Assembly (NCBI GenBank): GCA_002269645.1
Contig: NIVC01001597.1
Coordinates: 186,001-250,000 of the forward strand
Length of the DNA: 64,000 bases
Direction: 5' to 3'
From: Macrostomum lignano
Lineage: Eukaryota
Positions 1 through 64,000 of this stretch are shown here, one piece after another (the first letter of the stretch is position 1; each line of letters starts with the position of its first letter). The notes beneath the pieces were generated by a model. The model did not search any database and was not told the DNA's origin. It worked only from the letters and a program-made list of their open reading frames with translations. Made by a program: the position numbers and the translations under genes.

Positions 1-127
1 AGGTGGAGGGTACTGAAGGGTGGAAAGTGAGAAATCTGAATGACTGTGGTACACATAGCAAGAAATGACAACAGCCATAGAAAAGCCCCGTTAAAAAAGA
101 TGATGAATAAACTCCACCCGCACTCAC

Positions 128-737
128 CCGCTCGAGTTCCACGCCAGCGCTAATAAGGTTATCTTCGAACTTCTTTCGATAGCCGTTGGCAAATCTAAAC
201 CAGTCTTTTTTCTCAGGCGACGGAACCAGATCTTCCTCCCACACGAGAACGTAGTCTGGTGTTCGATAGTGGTAATAAATACGTAATAGAAACAATAGAA
301 ACTCAATAAAAACCATATTGAGGCAACACGACAAAGCAGCTTTCAGACTTACCAACCCTTCGAACCCCATCGTTGAAATAGCAAGCAGACGGGCCTTCGA
401 AAATTTGACTGTCCAGCACAATACTTGACATCGAGTTCACTTCATCCACAGCGCTCGTGACTGCCGGACGTCTAGCATCTTTCAAACTCGAGAAAGTAAG
501 CTTTTTAGACACGTCGCTCATCAATGGAGTCTGAGCAGCACCGGCTCGATTCGGAGACGGCTGAGTCCACGCGTCTTTTCGCATCGGCTGGACCATCGCC
601 ACATTCGGCGCCTGCCTCAGTGCAGCGTCACTTTGGTAGGCAGCAGCGGGCGCTTTCTGACTCAATGAGCTCTGAAGCTGTCTCAGATTCTGAGACTGTC
701 TGGCTTCTAATGATGCTTTTTCTTGCTGAAGTTGCAT
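128..737 (-). CDS. ANO: Anoctamin/TMEM16 paralog 2, N-terminal exons (partial; continues off the left edge of the window)
   Basis: Exon 353-737 ends ...SACYFNDGVRRV G|gtaagt. Exon 128-255 starts accAG|AC TAC and reads [43 protein letters not shown]|gtgagt. The spliced product gives the anoctamin N-terminal motif YFxDGxRRxDYVLV, with the same intron phase as the neighbouring paralog. The true start may lie upstream of 737 (frame is open to ~920). Confidence 0.85.
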
Positions 738-1099
738 CGAAATCGAACTGGCATTCAGCGAAATTCTAGGAACCGTCGCAGTCGCACTCTTGCGCGGTTG
801 ATGCCCTGCTGACGCGTCTGTGGCATGTTTTTGCTGAGGCGCTGACTTTGCAGCTGGCTTCCGGATCTGCGTGTTCTTTGTTTTAATACGATGTTCGTTG
901 AGACCAGGGTGAGGTTTTCAACAGGATTTTGAGGATTTGCCAGCGGGGGAGGGGCAGGACAGAGACGAGTTGCATCCACCGGGCTAGGAGATAGGGGTAG
1001 GGGCCACCCAACAAGAGGCATGGGATACCCAGCACCTGAGAGACAGGATTGCCACAACCTAGATATGTAAGAGACAGGGGCACCAACTTAATAGACTGA

Positions 1100-1610
1100 G
1101 GCACCAACCTGAGGCAGGGACAAGGGCGCCAACCTAAGAGACGGGGTGCCAACCTAAGAGACGCGGTGCCAACCTAAGAGACGGGGTGCCAACCTAAGAG
1201 ACGGGGTGCCAACCTAAGAGACGGGGTGCCAACCTAAGAGACGGGGTGCCAACCTAAGAGACGGGGTGCCAACCTAAGAGACAGGGTGCCAACCTAAGAG
1301 ACGGGGTGCCAACCTAAGAGACGGGGTGCCAACCTAAGAGACGGGGTGCCAACCTAAGAGACGGGGTGCCAACCTAAGAGACGGGGTGCCAACCTAAGAG
1401 ATGGGGTGCCAACCTAAGAGACGGGGTGCCAACCTAAGAGACGGGGTGCCAACCTAAGAGACGGGGTGCCAACCTAAGAGACGGGGTGCCAACCTAAGAG
1501 ACGGGGTGCCAACCTAAGAGACGGGGTGCCAACCTAAGAGACGGGGTGCCAACCTAAGAGACGGGGTGCCAACCTAAGAGACGGGGTGCCAACCTAAGAG
1601 ACAGGGTGCG
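1100..1610. repeat. Minisatellite, 20-bp unit GTGCCAACCTAAGAGACGGG, ~24 copies
   Basis: Near-perfect tandem copies are visible directly and degenerate toward 1040-1130. Confidence 0.95.
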
Positions 1611-2394
1611 CCCACGAAACATTAAATATTCGAAGTTGCAGCCAGCTCGAATTAAAAGTCCTCATGCGTACGTCACTGCGCTGGAGCACCCGAGTGCAGC
1701 AGTATTGATTCGTGGCAAAAAATTGCCAGTCTTTCTAACTTAAAACCACTTCTCTAAAGTCAATATTAAATGGCAATTAACAATTTTACTTCCCTCCTGA
1801 CGACAAAAATCACAATTGCAATTTTTGAGGATAAAACGGTAAGGTAAAGTTTTATCTTACCGGTTTTTTCGCGCTGACTTTGATCGACTTTCGCATTTAA
1901 TTATTTTTGTTATTAACTAGCAGTGACATGCGACGTTGGAAATCGCTTCTTTTTTCTTTGTGTACTGGCTTTAAAGCATGCTTCAATTTTTGTCGATTTT
2001 CAATTTTTTCTTGTGAGCAAAACGTGCTCTAGCAGACGATCTCATCTATTTTTTAGGCGGCTAATCACTCATAGGCACAATGATGCAGCGTTATCAAGGA
2101 CATAGTTTTTGTCTATGGTGTGAAATGCTTTTAAGAGAATGGTGAAGGACAAAGATATGCTGGAACTTTTTATTTATATTAAAAAAGTGGCAATGTTTCA
2201 GCACTCATGCACTTGCAGATGCCGAGGGTCACGGACGATTAATTGCTGAGATGGATGCTGTTATCTTATGCTGATATCTTAGGCTAAAAACCTGAGGCGC
2301 TTAGGCCTGACGCTGTTTTGCATTAAACACAATTTTCTTTAGGAAACTAACGGTATTGTGCACAAGGCTTTCTGCACGTATCGTTTGTTAGGAA

Positions 2395-2438
2395 ATTTCT
2401 GTTTCTTTTGTTGCCTCCCCAACGGGGGGCATAGCTAG
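2395..2438 (+). mobile_element. Helitron-like 3' terminus (hairpin CCCCAACGGGGG followed by CTAG|T)
   Basis: gcctccccaacggggggcatagCTAGt. The same terminus is at 43131-43162 (+) and ~22963-22990 (-). A short GC hairpin plus CTRR before T is the Helitron 3' signature. Confidence 0.55.
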
Positions 2439-2781
2439 TCCACTATACTAAAAATGATTGGTTTCATTAAGTGCAAACAAGTCGACAATTTACTATCTAG
2501 CGATTGCATGCTTCTTTAATAATGGCTTTTTCTGATAGTAAATGCAAAAAGAATATCCAAAAAACTTAAAAATTCCTGAATTTATCTCCAAATGCATTAA
2601 ATTCAATTTTTTTAAGCAAAATAAAAACAAAAACCGTTCACTTGAAAAAAACAGCAGATTTAAATGATATATTGCTTGCTGACAGTGACAATGCTGATAC
2701 TGTAGGCATGTAAGTCAGAAAAAATTCTATTAAATTCTAAATTATATGAGAAAAGTCCGATTTCAATTATGGTAAAGATTT

Positions 2782-5700
2782 TTATAAAGCTGCCGAATCT
2801 TCGCATACAATGTCTGAACTGTCTGACGCTCTTCTTTGACGCACTACGTTCGAATTAACTCGATTATGCGAACGCAAAAGCCTCTGCATGCTGCGCTGTT
2901 GCGGTCGTTCTTGTTGCTGATTTTCTTCTGTCTGCTGCTGCTGTTGTTGCTGTTGATTTTGAATTAGTAATTGACTCCGCCGATTATAACGCTGCTGCAT
3001 CACTTGCTGGCGCAACTCAGCGTCCACGAGAGCTTGCCGGCCAAGATAGTTCTGACGCTCGATTCGTTCGACCAGTTTCTTGGGCACTCTTGGGATGAAA
3101 ATCAGTACGAGCCTTCGCAGTGAGAATACCAAGTGCTGTAAAGGGTGTGTGCAGGTGCTTTTGTAAGCGCGTAAATTAAATAGAATCGGTGAATATTGAT
3201 ATCACAACATGCCGAAGTTGTAGCTCAACTCACGCAGCTTGTTGGTAAGTACGAATACCGCATATTTCAAATCATTGTGCAACCAAACTGATACTTTCAA
3301 GGCGAGTGAACGTCCTACCCGATTGCTACCAATAACTGACATGGAATGTAAAATTACATGGCACGACGAAAGCTCGTAAGATGATCCACTTTCCATGAGT
3401 TAGCTCGTAGATGGAAAGTCATGGTGCAAAGGTAAAGCACGCACGCATAGCCTACCAAACAAAAAGTAAATAAAAAAATGAATTAAACTTGCCTCGAATA
3501 CAATTACAAAAGATAGCCGAACTACCAGCAGTTTCCAGTAGAATGGAGTCAAATTTCCCGAACTGTCTCGATAGTTTCTGTACCGACACGGCTGCGATGT
3601 GGTGTTCGGCGGCGACCAAGCCAGCGAGAAGTTGGTGAAGCCGTGTGTATCTGAACTGTGATCAATTTTGTGCAGCATCCTGGCCAAGAAGTCCGACGTG
3701 AAGGCTATCAGAAAGCCCTGCATTGCAGTTGCGCTTCAAGTGTTAGCCAATAGTTGAAAACGGTTCCCAGGCCAAGAAGCGTCCTGGAGTTGCTTGCGTC
3801 GACCCAGATTCGTTTCAGAGTCGTTGCAGGTAACATTGGTAGAACAGGAAAGAAGTGACTCTAGACGATTCTAAAACGACTAGATGTCACACTACGAGCG
3901 TAAAAGTCGCCAAAAAATCGTCAAAGAGTTTTTCAGTGTCAATTTGAAGCGTTATATTTTTCTGCGACTCTGAAACGACTTTGGGGCAACGCAAATGACT
4001 CTGGGACCGTAGAGTCGTATCTGAGACGTGCGAGAGTCGCTGTAGAATCATTATGTTGCGTCGAAAGTGCATCTACGCTCGTACGTCACTTTATGAATTC
4101 GAATCACTCTTTGAATTATAACAACTCTATTTAGTCTACTTGAATTGTTAGAGTTGAATGATGGCACGACTCTAGACAACTTTTCGCGACTCTTTACGAT
4201 TCTGCAGTTCTTGAGATGACTCAAAAGTCGCTTCATCATTGTATTACAGTCGTTTAAGTTGTTAAAAAGTCACAAGAGTCGCTAGTAGAGTCACCAAAGT
4301 TGCTAGAATAAGTTGTTTACCATGGCTCTTCAGCGATTATTGTCACGGTAACATTTTCAAAGGGTACCGTTCTATTCATTTGGCATTATATCTACCGTCC
4401 TATCCTACCCTTCAAAAAGCACTCTATTCGACTGTTGTAAAAGAAATCCTGCACTAATGATAGATTGTGTATTTTGGTTTTGGAGGTAGACAATGATTAA
4501 TTTCAATGTCTTCCTAATGAAACAAAACTTTGAACAACCCGGGTAAAAATCATCATTTTAAGTTCAGCTGATCCGAAATAGCAATTTGAAGTATAGCTTC
4601 AAAACAAGCAAGTGAGCCTTAAAATAATTCTGCAATATTTCAGTGTGCTACGTCCAGAAACAAAGACACTTCTAGTGGTTCTTAGAAAATACATTTACTT
4701 ACATTAGATATAACGGACACCACCGCTATAACGTCAAGCAGGCTGGACCACATGCCAATGCCTTGGAACTGCAAAGACAGCGGTCGGCGAGTATCCTCAA
4801 TCAGTCGTTTGGCAATGATTCGAAGGGCGAGGATATTGTTGAGAAGGGCGAACAGCGGAGCCAGTGGAAAAGCGGCTACAAAAATGGTTGCAAAACCAAA
4901 TTACAGCACCAGCTGCAAAAAGTCGTTCCACAAGCCTTCGAAACTTAACAGGCAGTAGTCCGCCTCCCACGGTTTCAACTTTTGTCCGTTCAATAGCGTC
5001 GTTGAAAAACCGGTACGAATGCCTTGTATATAGATCTTAATTCTTCTGCAGATGAACAAGGTGATTATGTATACTCGTAGCATGGGGTTATAGATCATAG
5101 CAAAGATACTAAAATCGACAAAATGACCAACTTACGGCAGGATTAGATCAATGCAATTGCTGAGCGCCTGTCTGCCTATCATAATAATAGCAAGGGTGAG
5201 CGTCAGATCTAATAAACAGCCACCTTCATCGCACTCCTCTGGCCGGTAGCCAAGCAGGGAGTTGTAGTGTCCTGGGTAGCCGGAAAATCTAAAATTGGTG
5301 GCATTCGAGGCAGCGTTGCGATGGTAACTTGAGAAATTTCGGTTTTTGACGATGAACTCGAGGTTCGATAGGAGTATCGTGTAGCATTAATTTTGAGTAG
5401 CTATTTACAAGCGTATGATCAAGTTAACATAAGGAGAGGAAAGATGAGGGAGAAGAGAGGAGAGATGAAAAGAGGGAGATGAGAGAGGAGAGAGGAGAGA
5501 GGAGAGAGGAGAGAGGAGAGAGGAGAGATGAGAAAGGAGAGAGGAGAGAGGAGAAAGGAGAGGGGAGAGAGGAGAGAGGAGAGATGAGAAAGGAGAGAGG
5601 AGAGAGGAGAGAGGAGATTCGACTAGAGAGCTGAGAAGAGACGCACACCTTAAGCGGGCCGGATTGCTATTGTGAAGTTTGAAAGGACCTCCGGGGGGGG

Positions 5701-8700
5701 CGGAGGTCGCCATCCCCTGCTGTAATAAATGGGGACAGCTGGGCAAACCAATGAGAAAGGATTCGAACTGATTAGAATTCGTTATCATCATCAGACTAAC
5801 CTGCCTTTGAAGAACGCAATATAGAATATTGACGAATAATAGTTCCAAATCTCAAAGATAAATATCTTCATTGTAACCTGATCGTCAAATTCCCATTGCG
5901 TTTTGTGCGCCTCTGAAATCGGATTAACAAATTCAATTCAAAAATTGAATTAGTATATCTTTTGAAAATTATACATCACGATTCGAGGCCGTTGCTTGCC
6001 CCATTCTGTCAGTCGGTAGGCCAGCTGCTTGTACAAAACTTCCAGGGCCAGCATCAGCAGCAGATGCAGCAGAGCGCCCAAGGCGTTAGCGACTGCCCGA
6101 GCTGTCGTGAGTAGCGCCGGCACGCGAATCAGGTACACAATGACGCTCGATTGAAAAGTGATTACGAACAGGATGAAGACGATCACTATGGCGAGCTGAA
6201 GTTGAATTTCGATAGAATAATATTAGCCTTCCTTTTTCCTGTTGAGATTGGCCTTGTTTTAAATTCCCACATGCCTCTCGCTCGTTCTGATGCAAACCGC
6301 ATAAATCTCAAGTTTTCATAGGTTTCCGTTAAAAATGTCTGTCTGCTTAAAGTAACTTAAACTATGGAACCTTTTTTGCCAGCGGATTTGGCGCCCCCCC
6401 CCCCTGCACAACAGCTGGGGCGCCCCTGCCTTGGCGCGGTCCCCTAACATGTAATTTGGCGTTGGTGCTGGCGCCCCTGGTGCTGGCGCCCCTGGTGCTG
6501 GCGCCCCTGGTGCTGGCGCCCCTGGTGCTGGCGCCCCTGGTGCTGGCGCCCCTGGTGCTGGCGCCCCTGGTGCTGGCGCCCCTGGTGCTGGCGCCCCTGG
6601 TGCTGGCGCCCCTGGTGCTGGCGCCCCTGGTGCTGGCGCCCCTGGTGCTGGCGCCCCTGGTGCTGGCGCCCCTGGTGCTGGCGCCCCTGGTGCTGGCGCC
6701 CCTGGTGCTGGCGCCCCTGGTGCTGGCGCCCCTGGTGCTGGCGCCCCTGGTGCTGGCGCCCCTGGTGCTGGCGCCCCTGGTGCTGGCGCCCCTGGTGCTG
6801 GCGCCCCTGGTGCTGGCGCCCTGGTGCTGGCGCTCCTGGTGCTGGCGCCCCTGGTGCTAAAGCTCCTGGTGCTGGAGCCTCGGGTACTAAATAAGCAACC
6901 AGAAAAAGCCTACCATAAAAAGCAGACAAATGTAGCTGCAAATAATTCTAGGCAGTCGTCGAGTGGAAGGAAAATGCGGCTCAATGATGCCAGTGATGGG
7001 GTTCCGTCTGTGCTGGTCGCATCGCGCGGCGAAGCCGGGCCGGGGCCGGCTGATCTCAACACGATAGTTGCTCACGCCCCAGCGATGGGCGAGAGTGGCG
7101 GTGCGACGCTTCCAGAACTCCAGGAAGATCAGAGCTGATTGAGTTTAAGTATAGAATTAATTTAATACCGGTTTAATTCTCATTTACTTCGCTGCAGTCT
7201 AATGTCACTGACAGTCAAATGTCACTGACAGTCAAATGTCACTGACAGTCAAATGTCACTGATAGTCAAATATCACTGATAGTCAAATGTCACTGACAGT
7301 CAAATGTCACTGATAGTCAAATGTCACTGACAGTCAAATATCACTGATAGTCAAATATCACTGATAGTCAAATGTCACTGACAGTCAAATGTCACTGATA
7401 GTCAAATGTCACTGACAGTCAAATATCACTGATAGTCAAATATCACTGATAGTCAAATGTCACTGACAGTCAAATGTCACTGATAGTCAAATGTCACTGA
7501 CAGTCAAATATCACTGATAGTCAAATATCACTGATAGTCAAATGTCACTGACAGTCAAATGTCACTGATAGTCAAATGTCACTGACAGTCAAATGTCACT
7601 GACAGTCAAATTTCGTTGACCCTCACACTTTAGTGCCAATAATCTGTTACTCGTAAGTCGTATTTACAATTGATCGCCCAGTATTTTATATCAAACCACT
7701 AAGTCTTTGTTGAAGCGTTTGTTACATGTAAGTCCATCGATTTAAGGCTAATAAAATAACGTTTGAGCTCACACCAGATCGACATGAAGACAGCGTAAAA
7801 CACGGTGCCATAATTGTCGAAAACGGCCGCCAACTTCAGTTTCCAGCAGATGTCGCTCAAATACCAAAACGGGCAGCCGTCGGCCTCGTCGCAGAATGGG
7901 CACATTTTGAATTCCTTTCCAGCCTTGCAGGTGTCCCGGCTGCAATTGGAAAAATCGTTAAACAAATGCGAACTACGCGAGCTATTATCGAGTTTTATGC
8001 AAACAGCAAATCACCTCACTTGGCAGCATTGAATGGCAGCGATGCCAGACCGTAAACAAAAACGAAGACACCAACTAGGGTAGCCGGGGCAAGCCAAGTT
8101 GTGTAGAAACCTTGAAAATTAGATTAACAGTAGGAACACCAAGCCATTTTTCCGCCCGTCGAACTACCAAGGGGGGGGGAATTCCCCCCTGACAATTTTT
8201 TTGCTGCGCCGGAACGGAGCAACGCAGGCACACGAAATTCAAGAACACGGGCTAACTTTTTGTTGCGCACCTTCTCAAACAAGAATCAAGTCGCCAGCCC
8301 TTCGGACCGTCGAGATATTCGACGATTCTGCCAGAAGGTCGGATTTTTCCCATAAGCGCCAGTGTATTCAGTTCACCCCTGTGCGCCAATCAGCACTGCG
8401 CCTCAGTGCAGCCCTGCCAAGTCTCCAAATTTCATCAGCACGTCGACCACATGTGTCTGCATCAGTTCTGACTTCGTTGGTCACTAGCCTTTACCCAGGT
8501 GGAGCTTCTGGACCCTCGACAGCTGTGGGACCAGGTGACTATGGACACCCTGATGCGGATTTCTCTAGTTTCGCCGATCAAGCCTCGACAGTGGGCAAGA
8601 ATCAACCGTCAGACATTCTCAGCTAGTCTCTCAAGCATTCCGTCATCATCCCGACGCCGTCGGCACCTTCAACAGATTACACCAGGTGACTATGGACAGC

Positions 8701-11625
8701 CTGATAAGAATTTCTCTAGTTTTGCTGATCAAGCCTCGACAGTGGGCAAAAATCAACTGCTGGACATCCTCAGCTAGTCAGTCAAGCATTCAGCCATCAC
8801 CCGGACGCCGTCGGCACCTTCAACAGGTGGCACCAGGTGACTATGAAGATCCTGTTGAAACGATGTCAGATTTTTCTTATCAAGCTTCAATAATGGGCAA
8901 ACCTCAACTGCCGGACATTCTCAGCTAGTCTCTCGAGCCTTCAGTCATCACCCCGACGCCGTCTCAGTAAAAAGTCACTATAATGAATTGCTTGCAATGA
9001 CTATTCAGCTATTCTTGTCACGGCAACATTTTGAACGGGTTAGTCCGCTTTATCTCACCTAGCCAAGCGAAGAAGAAGGCGATCTTCTCGCCAAAGTAGT
9101 CACGCACGTGGTCAAGCGGCTGAAATTTGTACCAACAGCGCCAGTTGGCCCAGTGCAGATGGAGAAGCTGTCTCAGATTGAGTTCGGGCTTCTGCTGCTG
9201 CTGTTTAGCGGTCTCTGGCTGATTGTTCTTGCAGTTTGCATTGCAGCTTTGTCTGGTGGTCTCCCCAGGCAGGTACGGTCCCTGTAAATGAAAGATTCAT
9301 TTTGGAATTGATGGCAGGGGAGACTCGCGCAGATCAGAGCTACATGTGCGTGTCTGCGTGTGTGCTTAATGTGATATACTTTGATTGTTTGACTAAGTTA
9401 ACCTCCATTCTCCGTCCCCCGCGCGTGTCTCCGCGTACATTGTCTGTCTGTTGCATTTCTATTCAATGTACATCGCTCATTAGAATTTTTAACCACCCTT
9501 AGTTCGCTTGCGCTAAGTCTCCGACTGGAATGTACTTTAAATAAACAAACTCGGGCAATCCTGACAGAGAACAACTCTCCCCTCCATACACCAGATTCTA
9601 CTGTATATTACAACAGTCAAATTTGAAACTATCAAATACATCGGACTACAGGGGGTACTCGTACATCACATTTGTAGGTGCAACGCAGGAAAAAGTCTGT
9701 CAAATCTGAGAACTGAGAACTGTTTCAGCTTACCTCGTGCAGCGGAAACGCGCACAGGTAAAATTCATCATTAATCATCCGATCGATACCGATTTCGCCC
9801 CTTCGAGAGTTGCCAAACAGCCGAGTGGACAGCAGCTCGTAGGTCACCAACTGGCGCTGTTTCTGGGAGAAAAAAGAGTCGCCGTTGTGTATCCCGATGA
9901 AGCTGCGGACGGATAGGTGATGGACGTTCGGAGTGAAATTATCCCAGTGACTTATTCTATGAAAATCGAACCGAAGTGCAGGGACATCAGGGCGGTAAAC
10001 ATATCCCTATCAGGCCATGGACCCTACTTTTTCTAGTTATCGCTAACTCTAGAGGTACGGTTATTGCGCTCATCAGTTTTGAGAAGTGCGGAGCACTTCA
10101 TCTACAACTGCACAGCCTCGCTGATCTCGGTCTAATTATACATCGCTCTGAAATTTTCTCTCTGCAGGGGGACCGCGATGCGGACACCGGCACCACCGGA
10201 TCTCCCTGCGCGAAACTGCAGCACCAGTTGCCCGTGGTTGCCAGGGGTTAGCAAAATGGGGGTCGACGGCTCCCCGCTGTATCCGGGTGCCCGGAGTCAA
10301 GTATAAGTACAGAATTTACTTAGAAATGAAGTGGAGGATGGTAAGGAACGCTTGTTTGTGGTTCTGATTCTTATATGATCTTATTCTCTGATCTTTACGG
10401 CATGCTTTCAATGTGAGGTTGCTGGTGTCTATGGCCGAATTAGCTCGTATCAATTCCGACGAAAGCACACACTATCCAACTCACTTGTGCATTTTGGCAG
10501 CGGAGAAGCCGCAAGTGTAAAACAGCTGCGCTTTCCTTGGCACAGCTGTTCCCAGCGCAATCTCGTCCATTGGCTAAAAATCGAAAGAAAAAACGCACCG
10601 ATTTTTGAAGAGTATTTTATCTTCATTTTTCTATCTTCAGCACCAAAACTCAAACCTTCAAGGGTGCCCTTAGTTTGAGATTTTCCGCATGGCAGCACAT
10701 GGCCTCCCAGGTGACGTAGAGCTTGAGAAAGTGCAACCGTTTTGTTGATGTCTCCCTTACAGCCTGTGATGTAGGGTTAGCAGAGTCATTGTAGATAGAT
10801 AGATTAGGTAGGGAAACTGTGAACTAGTGTAAATGGCTAAAATAAGCGACAGAGGGGCTCGTGAAGCTCCCTTGGTTAGAAAAACAGCAGCAATTTTTAA
10901 AGCAAACCTTCTCCATTTCTACTCCGGCTTGTTTCAGATGGTAGTGAAAATTTTGTCTGCACTTCATGCTTCTCTCAATTTGCAGCGTCTCGGGTGCATT
11001 GGGATCTTCTTCCCACACCAGCACGTAGTCTAAGGGGTCGGGGGCAGCCGTTGTGAGAAAGACTTTCATTTGGGGCTAGGGGGTCGCTGACTGACTTAGT
11101 GTCAATTTGGGGGGTCACTGAGCGACTCAATCTCAATCAGGGGTCACTGAGCGACTCAATCTCAATTAGGGGTCACTGACTGACTCAGTCTCAATCAGGG
11201 GTCACTGACTGACTCAGTCTCAATCAGGGGTCACTGACTGACTCAGTCTCAATCAGGGGGTCACTGACTGACTCAATCTCAATCAGGGGTCACTGACTGA
11301 CTCAGTCTCAATCAGGGGGTCACTGACTGACTCAATCTCAATCAGGGGGTCACTGACTGACTCAATCTCAATCAGGGGGTCACTGACTGACTCAATCTCA
11401 ATGAGGGATCTCTAGTACTGACCTACTCAGTCTCTCAACAGGTGAAAGAACCTCACTGGAACTGCACGTAGAGAATTTTATATTCACAGACCAATCTCAC
11501 TCACCTATTCGCCTAATTCCATCATCAAAATAATAGCCAAACTGATGTTGATCTCGACTAGACTGGACAAAGACTGATCCTTGGTCGCTGAGCCGAGAAT
11601 TCTGCCGGTCCAAGGAGACTGACAT
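2782..11625 (-). CDS. ANO: Anoctamin/TMEM16 family protein, 15 exons, ~897 codons, with one in-frame TAA at 4901-4903 (possible pseudogene, null allele or sequence error)
   Basis: Exons (minus): 11505-11625, 10908-11029, 10656-10763, 10485-10573, 9734-9902, 9059-9281, 8020-8110, 7773-7939, 6914-7134, 6000-6195, 5801-5912, 5136-5288, 4703-5045, 3493-3717, 2782-3135 (2694 nt, phases consistent). Motifs: [127 protein letters not shown]-type [20 protein letters not shown]. Confidence 0.93.
3765..4350. mobile_element. Dispersed GAGTC/GACTC-rich non-coding repeat, copy 1 (in anoctamin intron)
   Basis: Shares blocks such as cccaggccaagaagcgtcc and gactctggg...gagtcgtatctgag.cgtgc..gagtcgctgtagaatc with 12030-12560 and ~26000-26310, all in the same orientation. 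Confidence 0.75.
5430..5690. mobile_element. Fragment of hAT-like MITE family carrying an (AGAGG)n tract (in anoctamin intron)
   Basis: Purine tract followed by ctgagaagaga...ccggattgctattgtga, shared with ~20900-21085, 59587-60135 (reverse) and 60183-60625. Confidence 0.65.
6456..6855. repeat. Minisatellite, 15-bp unit CTGGTGCTGGCGCCC, ~26 copies, intronic
   Basis: Perfect tandem array. It accounts for the LVLAP/GRQHQ ORFs. Confidence 0.95.
7200..7612. repeat. Minisatellite, 17-bp unit AAATGTCACTGACAGTC, ~24 copies, intronic
   Basis: Tandem array with two point-variant types. The unit contains the quasi-palindrome GTCACTGAC. Confidence 0.95.
8525..8965. repeat. Three diverged ~150-bp direct repeats, intronic
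   Basis: ccaggtgactatg(g/a) recurs at ~8531, ~8681 and ~8834, each followed by ...tcaagc(c/t)tc..cagtgggcaa...gacat.ctcagctagtc. Confidence 0.85.
11105..11402. repeat. Minisatellite, 29-30-bp unit GGGGTCACTGACTGACTCAGTCTCAATCA, ~10 copies, in first anoctamin intron
   Basis: Tandem copies are visible directly. Confidence 0.92.
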
Positions 11626-11934
11626 TGCTTCATCAGATTAGCGTTGATGCGCTCAGTTCTTGCTCAACACGCGGCAAAAAATATTGCGTGCGAACAGACT
11701 AAACGCGTGTTAACTTCAACTTCCTAATTATTTGGCCCATAGAATAGTGACTACCTAACGCGTTACGTATATATATAGTGTTTCAAGCAAGGACTACTTA
11801 AAAATTCAGGACGTTGCACTCACGTGTGGTTAATGATGTCTTTTGATATGTCTAGCCAAATGGAATGGTATTTTTGAAAATGAGGTGCTATCGCGTGGTT
11901 CTAGTAGCGAAAATCGTCTACTTCAATTTGCATT

Positions 11935-12565
11935 ACTGATCAATCTGGTGTCGGACAATCGATGAGCGGGACGATTGCGCTCACTGACGACAGAGACAAT
12001 GAACGCGTTGTACTGAACTGTTTCAATGAGCACGGTAACCCAGGCCAAGAAGCGTCCCCAGAGTCATTTGCGTCGCTCCAGAGTCGTTGTAGATGATACA
12101 TATAAAATAGGAGATAAGTGACTCTAAACGACGAGATGTCGTCACGGTAAAAGTCCTCCAAAAAACGTCAAAAGATTCGCTCAAAAGTCAGTTTGAAGTG
12201 TTTTTATCGTCTGCGACTCTAATAACGACTCTGGGGCGACGCAAGTGTCTCTGTCGCGACGATATTAACAGACTCTGAGGCCGAAGAGTCGTATATGAGG
12301 CGTGCTTGAGTCGCTGTAGAATCAGCTGCGTTTGAAGCGCATTTGTGTCGCATACTGAATTGGAGTCATATCTCTAGCAAAAATTGAGCGCCGAAACAAT
12401 TCTTGAATGACTCTTTCGCGACTCTTTTACGATTCTACAACTCGCGTGACGCGCTTGTGTCGCAACAGCCGCCTCTCCGTCGCATTAGACGCGCTTTAGT
12501 CGTTGAAAAGTCACAAGAGTCGCCACAGAGTCTCTAGAGTCACTAGCGAGTTGTTGACAGGAATG
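11935..12565. mobile_element. Dispersed GAGTC/GACTC-rich repeat, copy 2, fused to the 24-bp satellite
   Basis: Homologous to 3765-4350 and 26000-26310. Confidence 0.75.
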
Positions 12566-12569
12566 TCGG

Positions 12570-14780
12570 CTTGAGTCTCCTCGGAATGTCAGTTTGAGTC
12601 TCTCACGGAATGTCAGTTTGAGTCTCTCACGGAATGTCAGTTTGAGTCTCTCATGGAATGTCAGTTTGAGTCTCTCATGGAATGTCAGTTTGAGTCTCTC
12701 ATGGAATGTCAGTTTGAGTCTCTCACGGAATGTCAGTTTGAGTCTCTCACGGAATGTCAGTTTGAGTCTCTCACGGAATGTCAGTTTGAGTCTCTCATGG
12801 AATGTCAGTTTGAGTCTCTCATGGAATGTCAGTTTGAGTCTCTCACGGAATGTCAGTTTGAGTCTCTCATGGAATGTCAGTTTGAGTCTCTCATGGAATG
12901 TCAGTTTGAGTCTCTCATGGAATGTCAGTTTGAGTCTCTCATGGAATGTCAGTTTGAGTCTCTCATGGAATGTCAGTTTGAGTCTCTCATGGAATGTCAG
13001 TTTGAGTCTCTCATGGAATGTCAGTTTGAGTCTCTCACGGAATGTCAGTTTGAGTCTCTCATGGAATGTCAGTTTGAGTCTCTCACGGAATGTCAGTTTG
13101 AGTCTCTCATGGAATGTCAGTTTGAGTCTCTCATGGAATGTCAGTTTGAGTCTCTCACGGAATGTCAGTTTGAGTCTCTCATGGAATGTCAGTTTGAGTC
13201 TCTCATGGAATGTCAGTTTGAGTCTCTCATGGAATGTCGGCTTGAGTCTCTCATGGAATGTCAGTTTGAGTCTCTCATGGAATGTCAGTTTAAATCTCTC
13301 ACGGAATGTCAGTTTGAGTCTCTCGCAGAATTTCAGTTTGAGTCTCTCATGGAATGTCAGTTTGAGTCTCTCATGGAATGTCAGTTTGAGTCTCTCACGG
13401 AATGTCAGTTTGAGTCTCTCATGGAATGTCAGTTTGATTCTCTCACGGAATGTCAGTTTGAGTCTCTCGCAGAATTTCAGTTTGAGTCTCTCATGGAATG
13501 TCAGTTTGAGTCTCTCACGGAATGTCAGTTTGAGTCTCTCATGGAATGTCAGTTTGAGTCTCTCATGGAATGTCAGTTTGAGTCTCTCATGGAATGTCAG
13601 TTTGAGTCTCTCACGGAATGTCAGTTTGAGTCTCTCATGAAATGTCAGTTTGAGTCTCTCACGGAATGTCGGCTTGAGTCTCTCACAGAATGTCAGTTTG
13701 AGTCTCTCATGGAATTTCAGTTTGAGTCTCTCACGAAATGTCAATTTGAGTCTCTCATGGAATTTCAGTTTGAGTCTCTCACGGAATGTCAATTTGAGTC
13801 TCTCACGGAATGTCAATTTGAGTCTCTCATGGAATGTCAGTTTGAGTCTCTCACGGAATGTCAATTTGAGTCTCTCACGGAATGTCAATTTGAGTCTCTC
13901 ATGGAATGTCAGTTTGAGTCTCTCACGGAATGTCAGTTTGAGTCTCTCATGGAATTTCAGTTTGAGTCTCTCATGGAATGTCGGCTTGAGTCTCTCACGG
14001 AATGTCAGTTTGAGTCTTTCACGGAATTTCAGTTTGAGTCTCTCACGGAATGTCAGTTTGAGTCTCTCATGGAATTTCAGTTTGAGTCTCTCATGGGATG
14101 TCAGTTTGAGTCTCTCATGGAATGTCAGTTTGAGTCTCTCACGGAATGTCAGTTGGAGTCTCTCTTGGAATTTCAGTTTGAGTCTCTCATGGAATGTCAG
14201 TTTGAGTCTCTCATGTAATGTCAGTTTGAGTCTCTCATGTAATGTCAGTTTGAGTCTCTCATGTAATGTCAGTTTGAGTCTCTCACGGAATGTCAGTTTG
14301 AGTCTCTCATGTAATGTCAGTTTGAGTCTCTCACGGAATGTCAGTTTGAGTCTCTCATGTAATGTCAGTTCGAGTCTCACAGAATGTCAGTTTGAGTCTC
14401 TCATGTAATGTCAGTTTGAGTCTTTCGCAGAATGTCAGTTTGAATCTCTCACGGAATGTCAGTTTGAGTATCTCACGGAATGTCAGTTTGAGTCTCTCAC
14501 GGAATGTCAGTTTGAGTCTCTCATGGAATGTCAGTTTGAGTCTCTCATGGAATGTCAGTTTGAGTCTCTTATGGAATGTCAGTTTGAGTCTCTCATGGGA
14601 TGTCAGTTTGAGTCTCTCATGGAATGTCAGTTTGAGTCTCTCATGGAATGTCAGTTTGAGTCTCTCATGGAATGTCAGTTTGAGTCTCTCATGGGATGTC
14701 AGTTTGAGTCTCTCACGGAATGTCAGTTTGAGTCTCTCTCGCGGAATGTCAGTTTGAGTCTCTCTCATGGAATGTCATTT
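12570..14780. repeat. Satellite, 24-bp unit GAATGTCAGTTTGAGTCTCTCA(C/T)G, ~90 copies
   Basis: Continuous tandem array. It explains the 631/521/348-aa periodic ORFs, which are open in several frames on both strands. Confidence 0.97.
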
Positions 14781-15148
14781 TAGTCTCTCTTGTGGAATTT
14801 TTGGCAAGGAGAGGCTTTGGTTTGTTGTGGCTGGTGCTGTTTTTTTATCACTCAATCACATCAGTCATCAATCGCATCACGATCGATTCCCGTAAACTAT
14901 TCCTGAACATAAATGTAGTGGCATAGCAGCTTACACCGGTCATGCGTCACGCAATAGACGGAAATGGTTAAAAATTTTAATGACGAGTTTATTGTACTGA
15001 GAAAAATTCATCAATGAAACAAAGGTTTTTGCCGCTGCTGCTCGCAGCCAATAGAACTGCATCTGCTGCTATTTAAAAGTGGGATCTTTGCTGCTGCTGT
15101 TGTTGCTGCAGCTTCTGTTAGACGCTCGACTGGTGTTTTCATCTCAAA

Positions 15149-15919
15149 ATGCTCCGCGAAGCCTCAACTTCTGCTGCAACAGAGGCAGCCATATTTTTTA
15201 TTCTCTTTGGTGTGACCGCTGCGTCAACTTGCAGCTCAAACTCATTCAAGTTCCATCCGATTCAAGGCTTTGACTGCGTCAACTCTGACTTCGTTGAGAC
15301 TCGACCTGATTGTAAAAATGAATTCTGTTGCTCATTTCTCTGCTCAAAGCGTACAACCTGTCAAGCATTCACCTTTAATGCTGCTCTGTGTCGCCTCTTT
15401 GTGTTCAACCAATGCAGCAAGAGAGTGAGAGACTGTGCCTGCACCAAAACTGCACGAATCTATGTGAAGAAGTACAATGGAGTTAGTGATGGCTCGCTGT
15501 GTCCAACCGAATACACACACGACCGGTGCGGCGTGAAGTACAAACTGCTGACCGATGTGAAGAAATGGCCAGAGCAAAAAGCTGCGTGTGACTCAGACAA
15601 AGGCTTGTCAATGATGGCTGATGTGATTGATGAAGCAGAGATGCTGCACATTCACAGTTTGGTGAGTCACGGTTGGACAAGTAGCTACCTTCACGTGGGA
15701 GGCGAACAGCAGCCAGGTAGCACGGAACCTGGCGGTGGCTGGCGCTGGCTCTGCGGTGAATCAGTGAACCAGAGCCTATGGCACAGCGCCCAGCCTAACA
15801 ACAATGGCGGTGACGAGTCGATAGTCTATCAAAAGAGAGGCAGCGGTAACGCCCTGTTCGATGGAGGTGTCAATCAACAGTTCCAAGGTCTGTGCGAATG
15901 TGTGTCCCCATTCACCTGA
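15149..15919 (+). CDS. Secreted PAN/apple-domain plus C-type lectin-domain protein, single exon, 256 aa
   Basis: Hydrophobic N-terminal segment (AIFFILFGVTAA). PAN-like C..LC....CQAFTF....CRLF. CTLD pattern CP..Y.....YKL......W......C ... LHVGG ... GWRWLCG......W...QPNN.GGDE ... LFD ... GLCEC. Downstream AATAAA at ~16047. Confidence 0.85.
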   Translation: MLREASTSAATEAAIFFILFGVTAASTCSSNSFKFHPIQGFDCVNSDFVETRPDCKNEFCCSFLCSKRTTCQAFTFNAALCRLFVFNQCSKRVRDCACTKTARIYVKKYNGVSDGSLCPTEYTHDRCGVKYKLLTDVKKWPEQKAACDSDKGLSMMADVIDEAEMLHIHSLVSHGWTSSYLHVGGEQQPGSTEPGGGWRWLCGESVNQSLWHSAQPNNNGGDESIVYQKRGSGNALFDGGVNQQFQGLCECVSPFT

Positions 15920-16460
15920 AGGATCTTACTAAGAGTCGGGAGTTATTTTTACAAAGAATCGAGTCTAGCGAGTTAATTTTCAGTCGGGGAAGTTGTTTGG
16001 TATGGAGCAGGTATCGTACTGTATTTTCAATTTATGCAACTTAATTAATAAACTGATTAAAAGCTTATTATGATGGAAGTTTAGAAAGTTGATTACTACT
16101 CCAAAAAATCTCCAATAAATCTTGATATTTTACGATTTTGTAGCAGATTTTCTCAACTAAACTTTTGATCTCTTTTGTTAAAATTCTTATTGAAGTAGCC
16201 ACTGTCATGTTTTATCTCGCTTTACAATTTTCTCCTACAAATATTTGACTTTTTCTTGCAGATTCCCATGTACTTCTGAGTGGTTCAACAGCTTGCGTGT
16301 AGCAAATTGGTCTTATTAGGAAACCTGCGATCTTTGTTTACTAATTCAAATATACTTTTGTAGACCGAGCTATGACTCGAAAATATTTACCACAAAAATG
16401 ATATATAAATTCTGAAATGCAATTTGTTTAACTTCTGTTATTTTCATAGCTAATAACAAG

Positions 16461-16960
16461 TCAATGAGAAGCAATAACGAAGGCGTCCTGCCGACCATGG
16501 CTCCGAAGGCAGCGGCCCACCAGGGCGTGACGGTGCCAGCGGAGGGTGGTTCTCAAGAGCGGCGCTTGCGAGCGGGTCGCAGCAGCTCTGGGTAGCGACA
16601 CCCGAGAGCGTTGCACAGCAGCCGATGGTAGGAGGCAGTCAGAGCAGCAGAGCGGGTTGCTGTCATGGAAACGGCCTCCAGCCCATAGAGCAGAATGGGC
16701 TCCACAGCTCCCCTGAACAGCCGGATCTTCAAGTGGCGCTGGAGTGGAAAACCTGTCGCAGTTGGTGGAGGCACGCCAAGCCTGGTGAATGATGACATTG
16801 GGTTGCATGACCGGAACGCCGAGGGGCTTAAAGTCCTGGCAGACAGTTATTGTCTCCCCATTGAGCAGCGTCAGAGGCGGGGCAATCTCAGTGCCCACAT
16901 GAAGCACCTCGGTCTTCTTGGCGCTGATCTGCAGACCCACGTGGGCACCCTCCTCGACTT
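16461..16960 (-). mobile_element. Degenerate non-LTR retrotransposon (RTE-like) RT C-terminal fragment
   Basis: Frameshifted peptides GLQISAKKTEVL and KIRLFRGAVEPILLYGLE match the LINE RT thumb region, and are similar to the fragment at 46035-46560. Confidence 0.7.
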
Positions 16961-17912
16961 TATTGCTCTCAGGACCTCAGGAGGCCACGAGCTGCGGGAC
17001 GAACAGCAGGGGGAGGGGGAGAGGAGAGGAAACTACGGTGGGTCCATTGGATGTTGTGGACGAAGGCCACAGAAGCGCCGTACATGTCCATGACTGCCCG
17101 CGCTGAGCGAGCAGTCAGGCTATGGCCAGCCTGGTGTCTCTATAAGGTCACCTTACCCTATAGTGTCTATCCAATTATCCGTTATTGGCTCCAAGAGCAC
17201 CTCCTCGGTAATTACTCTAAGGGTACTGCTATACTCGTAGTTCTGACAGATTATATCTACTTCGGGTACCAAATTACTATACAATTTTGCAGTCAATTTC
17301 ATAAGCGACAGTTTTTTTAGCGGTTGTGAAGTTCCGCGTTTTTGAACGCAAACTTGGCATAGCATTATATTAATAAAGTTAAAATTCAGCTACCATTCCT
17401 GCACAACGCTGCAAAGCAGAACTGCTGTATTCAGCAGTAGAGAAAAAGTTTGATTCCCAATTTTTTAATTCATCATTGACAGGTTTGAACAGGCCAGAAA
17501 ATAATGTGCTTGTTGCTTGGCTGCATTCAAAGAGCTGCAGCAGCAGCGAAAACTGCAACAGAAATTCCATTGTCTCGAAAGGATGTTGCTTGAGGTGGGA
17601 GAATAGGGAACAGGGCGCCAACCCCACTCTCAAACTTTGAGAGCTTTCCCCAAATAGCAATAGTTTCCACTCTTAGTTTTTTAATTGCGTAAAATTCCGT
17701 CAAGTCTTCGGGCGCGCATCTATAGGATATTCTTAAGGGGCAAATTTGTCATCGTCATTCATCATCATCGCCTCAACAACCTCAATGCTGGCAGCAGCAG
17801 CAGCACGGATCAGTAAAGTTTCTTTGCAAACCCAATTAAGCAGCCAGCCAGCAAGAAAATAAATAATTTATAAGGCAGTCGCCAAAAATCCAATGACTGC
17901 AGCAGCAGCAGA

Positions 17913-18741
17913 ATCGCTTTTGACGATCTAAATGAGACTTTGGACAATCAAAACGGGACGCCATAGACATTCAAGCCAGGCCACAGATCGCACCCTAGTC
18001 ATGAACTTTAGCAGTTTAGCAAAGTCTACTGAGAGAGGCTTGGCCATAGACTATAACTTTGGACATTCAATATGGGAAAAAGCCTTTCAAAACGGGAATC
18101 GGACTGAGATTTCATGGCTCTCTGTCCCTCCCTCCCCTGTTTGCTCGTCTTTGGCCTGAAAGCGACGCCATTCAGTGGCGCCACCAATTCTTGTAGCAGA
18201 TCGCCAGCGGCTGATTGATGCGATTGAACAAGGGTCATCCATCGCAGGAGCTGCAAGAATTCTCTCATTTCCGGATCGGCTTTGCACGATCCAATTCTTT
18301 CCGACCACAGCGAGGAAGGGATTCCACTCTGCCATCGAGTCCAAAGTTGGCAGCGATTTGGAATGCGGTTGTTTTCTTGATTTTCAGGAATTCTTGCAGC
18401 TCCTGTGATGGATGACCCTTGTTCAATTGCATCAATCAGCCGCTGGCGATCTGCTACAGGAATTGCGGGAATTGAATGGGGTCGCTTTCAGACCAAAGAC
18501 GAGCACACAGGAAAGGGAAGGGACAGAGAGCTGTAAAATCTCAGTCCGATTCCTGTTTTGAATGGCTTTTTCCCATATTGAATGTCCAAAGTTGTAGTCT
18601 ATGGCCAAGCCTCCCTCAGTAGACTTTGCTAAACTGCTTAAGTCCATGACTATAGGGTGCGATCTGAGTGGGGCCTGGCTTGAATGTCTATGGCGTCCCG
18701 TTTTGATTGTCCAAATTCCCATTCAGATCGTCAAAAGCGAT
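17913..18741. repeat. Long inverted repeat: ~350-bp arms (17913-18262 / 18388-18741) with a ~125-bp spacer
   Basis: For example caggagctgcaagaattc (18245) vs gaattcttgcagctcctg (18388), and atcgcttttgacgatct (17913) vs agatcgtcaaaagcgat (18725). Confidence 0.9.
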
Positions 18742-19576
18742 ATTGCTTTTGTCCTGCTATGTGGAACATGTAGTGGGCATGCAAAACGGAACGGCCCATT
18801 TAAAATTCTATGGCCAAGCGTTTAAACTACTGAGACAGCAAGCCACAGACAACTCGATTTGTCAAGCTAGATGGAACGATAAGCCAGAATCGAAGGAACA
18901 ATTTGAGTTTTATTTACAGAAAGAATAAAAACTGAATCAATAAAGCATATTTTGTCACAAATTATAAGCATCAAAATCTACAAAAGGTCAAATCTCAAAA
19001 CAGATGTCGCTGCAAACACAATTCAAACATCTGTTGCAGCACAGCTCCAACCCAGCACTTGTCTCAGAAGTGGTTGCTTGGCCAATTAACGGCTTCAGCC
19101 GCCCACCTCTCGCTCGAGCAACATCTGCAATCTCCATACTTACTGATCGTGTCAGTTTCTCAGAATTCTTGTTGAAATTCCGTTCTGTGGGGCCATCCAT
19201 AAAACTTGCCCAGTTTCCGTTAGGGTCCAGCTGATGGCAGCGGTCTGCTACATGTAAGTGGCAGCTTCCAACCTGCGGCTTGTTCAAATGTTGACCAGAT
19301 GCGGTAAACAGCTAACAACTGGATACTCTAACAACACTGACACACCCTTGATAGACAGTCCACGGTGCAAGGCGGTGACAGTACGCTGGCGATCGCGTAC
19401 AGAAATTTGCGGACCCATTATGCTTAACTCGATTAGCCGATAGAAAAGGACTGTTGTCTCTGTGAAAAATTCAAACCGTTCCTTCTATTCTGACTCACCG
19501 TTCCATCTAGCATGACAAATCGAGTTGTCTGTGGCTTGCTTTCTCAATTAGTTCAAATCGCTTGGCTATAAAATTC

Positions 19577-20260
19577 GGGTCGCCATGATAAACCCGAAAA
19601 ATCACAACTCCGAAAGCACTTCCCATCATAAACCCGAAATATCATAAACCCGAAATATCACAAACCCGAATTATCACAAACCCGAAATATCATAACTCCG
19701 AAAAACAAAATAGCAACGCCCATCATAAACCCGAAGGGGGGCCGTAGCCCAGCGGTAGCGCAGCTGCTCTGGTGTGCCAGCGACCCAGGCTCGATTCCAA
19801 GTGCAGTCACATTAATTTGGGGCTGAATTGGAATCTCGGCTTGGCTCTGCTCGTGCAATTAACGGCCTTGAGAGCCAACCCCCCAAGGCGCAGTGAAGTG
19901 TACATGCCTAACGATAAATGAAGTTAGGGCCGCTGTACACTCCTGTGTGAGTGTGTGCCTGCGTACGTATCCGCGCGCTTGTATGCCTGCTCAGGGGAGT
20001 CGGCGGAATGGGCAGTAATGCCTCTCGCTGGTTGTGTGCCTATATGTCGCTTAAAGTGCGCCAGGGTGCACACAACCCCCTGCCTCTAATAAAAAAATCA
20101 TAAACCCGAAATATCATAACTCCGAAAACCAAACTAGTGTTGGACATTGCTAGAACTTTCGGAGTTATGATATTTCGGGTTTATGATATTTCGGGTTTAT
20201 GATGGGCGTTGCTATTAGTTTCGGAGTTGTGATTTTTCGGGTTTGCGATGCCCCCCCCAA
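19577..20260. mobile_element. Foldback-type MITE with internally repetitive TIRs (ATAAACCCGAAATATC subrepeats)
   Basis: aaacccgaaaaatcacaactccgaaa on the left vs tttcggagttgtgatttttcgggttt on the right. Confidence 0.75.
19736..20096 (+). mobile_element. tRNA-derived SINE with A-rich tail and 14-bp TSD
   Basis: Head GGGGGCCGTAGCCCAGCGGTAG (A box) ... GGCTCGATTCC (B box), tail AATAAAAAAA. ATCATAAACCCGAA occurs at 19722-19735 and 20097-20110. Confidence 0.85.
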
Positions 20261-20899
20261 TTATATAGCCGTTACGTTTTGCATGCCCACTGTTCCACAT
20301 AGCACGGATTATTCACAGGTGGGAAAGAGCTAGAAAAATTGTGATTGCTGCTTAGCTGCACTCAAAAAGCTGCAACTGCAGCACTAACAGCCATAACTCT
20401 GCAACTGATATTCTATTATCTTGGAACCCCCTTTAGCAATCATTGCGCGGGGTGCCACATGCATAGGAGATGCTGAAGAAGGGATGAAGGGAAGCCCCCC
20501 CGCAGCTGCAGCAAGCTAATAAATAATTTATGAACTCTACTTGCAGCAGCGGTAACAGCAACTGGAAGTTATTTTTAATTAGCATTTGTCCAATAAAATC
20601 ATTAATTGCTGCGGCACCTATGCATATTTTTATTTAACTTCAACAGCAACTTCACTGTCACACGGTTACAAAGTCATCATTTCAAGGCAATGATGTGAAG
20701 AAATGCAGTGGTAATGTGATGCTGATTTTGAATGCGACTGAGAGTGCGATGCAGTTGTGAATGAGGAGTTAGTGAATGCTGCGACTTGTCGGTTTTGCTG
20801 TGCCTGGGGAGACATTACACGTGTCATCTGTGGTCGGTGACACAGTGAGAGTGCAAATGGGTAAAGTGAGATTGAGAGAGCGAGACAGAGAACATTAGT

Positions 20900-21085
20900 T
20901 AGTGAAAAAGAGAAGAGAAGAAAGGAAAAAAGAGGGAAGAGGAGAGGAGAGAGAATACACAGAAGAGCGTTGAGAAGAGATAGAAACCTTGATCAGACCG
21001 GATTGCTATTGTGAGGTTTCAAGGGCCGGATGAGAGGCTTAGCGGGCCGCATGTGGCCCGCAGGCTGCAGATTGCCGACCCATGC
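20900..21085. mobile_element. hAT-like MITE fragment (AG-tract family)
   Basis: Ends ...ggccgcatgtggcccgcaggctgcagattgccgacccatg. Homologous to 60500-60625. Confidence 0.6.
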
Positions 21086-21941
21086 GCTAAGGTGACCGAG
21101 CCGGATGCATCAGATGCACACATCCGCGTCTACTCTGTTCCTACTTGGTTATAGCAATCTATGTTTGCTTTATCGTTTTCTACACTTGAGTAAACGACAG
21201 TTATATTTCCTCTTTACCGCATCAACCTCCTCTTCTCTCCCTTGTCATCTGTTCCCCCTGGCTACCGGTTCCTAAAGACGGTTGTTCCAATAAAGATATA
21301 CCGATGAACATTCGAAAGCAAACCGCTATTTTCACATACAAATAAGCAGCATAAGAATTGCTCAGCAAACGTGCTGTTGTATTTTTTACAGATGTACTTT
21401 TAAAGCAATACAGCTAATTACACAGCGGCTTAACAACCGTCAAAGAGCAAAGAGTACACAATGATTGGTAGCATTGACAAACGGGAGAAAATGCAGCAAT
21501 TTAAAGACAAATTTACAGAGTTTTCAATTTCGTCAGCATTATGAAGGAAGCTGATCGGTAAGAGTTGAAAATAAATATTATTTAAATGTTATTTAAGCAG
21601 CATCGCATTGCAAGAGGTGATGTAGCAAGCAAGAAATAAAATCGCACCATTTTATCAGTAGCAACGCATTTGCCTACTCACCCACAGGAGTAGAGTGTAA
21701 CGAGTTAATTATTACTTTTAAAAAAAGTAAGAAAATTTGCTGATCTACAATTTAAACTGCGTTTGCCTCCCAATACAAGCTACTAACAGTAGCCAGTTGG
21801 CTGAGAGTGAAATTTAATTGAGCTGAAATGAATTCTACCTAAATATTACAGCGGCTTGTTGAAGACAAAAGAGTATAACAAATACTGCTGGGAAGTGGAG
21901 ACAGGAATTAAATATGGAATAAGGAGGTTAGATAACAGGGA

Positions 21942-22480
21942 AATTAAAGATTAGATAACAGGGAAATTAAAGATTAGATAACAGGGAAATTAGAGATTAG
22001 ATAACAGGGAAATTATAGATTATATAACAGGGAAATTAAAGATTAGATAACAGGGAAATTAAAGATTAGATAACAGGGAAATTAAAGATTAGATAACAGG
22101 GAAATTAGAGATTAGATAACAGGGAAATTATAGATTATATAACAGGGAAATTAAAGATTAGATAACAGGGAAATTAAAGATTAGATAACAGGGAAATTAG
22201 AGATTAGATAACAGGGAAATTAAAGATTAGATAACAGGGAAATTAAAGATTAGATAACAGGGGATTAGAGATTAAATAAAAGGGAAATTAGAGATTAGAT
22301 AACAGGGGAATTAGAGATTAGATAACAGGGGAATTAGAGATTAGATAACAGGGAAATTAGAGATTAGATAACAGGGGAATTAGAGATTAGATAACAGGGG
22401 ATTAGAGATTAGATAACAGGGAAATTAAAGATTAGATAACAGGGAAATTAGAAATTAAATAAAAGGGGAATTAGAGATTA
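21942..22480. repeat. Minisatellite, 23-bp unit GATAACAGGGAAATTA(A/G)AGATTA, ~23 copies, just downstream of the HP1 stop
   Basis: Tandem array is visible directly. Confidence 0.93.
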
Positions 22481-22672
22481 GATAGGATACCTAAGTTTAA
22501 TTGAGAATTAGAAAATGACCAACCAACCCCCAAGGTCAAGGTAAACAGACTTAAGATGCTAGCATTGGTAAAACAAAATATTAGCATGGGTGCGTGCAAA
22601 ACAGCTACCTGGGAAGCAGAACGTACAGAAGCACTAGAAACTACAGGTACTATTGTACAAATTATAATCAGT

Positions 22673-24461
22673 TTAAATAATTGCGTCTTCGTCATCGTCC
22701 GGACACCAGGCGAGGCTGGACTCGTAGAATGCGATGACTAGCTCAGGGCAGCGAATGTTCGCCTCGGAGGCCGGGACCAGCTCTGCCTCGGATGACTGGC
22801 TGTTGTCGGTGTCGCGCCAGCGCACCAGCAGGTGCAATTTGCCGTCCAGCTTTGCGGCGCCGACCACCTTTGCGGGGCGGTTGATCAATTTAAATAAAAA
22901 TACGTCTTTTACGACAGATACTACTTATAAGTTAATTTTCAAGGATACAATTAGGGAATCTACTAGCAATCCAGCCCGTTCGGGGAGTGCAAAAAGGAAA
23001 ATGAAAATATTGCTAGCTAATATATTAATGAATAGACCCATGCTTCCAGTAAGCCTTGGCATCTCAGCGATTCCCCCAGCTGTACGCCTTGACAATAACA
23101 TCTTAGCAATGCTCCCAGTAAGCCTTGACATCTCAACAATCCCACAAGCCTTGACACATTGGAAATTCCCCATAAGCCTTGACATCCCAGCAATTCCCCA
23201 TAAGCCTTGACATCCCTGCAATTCCCCATAAGCCTTGACATCCCTGCAATTCCCCATAAGCCTTGACATCTTAGGAATTCCCCTAGCTATAAGCCTTGAC
23301 ATCTTAGCAATTCCCCCTTAAGCCTTGACATCTCAGCAATTCCCTCTTAAACTTAGAACAACGTCGTTGAGGCATTTCTGTTCAAGTGATTATGCACTTT
23401 AATAACACCCGACTTTAATTCAAACAATCAGTTCCGGATTCAAACAATTCAAGTTGAAGACAAAGATATTCATAAATTTTACAATTTAATAAGCTAGGTA
23501 TAGCTATTTATAACTCATAGCATCAGCTCAAGAATTGAAGTTTAGTCTATGGCCATAGACGTATTGAGCTCTCACTGCAAGAAAAATACACAAATTAGAT
23601 AGGGAAGAATACAGTTTTTCGAATATTTAATCCCTTTAGCATTGAGCAATTTCTTAGCCACGACCCATGTACCGTCACGGAAAAATTTCTGATCGAATGG
23701 TGCAAGTTTGGTGGAAATCGGTTGAGCCGTTTTTTCTATTATCTATCGCACAGACAGACAGACAGACAGACAGACAGAGACAGCTTAGATTTAGTATAGG
23801 TGGATTATAAATTCGATAGATACTACGAGTACTTACTTTTTTTTGATCGATGCGTACTATTATTGAAAAAAGGAACATACTACTAACCCAAAAATTGTTT
23901 TGAAGGACCAACTAAAGCCACAATCCCGATGCCAAACTGAAAACCCAGGATGCCATGACACCCGTATACTACAAAAACCCTTTGTTCAAAAAAAATTTCA
24001 CTACACTACTGACTGCATCAGCAGTAGTAGTAAGCAGAGAATTTTCAAGCCACCTTTTCCGGCTCCAAGCCGCGTTCGAAACCCTCTGGCCCGCTGGGCA
24101 GCGGCTCCTCATTAAACAGAGCTCCAACAGATGGAGCAGCTTCAGAGGCCACGGATTCTGTTGCCGAGGGAGACTGCGGCTGCAGCTGTTGCTGCTTTGG
24201 CCGCCTGCCGCTTCGTTGATTTCTCTTTTTAGCTGCGGATTCTTTGAGAAATTCTTCAATCAGTTCGGTGCAATCGCAGTTCTCCTCGGGCTCCCAGGTG
24301 TCTTCCTCTGGGCCGTAGCCTTTCCAACGGATCTTGAATTGGCGCTTGCCGTGGCGCCTGCGCATGGCTAGGATCTTCTCAACCATGAACTCCTGCCCGG
24401 AGTCCGAGCCTTCCGAGTTCATGCTCGGCTGTTCGCCCGCTGCCTCCTCTGCTGCCGACAT
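22673..24461 (-). CDS. HP1: Heterochromatin protein 1 / chromobox (chromodomain + chromo shadow domain), 2 exons, 200 aa
   Basis: Exon 1 24054-24461 (EFMVEKIL...FKIRWKGYGPEEDTWEPEENCDC.ELIEEF ... GFERGLEPEK|gtggct). Exon 2 22673-22867 (cgcaaag|VVGAAKLDGKLHLLVRW...LVPASEANIRCPELVIAFYESSLAW). A phase-0 join restores the canonical GLEPEKIIGA-type CSD start. Confidence 0.93.
22963..23345 (-). mobile_element. Helitron-like remnant with ~27-bp subrepeats (CCCATAAGCCTTGACATC...), inside the HP1 intron
   Basis: Reverse-complement homology to 42340-43162, including the hairpin/CTAG end. Confidence 0.6.
23600..23800. repeat. Dispersed repeat ending in (ACAG)n; inverted homolog at ~37375-37515
   Basis: gagcaatttcttagccacga...gtaccgtcacggaaaaatttctgatcgaa vs ttcgatcagaaattttcccgtgacggtac...cgtggctaagaaattgctc. 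Confidence 0.75.
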
Positions 24462-24594
24462 TGCTTAGGGTGGCTGATGGGGGGTTGACTACAGTCTGTA
24501 GATCATGGCTTACATAGTTTTTATAGATTATTACATGTAAGTTTATCTAGAACTAATCCATAAGATTATAAAATGTGCATCTATATACATGTAA

Positions 24595-24990
24595 ATGTGT
24601 CTATAGACTATGGTGTGTACCTGTAGACTATGGTGTGTATCTTTAGACTATGGTGTGTATCTATAGACTGTGTGTATCTGTAGACTATTGTGTGTATCTA
24701 TAGACTGTGTGTATCTACAGACTGTGTGTATCTACAGACTGTGTGTATCTATAGACTGTGTATCTACAGACTGTGTGCATCTATAGACTGTATCTATAGA
24801 CTACCGTGTATATCTATACAGTAGACTATGGTGTGTGTCTATAGACTCGTGTGTATCTATATACATATCATGCGTATCTATAGACTATCGTTCACATCTA
24901 TAGACGAGCATACGTAATAGATCATATGTAATTTACTTTCGTGTGTACCTATAGACTATCCTGTACATCTATAGACTATCGTGATGATCT
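24595..24990. repeat. Degenerate TCTATAGACTGTGTGTA-type minisatellite upstream of HP1
   Basis: Variable 14-20-bp units around the core tctatagact. Confidence 0.8.
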
Positions 24991-25999
24991 TTAGACTGTT
25001 ATTAATGAGCATCTATAAAAAGATTCTGATTTCTCTTTAAGCCTATAGCCTAGGATAAAACTTAATTTATAAGACTGAAGGTCAAAAAATGCTTATTTAA
25101 TTCTATTATTTGTATTTGCATACAATATGGTCATCTAATATTGGAATATATATTGAGTAAAATATTATGACTCATACCATAAGTCGGGTACTGTACAATG
25201 CAATAATAATGCTTAAATTATATTAAAAAACACATCTAGTTGCGACGTATTGCTCACAAAATTGACTGGCAACTAAAAAGAACCAATGAAAAGATGAGTT
25301 TCTTAAAGAATAAAAAAACATTTAACAAAAAAGCGACGCAGCAAAAAGCTGAGAGTGACTAGAGCAAATACAAAGCATACTACTGATGCCAGTAGCAAAA
25401 GCAAGATTAGAAAGCTGACTGCTTTGATGAAAAAAACATGAAAATTTGTTTACAAAAACACTATTCAACAAATAAAACCTGTCATCTTTAATTGGAATTG
25501 AATATTATTTCTCGGGGCGTTGAACCAAGAAATACAGACCTAGTGAGCACCAAAAATATGAAAAATGAAAACTTCAAAAAACAAAATGGGCTTATTTAAT
25601 GTACAGACACACGAAATTGGATTTGATTTTTTTATTTCGATTTAAATTGAAACCCACTAATAAAATACTAGGAATAAATTACTATATACACGTTAAATAT
25701 AAAATATCAAATCATAGTCATAGACAGTAACAACACGAAAAATATTTAATAAAAAGACTTCTAAATAAAATCAAATCCGGAATTTACTATTTAACAAAAA
25801 ATCTAGTAAGTAGTAGGTACAGATTTATGGTTAGAACGATTTTATATAACTTGGCTCAATAATTACAAAAATACCTGCATTGCATTACATTACGCATCAG
25901 AACAAAAAATGAGTAGTTTGTTTGTTTAGCTTAATGATTATGAAGTTACTAAACATAGTACTCGGCTGACTACTAGTTCTTTTTAATGTTTAAAATCTT

Positions 26000-26310
26000 A
26001 AATTTACTTAAAGGGACTCTAAGACGTAAAGTCCTAGAGTACAAGTTACAAATCACAGTACAAGTCGCCAAAAAGTCCTCAAAGAGTCAATTTGAGACGT
26101 TTTACTGTCTACGACTCTGGGCCGTAGGGCAGTATCTGAGGCGTGCCAGGGTCGCTGCAGAATCACTAAGTTTCATCTAACGTACATCTACGTCACTTTA
26201 TGAATTAGAACCGCATTTTGCATTAAAAAACTCTATTTAGTCTACTTGAGATAGTAGAAAGTTAAGCGTCAACACAACGACTCTTGGACGACTGTTTTAC
26301 GATTCTGCAA
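26000..26310. mobile_element. Dispersed GAGTC/GACTC-rich repeat, copy 3 (partial)
   Basis: Homologous to 3890-4210. Confidence 0.65.
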
Positions 26311-26339
26311 CTTACGATTCTCCGTCGCCAAGGATTGTA

Positions 26340-26535
26340 TATCTAAGGACTGGGGGGTCGCCACACGCACTCTCAATTGCCCAAGCTAATGCTGGCACCC
26401 ATTTTACAACTGGGTGAACTGAAGCAGTGCAGAATTGAGTGTCTTGCTCAAGAACACAAATTGTTCCTAGTGGGTCGAGAATCGAACCCCCGACCTTTCA
26501 GTCGTCAGTCCGTTGTCAGTAGTTAGTTAGCGCGT
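26340..26535 (-). mobile_element. tRNA-derived SINE (5' part), same family as 55189-55527
   Basis: Reverse complement contains GGTTCGATTCTCGACCC (B box), GTGTTCTTGAGCAAGACACT and GTTCACCCAGTTGTAAAATGGGT. Confidence 0.8.
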
Positions 26536-26628
26536 CTGTTTCGGAATAATTCTGAGAAATTTCATTATGAAACTATTGTAATTATCAAAAAATATTAGCA
26601 TTTTTTCTGCTTTACATACTACTTGCAC

Positions 26629-28829
26629 TCAGATAAGTGTATAGTAGTCTGTGTAGCCCACTGCTCCAGTTGGTGTCCGCCCAACTCGCCGATGTTCCCG
26701 CTGTCTGCGAATGACCCGACGCCGCTTATTGAGCTGCTTGGCCAGCTTACGAGACAGACAGGCGCCAAGTAGCTGCACAAACAGCCAAGCAGCGGACGCG
26801 CCTACCACCAGCCAAGCGTTGCTAAGCAACCAGCCACCAGTTGCGGTCAAGCAGCCATCGGTAAAGATTTTAGCGCTAGCATTGACACCGAGGCTCCGGC
26901 CGCAGTTGAGATTGTTAGCCAGAGATTGAGCACGGCAACAGGAGGCTGGAATGCTGCATCGTGTTGGCAAGGTATTGGCCGCATCGCAGCTGTAGACTGT
27001 GTCCATCACATACCAGTCCCGGTATGCAGCTGGCCCGGCCACACCGCAGCAGCCGACTTTTGCTTGCGCCACTTCTAGCAGCCAAACGCTTGCGTTGTTG
27101 AAAATCTTCTCCCGAACCATCGTAGAGTTGGTGGCGTTAATTACTGCCTGATGCCATGGCAACAGTTTAGAGCAGAATGAATCCGACAAGCGGCAACCGA
27201 GTAACAGGCTAGTAGCGACCAGCTGGCACAGGGCCAGGAATATCACTGAGATAGCGAACTGGTTGGGGAGTGGCACGTGTTTGTCTAATTTGAAGATCAC
27301 ATAATTGGACATCAGAATTCCTATTTAGAACTAAGTTTTTTATTGGGATTGGATTCCAAATTTGAAATCTGGATTTTCCTTTTTAGGCCTGGATTCCCAA
27401 TTTATAATTGGGATTTCCAACCTAAAGGTCGGATTCCTCATTTAGAATCATATTCTCCAAATTAGGATTGGGATTCCCTTTTTAGGACTAAATTCCTCAC
27501 ACTAGGATTGGGATTCCCCTTTTCAGGACTGGATTGCCCTCATTAGAAATGGGATTCCCCTTTTCAGGACTGGATTGCCCTCATTAGAATTGGGATTCCC
27601 CTTTTCAGGACTGGATTGCCCTTATTAGGATTGGGATTCCCCTTTTCAGGACTGGATTGCCCTCATTAGAATTGGGATTCCCCTTTTCAGGACTGGATTG
27701 CCCTCATTAGAATTGGGATTCCCCTTTTCAGGACTGGATTTCCCTCATTAAAATTGGGATTCCCCTTTTCAGGACTAGATTCCCTACATTAGGATTGGGA
27801 TTCCCCTTTTCAGGACTGGATTGCCCTCTTTAGGATTGAGGATTCCCCTTTTCAGGACTGGATTCCCTACATTAGGATTGGGATTCCCCTTTTCAGGACT
27901 GGATTGCCCTCATTAGGATTGGGATTCCCCTTTTCAGGACTGGATTTCCCTCATTAGAATTGGGATTCCCCTTTTCAGGACTAGATTCCCTACATTAGGA
28001 TTGGGATTCCCCTTTTCAGGACTAGATTCCCTACATTAGGATTGGGATTCCCCTTTTCAGGACTGGATTGCCCTCTTTAGGATTGAGGATTCCCCTTTTC
28101 AGGACTGGATTGCCCTCATTAGAATTGGGATTCCAGGACTGGATTGCCCTCATTAGGATTGGGATTCCCCTTTTCAGGACTAGATTCCCTACATTAGGAT
28201 TGAGGATTCCCCTTTTCAGGACTGGATTGCCCTCATTAGGATTGAGGATTCCCTTTTTCAGGACTGGATTGCCCTCATTAGAATTGGGATTCCCCTTTTT
28301 TAGGACTGGATTGCCCTCATTAGGATGGGGATTCCCCTTTTCAGGACTGGATTGCCCTCATTAGGATGGGGATTCCCCTTTTCAGGACTGGATTGCCCTC
28401 ATTAGAATTGGGATTCCCCTTTTCAGGACTGGATTGCCCTCATTAGAATTGGGATTCCCCTTTTCAGGACTGGATTTCACTCATTAGAATTGGGATTCCA
28501 GGACTGGATTGCCCTTATTGAGGTTGGGATTTCCTATGTTAAAACGGGATTCTCCACAAAAGGATTAAAATCTGGAACATCTGGATTGGCTTACTAAACA
28601 TAATTTTGATTTACCACGAGAAAGTTGCTTATATACTTACAAATCTCAAACAGCAGGGCAGGTCTCGTAGCGACCCAGCGCAAGCAAATGTAGACAGGAA
28701 TAAGACAATGGAGCAGAATGCCAGCAGCAAACAGAATGGATCAGTGAGGGCGGCACTGACTGATTGATAGTTGGCAGAGTTGCTAATTAGTTGCCAAACA
28801 GCCAGGCAGCAAGCCACGCCTGATGCTAT
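26629..28829 (-). CDS. Tetraspanin, TspanC8-like (8 cysteines in the large extracellular loop); 5' exon not located
   Basis: Exon 28641-28829 ([14 protein letters not shown]...[20 protein letters not shown]|gtaagt). Exon 26629-27258 (aaccag|[13 protein letters not shown]...[11 protein letters not shown]...SC...RCSIPASCC...NCG...IFTDGC...TM4). CCG, PxSCC and GC motifs present. Confidence 0.88.
27465..28520. repeat. Minisatellite, 41-bp unit GGATTGGGATTCCCCTTTTCAGGACTGGATTGCCCTCATTA, ~25 copies, in tetraspanin intron
   Basis: 41-bp period (e.g. cattag at 27541 and 27582). Confidence 0.95.
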
Positions 28830-31449
28830 CTAGACAGATGAGTAAGATTTTTGGGAATTCTTTATTATAAACCTGATAGTCATGCAGGCAAATAAGTCCT
28901 TGTACCTGCATACATAAAATATAAAAACTGAACTAGACAGACTTACTAACTTTTTTATTTTGATACATTTTAAAATAGTTAGCAACTTAAATTTACAATC
29001 AAGCAACATACCCAAACAGCAAAACTTGTAGATAAGACATAGCACTTAGCGCATTTGCTCACTCTTGGTGTGTCAGATAGATCTTGCATTGACCAAGAAT
29101 TTGGCATGGCATTGATTGGAAACTGATAAGCCATATTGGCTTCATCAATGAATTTCATTAAATTATTTAAATCAGTTTTCATAGCAGCTTTAGACAAAAA
29201 AGTCTCTAATGTAAAGTTTTCTAATATATATACTCATAGTTCCTTGAATTAAAATGTTCTATCAAGTATATATTTAACTGACACTTGATACATAGACATT
29301 TCAATATAACATTAAATAACTAACAGACTTTATAATTATTGGATTCAACTTTGTAGTAGAGCTTATGGTTAAATATTAGGAAACAAATACGCCCCCCTAT
29401 TATTTTAACTAACAAAAATGGTTTTTAGTAACTGGTAGCATTGCAATTTAATTTTAAGAATAGTAATGATATAATGAGAATCAAATATGCAAGTCCCATT
29501 TATAGTATTGTGTAAACATTGATGCCACAATAGTTACCTTGGTATACAATTGTAGGTTTTTATAACTTTTTAAATGATCAATATTGAATGCATTGTGAAT
29601 AAATATTTTCATATGAGATGGATAAGGTATTAGAGTCCTCATAAATATTTGATATTCAAAATTTAAGTAGGTCTACTTAACCCTATGTTCAAATCTAGTG
29701 TTGATTCAAATTGGTTTCTTGTTTAGAGTTGCCAAATGCCCCCTTACCCACATACACTGAGTGTTAATTCTCCTATAGGCTTGGTATCAACCTTAGTATG
29801 AGCTACTAGTCTTAGATTGCATTCTCTGGACATGTGCAACTAATTGGTATTGCTAGACTTCTGCTATCTATAACATATTATTAAGGTTAGTAACAATATT
29901 ATCATTAGCATTGGATTAATGCTTAACATGCATACTAATATGGCAATAGTCTATATAAAATAAAGATCATATTAACTTTGTCACATTTTATAGAGGTCCC
30001 ACCTTAAACCAAACTTAAATCATTAGCAACTCAGCCAAATTTCTGCCTTCATTTTATCATTATGAAGTGAGCACTAGTTTACTGTTAGGTGCCCCATTTT
30101 GGTCAGCAGTCTTCTGTGCCCTTTGAGCTGTTGATTGCTACTGGTCACAGCTCTCCTTTCTCTTGTTCTCCCTGTCTCCTTCTCCCTTTCTCCTCTTCCT
30201 TTTTTCCCTTTTTGGCTACCTGCATTCCCTCCCTTGCTCTTCTTTTTTCAGTGCATTCTTGTTTTCAATGTCTAAGCTTCACTGCTTAGCCTGCTCTTGG
30301 TTTATTGGCTGTCTGGCTACCTCTCTTCCTTTTTTTTCCATGTGACTGCATTTGTTTAGTCCAAAGTACAGCGCATTCAGGCTGTACTTTTAGTCCTGCT
30401 TATACAGTAGTAGAATCATGTGCCCTGGTACTGTCCTTTTCTAGCGCAACCTTGTACAATCATGAATCCCAATCCCAATCCCACCCAAAGATTTCAATCC
30501 CATCCGACCTCTACCCTACATGTGCAACTAACTTGATTTACACTGGCCATATAATGCAACTTACCTGTGAATTCCTGAACCCTAAAGCAAAATTAATGCA
30601 ATTTTAGGTAAATGGCAGGAGTAACTATGACAGGTGCCAGTCAATTCATCTGCTGCAAGTTTGTCTGCTGCGCAGACAAATTGGTAATCTAATTTGTCTG
30701 CTGTGTGGACGAATTGGCAAACAAATTTGTCTGCTAGGCCTATCAAATTGGATTAGAGGAAGAGAAGTAGGGAAAGAGTGTTGGCAAGGCAACCTACTTT
30801 TATTTTCTTTTACCTCATTTTTTTTAGTGCACTTTTTTGCCATTTAAAGGACTGTTCCATCAAAGCATAGGCCTAGTATTCCTTTTGGCTTAAACCAGTA
30901 GCCTAGGCCTACCACTACCACAAAGATGGTGCTGTGGTGCTGGCATAGCTTACAAGAATCACACTATAAGGTATATTGCCAATAACTCACTTCTTTCTGG
31001 CATTCAATGCATATGTCAGTCATATTTCAGTAGCATAGACACACTAATGCACTTGTTATTGTTATAATTATTAAAATGAATGCTTTTAACATATAGAATA
31101 TTTAAATCACTCAGATCATCTCATTGAAATGATGGCTTTATTAAAATTGTAAGCAAAGCATTTAGCTAGGATAGATGCTATGTAATGAAGGAGTGGTAGG
31201 AGCAGGCCTAATTTCATTGGTTGCCACAGCAGATGAGTAGTCAAAAGGTTTCAAACTAGTTTTTCTGCTAAGCAGACAAATTGGTGATGGACAAATAAAC
31301 GGGAAACCATTATGACTATCTTATTAAGGCTAAATGCTTTATCATCTAATTAGTTGTACATCTGTATTCCTTGGGATAGGCATTTTTGTAACTGACCCCT
31401 GGCAGCTGGCTGGTCTACCACAATTTATAGTGGCTAGATCAGAGAGGGG

Positions 31450-31740
31450 GTTTCACAAACTCAAAATTTCACAATGTCAAAAGCACCTTCTTTCACAAGA
31501 TCAAAATTTCACAAGGTCAAAATTTCATAACATCAAAAACTCAAATAGCAACCACTTTCACAAGGTCAAAACTTCACAAGGTCAAAATTTCATAACATCA
31601 AAAACTTTAGCAAGAGATTTCATAAGGTCAAAATTTCACAAGGTTGAAATTTCACAACATCAAAAACTCAAATAGCAACCACTTTCACAAGGTTGAAATT
31701 TCACAATATTAAAAACTTTAGCAAGACTTCACAAGATTGA
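31450..31740. repeat. Degenerate tandem repeat TTCACAAGGTCAAAATTTCATAACATCAAAAAC
   Basis: Several imperfect tandem copies. Confidence 0.75.
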
Positions 31741-32536
31741 TAAGTTTTATAAATAAAAATTTTGTTACAACTTTAGCAATTTTAAAGTTAGTGAACTTTA
31801 TAAGTTAGGAAGCTTTGTAGAATATTTGATTTGCTTTATTATTAAAGTGTGCTCTGACACTTGTATGTAAAACTTGCAAAGTATTTTTTATTGACTTATT
31901 AGCTTGAAATTGGCTAGGTTATTATTTGAATCATTCAAATGTAGGTCTTATCTAAGTATTAAAGTTTAGCAATCATAAGTGGTATCATTAAGATGGTAGG
32001 CACTGCTATAGGGTGGTTTATAGACAGTGGGGAGGGAAGGGTCGCTGATTCTGCTACTTGCACCTGCCAATACCAGTGAGTTATTGACACAAGATTGAAA
32101 TAAAAGCTAGTTGATAATAATGCATGATTTTCTTGGCCACCAAGTCTAACTATCCATTGCTCTACTGATTGTTGGCAATGTAGCTTATACTGGTCTTATG
32201 ATCTTTATTGTCTTGATATTACTTATCCATGTTTTTGCTTGTTGAAGATTGAAATACTTGTTACTTGTCATCTTGGGTTTCTCAAGGTGGCCTAGTGGTG
32301 GTCTTCAAGGTGGTCTTCAAAGCCTACCGCTACTATTAATAAAGTATTGCTTCTTGCTTGGGCTGACTCAATAGATCTCTAGACCTTCTAGAGAGATCTA
32401 TTTTTAGAAATTGGTACTCATACTATTGGTAGTTGCTGCTACTAGCTAGCTTGGATCTTGACCTTTGATGAAGGAGATTTTGGGCTAAGCAAAATAAATG
32501 AGATGTAGGAACTTAGCACTCTGTGCATGCTTGGGT

Positions 32537-32688
32537 GCAACCTAGGGATTCACCTAGCCGTTTCTATTGGCAACACACACATGTAAGTCGCTATTGGACA
32601 GAATAGTAGTCACGTGACTGTTCTCAGCCAATAGTGACTTACATGTGTGTGTTGCCAATAGAAACGGCCGAGTGATTCCCAAGGTTGC
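32537..32688. repeat. ~150-bp near-perfect palindrome centred on AGTCACGTGACT
   Basis: ccgtttctattggcaacacacacatgtaagtc vs gacttacatgtgtgtgttgccaatagaaacgg. Confidence 0.9.
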
Positions 32689-32780
32689 GCATGTATGACT
32701 CTGTGCAGATTTGATAGCTTGCAATAGTGCATACTTTATCAGCAGGTCTTACCAAGCTAAAGTGCAAAGATTGGGATCTG

Positions 32781-34037
32781 GGGCCCATGCTATAGAATAC
32801 TCTTAACTCCTAAATCCTTAAGAGTGTCCTAACTCCTAGCTCCTAGCTGGCTTTTCTGTGCTATAGAATCAAGAGTAAATTTTAACAGCTAGGAGGCTCC
32901 TTGAAGACGTTAGAAGACTCTTTGGCAAATTTAGGAGAACTCATTAAGGCCCGTGGCATACTATAGAATTAGGAGAGGAAGTCTAGGAGCTAGGAGTTGG
33001 CTTTTAGGAATGATTCTAGGAGCGTGTGTCTTATAGAATAAGAAAATTCAACTCCTAACTCTGACTCCTAAGCAAGAGTTCAAGGGCAAATTTTCACTCT
33101 TAGACAAGCTAGGATTATAATGTTTTTGGATAGCAAATTGGATTCTGATAAAGAAGGAGTCAGTGATAGATGCCATTGACAATTTTTCCTTTGCTCTTCA
33201 TATTTCCCCATACTTTGTCACTGTCGCAAAATTTCAGCTTGCGCTAACCGCTAATAGAATTCACTTTTCTCCCTTTTCATTTTCTTCCATTCCTTGTGTG
33301 CCTAGTCCATCTTCTATCTACCACACTCTATGTACTGTACATTCTTATCTTGTTTTCCGATTATCGATCAGTGAGTTTTCAGTCAGCCCCCCCCCTTGGT
33401 CTCATTAGAGCATTTTAACCCTCGCCCTTCTTACGCATTTTCTTCTTATCTATTCTCTACCCCCCTCTCTCAACCACGCAAATAAATATACTGCTGGAGG
33501 AGCCTTTTCATCTTAACTTTGGTTTTCAAGTTGTTATTGTCAACGTATTCACTGGCCAGCTTTATTTCTTCAGTTATTTTTCTATAGTCATAGACATATT
33601 GCCAGTCCTTTCCTTGTGGAATTGGGTCAAAGCCAAACTTTTCATGGCATTCTAATATCATGTCTTGCCACATAGCAATCTTCGCATTCTTAGTTATGGT
33701 TGTACTAAATGTACCAAAGAGAACCTCTTTGCGTGCAGCAATGGCTCTCACAAAAGATATTTTTTGAGCAATTTGCATTTTCACTCCTGAGATTCAATCT
33801 TTAAGGACCTTAAAGTTAGGATTGTGATATAGCACACAATTCTCTATCATCCTTAAACGATTGCGCAACACTCCTTGAACACACCCCCACTCCTAGGCTG
33901 CACTCCTTGCAAGAACTCCCAGCTCCTAACTCTTAACTCCTGAAATCTATAGCACACAAAATTCAATCACTCCTTGTCAATAGTACTCTTGAGTCCTAGC
34001 TCCTAACTCCTAACTCCTGATTCTATAGCATGGGCCC
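32781..34037 (-). mobile_element. PIF/Harbinger-type non-autonomous DNA transposon, 1257 bp, with Myb/SANT-like ORF remnant (33470-33784)
   Basis: Perfect 18-bp TIR GGGCCCATGCTATAGAAT / ATTCTATAGCATGGGCCC and a 3-bp TSD CTG (32778-80, 34038-40). Internal ORF KISFVRAIAARKEVLFGTFSTTITKNAKIAMWQDMILEC resembles Myb/SANT-like DNA-binding domains. Confidence 0.8.
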
Positions 34038-35834
34038 CTGTGCTAGTTTCTTGCTAACTTAGTTGCTACTATTTGCATAGCTTTAGCCACAGAGTTGAAG
34101 GATAGAATTCAGTAGCAAATAGTTAGAATTGGTCTAGATAAATAGTAGAGAGCTGGATAGATACAAAAACCACTTGTTTAAAACAATACATGAGGGATCC
34201 AACCATCCATACTTATAGTCTAGTGGATCAATTTCACCATACAGTGCTATGCCCCCATTGCACTAGAGTGTGCAAGGTCACTCTAGAAGTGCCCAAAATC
34301 GTGGCCTAATTCAATTCTATCTTTAGAAACAAGTGCAGAACCCCTGCCTAGGAGATAAGGCCATTATTCTAAACTTAGAGACTGATGCACAAGATTGTTC
34401 TGATTGTACAAGGTTGCGCTAGAAAAGGACAGTACCAGGGCACATGATTCTACTACTGTATAAGCAGGACTAAAAGTACAGCCTGAATGCGCTGTACTTT
34501 GGACTAAACAAATGCAGTCACATGGAAAAAAAGGAAGAGAGGTAGCCAGACAGCCAATAAACCAAGAGCAGGCTAAGCAGTGAAGCTTAGACATTGAAAA
34601 CAAGAATGCACTGAAAAAAGAAGAGCAAGGGAGGGAATGCAGGTAGCCAAAAAGGGAAAAAAGGAAGAGGAGAAAGGGAGAAGGAGACAGGGAGAACAGG
34701 AGAAAGGAAGAGCTGTGACCAGTGGCAATCAACAGCTCAAAGGGCACAGAAGACTGCTGACCAAAGTGGGGCACCTAACAGTAAACTAGTGCTCACTTCA
34801 TAATGATAAAATGAAGGCAGAAATTTGGCTGAGTTGCTAATGATTTAAGTTTGGTTTAAGGTGGGACCTCTATAAAATGTGACAAAGTTAATATGATCTT
34901 TATTTTATATAGACTATTGCCATATTAGTATGCATGTTAAGCATTAATCCAATGCTAATGATAATATTGTTACTAACCTTAATAATATGTTATAGATAGC
35001 AGAAGTCTAGCAATACCAATTAGTTGCACATGTCCAGAGAATGCAATCTAAGACTAGTAGCTCATACTAAGGTTGATACCAAGCCTATAGGAGAATTAAC
35101 ACTCAGTGTGTGTGGGTAAGGGGGCATTTGGCAACTCTAAACAAGAAACCAATTTGAATCAGACACACTTCTAAAAATAGATAAACAAAGTTGTAACTTG
35201 TAACCCAATAGAAAAGCATTAAATAAAAAAATAGAAAAACATAAGAGCAAAATAATCTATATAACTAAACCTGAAAACAATGCCTCAATTAAATTAGAAA
35301 CTTGTAATAATATTTGACCTAACTAAATAGAAAAAAATATAAGAAAATCCCCAATTTTGAACATTAGATTTGAACATAGGGTTAAGTAGACCTACTTAAA
35401 TTTTGAATATCAAATATTTATGAGGACTCTAATACCTTATCTATGTCATACAAAAATATTTACTCATAATGCATTTAATATTGATCGTTTAAAAAGTTAT
35501 AAAAACCTATAATTGTATACCAAGGTAACTATTGTGGCATCAATGTTTACACAATACTATAAATGGGACTTGCATATTTGATTCTCATTATATCATTACT
35601 ATTCTTAAAATTAAATTGCAATGCTACCAGTTACTTTGGGAATAATTTTTTTCTTGGGATCGGGATTTGGGAATTGGGATCAGATCTTTTAGTGTATTGT
35701 AGCTTGTAGGTCCATATAAAGTTAAACAAAATTGAGCTAAAATGTCAAGATCAAAAAGTAGAATACAAAAAAATTGATGCAAAGTTTTGTAACCAACAAA
35801 TTAATAATGTAATGAGTACAAGGTAAAACAAAAT

Positions 35835-36285
35835 GGCAGTTGTTATTAGTCTGGTGACCGGACGAATAGCGATGTGGTTATTTTTCCGGTTATTGGATAA
35901 TGGCCATGCTTTCGTATTTATCCGGTTAATACCAGACAAATAGGCATTTTGATATTTGTCCAGTTAAATTGATAATGCTAAAATATCTATTTTATATAAA
36001 CTACAAGGGTGAGTATTCCTAGACTTCAAAGAGACTTCTTACTCGTATCTTGATTATTATTTTGTTATACTAAGTATGTGTCTTATACACCAAATAATGC
36101 TGAATTGAATGAATATACTGTTTTGCTTATACTAGTATACAACAAAATATTAATCAGTATACGAGAAAAGGTTTTAAAAAATCTAGAATATTCATCACAA
36201 AACAAATAGATACTTGTGTTAGCAATTTAACCGGACAAATAGCAGAATGGCTAATTGTCCAGTCACCGGACAAACAACAACTGCT
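35835..36285. mobile_element. Mutator-like (MULE) MITE, 451 bp, 9-bp TSD
   Basis: TIRs gcagttgttattagtctggtgaccggac / gtccagtcaccggacaaacaacaactgc. AAACAAAAT occurs at 35826-35834 and 36286-36294. Confidence 0.72.
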
Positions 36286-37965
36286 AAACAAAATACATTC
36301 AAGTAATCACTAATTCTATAAATTTTTAATCAAAACACCTGTTCCTGTTTCTCGTGTTTCTTAGGGTTGGGATTCTAGTCCTGCAGGAATCCAATTTTCC
36401 TCGGGATCCCGAGATTTTGGGATTGGGATCGGGATCCCATCTGACCTCTAATGTAGGGCCTATGATATGATCATATTTATATTTGATATATATATCAAGT
36501 TATTAACAAGCTCAATAATTCGATGTTATAATTATGTTACAATGATGTTATAATTGTTTATCCTTATTATCATCATTGTACATATTTAACAAATATTAGC
36601 ATTGATAGATAGAAGTGAAAGCTGCATGATCTAGAGTCACAAAAATCTCGAAAATGTGATATTGTCTGACTCCTAGTATAGGGCTTACACTAGGCCTGTT
36701 ATCCTTGTAAAATATTAAATAAATAGGTTCTAGATGTATATTTTATTAAACTTAGGCTCTAGATGTATATTTTATTAAACTTTAATTTCGTATTATCCAT
36801 TGTCAATAGACCATGAACTTGTAGGCCTTATTTTAATCCCAATTGCAGCATACAGGGATACAGCATCAGCCACAGGCATTTACATAATTGTGTGTAGGCC
36901 TAGTCAATACTTGTTAGACTCTGAAAAACATGCTGATGTAGTGATGTTGAATGGTTCAAGTTCAAGCCAAGGACGACTTAAGTAGAAGGACAGGAAACCT
37001 CGTTTCTTAGAAAATTTTTGAAGGCACTTTTTCCCGAAAAAATACACTACGGAGATAGGAAATTTTCATTTTTTCAGCACAAAAATTGCTATTACTTTTG
37101 ATAGGAGGCAGATCCAGTGCTCATCTTTTGATATGTTGTGCCTTTTTATTGCTCTATCGATATTTATAAAGCTTTTCGTTCAGAAAATTAGGATTATATG
37201 TCAATTTTTTATTCTACGTACATTTCCTGTATCTGAAAATTACAAAAATGCATGACACAGCTCCAATATTTGCTTTTATGAACCTGTTTTATCATCTCTG
37301 TTACGAATATTAGCTAAACAGTCAGTTAAGAATGATAAAATCCTATATACTAAAAATGTGATGTCTATATATATATATGTGATAGATTAGAGAAAAAATG
37401 GCTGGACCGATTTTGTTCGAACTTGCACTGTTCGATCAGAAATTTTCCCGTGACGGTACATGCATCGTGGCTAAGAAATTGCTCGATGCTAAAGGCATTA
37501 AATATTCGAAAAACATGCTTTTTTGCAAAGGTCAAGCAAACTTTTTGACTTGAAATGCATTGTAAGAATGCTAGAGAAAAAACTGACTGGTTGAATTCTG
37601 ACTCTGAAATAGATTGCATCATAACTGAATTGTAACTCCGACTTGAATTGAAAATGCAGTGTGGAAGCGTAGCACCAGACTTGATTTAAATTGCGTAACC
37701 ATATTGTTAACTGATACTGACTGACTGAGAAACTAATTATGTCATAACTGCTTCGTGTGATTTACTCTATGCTTGGATTTAAAAGTGTTGAGTTATATAA
37801 GTGCAAAAGTTGATGTTATCAAAACGATGAGAGCTAGCCTAAAGGTGAACAAACTGAACTGCTAAATGCAGTGACGATGGTTTGAATTTTCGATGGTTTG
37901 AATTTGAGTATAATTTTTTTAATTAAAGCTTTTCAATGTCAGGAAAACTAAAAGACTTTTTAAAA

Positions 37966-40900
37966 AGAAGCGTCATATAAAAATCGTAGAAGCGTCATGT
38001 AAACAATCATAAAAGCGTCATGTAAAAAATCGTAGAAGCGTCATGTAAAAAATCTTAGAAGCGTCATGTAAACAATCATAGAAGCGTCATGTAAACAATC
38101 ATAGAAGCGTCATGTAAAAAATCGTAGAAGCGTCATGTAAAAAATCTTAGAAGCGTCATGTTAACAATCATAGAAGCGTCATGTAAACAATCATAGAAGC
38201 GTCATGTAAACAATCATAGAAGCGTCATGTAAAAAATCATAGAAGCGTCATATAAAAATCGTAGAAGCGTCATGTAAACAATCATAGAAGCGTCATGTAA
38301 AAAATCATAGAAGCGTCATGTAAAAATCGTAGAAGCGTCATGTAAACAATCATAGAAGCGTCATGTAAAAAATCATAGAAGCGTCATGTAAAAAATCATA
38401 GAAGCGTCATATAAAAATCGTAGAAGCGTCATGTAAACAATCATAAAAGCGTCATGTAAAAAATCGTAGAAGCGTCATGTAAAAAATCTTAGAAGCGTCA
38501 TGTAAACAATCATAGAAGCGTCATGTAAACAATCATAGAAGCGTCATGTAAAAAATCGTAGAAGCGTCATGTAAAAAATCTTAGAAGCGTCATGTTAACA
38601 ATCATAGAAGCGTCATGTGAACAATCATAGAAGCGTCATGTAAACAATCATAGAAGCGTCATGTAAAAAATCATAGAAGCGTCATATAAAAATCGTAGAA
38701 GCGTCATGTAAACAATCATAGAAGCGTCATGTAAAAAATCATAGAAGCGTCATGTAAAAATCGTAGAAGCGTCATGTAAACAATCATAGAAGCGTCATGT
38801 AAAAAATCATAGAAGCGTCATGTAAAAAATCATAGAAGCGTCATATAAAAATCGTAGAAGCGTCATGTAAACAATCATAAAAGCGTCATGTAAAAAATCG
38901 TAGAAGCGTCATGTAAAAAATCTTAGAAGCGTCATGTAAACAATCATAGAAGCGTCATGTAAACAATCATAGAAGCGTCATGTAAAAAATCGTAGAAGCG
39001 TCATGTAAAAAATCTTAGAAGCGTCATGTTAACAATCATAGAAGCGTCATGTAAACAATCATAGAAGCGTCATGTAAACAATCATAGAAGCGTCATGTAA
39101 AAAATCATAGAAGCGTCATATAAAAATCGTAGAAGCGTCATGTAAACAATCATAGAAGCGTCATGTAAAAAATCATAGAAGCGTCATGTAAACAATCATA
39201 GAAGCGTCATGTAAACAATCATAGAAGCGTCATGTTAACAATCATAGAAGCGTCATGTAAACAATCATAGAAGCGTCATGTAAAAAATCATAGAAGCGTC
39301 ATGTAAAAAATCATAGAAGCGTCATACAAAAATCGTAGAAGCGTCATGTAAACAATCATAAAAGCGTCACGTAAAAAATCGTAGAAGCGTCATGTAAAAA
39401 ATCTTAGAAGCGTCATGTAAACAATCATAGAAGCGTCATGTAAACAATCATAGAAGCGTCATGTAAACAATCATAGAAGCGCCATGTAAAAAATCATAGA
39501 AGCGTCATGTAAACAATCATAGAAACGTCATGTAAAAAATCATAGAAGCGTCATGTAAAAAATCATAGAAGCGTCATATAAAAATCGTAGAAGCGTCATG
39601 TAAACAATCATAAAAGCGTCATGTAAAAAATCTTAGAAGCGTCATGTAAACAATCATAGAAGCGTCATGTAAACAATCATAGAAGCGTCATGTAAACAAT
39701 CACAGAAGCGTCATATAAAAATCGTAGAAGCGTCATGTAAACAATCATAGAAGCGTCATTTAAAAAATCATAGAAGCGTCATGTAAACAATCATAGAAGC
39801 GTCATGTAAACAATCATAGAAGCGTCATGTAAACAATCATAGAAGCGTCATGTAAAAAATCATAGAAGCGTCATGTAAAAAATCATAGAAGCGTCATACA
39901 AAAATCGTAGAAGCGTCATGTAAACAATCATAAAAGCGTCACGTAAAAAATCGTAGAAGCGTCATGTAAACAATCATTGAAGCGTCATATAAAAATCGTA
40001 GAAGCGTCATGTAAAAAATCTTAGAAGCGTCATGTAAACAATCATAGAAGCGTCATATAAAAATCGTAGAAGCGTCATGTAAACAATCATAGAAGCGTCA
40101 TGTAAAAAATCATAGAAGCGTCATGTAAACAATCATAGAAGCGTCATGTAAACAATCATAGAAGCGTCATGTAAACAATCATAGAAGCGTCATGTAAAAA
40201 ATCATAGAAGCGTCATGTAAAAAATCATAGAAGCGTCATATAAAAATCGTAGAAGCGTCATGTAAACAATCATAAAAGCGTCATGTAAAAAATCGTAGAA
40301 GCGTCATGTAAAAAATCGTAGAAGCGTCATGTAAACAATCATAGAAGCGTCATGTAAACAATCATAGAAGCGTCATGTAAACAATCGTAGAAGCGTCATG
40401 TAAAAAATCGTAGAAGTGTCATGTAAAAAATCTTAGAAGCGTCATGTAAAAAATCATAAAAGCGTCATGTAAACGATCATAGAAGCGTCATGTAAAAAAT
40501 CTTAGAAGCGTCATGTAAACAATCATAGAAGCGTCATGTAAACAATCATAGAAGCGCCATGTAAAAAATCATAGAAGCGTCATGTAAACAATCATAGAAG
40601 CGTCATGTAAAAAATCATAGAAGCGTCATGTAAACAATCATAGAAGCGTCATGTAAAAAATCGTAGAAGCGTCATGTAAACAATCATAGAAGCGTCATGT
40701 AAACAATCATAGAAGCGTCATCTAAACAATCATAGAAGCGTCATGTAAAAAATCATAGAAGCGTCATGTAAACAATCATAGAAGCGTCATGTAAAAAATC
40801 ATAGAAGCGTCATGTAAACAATCATAGAAGCGTCATTTAAAAAATCGTAGAGGCGTCATGTAAACAATCATAAAAGCGTCATGTAAACAATCATAGAAGC

Positions 40901-41985
40901 GTCATGTAAACAATCATAGAAGCGTCATGTAAAAATCGTAGAAGCGTCATGTAAACAATCATAGAAGCGTCATGTAAAAAATCATAGAAGCGTCATGTAA
41001 AAAATCTTAGAAGCGTCATGTAAACAATCATAGAAGCGTCATGTAAACAATCATAGAAGCGTCATATAAAAATCGTAGAAGCGTCATGTAAAAATCATAG
41101 AAGCGTCATATAAAAATCGTAGAAGCGTCATGTAAACAATCATAGAAGCGTCATGTAAAAATCGTAGAAGCGTCATGTAAACAATCATAGAAGCGTCATG
41201 TAAAAAATCATAGAAGCGTCATGTAAAAAATCATAGAAGCGTCATATAAAAATCGTAGAAGCGTCATGTAAACAATCATAAAAGCGTCATGTAAAAAATC
41301 GTAGAAGCGTCATGTAAAAAATCTTAGAAGCGTCATGTAAAAAATCATAGAAGCGTCATGTAAACAATCATAGAAGCGTCATGTAAACAATCATAGAAGC
41401 GTCATGTAAAAAATCGTAGAAGCGTCATGTAAAAAATCTTAGAAGCGTCATGTTAACAATCATAGAAGCGTCATGTAAACAATCATAGAAGCGTCATGTA
41501 AACAATCATAGAAGCGTCATGTAAAAAATCATAGAAGCGTCATATAAAAATCGTAGAAGCGTCATGTAAACAATCATAGAAGCGTCATGTAAACAATCAT
41601 AGAAGCGTCATGTAAACAATCATAGAAGCGTCATGTAAACAATCATAGAAGCGTCATGTAAACAATCATAGAAGCGTCATGTAAACAATCATAGAAGCGT
41701 CATGTAAAAAATCATAGAAGCGCCATGTAAAAAATCATAGAAGCGTCATGTAAACAATCATAGAAGCGTCATGTAAAAAATCATAGAAGCGTCATGTAAA
41801 AAATCATAGAAGCGTCATATAAAAATCGTAGAAGCGTCATGTAAACAATCATAAAAGCGTCATGTAAAAAATCTTAGAAGCGTCATGTAAACAATCATAG
41901 AAGCGTCATGTAAACAATCATAGAAGCGTCATGTAAAAATCATAGAAGCGTCAAGAAAAAATCATAGAAGCCTCATTTAAAAACT
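37966..41985. repeat. Satellite, 22-23-bp unit TAGAAGCGTCATGTAAA(C/A)AATCA, ~175 copies, with 434-bp higher-order repeat at the left end
   Basis: Continuous array. The rare variant cataaaagcg recurs at 38008, 38442 and 38876. Confidence 0.97.
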
Positions 41986-42059
41986 AATGAAAGTGTCATT
42001 TAAAAAAATTAAGAAGCGTCACGGTAGAATAAAAGAAACGTCATGTCAGACATGAAGGG

Positions 42060-43162
42060 TTCATGTAAAAATTAAATGCAACTATAATGCTGTGCTGGGG
42101 AGAAAAACTGAGACGTCAAGGCTCTCAGAGAATAACTGAGATTACGGGGGGGGGGTTTCTGAGATGTCAAAGCAAAAGTCAGAAGCTACTTCAAAGTTCA
42201 TGTACTTTACTCCATTTTTTTATTGCATTCTTTGTTGGCTCGTCACGGGGGGGTGCTGATAGAAGAAAAGTCATGTAAAAAATAAAAGTAGCACTATGTA
42301 TACATAAAAGAAAAGTCATGTCGAAGTTAAAAGATTCATTTGGGAATTGCTACGATGTCAAAGCTTGGTGGAAATCGTTATAGTGCTATGATTCTTAAAG
42401 AAAGAATCACTAAAATGTTAAGGCTTAGGGGAGAAGAATTGCTGAGATTTCAAGGCTTTAGGTTGGGTTAAAGTTAGGTTTAGGTCAGGCGTGGGTTGAG
42501 GGTTATATTTTATCGGGTTTCAAGGTTAACAGGGGATTTTTTAGATTTCAAGGTTTATGGGGGCCATTGCTGACATGTCAAGGCTTACGGGGGGAATAGC
42601 TGAGATGTCAAGGCTCACGGGGGTATAAATGAGATTTCAAGGCTAAAGTCAGAAGCTACATGTAGTTTATTGAAAACTTTTTATTACATTATTTGATGCC
42701 TCCTCAGGGGAGGGATCGCTGATAAAAAAGCGTAATGTAAAAAATAAAAGAAGCTTCATGTCGAAGTTAAGAGATTCATTTGGGAATCCCTACGATGTTG
42801 AGGCTTGCAAGGAATCGCTATAATGCTGTAGTAGTGCTATAATGACTCTTAGGGAGAATTACTGAAATTTCAATGCTTTAGGGTTAGGTTAGGGTTAGGG
42901 TTAGGGTTAGGGTTAGGGTTAGGCTAGGGTTAGGGTTAGAAGGTTGACAGATATTTTTAGATTTCCAAGGCTTATTGGGGGCATTGCTGAGATGTCAAGG
43001 GGGGAAGTTGATATGTTAAAGCTTGTGGGGGGGGATAACTGACATGTCAAGGCTTACAAGGTTTGACAGGAGATTTTTTAAGATTTCAAGGATACATGTA
43101 GCTTATTAAAAAAACGTGTATTGCATTTCTTTGGCTCCCCAACGGGGGGCGTAGATTGCTAG
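42060..43162 (+). mobile_element. Helitron-like remnant with GATGTCAAGGCTTA subrepeats, internal TTAGGG tract and hairpin-CTAG end
   Basis: Ends ggctccccaacggggggcgtagattgCTAGt. Homologous in reverse to 22963-23345. The 5' boundary is uncertain. Confidence 0.6.
42878..42939 (+). repeat. Interstitial telomeric repeat (TTAGGG)~9
   Basis: ttagggttaggttagggttagggttagggttagggttagggttaggctagggttagggttag. Confidence 0.9.
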
Positions 43163-45794
43163 TAGACTTCTAAAACCAAAGAGCCGAGCCGTGGCATTCT
43201 AATGTATTTCAATCACAAGACACGTGAAAATATACGGAGAATAAAAAATTTACATAGAATCCTAATTTTCTGAACTAAAAGCTTTATTAATATCGATAGA
43301 GCAAATTTAAAGGCACAACATATCAAAAGATGAGCACTGGATCTGCCTCCTATCAAAAGTAATAGCAATTTTTGTGCTGAAAAATGAAAATTTCCTATCT
43401 CCGTAGTGTATTTTTTCGGGAAAAAGTGCCTTCAAAAATTTTCTAAGAAACGAGGTTTCCCGTCCTTCTACTTAAGTCGTCCTTGGTTCAAGCATGCATA
43501 TCCCGCAAAAAATAGCTAGGCTGCCCATACCCAGTAGGTCCCGCTATGGCCTCAGGCTACATTATCACCAAATGTAGCCGATTTTATCCACAAAAAACGA
43601 ACCGGCACAAAACTGAAACTGCGTGGCACAAACTCCCAATAGCAACATCTGTAAAGTGTATATTATTTCTCGAGTGGCACATTTGCTTTGTTTTTTTCTA
43701 TTGCTGGAGCTATTGCTGGGGACCGCGGAGTAGATCTTCAGTACTTTGTCGGTTCTGTTCCGAAATTTAAATTATTCCATTCCGGATTTTCTCTAAATAG
43801 CAAGAGTATAAACAAAGTAAAAACTCTTGTGCTACAATTGCGCACAAAAACAAAAATAAAAAAGCGTTTTCATTGCAACAAATATATTCTTATACTTTTT
43901 CATGAATAATTTTACATTTCTTTGTATTTTTTGTATCAGTCACTTTAGCGTGCATATGGAATTATGGAATTATGCACGAATATGAATTTCAAAAGCACAT
44001 GCTTTTGTAAAAAGTCCTGTTGAAAAGACACTAGGGCAAATAAGGTTTCCTTACACGCCTCTTTTCAATATAAATTTATATCATATAAATTTTATTTTAA
44101 TTATATTAAATAAGAATATAATATTTTTTATTTATTGCTTTCTTTGAAAATCTAACTTCATAAGAAAAAATATAAGCATAAAAGTCGACATGCTTAAATG
44201 TATTTTGCTGAGCCAAACTGTCACTCTATAATGATGGTATTAAATATTTGAATACGCGTAGATGAACTTTGTTTGTTTTAGTTTTTACTCTTATTAGACT
44301 ACTACTAGTGTGGCGGCCTCGATAATAAGCGAAGGCGATTGAATGCGGCAGAGGCAAATTTGTAGCGGTAGCACTTGGCCGTAATATCAGTTAAAGTTAA
44401 TGTTAATGCAATCAATGGCTGCAGACTTGGTTTATTGTCATCAACAAAAATACAAGTTGGATTCGTAACAATGCACTGGCGGCTACACAACAACGAGTCA
44501 GATAGCTAGGTAGTAGAAGTGGCGTGGCTGAGAGTGGCAGAGGCGTGGCCTAAGGCCGTGGCGAAGTGAGGCAGTGAAATACTTATAGTGTGGGTTTGGC
44601 TCTCTGTCGGATCTGTGTCCGAGTATTCTAAGTTGAGGCAATAAGCGGCAAGTCCGACTGTGCATGTTTTCCTGTGTGGTGTTAAACCTTCTCTTCCGGC
44701 CGGTGTTATATTTCAGTTCTAAATCACTGGTGATGTTCACGCAAAAATGCGAAGGATGTAAGCGTCCTAAATACGAAGTATGAAGCACAGTCAAGAACAG
44801 AATGTATAACGATACTTATCGGTACTTTCGGCTGATCGGGTATCCGAGGCTAATGCACTGTAGATTTAGTTGACTTTATTTCTTCTAAAGTCAACTTTAA
44901 GTCAACTTTTGTAAAGATGTCAAAGATATAGATATCTTTGGTTACTATGCTATAGTGAGTCGGAAGTAGAAGAAAAGGACAATGGGTGCGAGATTGCGAG
45001 GTTCCGAGGGTCCAAGGACTGCTTCGTACTTTCGTGCATTAAAATACAGCGCGATGTTAGGCTGCTATATTGGTAGCCTGCGTTTAGCGAATCAGCAGAT
45101 GGAAGTGCATAGATGGAGTTTTGTACTAAACGCATACGGTGGAAATGGCTACATTTCAGCAGGAAGAGAAGGCAATCAAACAAGAGCGCCGGGCGGCAAG
45201 GGTCTATACAACAAGTCTACACGGGCTCGCAAGGGAGCAAAGGTTCCAAACGGGTCGCCAGAGTCTAAACGGTGTCTAAACCCCGAGCGCACGGCCAGAC
45301 AGAACTGATAAGGAGCGGGCTGGGGGTGGGCGCGCGAGGAGAAATTAGTAATTAATGCGCGGCTTTTCTATTGGCCGGCTGAGAAAAACAGAAACAGAAA
45401 TTATCGATCGCGCGCTGTACGCAGGTTTTAAAAATGTACCCAGCTGATTAAAATTCTTTGGGCACTACTTTAAGCAGACGTGAGAAAACGGAACTAGTAA
45501 TATTAAAGATTGGTACCGTATGTCAAAACGGCCCTTGGCGGAGCTACTTAAACTGACAACGTCACGCTAAAAATATAATTTTACCTGGAACTACTATGTG
45601 GAGTATAACCAAGGACTACTAGACTTGTCTTGTCATTATTTTAAACGTTTTTTCAAGTGACAGACCAATTAATTTAACATGAAAATCGATTAATGCGTCG
45701 TTAGAGCAGCATGTGAGGCACAAAATATAGTGTGATTAGAACTTTCTCTGACACTGTTAAGAGACCCAATCACTGTTTTAGTGTTGAAAATCGT

Positions 45795-46032
45795 GAAATT
45801 TCCTATCTCCGTAGTGTATTTTTCCGGTGAAACCTGCCTTTAAAAAACTATTTCTGAACGAAAAGCTTTATATTGAATAAATATCGATAGAGCAATAAGA
45901 AAGGCACAACATATCAAAAGATGAACACTGGATCTGCCTCCTATCAAAAGCAATAACAATTTTTGTGCTGAAAAAAATAAAAGCCTCCAATCTAGCTGTA
46001 GTGTATTTTTCGGCGAAAAGTTGCCTTCAAAA
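45795..46032. repeat. Third, rearranged copy of the TIR sequence of the 36968-43485 element
   Basis: aaatttcctatctccgtagtgtattttt and gcacaacatatcaaaagatgaacactggatctgcctcctatcaaaag match 43260-43430. Confidence 0.8.
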
Positions 46033-46034
46033 CA

Positions 46035-46560
46035 TACCATAGATCCTGGCGCTGCAGCTTAGCCCGATCGTACAGGGCCTCGGTCCCGACGCTCTCGTCA
46101 GCTCGAAAGGCCGCACGGAGCAGCCCTGAGTGCGCCGAGAGTCCAGCTGCCGCTCTAGCGTAGCCGTCAGTGTCCACGTCTCGGCGTTGTAGAGCAGAAC
46201 GGTTTCGACCACCGCCTGCCACATCCGAGCCCTCTGGCGGTCGGGCAGCGCTTCGGACTGGACGTCGGCCCGGATTGAACGGAAGGCCGCCCAGGCAAGA
46301 CCTCGGCGCCGCCGCACCAGGCACCAGACCGCCGAGGTAGGTGAACCGCGCTGGCAGCGTGCGAGCGCATGGTCGTCTGCCCGTCTGCGAAGCGACATGT
46401 CAGGTCCGCTGGGATGTCGGCCGGAACAGTCAGCACCTCGGTCTTCAGCGTGTTGACAACCAGTCCGACGCTCGATGCCACCTCGACCAACCTGTCGATC
46501 TGGCGCTGGGCGCCTTCAACGGACGAGGACAGGAGGGCGCGTCGTCGGCGTAGCTAAGCA
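46035..46560 (-). mobile_element. Degenerate RTE-like non-LTR retrotransposon RT fragment
   Basis: Minus strand gives LSYADD, then (frameshifted) LLSSSVEGAQRQIDRLVEVASSVGLVVNTLKTEVL, AWAAF and RARMWQAVVETVLLYNAETWTLT. Confidence 0.8.
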
Positions 46561-47139
46561 CGCTATAAGGCGCTTTTCGCACGGCGCTGAAGTGTCACCC
46601 TGCAGAACTCCTGATGAAGTGTCGAACTGATCAGGTATGTAATCGCCTCAGTGAACCGTCTTCTCATGGGGGAAGGATCAGATCGTATGACTATAAGGGA
46701 TGGCTGCCAGCCGTCTATGACCAGGCTATGACCGACAAATCGCCTTCAGGTTGTCTCGCCCATTATTGATACATGTAGCTTTTTGGTGGTGTTATTTTAG
46801 AGACCTGAGGGGTAATGATCGACCCACATGTGCCCCATCGATAGCTAAGGTGCAAATATTGGTCATCGGGTTATTGCATGACCCACGGCTGTCACCACTC
46901 TGTGTGACCTGGTGCCAGAGCCCCGCCTGGGATGGGTATCAAGGATTTGAGCAAGCAGGGAGCAGCATGCAGCTGAATAATGGGTCTCTGCTTGGGCACA
47001 AATCGGGAACTCCAGGATCATTACTGAAGGATTTTTATCAGGGGATCAGCTTTTAAGGCTGTGACGACATACGGTTCAGATTGCAAAGAGTAGTGTATAG
47101 AGAACACGTACCAGCTATACATGTACATGTATAGTTTGG

Positions 47140-47330
47140 ATTGGTCAATGGGTTCGGGCCTGGCCCCTCATATGAAAGGTTCTCCTCCACATGGAGCACC
47201 AGATCGCTGGTGTGATGAACCACTGCTGGTAGCGTGCGTCTGCGCCGTGGCATGTCAGGTCCGCTGTGACGTCAGCAGACACAGTCAGCATCTCGGTCTT
47301 CAATATGCTGACAACGCTTAAATCCATGCA
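47140..47330 (-). mobile_element. Short RTE-like RT remnant
   Basis: DLSVVSILKTEMLTVSADVTADLTC parallels GLVVNTLKTEVLTVPADIPADLTC at 46400-46470. Confidence 0.65.
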
Positions 47331-48794
47331 CCTCTTTCTGTGCTTTCAACAGACGAGAAAAAGAGGTTGAGGTCGCCAGCGCTTGCCAAACAGGCTCAGG
47401 TGTTTTTTGCCGCTGTGGCGAACGATGCGTCTCCACAACAGATAAAAAAGCACGAAGAAATCTCTCCATTTCAGCATTCGGGGTGTGCCATGAAGCTCAC
47501 AGATGTTCAATTGAAAAGATATTTTTGGTGTAAAGTCTACTCAGATGTTATATTGCAAAATGCTTAATTGGTTTAATTTTAAAAAGATTTTCCTTGCTGT
47601 AGTATGCATTTGATTTTTTTAATTTAGTTTCGTAGAACTGGACGGGGAACCGAAAATCCGGTCATCTGGGCTACATGGTCCATAGCTGCCATTCCGCGGT
47701 TGAATCACAAGAGCAATTTTCTGAGAAACAGGAGTCAAGTTAAACAAAGGCTTACTAGGGAGAACTCCGACTGCCAGAATCGTTAATTCTCTGTTGAGAA
47801 TAATAAACGTTAAAATGGTTGCTGAATTATCAAACTTTGTTCCACTACGAAAATTACTGGTTTACCTGGTGACGACTGGCCCACCACTCGATGTCCGCTT
47901 GAAATGTTGATACGAGTATTATGCCTCTCGAAGTACGACTAATATATCTTTAATTCCTCTTCAAAAAAAGCTATGTTGACTGTTTACTCAATATTATTCG
48001 GTTTCTAAAGCATTGCTTGGAGTGCCCAACTACATATATACTGACTGCTGGCTTATTGGACTGCCCTTCTACATGTATTTGCATGTAGATTTGAACTGTT
48101 TTTAATTATTCAACTATATGTATATCAATGCCTTAAAAACTGAAGCCGTGGTAATCCGGATTGTCAGCGTTACAAGCAATATCGAATACATGTAGCTGAA
48201 GCAGATGGAATATTTTATGAGTTGTACGTGCAGTGTATCTTCTGCAGTATAAATTGTACGTATTGACTTAAAATTAAGATGGAGCCACCCATATCTCACT
48301 TAGAATACATATAGACCGAGATACATATAGGCAGTAAAGTTGATGGCATTGATGTTGTTTAATCCGATTACAATTGGAAAGGCTCGCAAGCAATTGCTGC
48401 TGTGATTGTACATATGTACATTTATTTAAAGAATCTAGGTTTCGAGCTATGTCGATCGTACTGTATTTTTTACTCGTGCATGTATACATGTGCATGTAAG
48501 TTCACGAGAATATTGAATTGGAGATAAAGATCACACTTGCGGACTCAGAGGTGTTAGAGACTTTGATTAATCACTGGTGCAGAATAACTCCATTACTAAT
48601 TTAGACACAGCTATAATAGCATTAAGATACTCGTTGTAGTACCTTTCTGTATGTCTCTCGTTCTTATCTGGAGCTCTTACTGCAGTACATCCCGTTTGCT
48701 AATTTGCCAACTGCGAGCGAGTTGAAAGCAAAAAAATCTAATTTAAAGTAAAGGCGCATGCAGCTATAAGAGTATATGCACGACCGCGAAGGAT

Positions 48795-49140
48795 GTCACT
48801 GTCTCACTACAGCCAGTGCCACCTCAGCAATGTCACAGTCTTATAACAGCAAGTGCCACCTCAGAAATGTCACAGTGTCACTACAGCCAGTGCCACCTCA
48901 GCAATGTCACTATCTCACTACAGCCAGTGCCACCTCAGCAATGTCACAGTGTCACTACAGCCAGTGCCACCTCAGCAATTGTCACAGTGTCACTACAGCC
49001 AGTGCCCTCTTGGCAATGTCACTGTAGTCTCACTACAGCCAGTACCACCTCAGCAATGTCACAGTCTCACTACAGCCAGTGCCACCTCAGCTATGTCACT
49101 GTCTCACTACAGCTAGTGCCACCTCAGCAATGTCACAGTG
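48795..49140. repeat. Minisatellite, ~37-bp unit CACTACAGCCAGTGCCACCTCAGCAATGTCACAGTGT, ~9 copies
   Basis: Tandem copies are visible directly. Confidence 0.9.
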
Positions 49141-50367
49141 TCAAAATAATCAATACTACGTCCTCTAGCACTGCGTCATACCTATATTTCTCGAATACCA
49201 TTTGTAATTGGCTTTCCCGGCGGTGCTGAAGGATTTTTTAAAGTCTGAAGCCTCACTGATGATGGACGGACAGGCAAATTAGGCAAGCAAATCTTTCATT
49301 AAATCAAAGTAAAACTGATTTCGGCAATCATCATAGAATCTGAAATCCTTGAAAATATAAAATTAAAACCGTTTAATTAGGCCATCCAAGCCATACGACA
49401 CAGGTGGCTTAGCTGGTGCAAGTCCACGAAGAAAGTGAAAAGCTTTCCAGGCTCATATCGAAATGTCACGCGATGTTTCACTATCGGGTCTTCCGAACAG
49501 AAAAACCTCCCAACTAATTGCAGATCTGCAGGATTAATTATCTTGTGGAAAAGAATTTGATTGAAGCAAAATTGCAAAGCAAACTCACAAATCATGCGTG
49601 TGCTTAATGAAATCCTGCTGATCAATGTTTTTCTAGGATGTCATGATTTTTCGTTGAAGCCAAATTCAAAGTATAGCATTTCTTTGCGAATTTTCTTGAA
49701 AATTTCACTTTTTCGAGAAAAAAATCCCCATTTATGGCGCAAAAGAAACATTAAGTGTGGTAATTTTTATGCAATATTTCATCGAAGGGCCAAAGCTCAA
49801 GCCGATTGGCTGCAGAGGAGAGAAGAACTGAATGGTATATTCTTCTGCAGTCGAGATGCATGATATTGAACCAAAGCCGTGCATTCGGTAGCATTATTGT
49901 ATTCCAAACGTCGCACCAAAAATAATTTGAGCAACTGCTCACTCAATCGACTGAACTGCGTCGAGAATAGCTTTAGTACAATATTAGGTTGGTTTGATTA
50001 AGCTGCAGAACCTGAACGACAACAAAGGACTGCAGATTGAGTTTGTTCCAAAATGAAATTAATTTTTGTTTTTTTATTGAAGTGATAATAAAAAGAGCTT
50101 GAGGCTTCTAGCAAAGCTCACACTTGATTTGCTGCCCTCACGGGAATTGCGATTGCAGAAATCTGCTCTCAATCTCCTCTCCTCTTGAGCCAGCCAATCA
50201 AACTGCTGCGCGCTAAAGCCAGTGGAAATTTCCTGATGAGAGAAAGGTAAAAAAGCGAGACAGACAGAGCCTGTCTGCAATCCCGCTGCAATTGAAAATT
50301 GGAATTCCGGAAACTCACTTCGGACTCATCGAACTCTATAAGAAGGTCTCAACAACCTACAACTCAA

Positions 50368-51591
50368 ATGGAAGGCAACAACAGCTCCAACGGAACTTTG
50401 CCCTTGGCCCAGATCCTGCTAGTTGTAGAAAGAAACTGTCAAAAATCCTCTGTCGATGGTAATTTGTCCGACGCTGTCGCTGGCTTGTCAGCCCCTGCGA
50501 ATGGCAGCTCAGGTGCTGATCAGATGCCAGACTTGTCAAGCACCGAGTTCTACTTGTTGCTCTTGATGTCCCTTGCAGCCGTCAACGTAGTGACTAACAT
50601 AGCCTGCGTCTTTGTGGTACAAAAGCTTCTCAGCAGATGCTTCATTACTGGCCTGCTAGTGTTCCTGTCCGTAGCTGAGGTAGCGTTCAACGCCACCCAA
50701 CTGGTCTATCAGCTGCTGATCTGGTGGTACGGACTTCGGCAAAGCAGGTTCAGCTCGGTAGGCCGTGGCTTAGCCATCGGCTGGGCGTTCTGGACTGCCA
50801 TGCTGGCCAGCCAGGCGGCCCTGATGCTGCGCAACTGGGCGGTAGTTCTCATTTCGTGCGCCAGATTTGAACGCTTATACTTCCCGTATCGCCCAGTGAA
50901 GTACGCAACCAAACGACGCCTGACACCCGCTGTTGCGGCCCTGATGCTGCTCTGCGTCGGCTGCAGCCTCACTAAGGCAATGCGCTACAACCTGGTCATC
51001 TGCTCCGACTTGCTCACGGTCAGTCAGGAGGCAACTTGGCTATACGAGTCCCGAGCGCGCAAAAGCTTCTTTATTTTGTCGAGCTACGTCATGTCCACGC
51101 TGGGGCCAGTGATTCTGGTCACGGCTCTCAACGGGCTCATTATCTGCGCTCTTAGCCGGCAGCGAAGGCGACTGCAGCGGCATCAGCAGGGAAATGCCAA
51201 CACCGCGGCGACTGCTCGTCCGGCAGCGGCACCAGCTGCTGGCGGTGGCGGCAGCGCGGTGAACAAGTCTGTGGACCGGCTCCTGATGCTGCTGGTGTCC
51301 AGTTTTGTCCTGTGCGAACTGCCCGCGTTTGCCGCCGGCCTGCTGGACGGCACTCTGTCGGCTGGCGCGGCGCATCATCTCATCCACGTGGCTCACCTGG
51401 CTACGGCTTTGGACTCAACACTGAACGTGCTATTTTACGTTCTGTCGCAGAAGCCGGGAAAGCTGACTGCCTGTCTGCGGAGGGTGTGCGGCGCCTGCTC
51501 GCAGCAGGGGGCCGCAGCCGTCGGGTCACCTGGCATCGGCGCGGCAAAGGAGATCGAAGCGATTCCTCTGCGTGCGACTGCTGACAATTGA
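50368..51591 (+). CDS. Class A (rhodopsin-like) GPCR, invertebrate peptide/orphan receptor type, single exon
   Basis: Seven hydrophobic segments and N-terminal NxS/T sequons (GNNSS, NGT, NLS, NGS). TM1 N (VNVVTNIA), TM2 FLSVAE, TM3-end ARFERL, TM5 LGPVILVTALN, TM6 FVLCELP, TM7 DSTLNVLFY. First ATG is at 50368; the track's TTG start at 50299 is unlikely. Confidence 0.88.
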   Translation: MEGNNSSNGTLPLAQILLVVERNCQKSSVDGNLSDAVAGLSAPANGSSGADQMPDLSSTEFYLLLLMSLAAVNVVTNIACVFVVQKLLSRCFITGLLVFLSVAEVAFNATQLVYQLLIWWYGLRQSRFSSVGRGLAIGWAFWTAMLASQAALMLRNWAVVLISCARFERLYFPYRPVKYATKRRLTPAVAALMLLCVGCSLTKAMRYNLVICSDLLTVSQEATWLYESRARKSFFILSSYVMSTLGPVILVTALNGLIICALSRQRRRLQRHQQGNANTAATARPAAAPAAGGGGSAVNKSVDRLLMLLVSSFVLCELPAFAAGLLDGTLSAGAAHHLIHVAHLATALDSTLNVLFYVLSQKPGKLTACLRRVCGACSQQGAAAVGSPGIGAAKEIEAIPLRATADN

Positions 51592-52434
51592 CTTTGCATA
51601 ACTACCAGCTTCTATGCGATTCTCTGCTTAGTTTTGCACTTTAATCAAAAATATACACAGCTTTGATGTCGATAGTATGCCGTCAACTCGGACTCTCGAT
51701 ATAAAGTCCAGTGAGCACGACTCTCCACTTGCCGATTGCAATACTTTCAATATTGGGATTAAGTTAGCAGTGCAGCGCCGCATGATGAAGGGAGAAATGA
51801 AATTTCTGAAGATTACGTACTCAGTGGATGAGATCAGCACCGGCTTATCTGTGGAATTAGGCTTGGCAATGGAAACGGAAAAATGATTGTGAAAGCCTGA
51901 AAAAAATTAGACGATGCGAACGATTTGGAAGTGGCTTCACTTCCTATTCACGTACGCCTCACCTGGCTGAGGACAGAAGGCTTATGAGAGGCACTTCCTC
52001 CTGTATCATAAAGCGATAATCTCGGAGCATTAAGAATGTGAAGCTTCTAATTCCTGGAAAATCCCCTTTTAGTAGAGGAAATCAGAATCGAAATAAACTA
52101 TAGTACTCCCGTAGTCATTTTTCAGCATTCTTTTCGTTTCGTAGAGTTCGAATTTTTTTCGGCTAGCTAATTTCAACGCTTAAATAGATTTCGGTCAGTT
52201 AGTATCTGTTATAAAAGTTGACAACGACCTCGCATTAAAGGTTAAAAAAGGTCATTTATTTCTCTAAATTTGGTGATCACACTCTTCTATAGTCTTCCGT
52301 AGTCAGCAGCCAGCACCCACTTTCTCAGACATTCCTCTAAGCAGCTGACATATACAACCCCTAAACCATGCACGCTCTCATACTGCCCCACGAGTTCAAC
52401 AACGGTTGGCGGTCATGATGAATGAGCGTAAGGA

Positions 52435-52715
52435 TGGTTACCTGTTGATAAAGTTACCTGTCGAAGAGGGTTACCTATTGAAGAGGGTTACCTGTCGAAG
52501 AGGGTTACCTGTTGAAGAGGGTTACCTGTCGAAGAGGGTTACCTGTTGAAGAGGGTTACCTGTCGAAGAGGGTTACCTGTCGAAGAGGGTTACCTGTTGA
52601 AGAGGGTTACCTGTTGAAGAGGGTTACCTGTTGAGCAGGATTAACTGTTGAATAGGGTTACTTGTTGAGGAGAGAGTTACCTGTTGAGCGGGTTACCTGT
52701 TTAAAGGATTACCTG
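52435..52715. repeat. Minisatellite, 17-bp unit AGGGTTACCTGT(C/T)GAAG, ~15 copies
   Basis: Tandem array, degenerate at both ends. Confidence 0.9.
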
Positions 52716-53239
52716 TTACTACGTAGATCGGGTTTATCATGGTCTTTCCAGTTCTCTCGACCAACGTGCACTAGCACGCACCACAACCACCTGGGAGTCC
52801 CAGAGGCAGAGAATTAATTACTGGTCCCAGACGCCTCCCTTCCGTCTGCTTGTCGTGCGTGCGTCGCCCGCGGATGGAAGAAATTGATTGAGCCTCTTCT
52901 CCAGGACAAGCAGGTTGAGTTTATTTTAGTCGATTTTTTTCTCATTAAAAAGAAGTCGAGTCTTTTGAATTCTTCAACTATCTGACGATGAGAAGTGGAC
53001 TGGTGATGAAGTGAAATAACTACTCTAATAGAAGTCAGTCGAATTGGCTAAGCGTCAGGTTAGTTGACTAATTTATATTCCATTTTTGCGAGAATTTGCA
53101 CATCGTTAAGCCCGACAGCTCATGCACGCAAGGAGCCTGTTTTGCTCTGCCCTTGTTGAGTCCTCGACGGAATGAGGCCGAGGCAGACCATGCAATTTGG
53201 AGACTTATAATTCAGATAAGTGGCTATAAAATTGGGAAA

Positions 53240-53365
53240 TTAGGGAATTGAAAAGATTGGCGCACGTGCCTGCGTTTCTTTGTTCCGGCGCAGCAAAAAC
53301 TGTCAGGCGGAATTCCCCTTGGTAGTTCGATGGGCGGTAAAATGGCTAGGTATTGCTACTGTTAC
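53240..53365. repeat. Dispersed repeat; inverted homolog of ~8125-8255
   Basis: gttccggcgcagcaaaaa.tgtcagg..gaattcccc..ttggtagttcga.gggcgg.aaaatggct vs its reverse complement at 8140-8215. Confidence 0.7.
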
Positions 53366-55188
53366 AATTCGTGTTCCTACTTTCAAAGTACATTCCCCTT
53401 TTTGTTGACAAGTATTCAAAATGATAATGGTCGACCGTCTGTATACGGAAGATGGCCCCAAGAAATCTTATTTTTTCGTTTTAAATGTTGACCTTCAAAG
53501 GAAGTTTTGAACCATAGACATTTCTAACAATGACATCTCAGCGTACTCAAGTTTTGGAGCGGATCAGATCGAAGTCTGCTCAGGAAAGCGTACATGACAA
53601 AGCTCTTGTGGCAGTAGTTGCCAAAATGACTGAGTCCATGCAAGGAAGCATGCACGGAATGCACGAAAGGGTTAAACGATAACCCTAACCCTAACTCGAA
53701 CGTTAAGGTGGCATCGATAATGTTTGAGAGTTCTGAAAGTTCGACGCAGTTAGCTTGAGCGAGAGCTGCTGAGTCGCATGCAATGCCCTAGAGGACATTC
53801 TGTTTCTCAAACTTAGCAGATCTTGTCTCTGTGCCATTCTTAGTAGATCTTCTCAATCTGCTCTTGCAGGATCCACAGTGTTCTTGCAGGATCCACAGTG
53901 TTCTAGCTTTATTGTTTTTTTATTTTATGGCGAAATGGGACAATAAATTCAATAAAATACGCGATACGAAGCAATAAAAAGATTTAAAAGTTAAGATCTT
54001 GTACGATATAGCAAGTCGCCCAGATCTGGTGAGTTTACCTACATGTAAGTATTATCATAGCGAAGATCTTGCACGTTCTTGCAAGTACTTGCGCAGCAAC
54101 CCAAGAAGATAGATAAGATCTGTTAAGAATCAACAAATGAATGTCTTCTAGGGTGGTGGGCTCAGCACGCCTGTGTAGTATGAGACAGACCAGGCTTACG
54201 AGCTAAGGTCTGCGATCCTACACACCTGCACCCCTCTCTATTCTGGTGCAGGAATGGCAGGAGAACTCTCTCCAAGCTGACTTACAAGTCGACTCAGGGG
54301 TTCACGCCCCGCATGTGTTCAAGGCAGCTCTAGGGCTGCTGGACTGACTGGGCTCCGGCGGCGGCAACCCATCCGTGGCCTTTGGCCAAATTGGGTACGG
54401 GCTCCGCCCGGAAGTGAACCTGTGCGTATCAGGTACCTCTGGCCACGGCTCTGAGGAACAAGTATCACCCTCTGACCTTAACAGGGTATGCGGCCAGTCT
54501 GCAGGCTCCGGGGACAGCCTCTTGTCCCCCTCAAGGGCCCAGTGTAGCACGAGGCCTACTGGTTTCTCCAAGCCGGGCTCTTAATTAGCCAGGGAGTTTC
54601 TTGGTTGCTAGCGGTCGGGCCGGTAAGGGCTTAAGCCACCCTAGTTGCTACCTCTTGGCCTGGCTGTTGAGTTTGGGGTTTGGGCCCAGCGGCTTCTCAC
54701 CTCTAGTCCCCATTCGCCTTTCAGCGACTCATGTGGTCCCCAGGGGGTAGCGAAATGGGCGGCAACGCCTCCTCGCTGTTTCCGGACGCATGGAGCCCCC
54801 TGCAGCTGAGTCAAGTAAGTCAGAGCTGCTGAGTCAGTTTGCTTGCTCACCCTGCTTGCTCTCAGTCGGCTTAAGCATGGATTATGTTAATCTGATTTCA
54901 TCTCTCTAAAAGCATCAACACTTTAGGTTTGAGAACTAGGTGGCTTAGGTCATGTAACCAGTCTAAATAGAAGTCATCAATGATTCTGGACAGCCAACAG
55001 GCGAGACTTTGCAACCGATTCGTACAGAAAATTCAGGATGTCAATGATATGCAATATAATACAGTAAACCTGCTTGTCATGCTTGGACTTTAAATAGCGA
55101 AATCACTCTAATTTTTCTATTTTCTGTCTAAATGTCCGGTGCACGTGGCGAACGAAAGTGCTGAGATAGATGACATTACAGCTAAAGA

Positions 55189-55483
55189 GGGTTGTAGCCT
55201 AAGTAGTTAGAGCGTCAGACTCACGACTGAAAGGTCGGGGGTTCGATTCTCGATCCACTCGGAACAATTTGTGTCCTTGAGCAAGACACTTAACTCTGCA
55301 TTGCTTCAGTTCACCCAGCTGTAAAATGGGTACATTTGAGGGTGTATGGCGACCCCCCAGTCCTTGGACTGAACAGCCGTACGCAGCCTTCAGATGCGCC
55401 GCGCAATAGCTGCGGCTGAGCTGTCGGTTGCACATCTGCCCACTAGGGCAAGGTGCAATATATTAATATTATTATTATTATTA

Positions 55484-55527
<44 letters not shown>
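55189..55527 (+). mobile_element. tRNA-derived SINE with (ATT)n tail
   Basis: A box TAGCCTAAGTAGTTAG, B box GGTTCGATTC, central GTGTCCTTGAGCAAGACACTTAAC...GTTCACCCAGCTGTAAAATGGGTAC, (ATT)~20 at 55465-55527. Second copy at 26340-26535. Confidence 0.82.
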
Positions 55528-55529
<2 letters not shown>

Positions 55530-57039
55530 TGTTATAGGGCTGTTTATTATTAAGAAAATCCCACCGCTGTTACCATATTTGTTACAGGGGTCGGGGAGTT
55601 TATGTTTAAGAATCTCACTGCTGCAACCAAATCTGTGATAGGGTTAACTTTCGCCTGTGGTTTAATCACAACGCTGCTACCAAAATCTGTTACAGGGGTC
55701 TTGGGGAAGGGATGTCTACCAAATCTGTCGTGGGGGGGAATTTATGGGATTCTTGGGATTTCTGAAAGATATGCTAGTTTTATTACTAATAGGAGTAAGC
55801 CAATGGTTGCTCCTGGTGGCGTGAGTGTCCGAGCGGCAAGACACTGTCTATATATCTCTATTCAGTCCGAGTATTTAGAAGGGGGGGGGAGTAAGGGCTT
55901 CGCGGTGGACTTGAGTTGCCTGAGGAAATTAGCGCATTGGGGAACTCTAATATTCAGCGGGGAATGCCTGGCATCAGGGGGTATCCAGATGGGGAATTAA
56001 GAAGGCAATATACCTAATCCAGGAATGAAGGGAGGCTAGGATTTTAGCCTTAGTAAGGAGGCAATATGCCTGATGCGGGAAGTAGATAGATAACTTAGGC
56101 AATAGGCCTAGTGGGATAAGGAGGCAATATGCCTGATGTGGGAGTTAAAGCCAGAGCAAACAGGGAGTCTGGTTGGGGAGTTGGCTGATCACCGGATCAA
56201 CTGAGGGGTCTGGGAGTAGGGAGAGGCTGTACGCCTATTCAGCTTGGGAGGAAGGGGGGGTTGCAATTCGCCAGAAAGGGAAGGGGTTGTACGCTCTCGA
56301 GAGAGGAGTATAGGGGTAAAGGGGTGACTGTTTGTCTTTAAAGAACCGAGTCTGACTCAATAGCTATTTTTAGAACAAGGCGGCACTAAGGCCTAATAGC
56401 TAGAAGGCGGTAAGTCAGATCGCCAGGACGCAGGCAAGTTGCTCCTCTATCCATATATTTAGCTCCTTTATATAGCAAAAATAATAAGAATGGCGGACAA
56501 TTATAAACAAATATTACGTCTCGAAATGGTTAAAAGATTGTAAGTTAGCAAAATAAGAACTTATTAGCGCAAATATATATATATTCAGCATCATACTATA
56601 TTTAGAACTATTTTAAAGAATATTTCAAACGTTAGAAACGAGCTATAGAAGGAATAGGCAGAATATATAAACTTTATTGAGGCACACAGAACATACTAAA
56701 CAAATCAACTGTCTCACTATATTAAGCTAAAACTGGCTGATCACTCTGGATACTTCCTTAGGCGTCATTAAATTTCGTAATTATTAAATAGCGTTGAGAC
56801 TCGATGCGATTGATACACATACATTTTGGTGCTGCCTATCGAATGAAGAGGCTGTGATCCTCTTAGTTCTTCATTTCACGATTGCTACTTCAGGCACCAA
56901 TACGAGTACTATGTACAGATAAAGCAGAAGGGTGCTACAGTCGCAAATTATGGACAGCTAAAGTAGAAGCAAGCTACACTAGATTTTCTAGAAACGAGTT
57001 GGAGACCGATAAGGAACGGGAGCGTGTATCTGCCGTATC

Positions 57040-57435
57040 ACTTATGTATTTGGTATTGGCCATATACTACAGAAACGTATTTATTTGGCTTGGTCATATA
57101 CTACAGAAACGTATTTATTTGGCTTGGTCATAGACTACAGAAACCTATTTATTCGGCCTGGTCAAAGACTACAGAAACGCTATTTTTGGACTGGCCATAA
57201 ACTACAGAAACGTATTTATTATGCCTGGCCATAGACTACAGAAACGTATTTATTATGCCTGGCCATAGACTACAGAAACGCATTTATTATGCCTGGCCAT
57301 AGACTACAGAAACTTATTTATTATGCCTGGGCAGCCTGGCCATAGACAAGCGTAGTTATTTAGAGTTTTACGAGCTATTGCACCAGGCCAAATAGATACG
57401 TTTTGTCGTCTATGGCCAGGCATAATAAATACGCT
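57040..57435. repeat. ~33-41-bp tandem repeat GGCCATAGACTACAGAAACGTATTTATT... with an inverted copy at 57380-57435
   Basis: Eight or so direct copies, then gtctatggccaggcataataaatacgc, the reverse complement of the unit. Confidence 0.8.
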
Positions 57436-58330
57436 TATTATGTATATTATACATATTTTCTCAACTCGTAAACAAATTTTGCAAAGATTCCCACAAAACT
57501 CGCGTCTCTACTGTATCCAGGAATGTTCGGGGTGTCGTGTCCCCGTCTTCTTAGAGAATGAGGAGGACACAAATGATCTCGTACGGTTGCTTTGGCTTTG
57601 GATTCGTATCCCAGTAGGACACGTAGGCTATAATTTCCCTGGCTAGGATAAAATTACCTTTCCACTTCATCTGACCAGAGTGGTAATTAAAGATTCGCAT
57701 GCTGTCCTCTTTTACGATAGCAGCTTTCATTAATGCGAGGATCTGAGCAGCCCACTGAGGCAAATAGCAGCAATCTTTGATTATGGTTATGCAGGATGAG
57801 CTAGTAGTTAAGTTCTTGTCTGCTGATGGTGCCAACAACAGAGACAGAAAGAAAAGTTATGGCAGCCAGAGGATCAAAGAGGGTCGCAGGTGGTACAGTT
57901 CGCCTTTTGCAGCTCAGTTTGAACTGCTCTGCTTTTGTCAAAAACTCTGTCTAATAATTAGTTACATTGGAGAGTTGGCAAAATGTGTGTACATGTAGAT
58001 GCCTGACGATTAGAAACTCGTTGTCTCAGTAAGGTTAAAGTAATATTTCATTCTTACTTAGTTTAAGTGCAATTGAAAACACGAAATTTGAATCTTCGCG
58101 CCACTATACATTGATGTCCTTCAATCGTCGTGTTTCATTGATTTCGAATTTTTCCATTTATTAGAAGATTAAATTAATTTGTGCTATAATATACACTTAG
58201 CAACGTCTGCAGAGACGTCTGGTTTCATATCTGCAGAGACTTTGATGGCCTCTCGTATTCGAGAAAAATTGACATGAACAAAAATGCTTGCTATGAATCT
58301 CTTGCTTCTAGAAATAACAAAAGGACACAA

Positions 58331-59428
58331 TAGCAAGCATCCCCAGATAGCAAGCATCCCCAGATAGCAAGCATCCCCAGATAGCAAGCATCCTGCAGAT
58401 AGCAAGCATCCCCAGATAGCAAGCATCCTGCAGATAGCAAGCATCCCCAGATAGCAAGCATCCTGCAGATAGCAAGCATCCCCAGATAGCAAGCATCCCC
58501 AGATAGCAAGCATCCACCCAGACAGCAAGCATCCTGCAGATAGCAAGCATCCCCAGATAGCAAGCATCCACCCAGACAGCAAGCATCCTGCAGATAGCAA
58601 GCATCCCCAGATAGCAAGCATCCACCCGGACAGCAAGCATCCTGCAGATAGCAAGCATCCCCAGATAGCAAGCATCCCCAGATAGCAAGCATCCCCAGAT
58701 AGCAAGCATCCCCAGATAGCAAGCATCCCCAGATAGCAAGCATCCTGCAGATAGTAAGCATCCTGCAGATAGCAAGCATCCTGCAGATAGTAAGCATCCT
58801 GCAGATAGCAAGCATCCTGCAGATAGTAAGCATCCTGCAGATAGCAAGCATCCTGCAGATAGTAAGCATCCTGCAGATAGCAAGCATCCCCAGATAGCAA
58901 GCATCCTGCAGATAGCAAGCATCCTGCAGATAGTAAGCATCCTGCAGATAGTAAGCATCCTGCAGATAGCAAGCATCCCCAGATAGCAAGCATCCCCAGA
59001 TAGCAAGCATCCTGCAGATAGTAAGCATCCTGCAGATAGTAAGCATCCTGCAGATAGTAAGCATCCTGCAGATAGCAAGCATCCTGCAGATAGTAAGCAT
59101 CCTGCAGATAGCAAGCATCCCCAGATAGCAAGCATCCTGCAGATAGCAAGCATCCCCAGATAGCAAGCATCCTGCAGATAGCAAGCATCCTGCAGATAGC
59201 AAGCATCCTGCAGATAGCAAGCATCCTGCAGATAGTAAGCATCCTGCAGATAGCAAGCATCCTGCAGATAGCAAGCATCCTGCAGATAGCAAGCATCCTG
59301 CAGATAGCAAGCATCCTGCAGATAGCAAGCATCCTGCAGATAGCAAGCATCCTGCAGATAGCAAGCATCCTGCAGATAGCAAGCATCCTGCAGATAGCAA
59401 GCATCCTGCAGATAGCAAGCATCCCCAG
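58331..59428. repeat. Satellite of mixed 17/18-bp units GATAGCAAGCATCCCCA / GATAG(C/T)AAGCATCCTGCA, ~60 copies
   Basis: Tandem array. It explains the 412/375/442-aa periodic ORFs in all three minus frames. Confidence 0.96.
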
Positions 59429-59586
59429 ATTCCTTCAGTTCCTCTTGACGCTGTCTCTTTATTCTTTTGTCTGACGGTATTTTAGTGATTTTTATTTGCA
59501 GCGCCAGCAGAGGTTTAAGTCTTGGGATTGCGGGAGACTCGGAATTTCGATCAGAGATGCCAAAGTAAAATGGCAAAATACTACAA

Positions 59587-60135
59587 TAGGGGTCAGCAAA
59601 GTCCAGTCTGAGGGCCAAATGTGGCCGCAAAACCACTCTATCCGGCCCTTGGGTCCTTGGAATCTTCAGAATAGCAATCCGGCCCGCTCGATGTTTGTGT
59701 CTCTTCTCAGCTCTCTTCCCTCACCTCTCTCTTCTCATATTCTCCTGTCCTCTCCTCTCATCTCATCTCCTCTCATCTCATCTCCTCTCATCTCCTCACC
59801 TCTCTCCTCTCCTCTCATCTCCTCACCTCTCTCCTCTCCTCTCATCTCCCCTTTCCTCTCCATTCTCTTCTCCCTTCCCACCTCTCTCCTCTCCTTTCTC
59901 CTCTCCTATTTTATCTCTCTTCACGTCTACTCTCTTCTCCTTTATTCCTTTGCCTCTCCTTTCTCCTGCGCTCGTATTTCTCTTCTCTATTCCCTATCCT
60001 CTCTTCCTATAGCCCGCAATCATCAGGGACTCCCGGGCGCGCGTTTCGCTTAGAGGCCCAGCGAAGCGGGCCCAGAAGGGCAACCATGCGCTGTTCTCAA
60101 TCTGGCCCTTGAGGTAAAAAGTTTGCTGACCCCTG
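59587..60135. mobile_element. hAT-like MITE with internal (CTCTC)n tract
   Basis: TIR aggggtcagcaaa / tttgctgacccctg, with the typical subterminal ggccaaatgtggccc-like motif. TSD only partly matching. Confidence 0.65.
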
Positions 60136-60182
60136 CACTAAAAGCACTAGGCTTAGGCACGTTCGATAAAAACTGTTAGTGC

Positions 60183-60625
60183 AGTGGTCGGCCAACTTTT
60201 TACCTCGAGGGCCAGACGAATAATCCAGCTGATGTCTGTGGGCCAGATGAATAATCCAGCTGATGTCTGTGGGCCAGATGAATAATCCAGCTGATGTCTA
60301 TGGCCCAGATGAGAGTGGAAAGGAGAGGGAGTGGGGCGAGAGAAGAGAGGAGAGGAGAGGAGAGGAGAGGAGAGGAGAGGAGAGGAGAGCAGGAGAGGAG
60401 AGGAGAGGAGAGGAGAGGAGAAAGGAGAGGAGAGGAGAGGAGAGGAGAAAGGAGAGGAGAGGAGAGGAGAGGTGAGGTGAGGAGAGGAGAGCAGGAGAGA
60501 TAACTGAGAAGAGACAAACCTTGAGCAGGCTGGATTGTCATTCTAATGTGTCCAAGGATCCGAGGGCCGGATAGAGAGGCTTTGCGGGCTCCATATGGCC
60601 CGCGGGCCGGAGTTGCCCACCCTTG
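60183..60625. mobile_element. hAT-like MITE with internal (AGAGG)n tract, opposite orientation to 59587-60135
   Basis: Ends cagtggtcggccaac / gttgcccacccttg. Body homologous to 5430-5690 and 20900-21085. Confidence 0.65.
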
Positions 60626-61409
60626 CGCAGTGGAATGGGATTGAGAAAAACATGAACTATTACATGTATATCAGTTTGGTACCCTTATCTTCTAAAGACT
60701 CAGAAAAGCCAAAGCCCAAAACCGGCCGACACTTGCTTGAAATTAAAAAAAGGCACTTGCAGGATCATGCAAAAAAGTTGGGGGGGGGGGGCTCCAGCCC
60801 CCCCCATGCCCCCCGGTTCCGACACCCCTGACCCCAGATACCAAGCTGCCTAATTTCATAGGTGACAGACGACCCGTCAATCAGCGAGGATGTGCACAGA
60901 TTGGCTCCCACTAACAATACACCCACCAATTATAATTTTTCACCTTACTACTAGTACAGACCGCACTTAGCTATACACAACAGATAGTAAAATATTCAGG
61001 AAATGTACAAATAAAACAGCTTAAGCATTCGCAGAAAGGTCGGTTCACTCGTTGGCTAAATTTTCAAGCCTACTTTTACAATGAAATGTCTGCACAAAAA
61101 ATTCTGCTAGTACTCAATAGAGAATTCTTACTGTGCGCAATCTTCATCGACCATGCAGTCTTTCCTTTCTCTCCATCTTATTCTCTTAGCCCCCAATGTG
61201 AGTGCGCACGAAGACCCAGCGTGCACAATAGACGTCGCTAGTAAGACTTCTCTCATTCTGTAAAGCAAAATACGGTAAATATAAACTACTGCAGTTACCA
61301 TCCAGTAATTTCTTCTCTTTATATGACACAGTCCAACTGTTTCAAAAAAGTATTAATTTCGTTTCCGTAACTAACTAGCAGCTATTGCAGGATAATTCGG
61401 GAATACAAA

Positions 61410-62717
61410 ATGCATCGGCAAATCATAAAACAATGGCAATCGGCTTTTATAGCGACTCTGCTATTTTCAGCTTTGGCAACCGGCATTTTCTACTTTGACA
61501 GTCACGTCAGTCAGAGTGGTCGACAGAAAGTTCAACTCAAGCAGTCATGGGTAGCTTCAGAACAGTTCGGAACAATCTTCAACAAGATTAGTGAGTAAAA
61601 AGTAATGTATGATTGTGTCTGCACATTCTTCAAAGCACCAAACTTTCTGTAATATCTTTCAGAGAGAAACAGCTTGTTGATGGCAATCCAAGCAGCAAAG
61701 TCGAGAAGTCCAGCTAACGCAAATTATCAGTATGCTAAGCTGGACGAAAGCTTTTTGATAAATAATTTTCAACGCCTCAAAACGATAGTCAGACCTTTGG
61801 CAAAAAAGTACACAGCGAAGGTGGACCAGCTGATGGTGCATCGGCTTCCCGTGGTTGACACGAAGCACTGGGAGCTGCGCAGACCCAACGGTGAGCGGCT
61901 GTCTGTTCAAGCAGTGCAGCAGCTGCTCAGAGATCCCAACTACAAAGTGCCGAACGCTGTGCACTACATCCTGCCATTCAGCGATCCGGTGATCCAGTTT
62001 CACCACTTGGTCTGCATCCTGAGCGGCGTGTGGGTTCTGCGACCCGACTTTGTGATCTTCTGGTACAGCAGCGAGCCGAAGGGACAAAACTGGGACCTGC
62101 TGAAGCGAAACCTCACCGAGTCCGGTGTGTGGTTCACCAAAGTGTTGCTGGCTCACAGAAGTGTGCCAAAGTCGGTGTACACCCAGCCAGTGCTGATCAG
62201 AGAGCACCAGTCCGACGTCATTCGAATGGAGGCGCTGCTGGTTTTCGGCGGAGTGTACTTGGACCTCGACGTGATCTCGCTGAGATCGATGCAGCCGTTG
62301 AGAAACTACTCGTTCACCATCGGTCGGGAGCTGCCTCAGAACCTGTGCAACGGAGTGTTCTTGTCAGCGCCGAACTCGACACTGCTGGCTCTGTGGCACG
62401 TGGCCTACCAGTCACTGGACGACTCCGGCTGGGGTGAGCACTCGCTGATGCTGCCCAACCGGCTGTGCCACGCATTTCCTGAGCACTGCCACGTTGAGCA
62501 GGACAGCATGGACCGGCCGAACTTTCTAGCAAAGGAGATTGTGCTCATCTACGGTAAACAGAGAGGCTGGGACTGGCGCAAGAAGAACTACGCAATGCAC
62601 CTGTGGTACCGTATGCACAAGCGCAAGTACAACATGGAGAGCATTAAGCACGTCGACTCAATGCTAGGCGACATGTTTCGATTTGTTTTGTTTGGTAACA
62701 GCACGCTTGTAACCTGA
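61410..62717 (+). CDS. GT32-family DXD glycosyltransferase (alpha-1,4-GlcNAc/Gal transferase-like), type II membrane protein, 2 exons, 411 aa
   Basis: Exon 1 61410-61590 (TM AFIATLLFSALATGIFYF; ...ATTA|gtgagt). Exon 2 61663-62717 (tttcag|), joined in phase 1. Motifs VPNAVHYI, HQSDVIRMEALLVFGGVYLDLD, LCNGVFLSAPNS.LL.LW, HLW. Confidence 0.9.
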
Positions 62718-64000
62718 GAAATATCAGCTGAAGTTTGCAATAAATATTGTAACTGGTTCCAAGCTTTTTTTCAGCCAGTAAACTTATTAAACTCTTCTTT
62801 TCGAAGCACAGATAAAAATGCGTACTGTAATGTAAAGAGTTCATGTTACTGAATATATAGTGTCGGTATAAGTTTTATGCAATTGTCAATTTTAGAAAGA
62901 CTTGTTATACACATTATTTTGTTTGCAATTTTGTTTACCGATCGCCCTGCGACAGATGTACAGGCTAGTGTTGCTGCTAGCCTGTGGTTAACATGCAGAG
63001 AACGTCGTTCTCGTGCGATCAGACGACACTAAGGCTTCAATGTTAGTTCATATACAGTACGAGCGTGACTTTATTTTCAATTCAACAGTAGCTATTGAAC
63101 CAGTTAATACGAGCTAGCTTGAATCTCCTGACTCAGTAATATGATGGGTTTCGACCTTTCAGGCCCCTTGTGAGGAAGCCTTCGGGCCTCAGGCCTCAGA
63201 AATAAATCAATTAGAGTCCTGGCCCCCCACTCCTGTCAGATGGTCAGCCCCATGGTAGCTTGATCGTGTGGCGAGCAGTCTAGGTCCTATAGCTAAGAGA
63301 GGGACAGCGAGAGACAAGCAGGGAGAATTTTGAAGGTAGAAATTAGCTAATCCGCAGACTAAGCTAACTCGCTGCCACCAGCCCCGTACGTCCTGGCTCA
63401 CCACACCGGGACTCTCGAAATCGGGCTTCCGACTAGAAGGGGCTTTGCACTTACCTGCCAACTAGTGTCTTTTTGCTGTCAATCTCGAAGTCATAGCCGA
63501 TGATAAGGGACACTGCTGGGACTAGATCGCATTGGCCATGCAGGTACAGAGGGGACTTGTGCAGGGGATTCTTGCAGTGGCGAGTCTATGGGGTAGCTAC
63601 ATGTACTATTACATTGCTAAATACGAAGATATGTACTTTTGGCCTTCAACGCGCCAACTAGCCTCTCATAGCGCTGATGATAGACTAACTCGAACTTCAG
63701 AGACCTCGCATGATTCATTACCCGAGCCGCTTGGCTAACCTAGAGTGCACAAAGTACATCTCTGGCGCCGATTCTGCACTTCTGGCAGTTTTGCTCACTG
63801 ATTTGATTGATTGATCGACTGAGAACTGCCTTGCCATTGGTCCACTGTGACCGGCGCCTACTAGCTTAGCTACTCATCTGAGCCGTCGGCGAACAAAGAA
63901 ATAAAACCGATAAAAATAACTGTTAGATTTGACCTTCTCCTTAGATCACTTCACACCTCAGATTGAATTGGAGTTTCAGACTACTAGCAGTATTATTAAG

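What the first reader, a model, noticed from the sequence alone, without database searches (positions are those of the whole stretch)
4808..5170. Anoctamin that has lost most of the conserved Ca2+-binding acidic residues
Seen: TM6 [16 protein letters not shown]7 DFLQLVL*FGF, TM8 [13 protein letters not shown]. Known: TMEM16A binds Ca2+ through N650/E654 (TM6), E702/E705 (EYMEMIIQFGF) and E734/D738 (NNIIEIRLDAKK). By alignment this protein has E654->D, E702->D, E705->Q, E734->A and D738->I, while the flanking TM sequence stays well conserved. Inference: three clustered ligand losses in an otherwise constrained protein fit a Ca2+-independent (constitutive, voltage- or mechano-gated) or non-conducting anoctamin subtype better than random decay. 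This is the most promising protein-level novelty in the window.
Basis: partly seen in the sequence, partly recalled or inferred. Interest (0 to 1): 0.72.

Follow-up and report, generated by a model that had tools for sequence, protein, structure and literature searches.

The report
Flatworm anoctamin with dismantled calcium sites
This is a flatworm (Macrostomum) copy of an ANO7-like anoctamin that selection has kept although most of its calcium-binding residues are gone, so it is probably not switched on by calcium, and this particular copy also carries one recent premature stop codon.

Summary
On the minus strand lies a complete 15-exon ANO7/TMEM16G-like anoctamin gene (window 11625..2782). 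By TMEM16A numbering its Ca2+ ligands read N650S, N651N, E654D, E702D, E705Q, E734A, D738I. There is one in-frame TAA (4903..4901) at a family-invariant Gln.

The nearest relative is Macrostomum lignano PAA80633.1 (97% identical). It has the same substitutions (His at E705) but CAA (Gln) instead of the stop.

This is not random decay:
- dN/dS between the two copies is 0.19 (0.09 in the membrane domain), with dS 0.06.
- All 14 introns keep their splice sites.
- 5 of 6 invariant ligand columns changed, against 27 of 201 other invariant columns (P=3.6e-4).
- The third Ca2+ site is also lost (TM10 Asp to Arg, Asp to Leu).
- No other anoctamin among about 430 with TM8 readable has lost both TM8 acids.

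The gene is the first of a Macrostomum-specific tandem array (A-B-C).

Best reading: a selected, probably Ca2+-insensitive TMEM16. The closest functional analogue is yeast IST2, a constitutive scramblase. The window copy is a recently nonsense-hit duplicate, or the stop is a base-call error. Function is untested. It is a new variant of a known kind, of moderate interest.

The parts
2782..11625 (-). Gene A: ANO7/TMEM16G-like anoctamin with 15 exons and 897 codons plus terminator. Exons (high..low): 11625-11505, 11029-10908, 10763-10656, 10573-10485, 9902-9734, 9281-9059, 8110-8020, 7939-7773, 7134-6914, 6195-6000, 5912-5801, 5288-5136, 5045-4703, 3717-3493, 3135-2782.
   Evidence: Pfam Anoctamin 7.7e-122 and Anoct_dimer 9.2e-44. 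Exons were mapped from the exact M. lignano model. All splice sites are conserved, including two shared GC donors.
5136..5288 (-). Exon 12. Encodes the TM6 hinge and the Ca2+-ligand segment [18 protein letters not shown]. Codons: Ser 5161-5159 (N650), Asn 5158-5156 (N651), Asp 5149-5147 (E654).
4703..5045 (-). Exon 13. Encodes the TM6-TM7 linker, TM7 and TM8. Codons: Asp 4924-4922 (E702), Gln 4915-4913 (E705), Ala 4828-4826 (E734), Ile 4816-4814 (D738).
4901..4903 (-). In-frame TAA at codon 639, where M. lignano has CAA (Gln of the invariant LQFGF motif). It lies 198 nt upstream of the exon 13/14 junction. It is the only nonsense codon in the gene.
3088..3105 (-). TM10 part of the third Ca2+ site. 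Leu 3105-3103 stands at TMEM16A(a) D879. Arg 3090-3088 stands at D884, equal to mTMEM16F D859.
   Evidence: Family alignment, HMMER alignment to TMEM16F chain numbering, site definition in PMC7786149.
7118..7120 (-). TM2 Glu of the third Ca2+ site (TMEM16A E425 / TMEM16F E395). It is retained, and so is the following WKR Lys.
5851..5853 (-). TM5 position in the FIFQFVN motif: the family's near-invariant Gln is Glu here and in gene C. From memory, this position corresponds to TMEM16F Q559 / TMEM16A K588.
   Evidence: The role of this position in ion selectivity is from memory.
11625..11633 (-). 5' end. A 1-bp deletion relative to M. lignano puts the upstream ATG (11633) out of frame. The second ATG (11625, purine at -3) opens the long frame.
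1..917 (-). Start of gene B, a second tandem anoctamin that runs off the window. Its N-terminal exons encode ...YFNDGVRRV / [22 protein letters not shown]...
   Evidence: It matches the middle part of the fused M. lignano model P0241 and the second Anoctamin gene in L001.

Best explanation
Gene A is a lineage-specific paralogue of the ANO7/TMEM16G-like anoctamins in Macrostomum (M. lignano or a very close relative). It is the first member of a tandem array A-B-C.

Shown:
- It keeps the TMEM16 architecture: the dimerisation domain, the ten-helix membrane domain, the TM6 Gly hinge and the [16 protein letters not shown] core.
- Its principal two-Ca2+ site has gone from five acidic ligands to two Asp. 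E705 became Gln or His, E734 became Ala and D738 became Ile.
- The accessory TM2/TM10 Ca2+ site has lost both TM10 Asp residues, to Leu and Arg.
- The gene has evolved under purifying selection since these changes.

Inferred: the intact protein cannot be gated by Ca2+ in the canonical way, because neutralising these ligands severely diminishes Ca2+ activation in TMEM16A. It most likely works as a Ca2+-insensitive TMEM16. It could be a constitutive or otherwise-gated lipid scramblase or leak channel, as yeast IST2 is after losing three alpha7/alpha8 acids. Alternatively it could be a silent partner that dimerises with its tandem paralogues. The Arg at the third site might pair with the retained TM2 Glu and stand in for the cation (speculative).

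The window copy differs from the intact M. lignano copy by one CAA->TAA change, with no other sign of decay. It is therefore a very recently inactivated duplicate (a homeologue in this neopolyploid, or a sibling-species copy), or the stop is a base-call error.
For: - Family and fold: Pfam, PDB sequence matches, AF2 model with pLDDT 84.9 and pTM 0.82, Foldseek best match mTMEM16F with target TM-score 0.86.
- Ligand mapping.
- Uniqueness: the five acids are near-invariant in 118 other ANO7-like proteins. The TM8 E/D pair is kept in 301 of 303 other sequences and in 122 of 124 motifs among library representatives.
- An intact copy has the same losses: P0001.
- Selection: dS 0.059, dN 0.011, omega 0.19, membrane-domain omega 0.09, binomial P 1e-9, intron mismatch 0.064. 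All splice sites are kept. Derived amino-acid changes are symmetric, 7 against 6.
- Concentration on ligands: Fisher P=3.6e-4.
- Tandem clade: 98% bootstrap, the L001 gene list, the fused model P0241, and preprint 10.1101/2022.04.22.489151.
- Functional precedents: IST2 (PMC12618243). Neutralising orthosteric ligands severely diminishes Ca2+ activation, and D879A/D884A abolishes third-site sensing (PMC7786149).
- Neopolyploidy of M. lignano, with three subgenomes: PMC10733133.
Against: - No functional data exist.
- Two Asp and one Asn ligand remain, so weak or single-ion Ca2+ binding is not excluded.
- Unlike IST2, no Lys occupies the principal site.
- In TMEM16A/F, neutralising these ligands gives inactive rather than constitutively active proteins, so loss of transport is as plausible as constitutive transport.
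- No orthologue or transcript fragment was found outside the two M. lignano database entries, so expression is unverified and the age of the subtype is unknown.
- omega was measured between only two copies and averages both lineages.
- The window copy has a nonsense codon and possibly a start-proximal frameshift.
- Divergence from L001 (intron mismatch ~6%) is higher than the ~2% typical between M. lignano subgenomes, so the source species is uncertain.
Confidence: 0.6

Rival explanations
1. Plain pseudogene. A redundant tandem or polyploid duplicate is decaying, and the ligand losses are part of that decay.
For: The in-frame TAA at an invariant Gln. A possible frameshift of the first ATG. A long branch in the tree. 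No transcripts or orthologues found in the protein collections. Neopolyploid genomes shed duplicates (PMC10733133).
Against: Omega is 0.19 overall and 0.09 in the membrane domain. All 28 splice-site dinucleotides are kept. 175 of 207 invariant columns are kept and most of the other changes are conservative. The intact copy shares every ligand loss. The stop-bearing copy has no excess of derived changes. Only the last step, the nonsense mutation in this copy, fits decay.
Confidence: 0.12
2. The stop is not biological. It is a sequencing or assembly error, or a heterozygous SNP, and this copy is as functional as P0001.
For: It is a single transition (CAA->TAA) in an otherwise clean 897-codon frame with conserved splice sites and no follow-on decay. 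M. lignano assemblies are error-prone because of three near-identical subgenomes.
Against: Nothing in the sequence marks the base as doubtful, and it is not in a homopolymer. Loss of one of several redundant copies is expected in a neopolyploid.
Confidence: 0.2
3. The protein is still Ca2+-regulated, through a remodelled low-affinity or single-ion site (Asp at 654 and 702, Asn651, Gln/His705) or through a partner such as a Ca2+-binding protein.
For: Two carboxylates and one Asn remain, and the TM6 hinge Gly and the TM2 Glu/Lys of the third site are kept.
Against: Both TM8 ligands are replaced by hydrophobic residues and both TM10 Asp are gone. In TMEM16A, neutralising orthosteric ligands severely diminishes Ca2+ activation, and D879A/D884A abolishes third-site sensing.
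Confidence: 0.15
4. It is a non-transporting subunit or scaffold: a dead-site protomer that heterodimerises with tandem paralogues B and C (which keep the acids) and modulates them, or has a structural or tethering role.
For: The dimerisation domain and the core are conserved. It is co-located with ligand-competent paralogues. Neutralised-site TMEM16A mutants are poorly active.
Against: There is no evidence for heteromers here. Groove-side residues are also under constraint (membrane-domain omega 0.09), which is not required of a pure scaffold.
Confidence: 0.25

Closest known systems
ANO7 / TMEM16G-like anoctamins of animals (for example M. lignano A0A1I8HU17 = P0020, trematode and mollusc 'anoctamin-7-like' proteins)
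   Same: Best full-length hits at 41-45% identity. Same two Pfam domains. Placed inside this clade. 175 of 207 invariant columns shared. TMEM16F-like predicted fold.
   Different: Canonical members have (N/S)N-E-E-E-E-D at the Ca2+ site almost without exception. Gene A has S-N-D-D-Q/H-A-I. It also lacks both TM10 acids of the third site and has Glu instead of the near-invariant TM5 Gln.
M. lignano PAA80633.1 / BOX15_Mlig004871g1 (P0001; UniProt A0A267G3N1)
   Same: 97% identical at protein level. Same 15-exon structure, same ligand losses and same tandem neighbours. Already listed as one of three linked TMEM16G genes in preprint 10.1101/2022.04.22.489151.
   Different: P0001 has CAA (Gln) where the window has TAA, and His instead of Gln at E705. 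There are 24 amino-acid differences including the stop, one 12-bp in-frame indel and a 1-bp difference at the first ATG. dS is 0.06. The preprint passages retrieved do not mention the ligand loss.
Yeast IST2 (TMEM16 homologue, ER-PM tether, constitutive scramblase; PMC12618243)
   Same: A natural TMEM16 in which three of the five conserved acids, on alpha7 and alpha8, are substituted. Activity no longer depends on Ca2+. This is the best model for how gene A may work.
   Different: Not orthologous (fungal, TMEM16H/K-like). IST2 places a Lys at the E705-equivalent position, which salt-bridges to the retained alpha6 Glu and alpha8 Asp. Gene A has Gln or His there and no alpha8 acid. IST2 has a long tethering C-terminus that binds OSH6, and nothing comparable was seen here.
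Engineered TMEM16A/F Ca2+-site mutants (E702Q/E705Q, E734Q/D738N, D879A/D884A)
   Same: The same positions are neutralised.
   Different: The laboratory mutants are loss-of-sensitivity variants with no selective history. Gene A combines these changes naturally and has been kept under purifying selection.

Membership tests
Anoctamin / TMEM16 superfamily | Anoctamin membrane domain (PF04547) plus N-terminal dimerisation domain (PF16178) | tested here: met
   E=7.7e-122 and 9.2e-44, near full-length profile coverage.
Anoctamin / TMEM16 superfamily | Ten-helix TMEM16 fold | tested here: met
   AF2 model of the intact copy has pLDDT 84.9 and pTM 0.82. Foldseek top hits are mTMEM16F/A with target TM-score 0.81-0.87.
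Ca2+-activated TMEM16 (channels and scramblases) | Five acidic ligands on TM6-TM8 (E654, E702, E705, E734, D738) forming the two-Ca2+ site | tested here: not met
   Only two remain, both as Asp. E705Q/H, E734A and D738I are the other three.
Ca2+-activated TMEM16 (channels and scramblases) | Third Ca2+ site: TM2 Glu plus TM10 Asp pair (TMEM16A E425, D879, D884; TMEM16F E395, D859) | tested here: not met
   The TM2 Glu and Lys are kept, but D879->Leu and D884/D859->Arg.
Ca2+-activated TMEM16 (channels and scramblases) | TM6 glycine hinge (G644 in TMEM16A) | tested here: met
   IIMIG-RQ is conserved, and the adjacent Lys is Arg.
Ca2+-activated TMEM16 (channels and scramblases) | Ca2+-dependent current or lipid scrambling | not testable with these tools
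   Needs expression or reconstitution.
ANO7 / TMEM16G subfamily | Phylogenetic placement with ANO7-like proteins | tested here: met
   All top hits are anoctamin-7(-like). The NJ tree places the A+B+C clade (98% bootstrap) among flatworm and other ANO7-like sequences. The preprint classifies PAA80633.1 as TMEM16G. NJ only; deeper nodes are weakly supported.
IST2-type constitutive scramblase | Substitution of alpha7/alpha8 acidic ligands | tested here: met
   Three substituted, as in IST2.
IST2-type constitutive scramblase | Lys at the E705-equivalent position replacing Ca2+ by a salt bridge to retained alpha6 and alpha8 acids | tested here: not met
   Gln (window) or His (P0001) stands at that position, and no alpha8 acid is left.
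IST2-type constitutive scramblase | Ca2+-independent scrambling in vitro | not testable with these tools
Processed or decaying pseudogene | Multiple disabling lesions, lost splice sites, dN/dS near 1 | tested here: not met
   One nonsense codon only. Introns are present and all splice sites are intact. Omega is 0.19. The window copy qualifies at most as a very young unitary null.

The most novel reading that the evidence does not exclude
An animal TMEM16 has given up Ca2+ gating altogether and has been kept by selection. Its principal site is neutralised and made hydrophobic, and the accessory site carries an Arg that could act as a built-in cation. This would make it a constitutively active, or differently gated, scramblase or channel: a metazoan counterpart of yeast IST2 that arose independently inside the ANO7 clade.
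Probability: 0.3. Interest if true: 0.6.

Novelty: new variant of a known kind. Interest (0 to 1): 0.42.

Why it matters
The five acidic Ca2+ ligands are among the most conserved features of TMEM16 proteins. Here they were essentially invariant in several hundred relatives.

A natural animal paralogue that has dismantled both the principal and the accessory Ca2+ sites, yet stays under purifying selection, is a ready-made experiment on two questions. What does a TMEM16 do without its ligand? How can gating be rewired? The only characterised precedent retrieved here is fungal IST2.

It also bears on ANO7, the least understood mammalian anoctamin. It shows early duplicate fate (divergence, then loss of one copy) in the neopolyploid model flatworm M. 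lignano, where RNAi and transgenesis are available.

The scope is limited: one lineage, no expression or functional data, and the copy in this window is itself broken.

Tried and rejected
1. Alternative genetic code (TAA = Gln), considered because the stop sits on an invariant Gln. Rejected: it is the only in-frame stop in 897 codons, the M. lignano copy has CAA there, and that copy's own terminator is TAA.
2. Gapped TM6 alignment to TMEM16A, which suggested N651 was deleted. Replaced by the ungapped in-family alignment.
3. Searches for orthologues or transcript fragments, using the full protein, a 241-aa TM6-TM10 query and the 114-aa exon 13. Nothing above 62% identity except P0001/P0241. These searches appear to return only proteins of roughly the query's length, so the negatives are moderate evidence.
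4. Full-library HMMER scan with the TM7b-TM8 segment. The three outstanding hits scored high only because they contain duplicated segments, and all keep TM8 Glu. P0001 itself is hidden inside a 50%-identity cluster, so this scan cannot reveal close orthologues.
5. P0241 as a third copy for polarising changes. It is the same copy as P0001 inside a fused gene model.
6. Exact look-up of the window's intronless GPCR to identify the source assembly: not on record.
7. The AF2 model could not be used to inspect the site geometry or a possible Arg-Glu salt bridge, because coordinates are not returned. Only fold and confidence were obtained.
8. No tRNA genes were found.
Full report
**What is there.**
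The region is eukaryotic, with introns and many minisatellites. A rough concatenation of the exon-like segments matches Pfam Anoctamin (E=7.7e-122) and the anoctamin dimerisation domain (E=9.2e-44) over nearly their full lengths. It also matches solved TMEM16A and TMEM16F chains at E~1e-120. tblastn of this protein against the window shows one complete gene. It also shows the N-terminal exons of a second anoctamin at the window's start.

**Source and gene model.**
- The only close relative in the 5.8-billion-protein collection is Macrostomum lignano PAA80633.1 (P0001). Everything else is at most 45% identical and is named anoctamin-7(-like).
- I fetched the DNA encoding P0001 (L001, GCA_002269645.1 contig NIVC01000572.1). 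I solved its 15-exon structure exactly and transferred it to the window by DNA alignment.
- The window gene runs from the ATG at 11625 to a terminator at 2784..2782. All 14 introns have the same splice dinucleotides as in M. lignano, including two shared GC donors.
- Relative to P0001 it has 33 synonymous and 24 non-synonymous codon differences and one 12-bp in-frame indel. There is a single nonsense codon, TAA for CAA, at codon 639 (window 4903..4901).
- A 1-bp deletion near the 5' end puts the first ATG of the M. lignano model out of frame. The second ATG, 8 nt downstream and with a better -3 purine, opens the long frame, so this may be harmless.
- The two loci are colinear over about 21 kb at 90-95% identity and share the same minisatellites with different copy numbers.
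- M. lignano is a neopolyploid with three subgenomes that differ by roughly 2% SNPs (PMC10733133). The window is therefore either a homeologous copy or the orthologue from a sibling species. An exact look-up of an intronless GPCR from the window found no record, so the source assembly is unidentified.

**The Ca2+ sites.**
- HMMER alignment to mouse TMEM16A (5OYB numbering) confirms E654D, E702D, E705Q, E734A and D738I.
- Within the ANO7-like family TM6 aligns without a gap. This gives N650S (Ser is common in ANO7s) and N651 retained.
- P0001 has the same pattern, with His at E705. Gln (CAG) is one step from Glu and His (CAT) one further step, so Gln is probably the older state.
- In 118 other ANO7-like proteins from sponges to mammals the five acids are essentially invariant.
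- None of 120 further fragments lost a TM8 acid.
- A motif count finds E...D in 301 of 303 other sequences. The two exceptions are conservative D/E swaps.
- Among representatives returned by an exhaustive scan of 1.84 billion cluster representatives, 122 of 124 TM8 motifs are E...D. The exceptions are single changes.
- The accessory third site is also gone. The TM2 Glu and Lys are kept, but the TM10 residues aligned to TMEM16A D879 and D884 (TMEM16F D859) are Leu and Arg. The site definition and mutational effects come from PMC7786149.
- The near-invariant Gln of TM5 (FIFQFVN) is Glu in genes A and C. From memory, this corresponds to TMEM16F Q559 / TMEM16A K588, a position linked to ion selectivity.

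**Decay or selection.**

| Measure (Nei-Gojobori, window against L001) | Value |
|---|---|
| dS | 0.059 |
| dN | 0.011 |
| omega, whole gene | 0.19 |
| omega, membrane domain | 0.09 |
| omega, remainder | 0.51 |
| Binomial P against neutrality | 1e-9 |
| Mismatch over 4.7 kb of aligned intron | 0.064 |

- Intron mismatch is close to dS, so synonymous sites behave neutrally.
- Polarising the amino-acid differences with the family alignment gives 7 changes derived in the window copy (including the stop) against 6 in P0001. The stop-bearing copy shows no extra decay.
- Of 207 family columns at least 95% conserved, gene A keeps 175, and all 32 changes are shared by both copies apart from Gln/His at the E705 position. 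Five of 6 ligand columns are changed against 27 of 201 others (Fisher P=3.6e-4), and most non-ligand changes are conservative.
- The tandem paralogue C has the same overall number of changes (32) but only conservative ones at ligand positions.
- The ligand losses are therefore specific, older than the split of the two copies, and followed by purifying selection. The nonsense mutation is a late, isolated event, or an error.

**Evolutionary context.**
- L001 carries a second Anoctamin gene 3.4 kb downstream.
- The UniRef model P0241 fuses gene A, gene B, a retroelement fragment and gene C.
- A preprint on metazoan TMEM16 evolution lists PAA80633.1, PAA80632.1 and PAA80631.1 as linked TMEM16G genes. 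It notes the expanded repertoire of M. lignano. The passages I retrieved do not mention ligand loss (10.1101/2022.04.22.489151).
- An NJ tree places A, B and C in one clade (98% bootstrap) with long branches inside the ANO7-like family. A is sister to B+C.
- B and C keep the TM7/TM8 acids, so the losses map to gene A's own stem.
- No orthologue or transcript fragment from any other sample was found. Expression is therefore unverified.

**Structure.**
An AF2 model of the intact copy is confident (pLDDT 84.9, pTM 0.82, TM6-TM8 blocks mostly above 85). It superposes best on mouse TMEM16F (target TM-score 0.86, rmsd ~4 A). The fold is intact.

**Mechanism.**
- Shown: an intact TMEM16 scaffold under constraint, with both kinds of Ca2+ site chemically dismantled.
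- Established knowledge: neutralising the orthosteric ligands severely diminishes Ca2+ activation of TMEM16A, and D879A/D884A abolishes third-site sensing. Yeast IST2 has three alpha7/alpha8 acids replaced and a Lys standing in for Ca2+, and it is a constitutively active scramblase (PMC12618243).
- Inference: the intact gene A product is not Ca2+-gated in the canonical way. It may transport lipids or ions constitutively or under another cue (IST2-like), or it may be a silent partner of its ligand-competent tandem paralogues. I cannot decide between these.
- Differences from IST2: there is no Lys in the principal site. The only introduced cation is the Arg at the third site, which may pair with the retained TM2 Glu (speculative).
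- The window copy: the TAA lies before TM7-TM10 and 198 nt upstream of the next exon junction. If real, it should give a truncated product and probably nonsense-mediated decay (inference).

**Verdict.**
However, this copy is itself broken, the subtype is known only from Macrostomum, and its function is untested. It is a new variant of a known kind and of moderate interest.

Noticed in passing
window 1-917 (minus strand): Start of a second, tandem anoctamin gene (gene B) that runs off the window. In M. lignano the array is A-B-retroelement-C. B and C keep the TM7/TM8 acidic ligands. C has V/Q at the N650/N651 positions and Asn at the third-site Asp.
   Followed up: partly
window 12560-14789: A 24-bp minisatellite of about 93 copies lies about 1 kb upstream of gene A's start. 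It creates long spurious ORFs on both strands. The same repeat, with fewer copies, is present upstream of the M. lignano copy (L001 ~8211-8445).
   Followed up: partly
window 1124-1609, 5434-5617, 6463-6879, 7195-7611, 8530-8963, 11078-11407: Minisatellites lie between genes A and B (20-bp unit) and inside introns 11, 9, 8, 6 and 1 of gene A (units of 7, 15, 17/85, 151 and 29/59 bp). Copy-number differences explain most intron length differences from the M. lignano copy.
   Followed up: partly
window 37966-42021; also 21924-22484, 27461-28499, 58330-59424: Further large tandem arrays: 23 bp x 177 copies (4 kb), 23 bp x 24, 41 bp x 25 and 18 bp x 62. The last creates spurious ORFs of more than 400 aa.
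   Followed up: no
window 6000/5999 and 3493/3492 (minus strand donor sites of introns 10 and 14): Two introns use GC instead of GT donors (GCAAGC, GCAAGT). Both are conserved in the M. lignano copy.
   Followed up: yes
window 11625-11633 (minus strand): A 1-bp deletion relative to M. lignano, in a run of A between two ATGs, leaves the upstream ATG out of frame. This could be a second lesion, or harmless if the second ATG is the real start.
   Followed up: partly
window ~9270-9260 (exon 6, minus strand): A 12-bp in-frame indel relative to M. lignano (GPYLPGETT against GPYQVPGLSGEPT) lies in a poorly conserved, low-pLDDT cytosolic loop.
   Followed up: partly
window 26629-27312 (-), 50299-51591 (+), 61674-62717 (+): Other coding pieces in the window: a tetraspanin exon (Pfam E=1.5e-14), an apparently intronless rhodopsin-type GPCR (7tm_1, E=2.3e-8) and a DXD-motif glycosyltransferase (Gly_transf_sug, E=5.4e-10). 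The last also gave a sub-threshold TcdA_TcdB match that covers only the shared DXD region.
   Followed up: partly
P0349 (library representative, not in the window): An unrelated anoctamin model contains a duplicated TM7-TM8 segment whose second copy has His at the D738 position (ILELRLHAFR). P0442 and P0357 have single TM8 changes (G...E, N...E). Isolated ligand changes therefore occur elsewhere, but none loses both TM8 acids.
   Followed up: no
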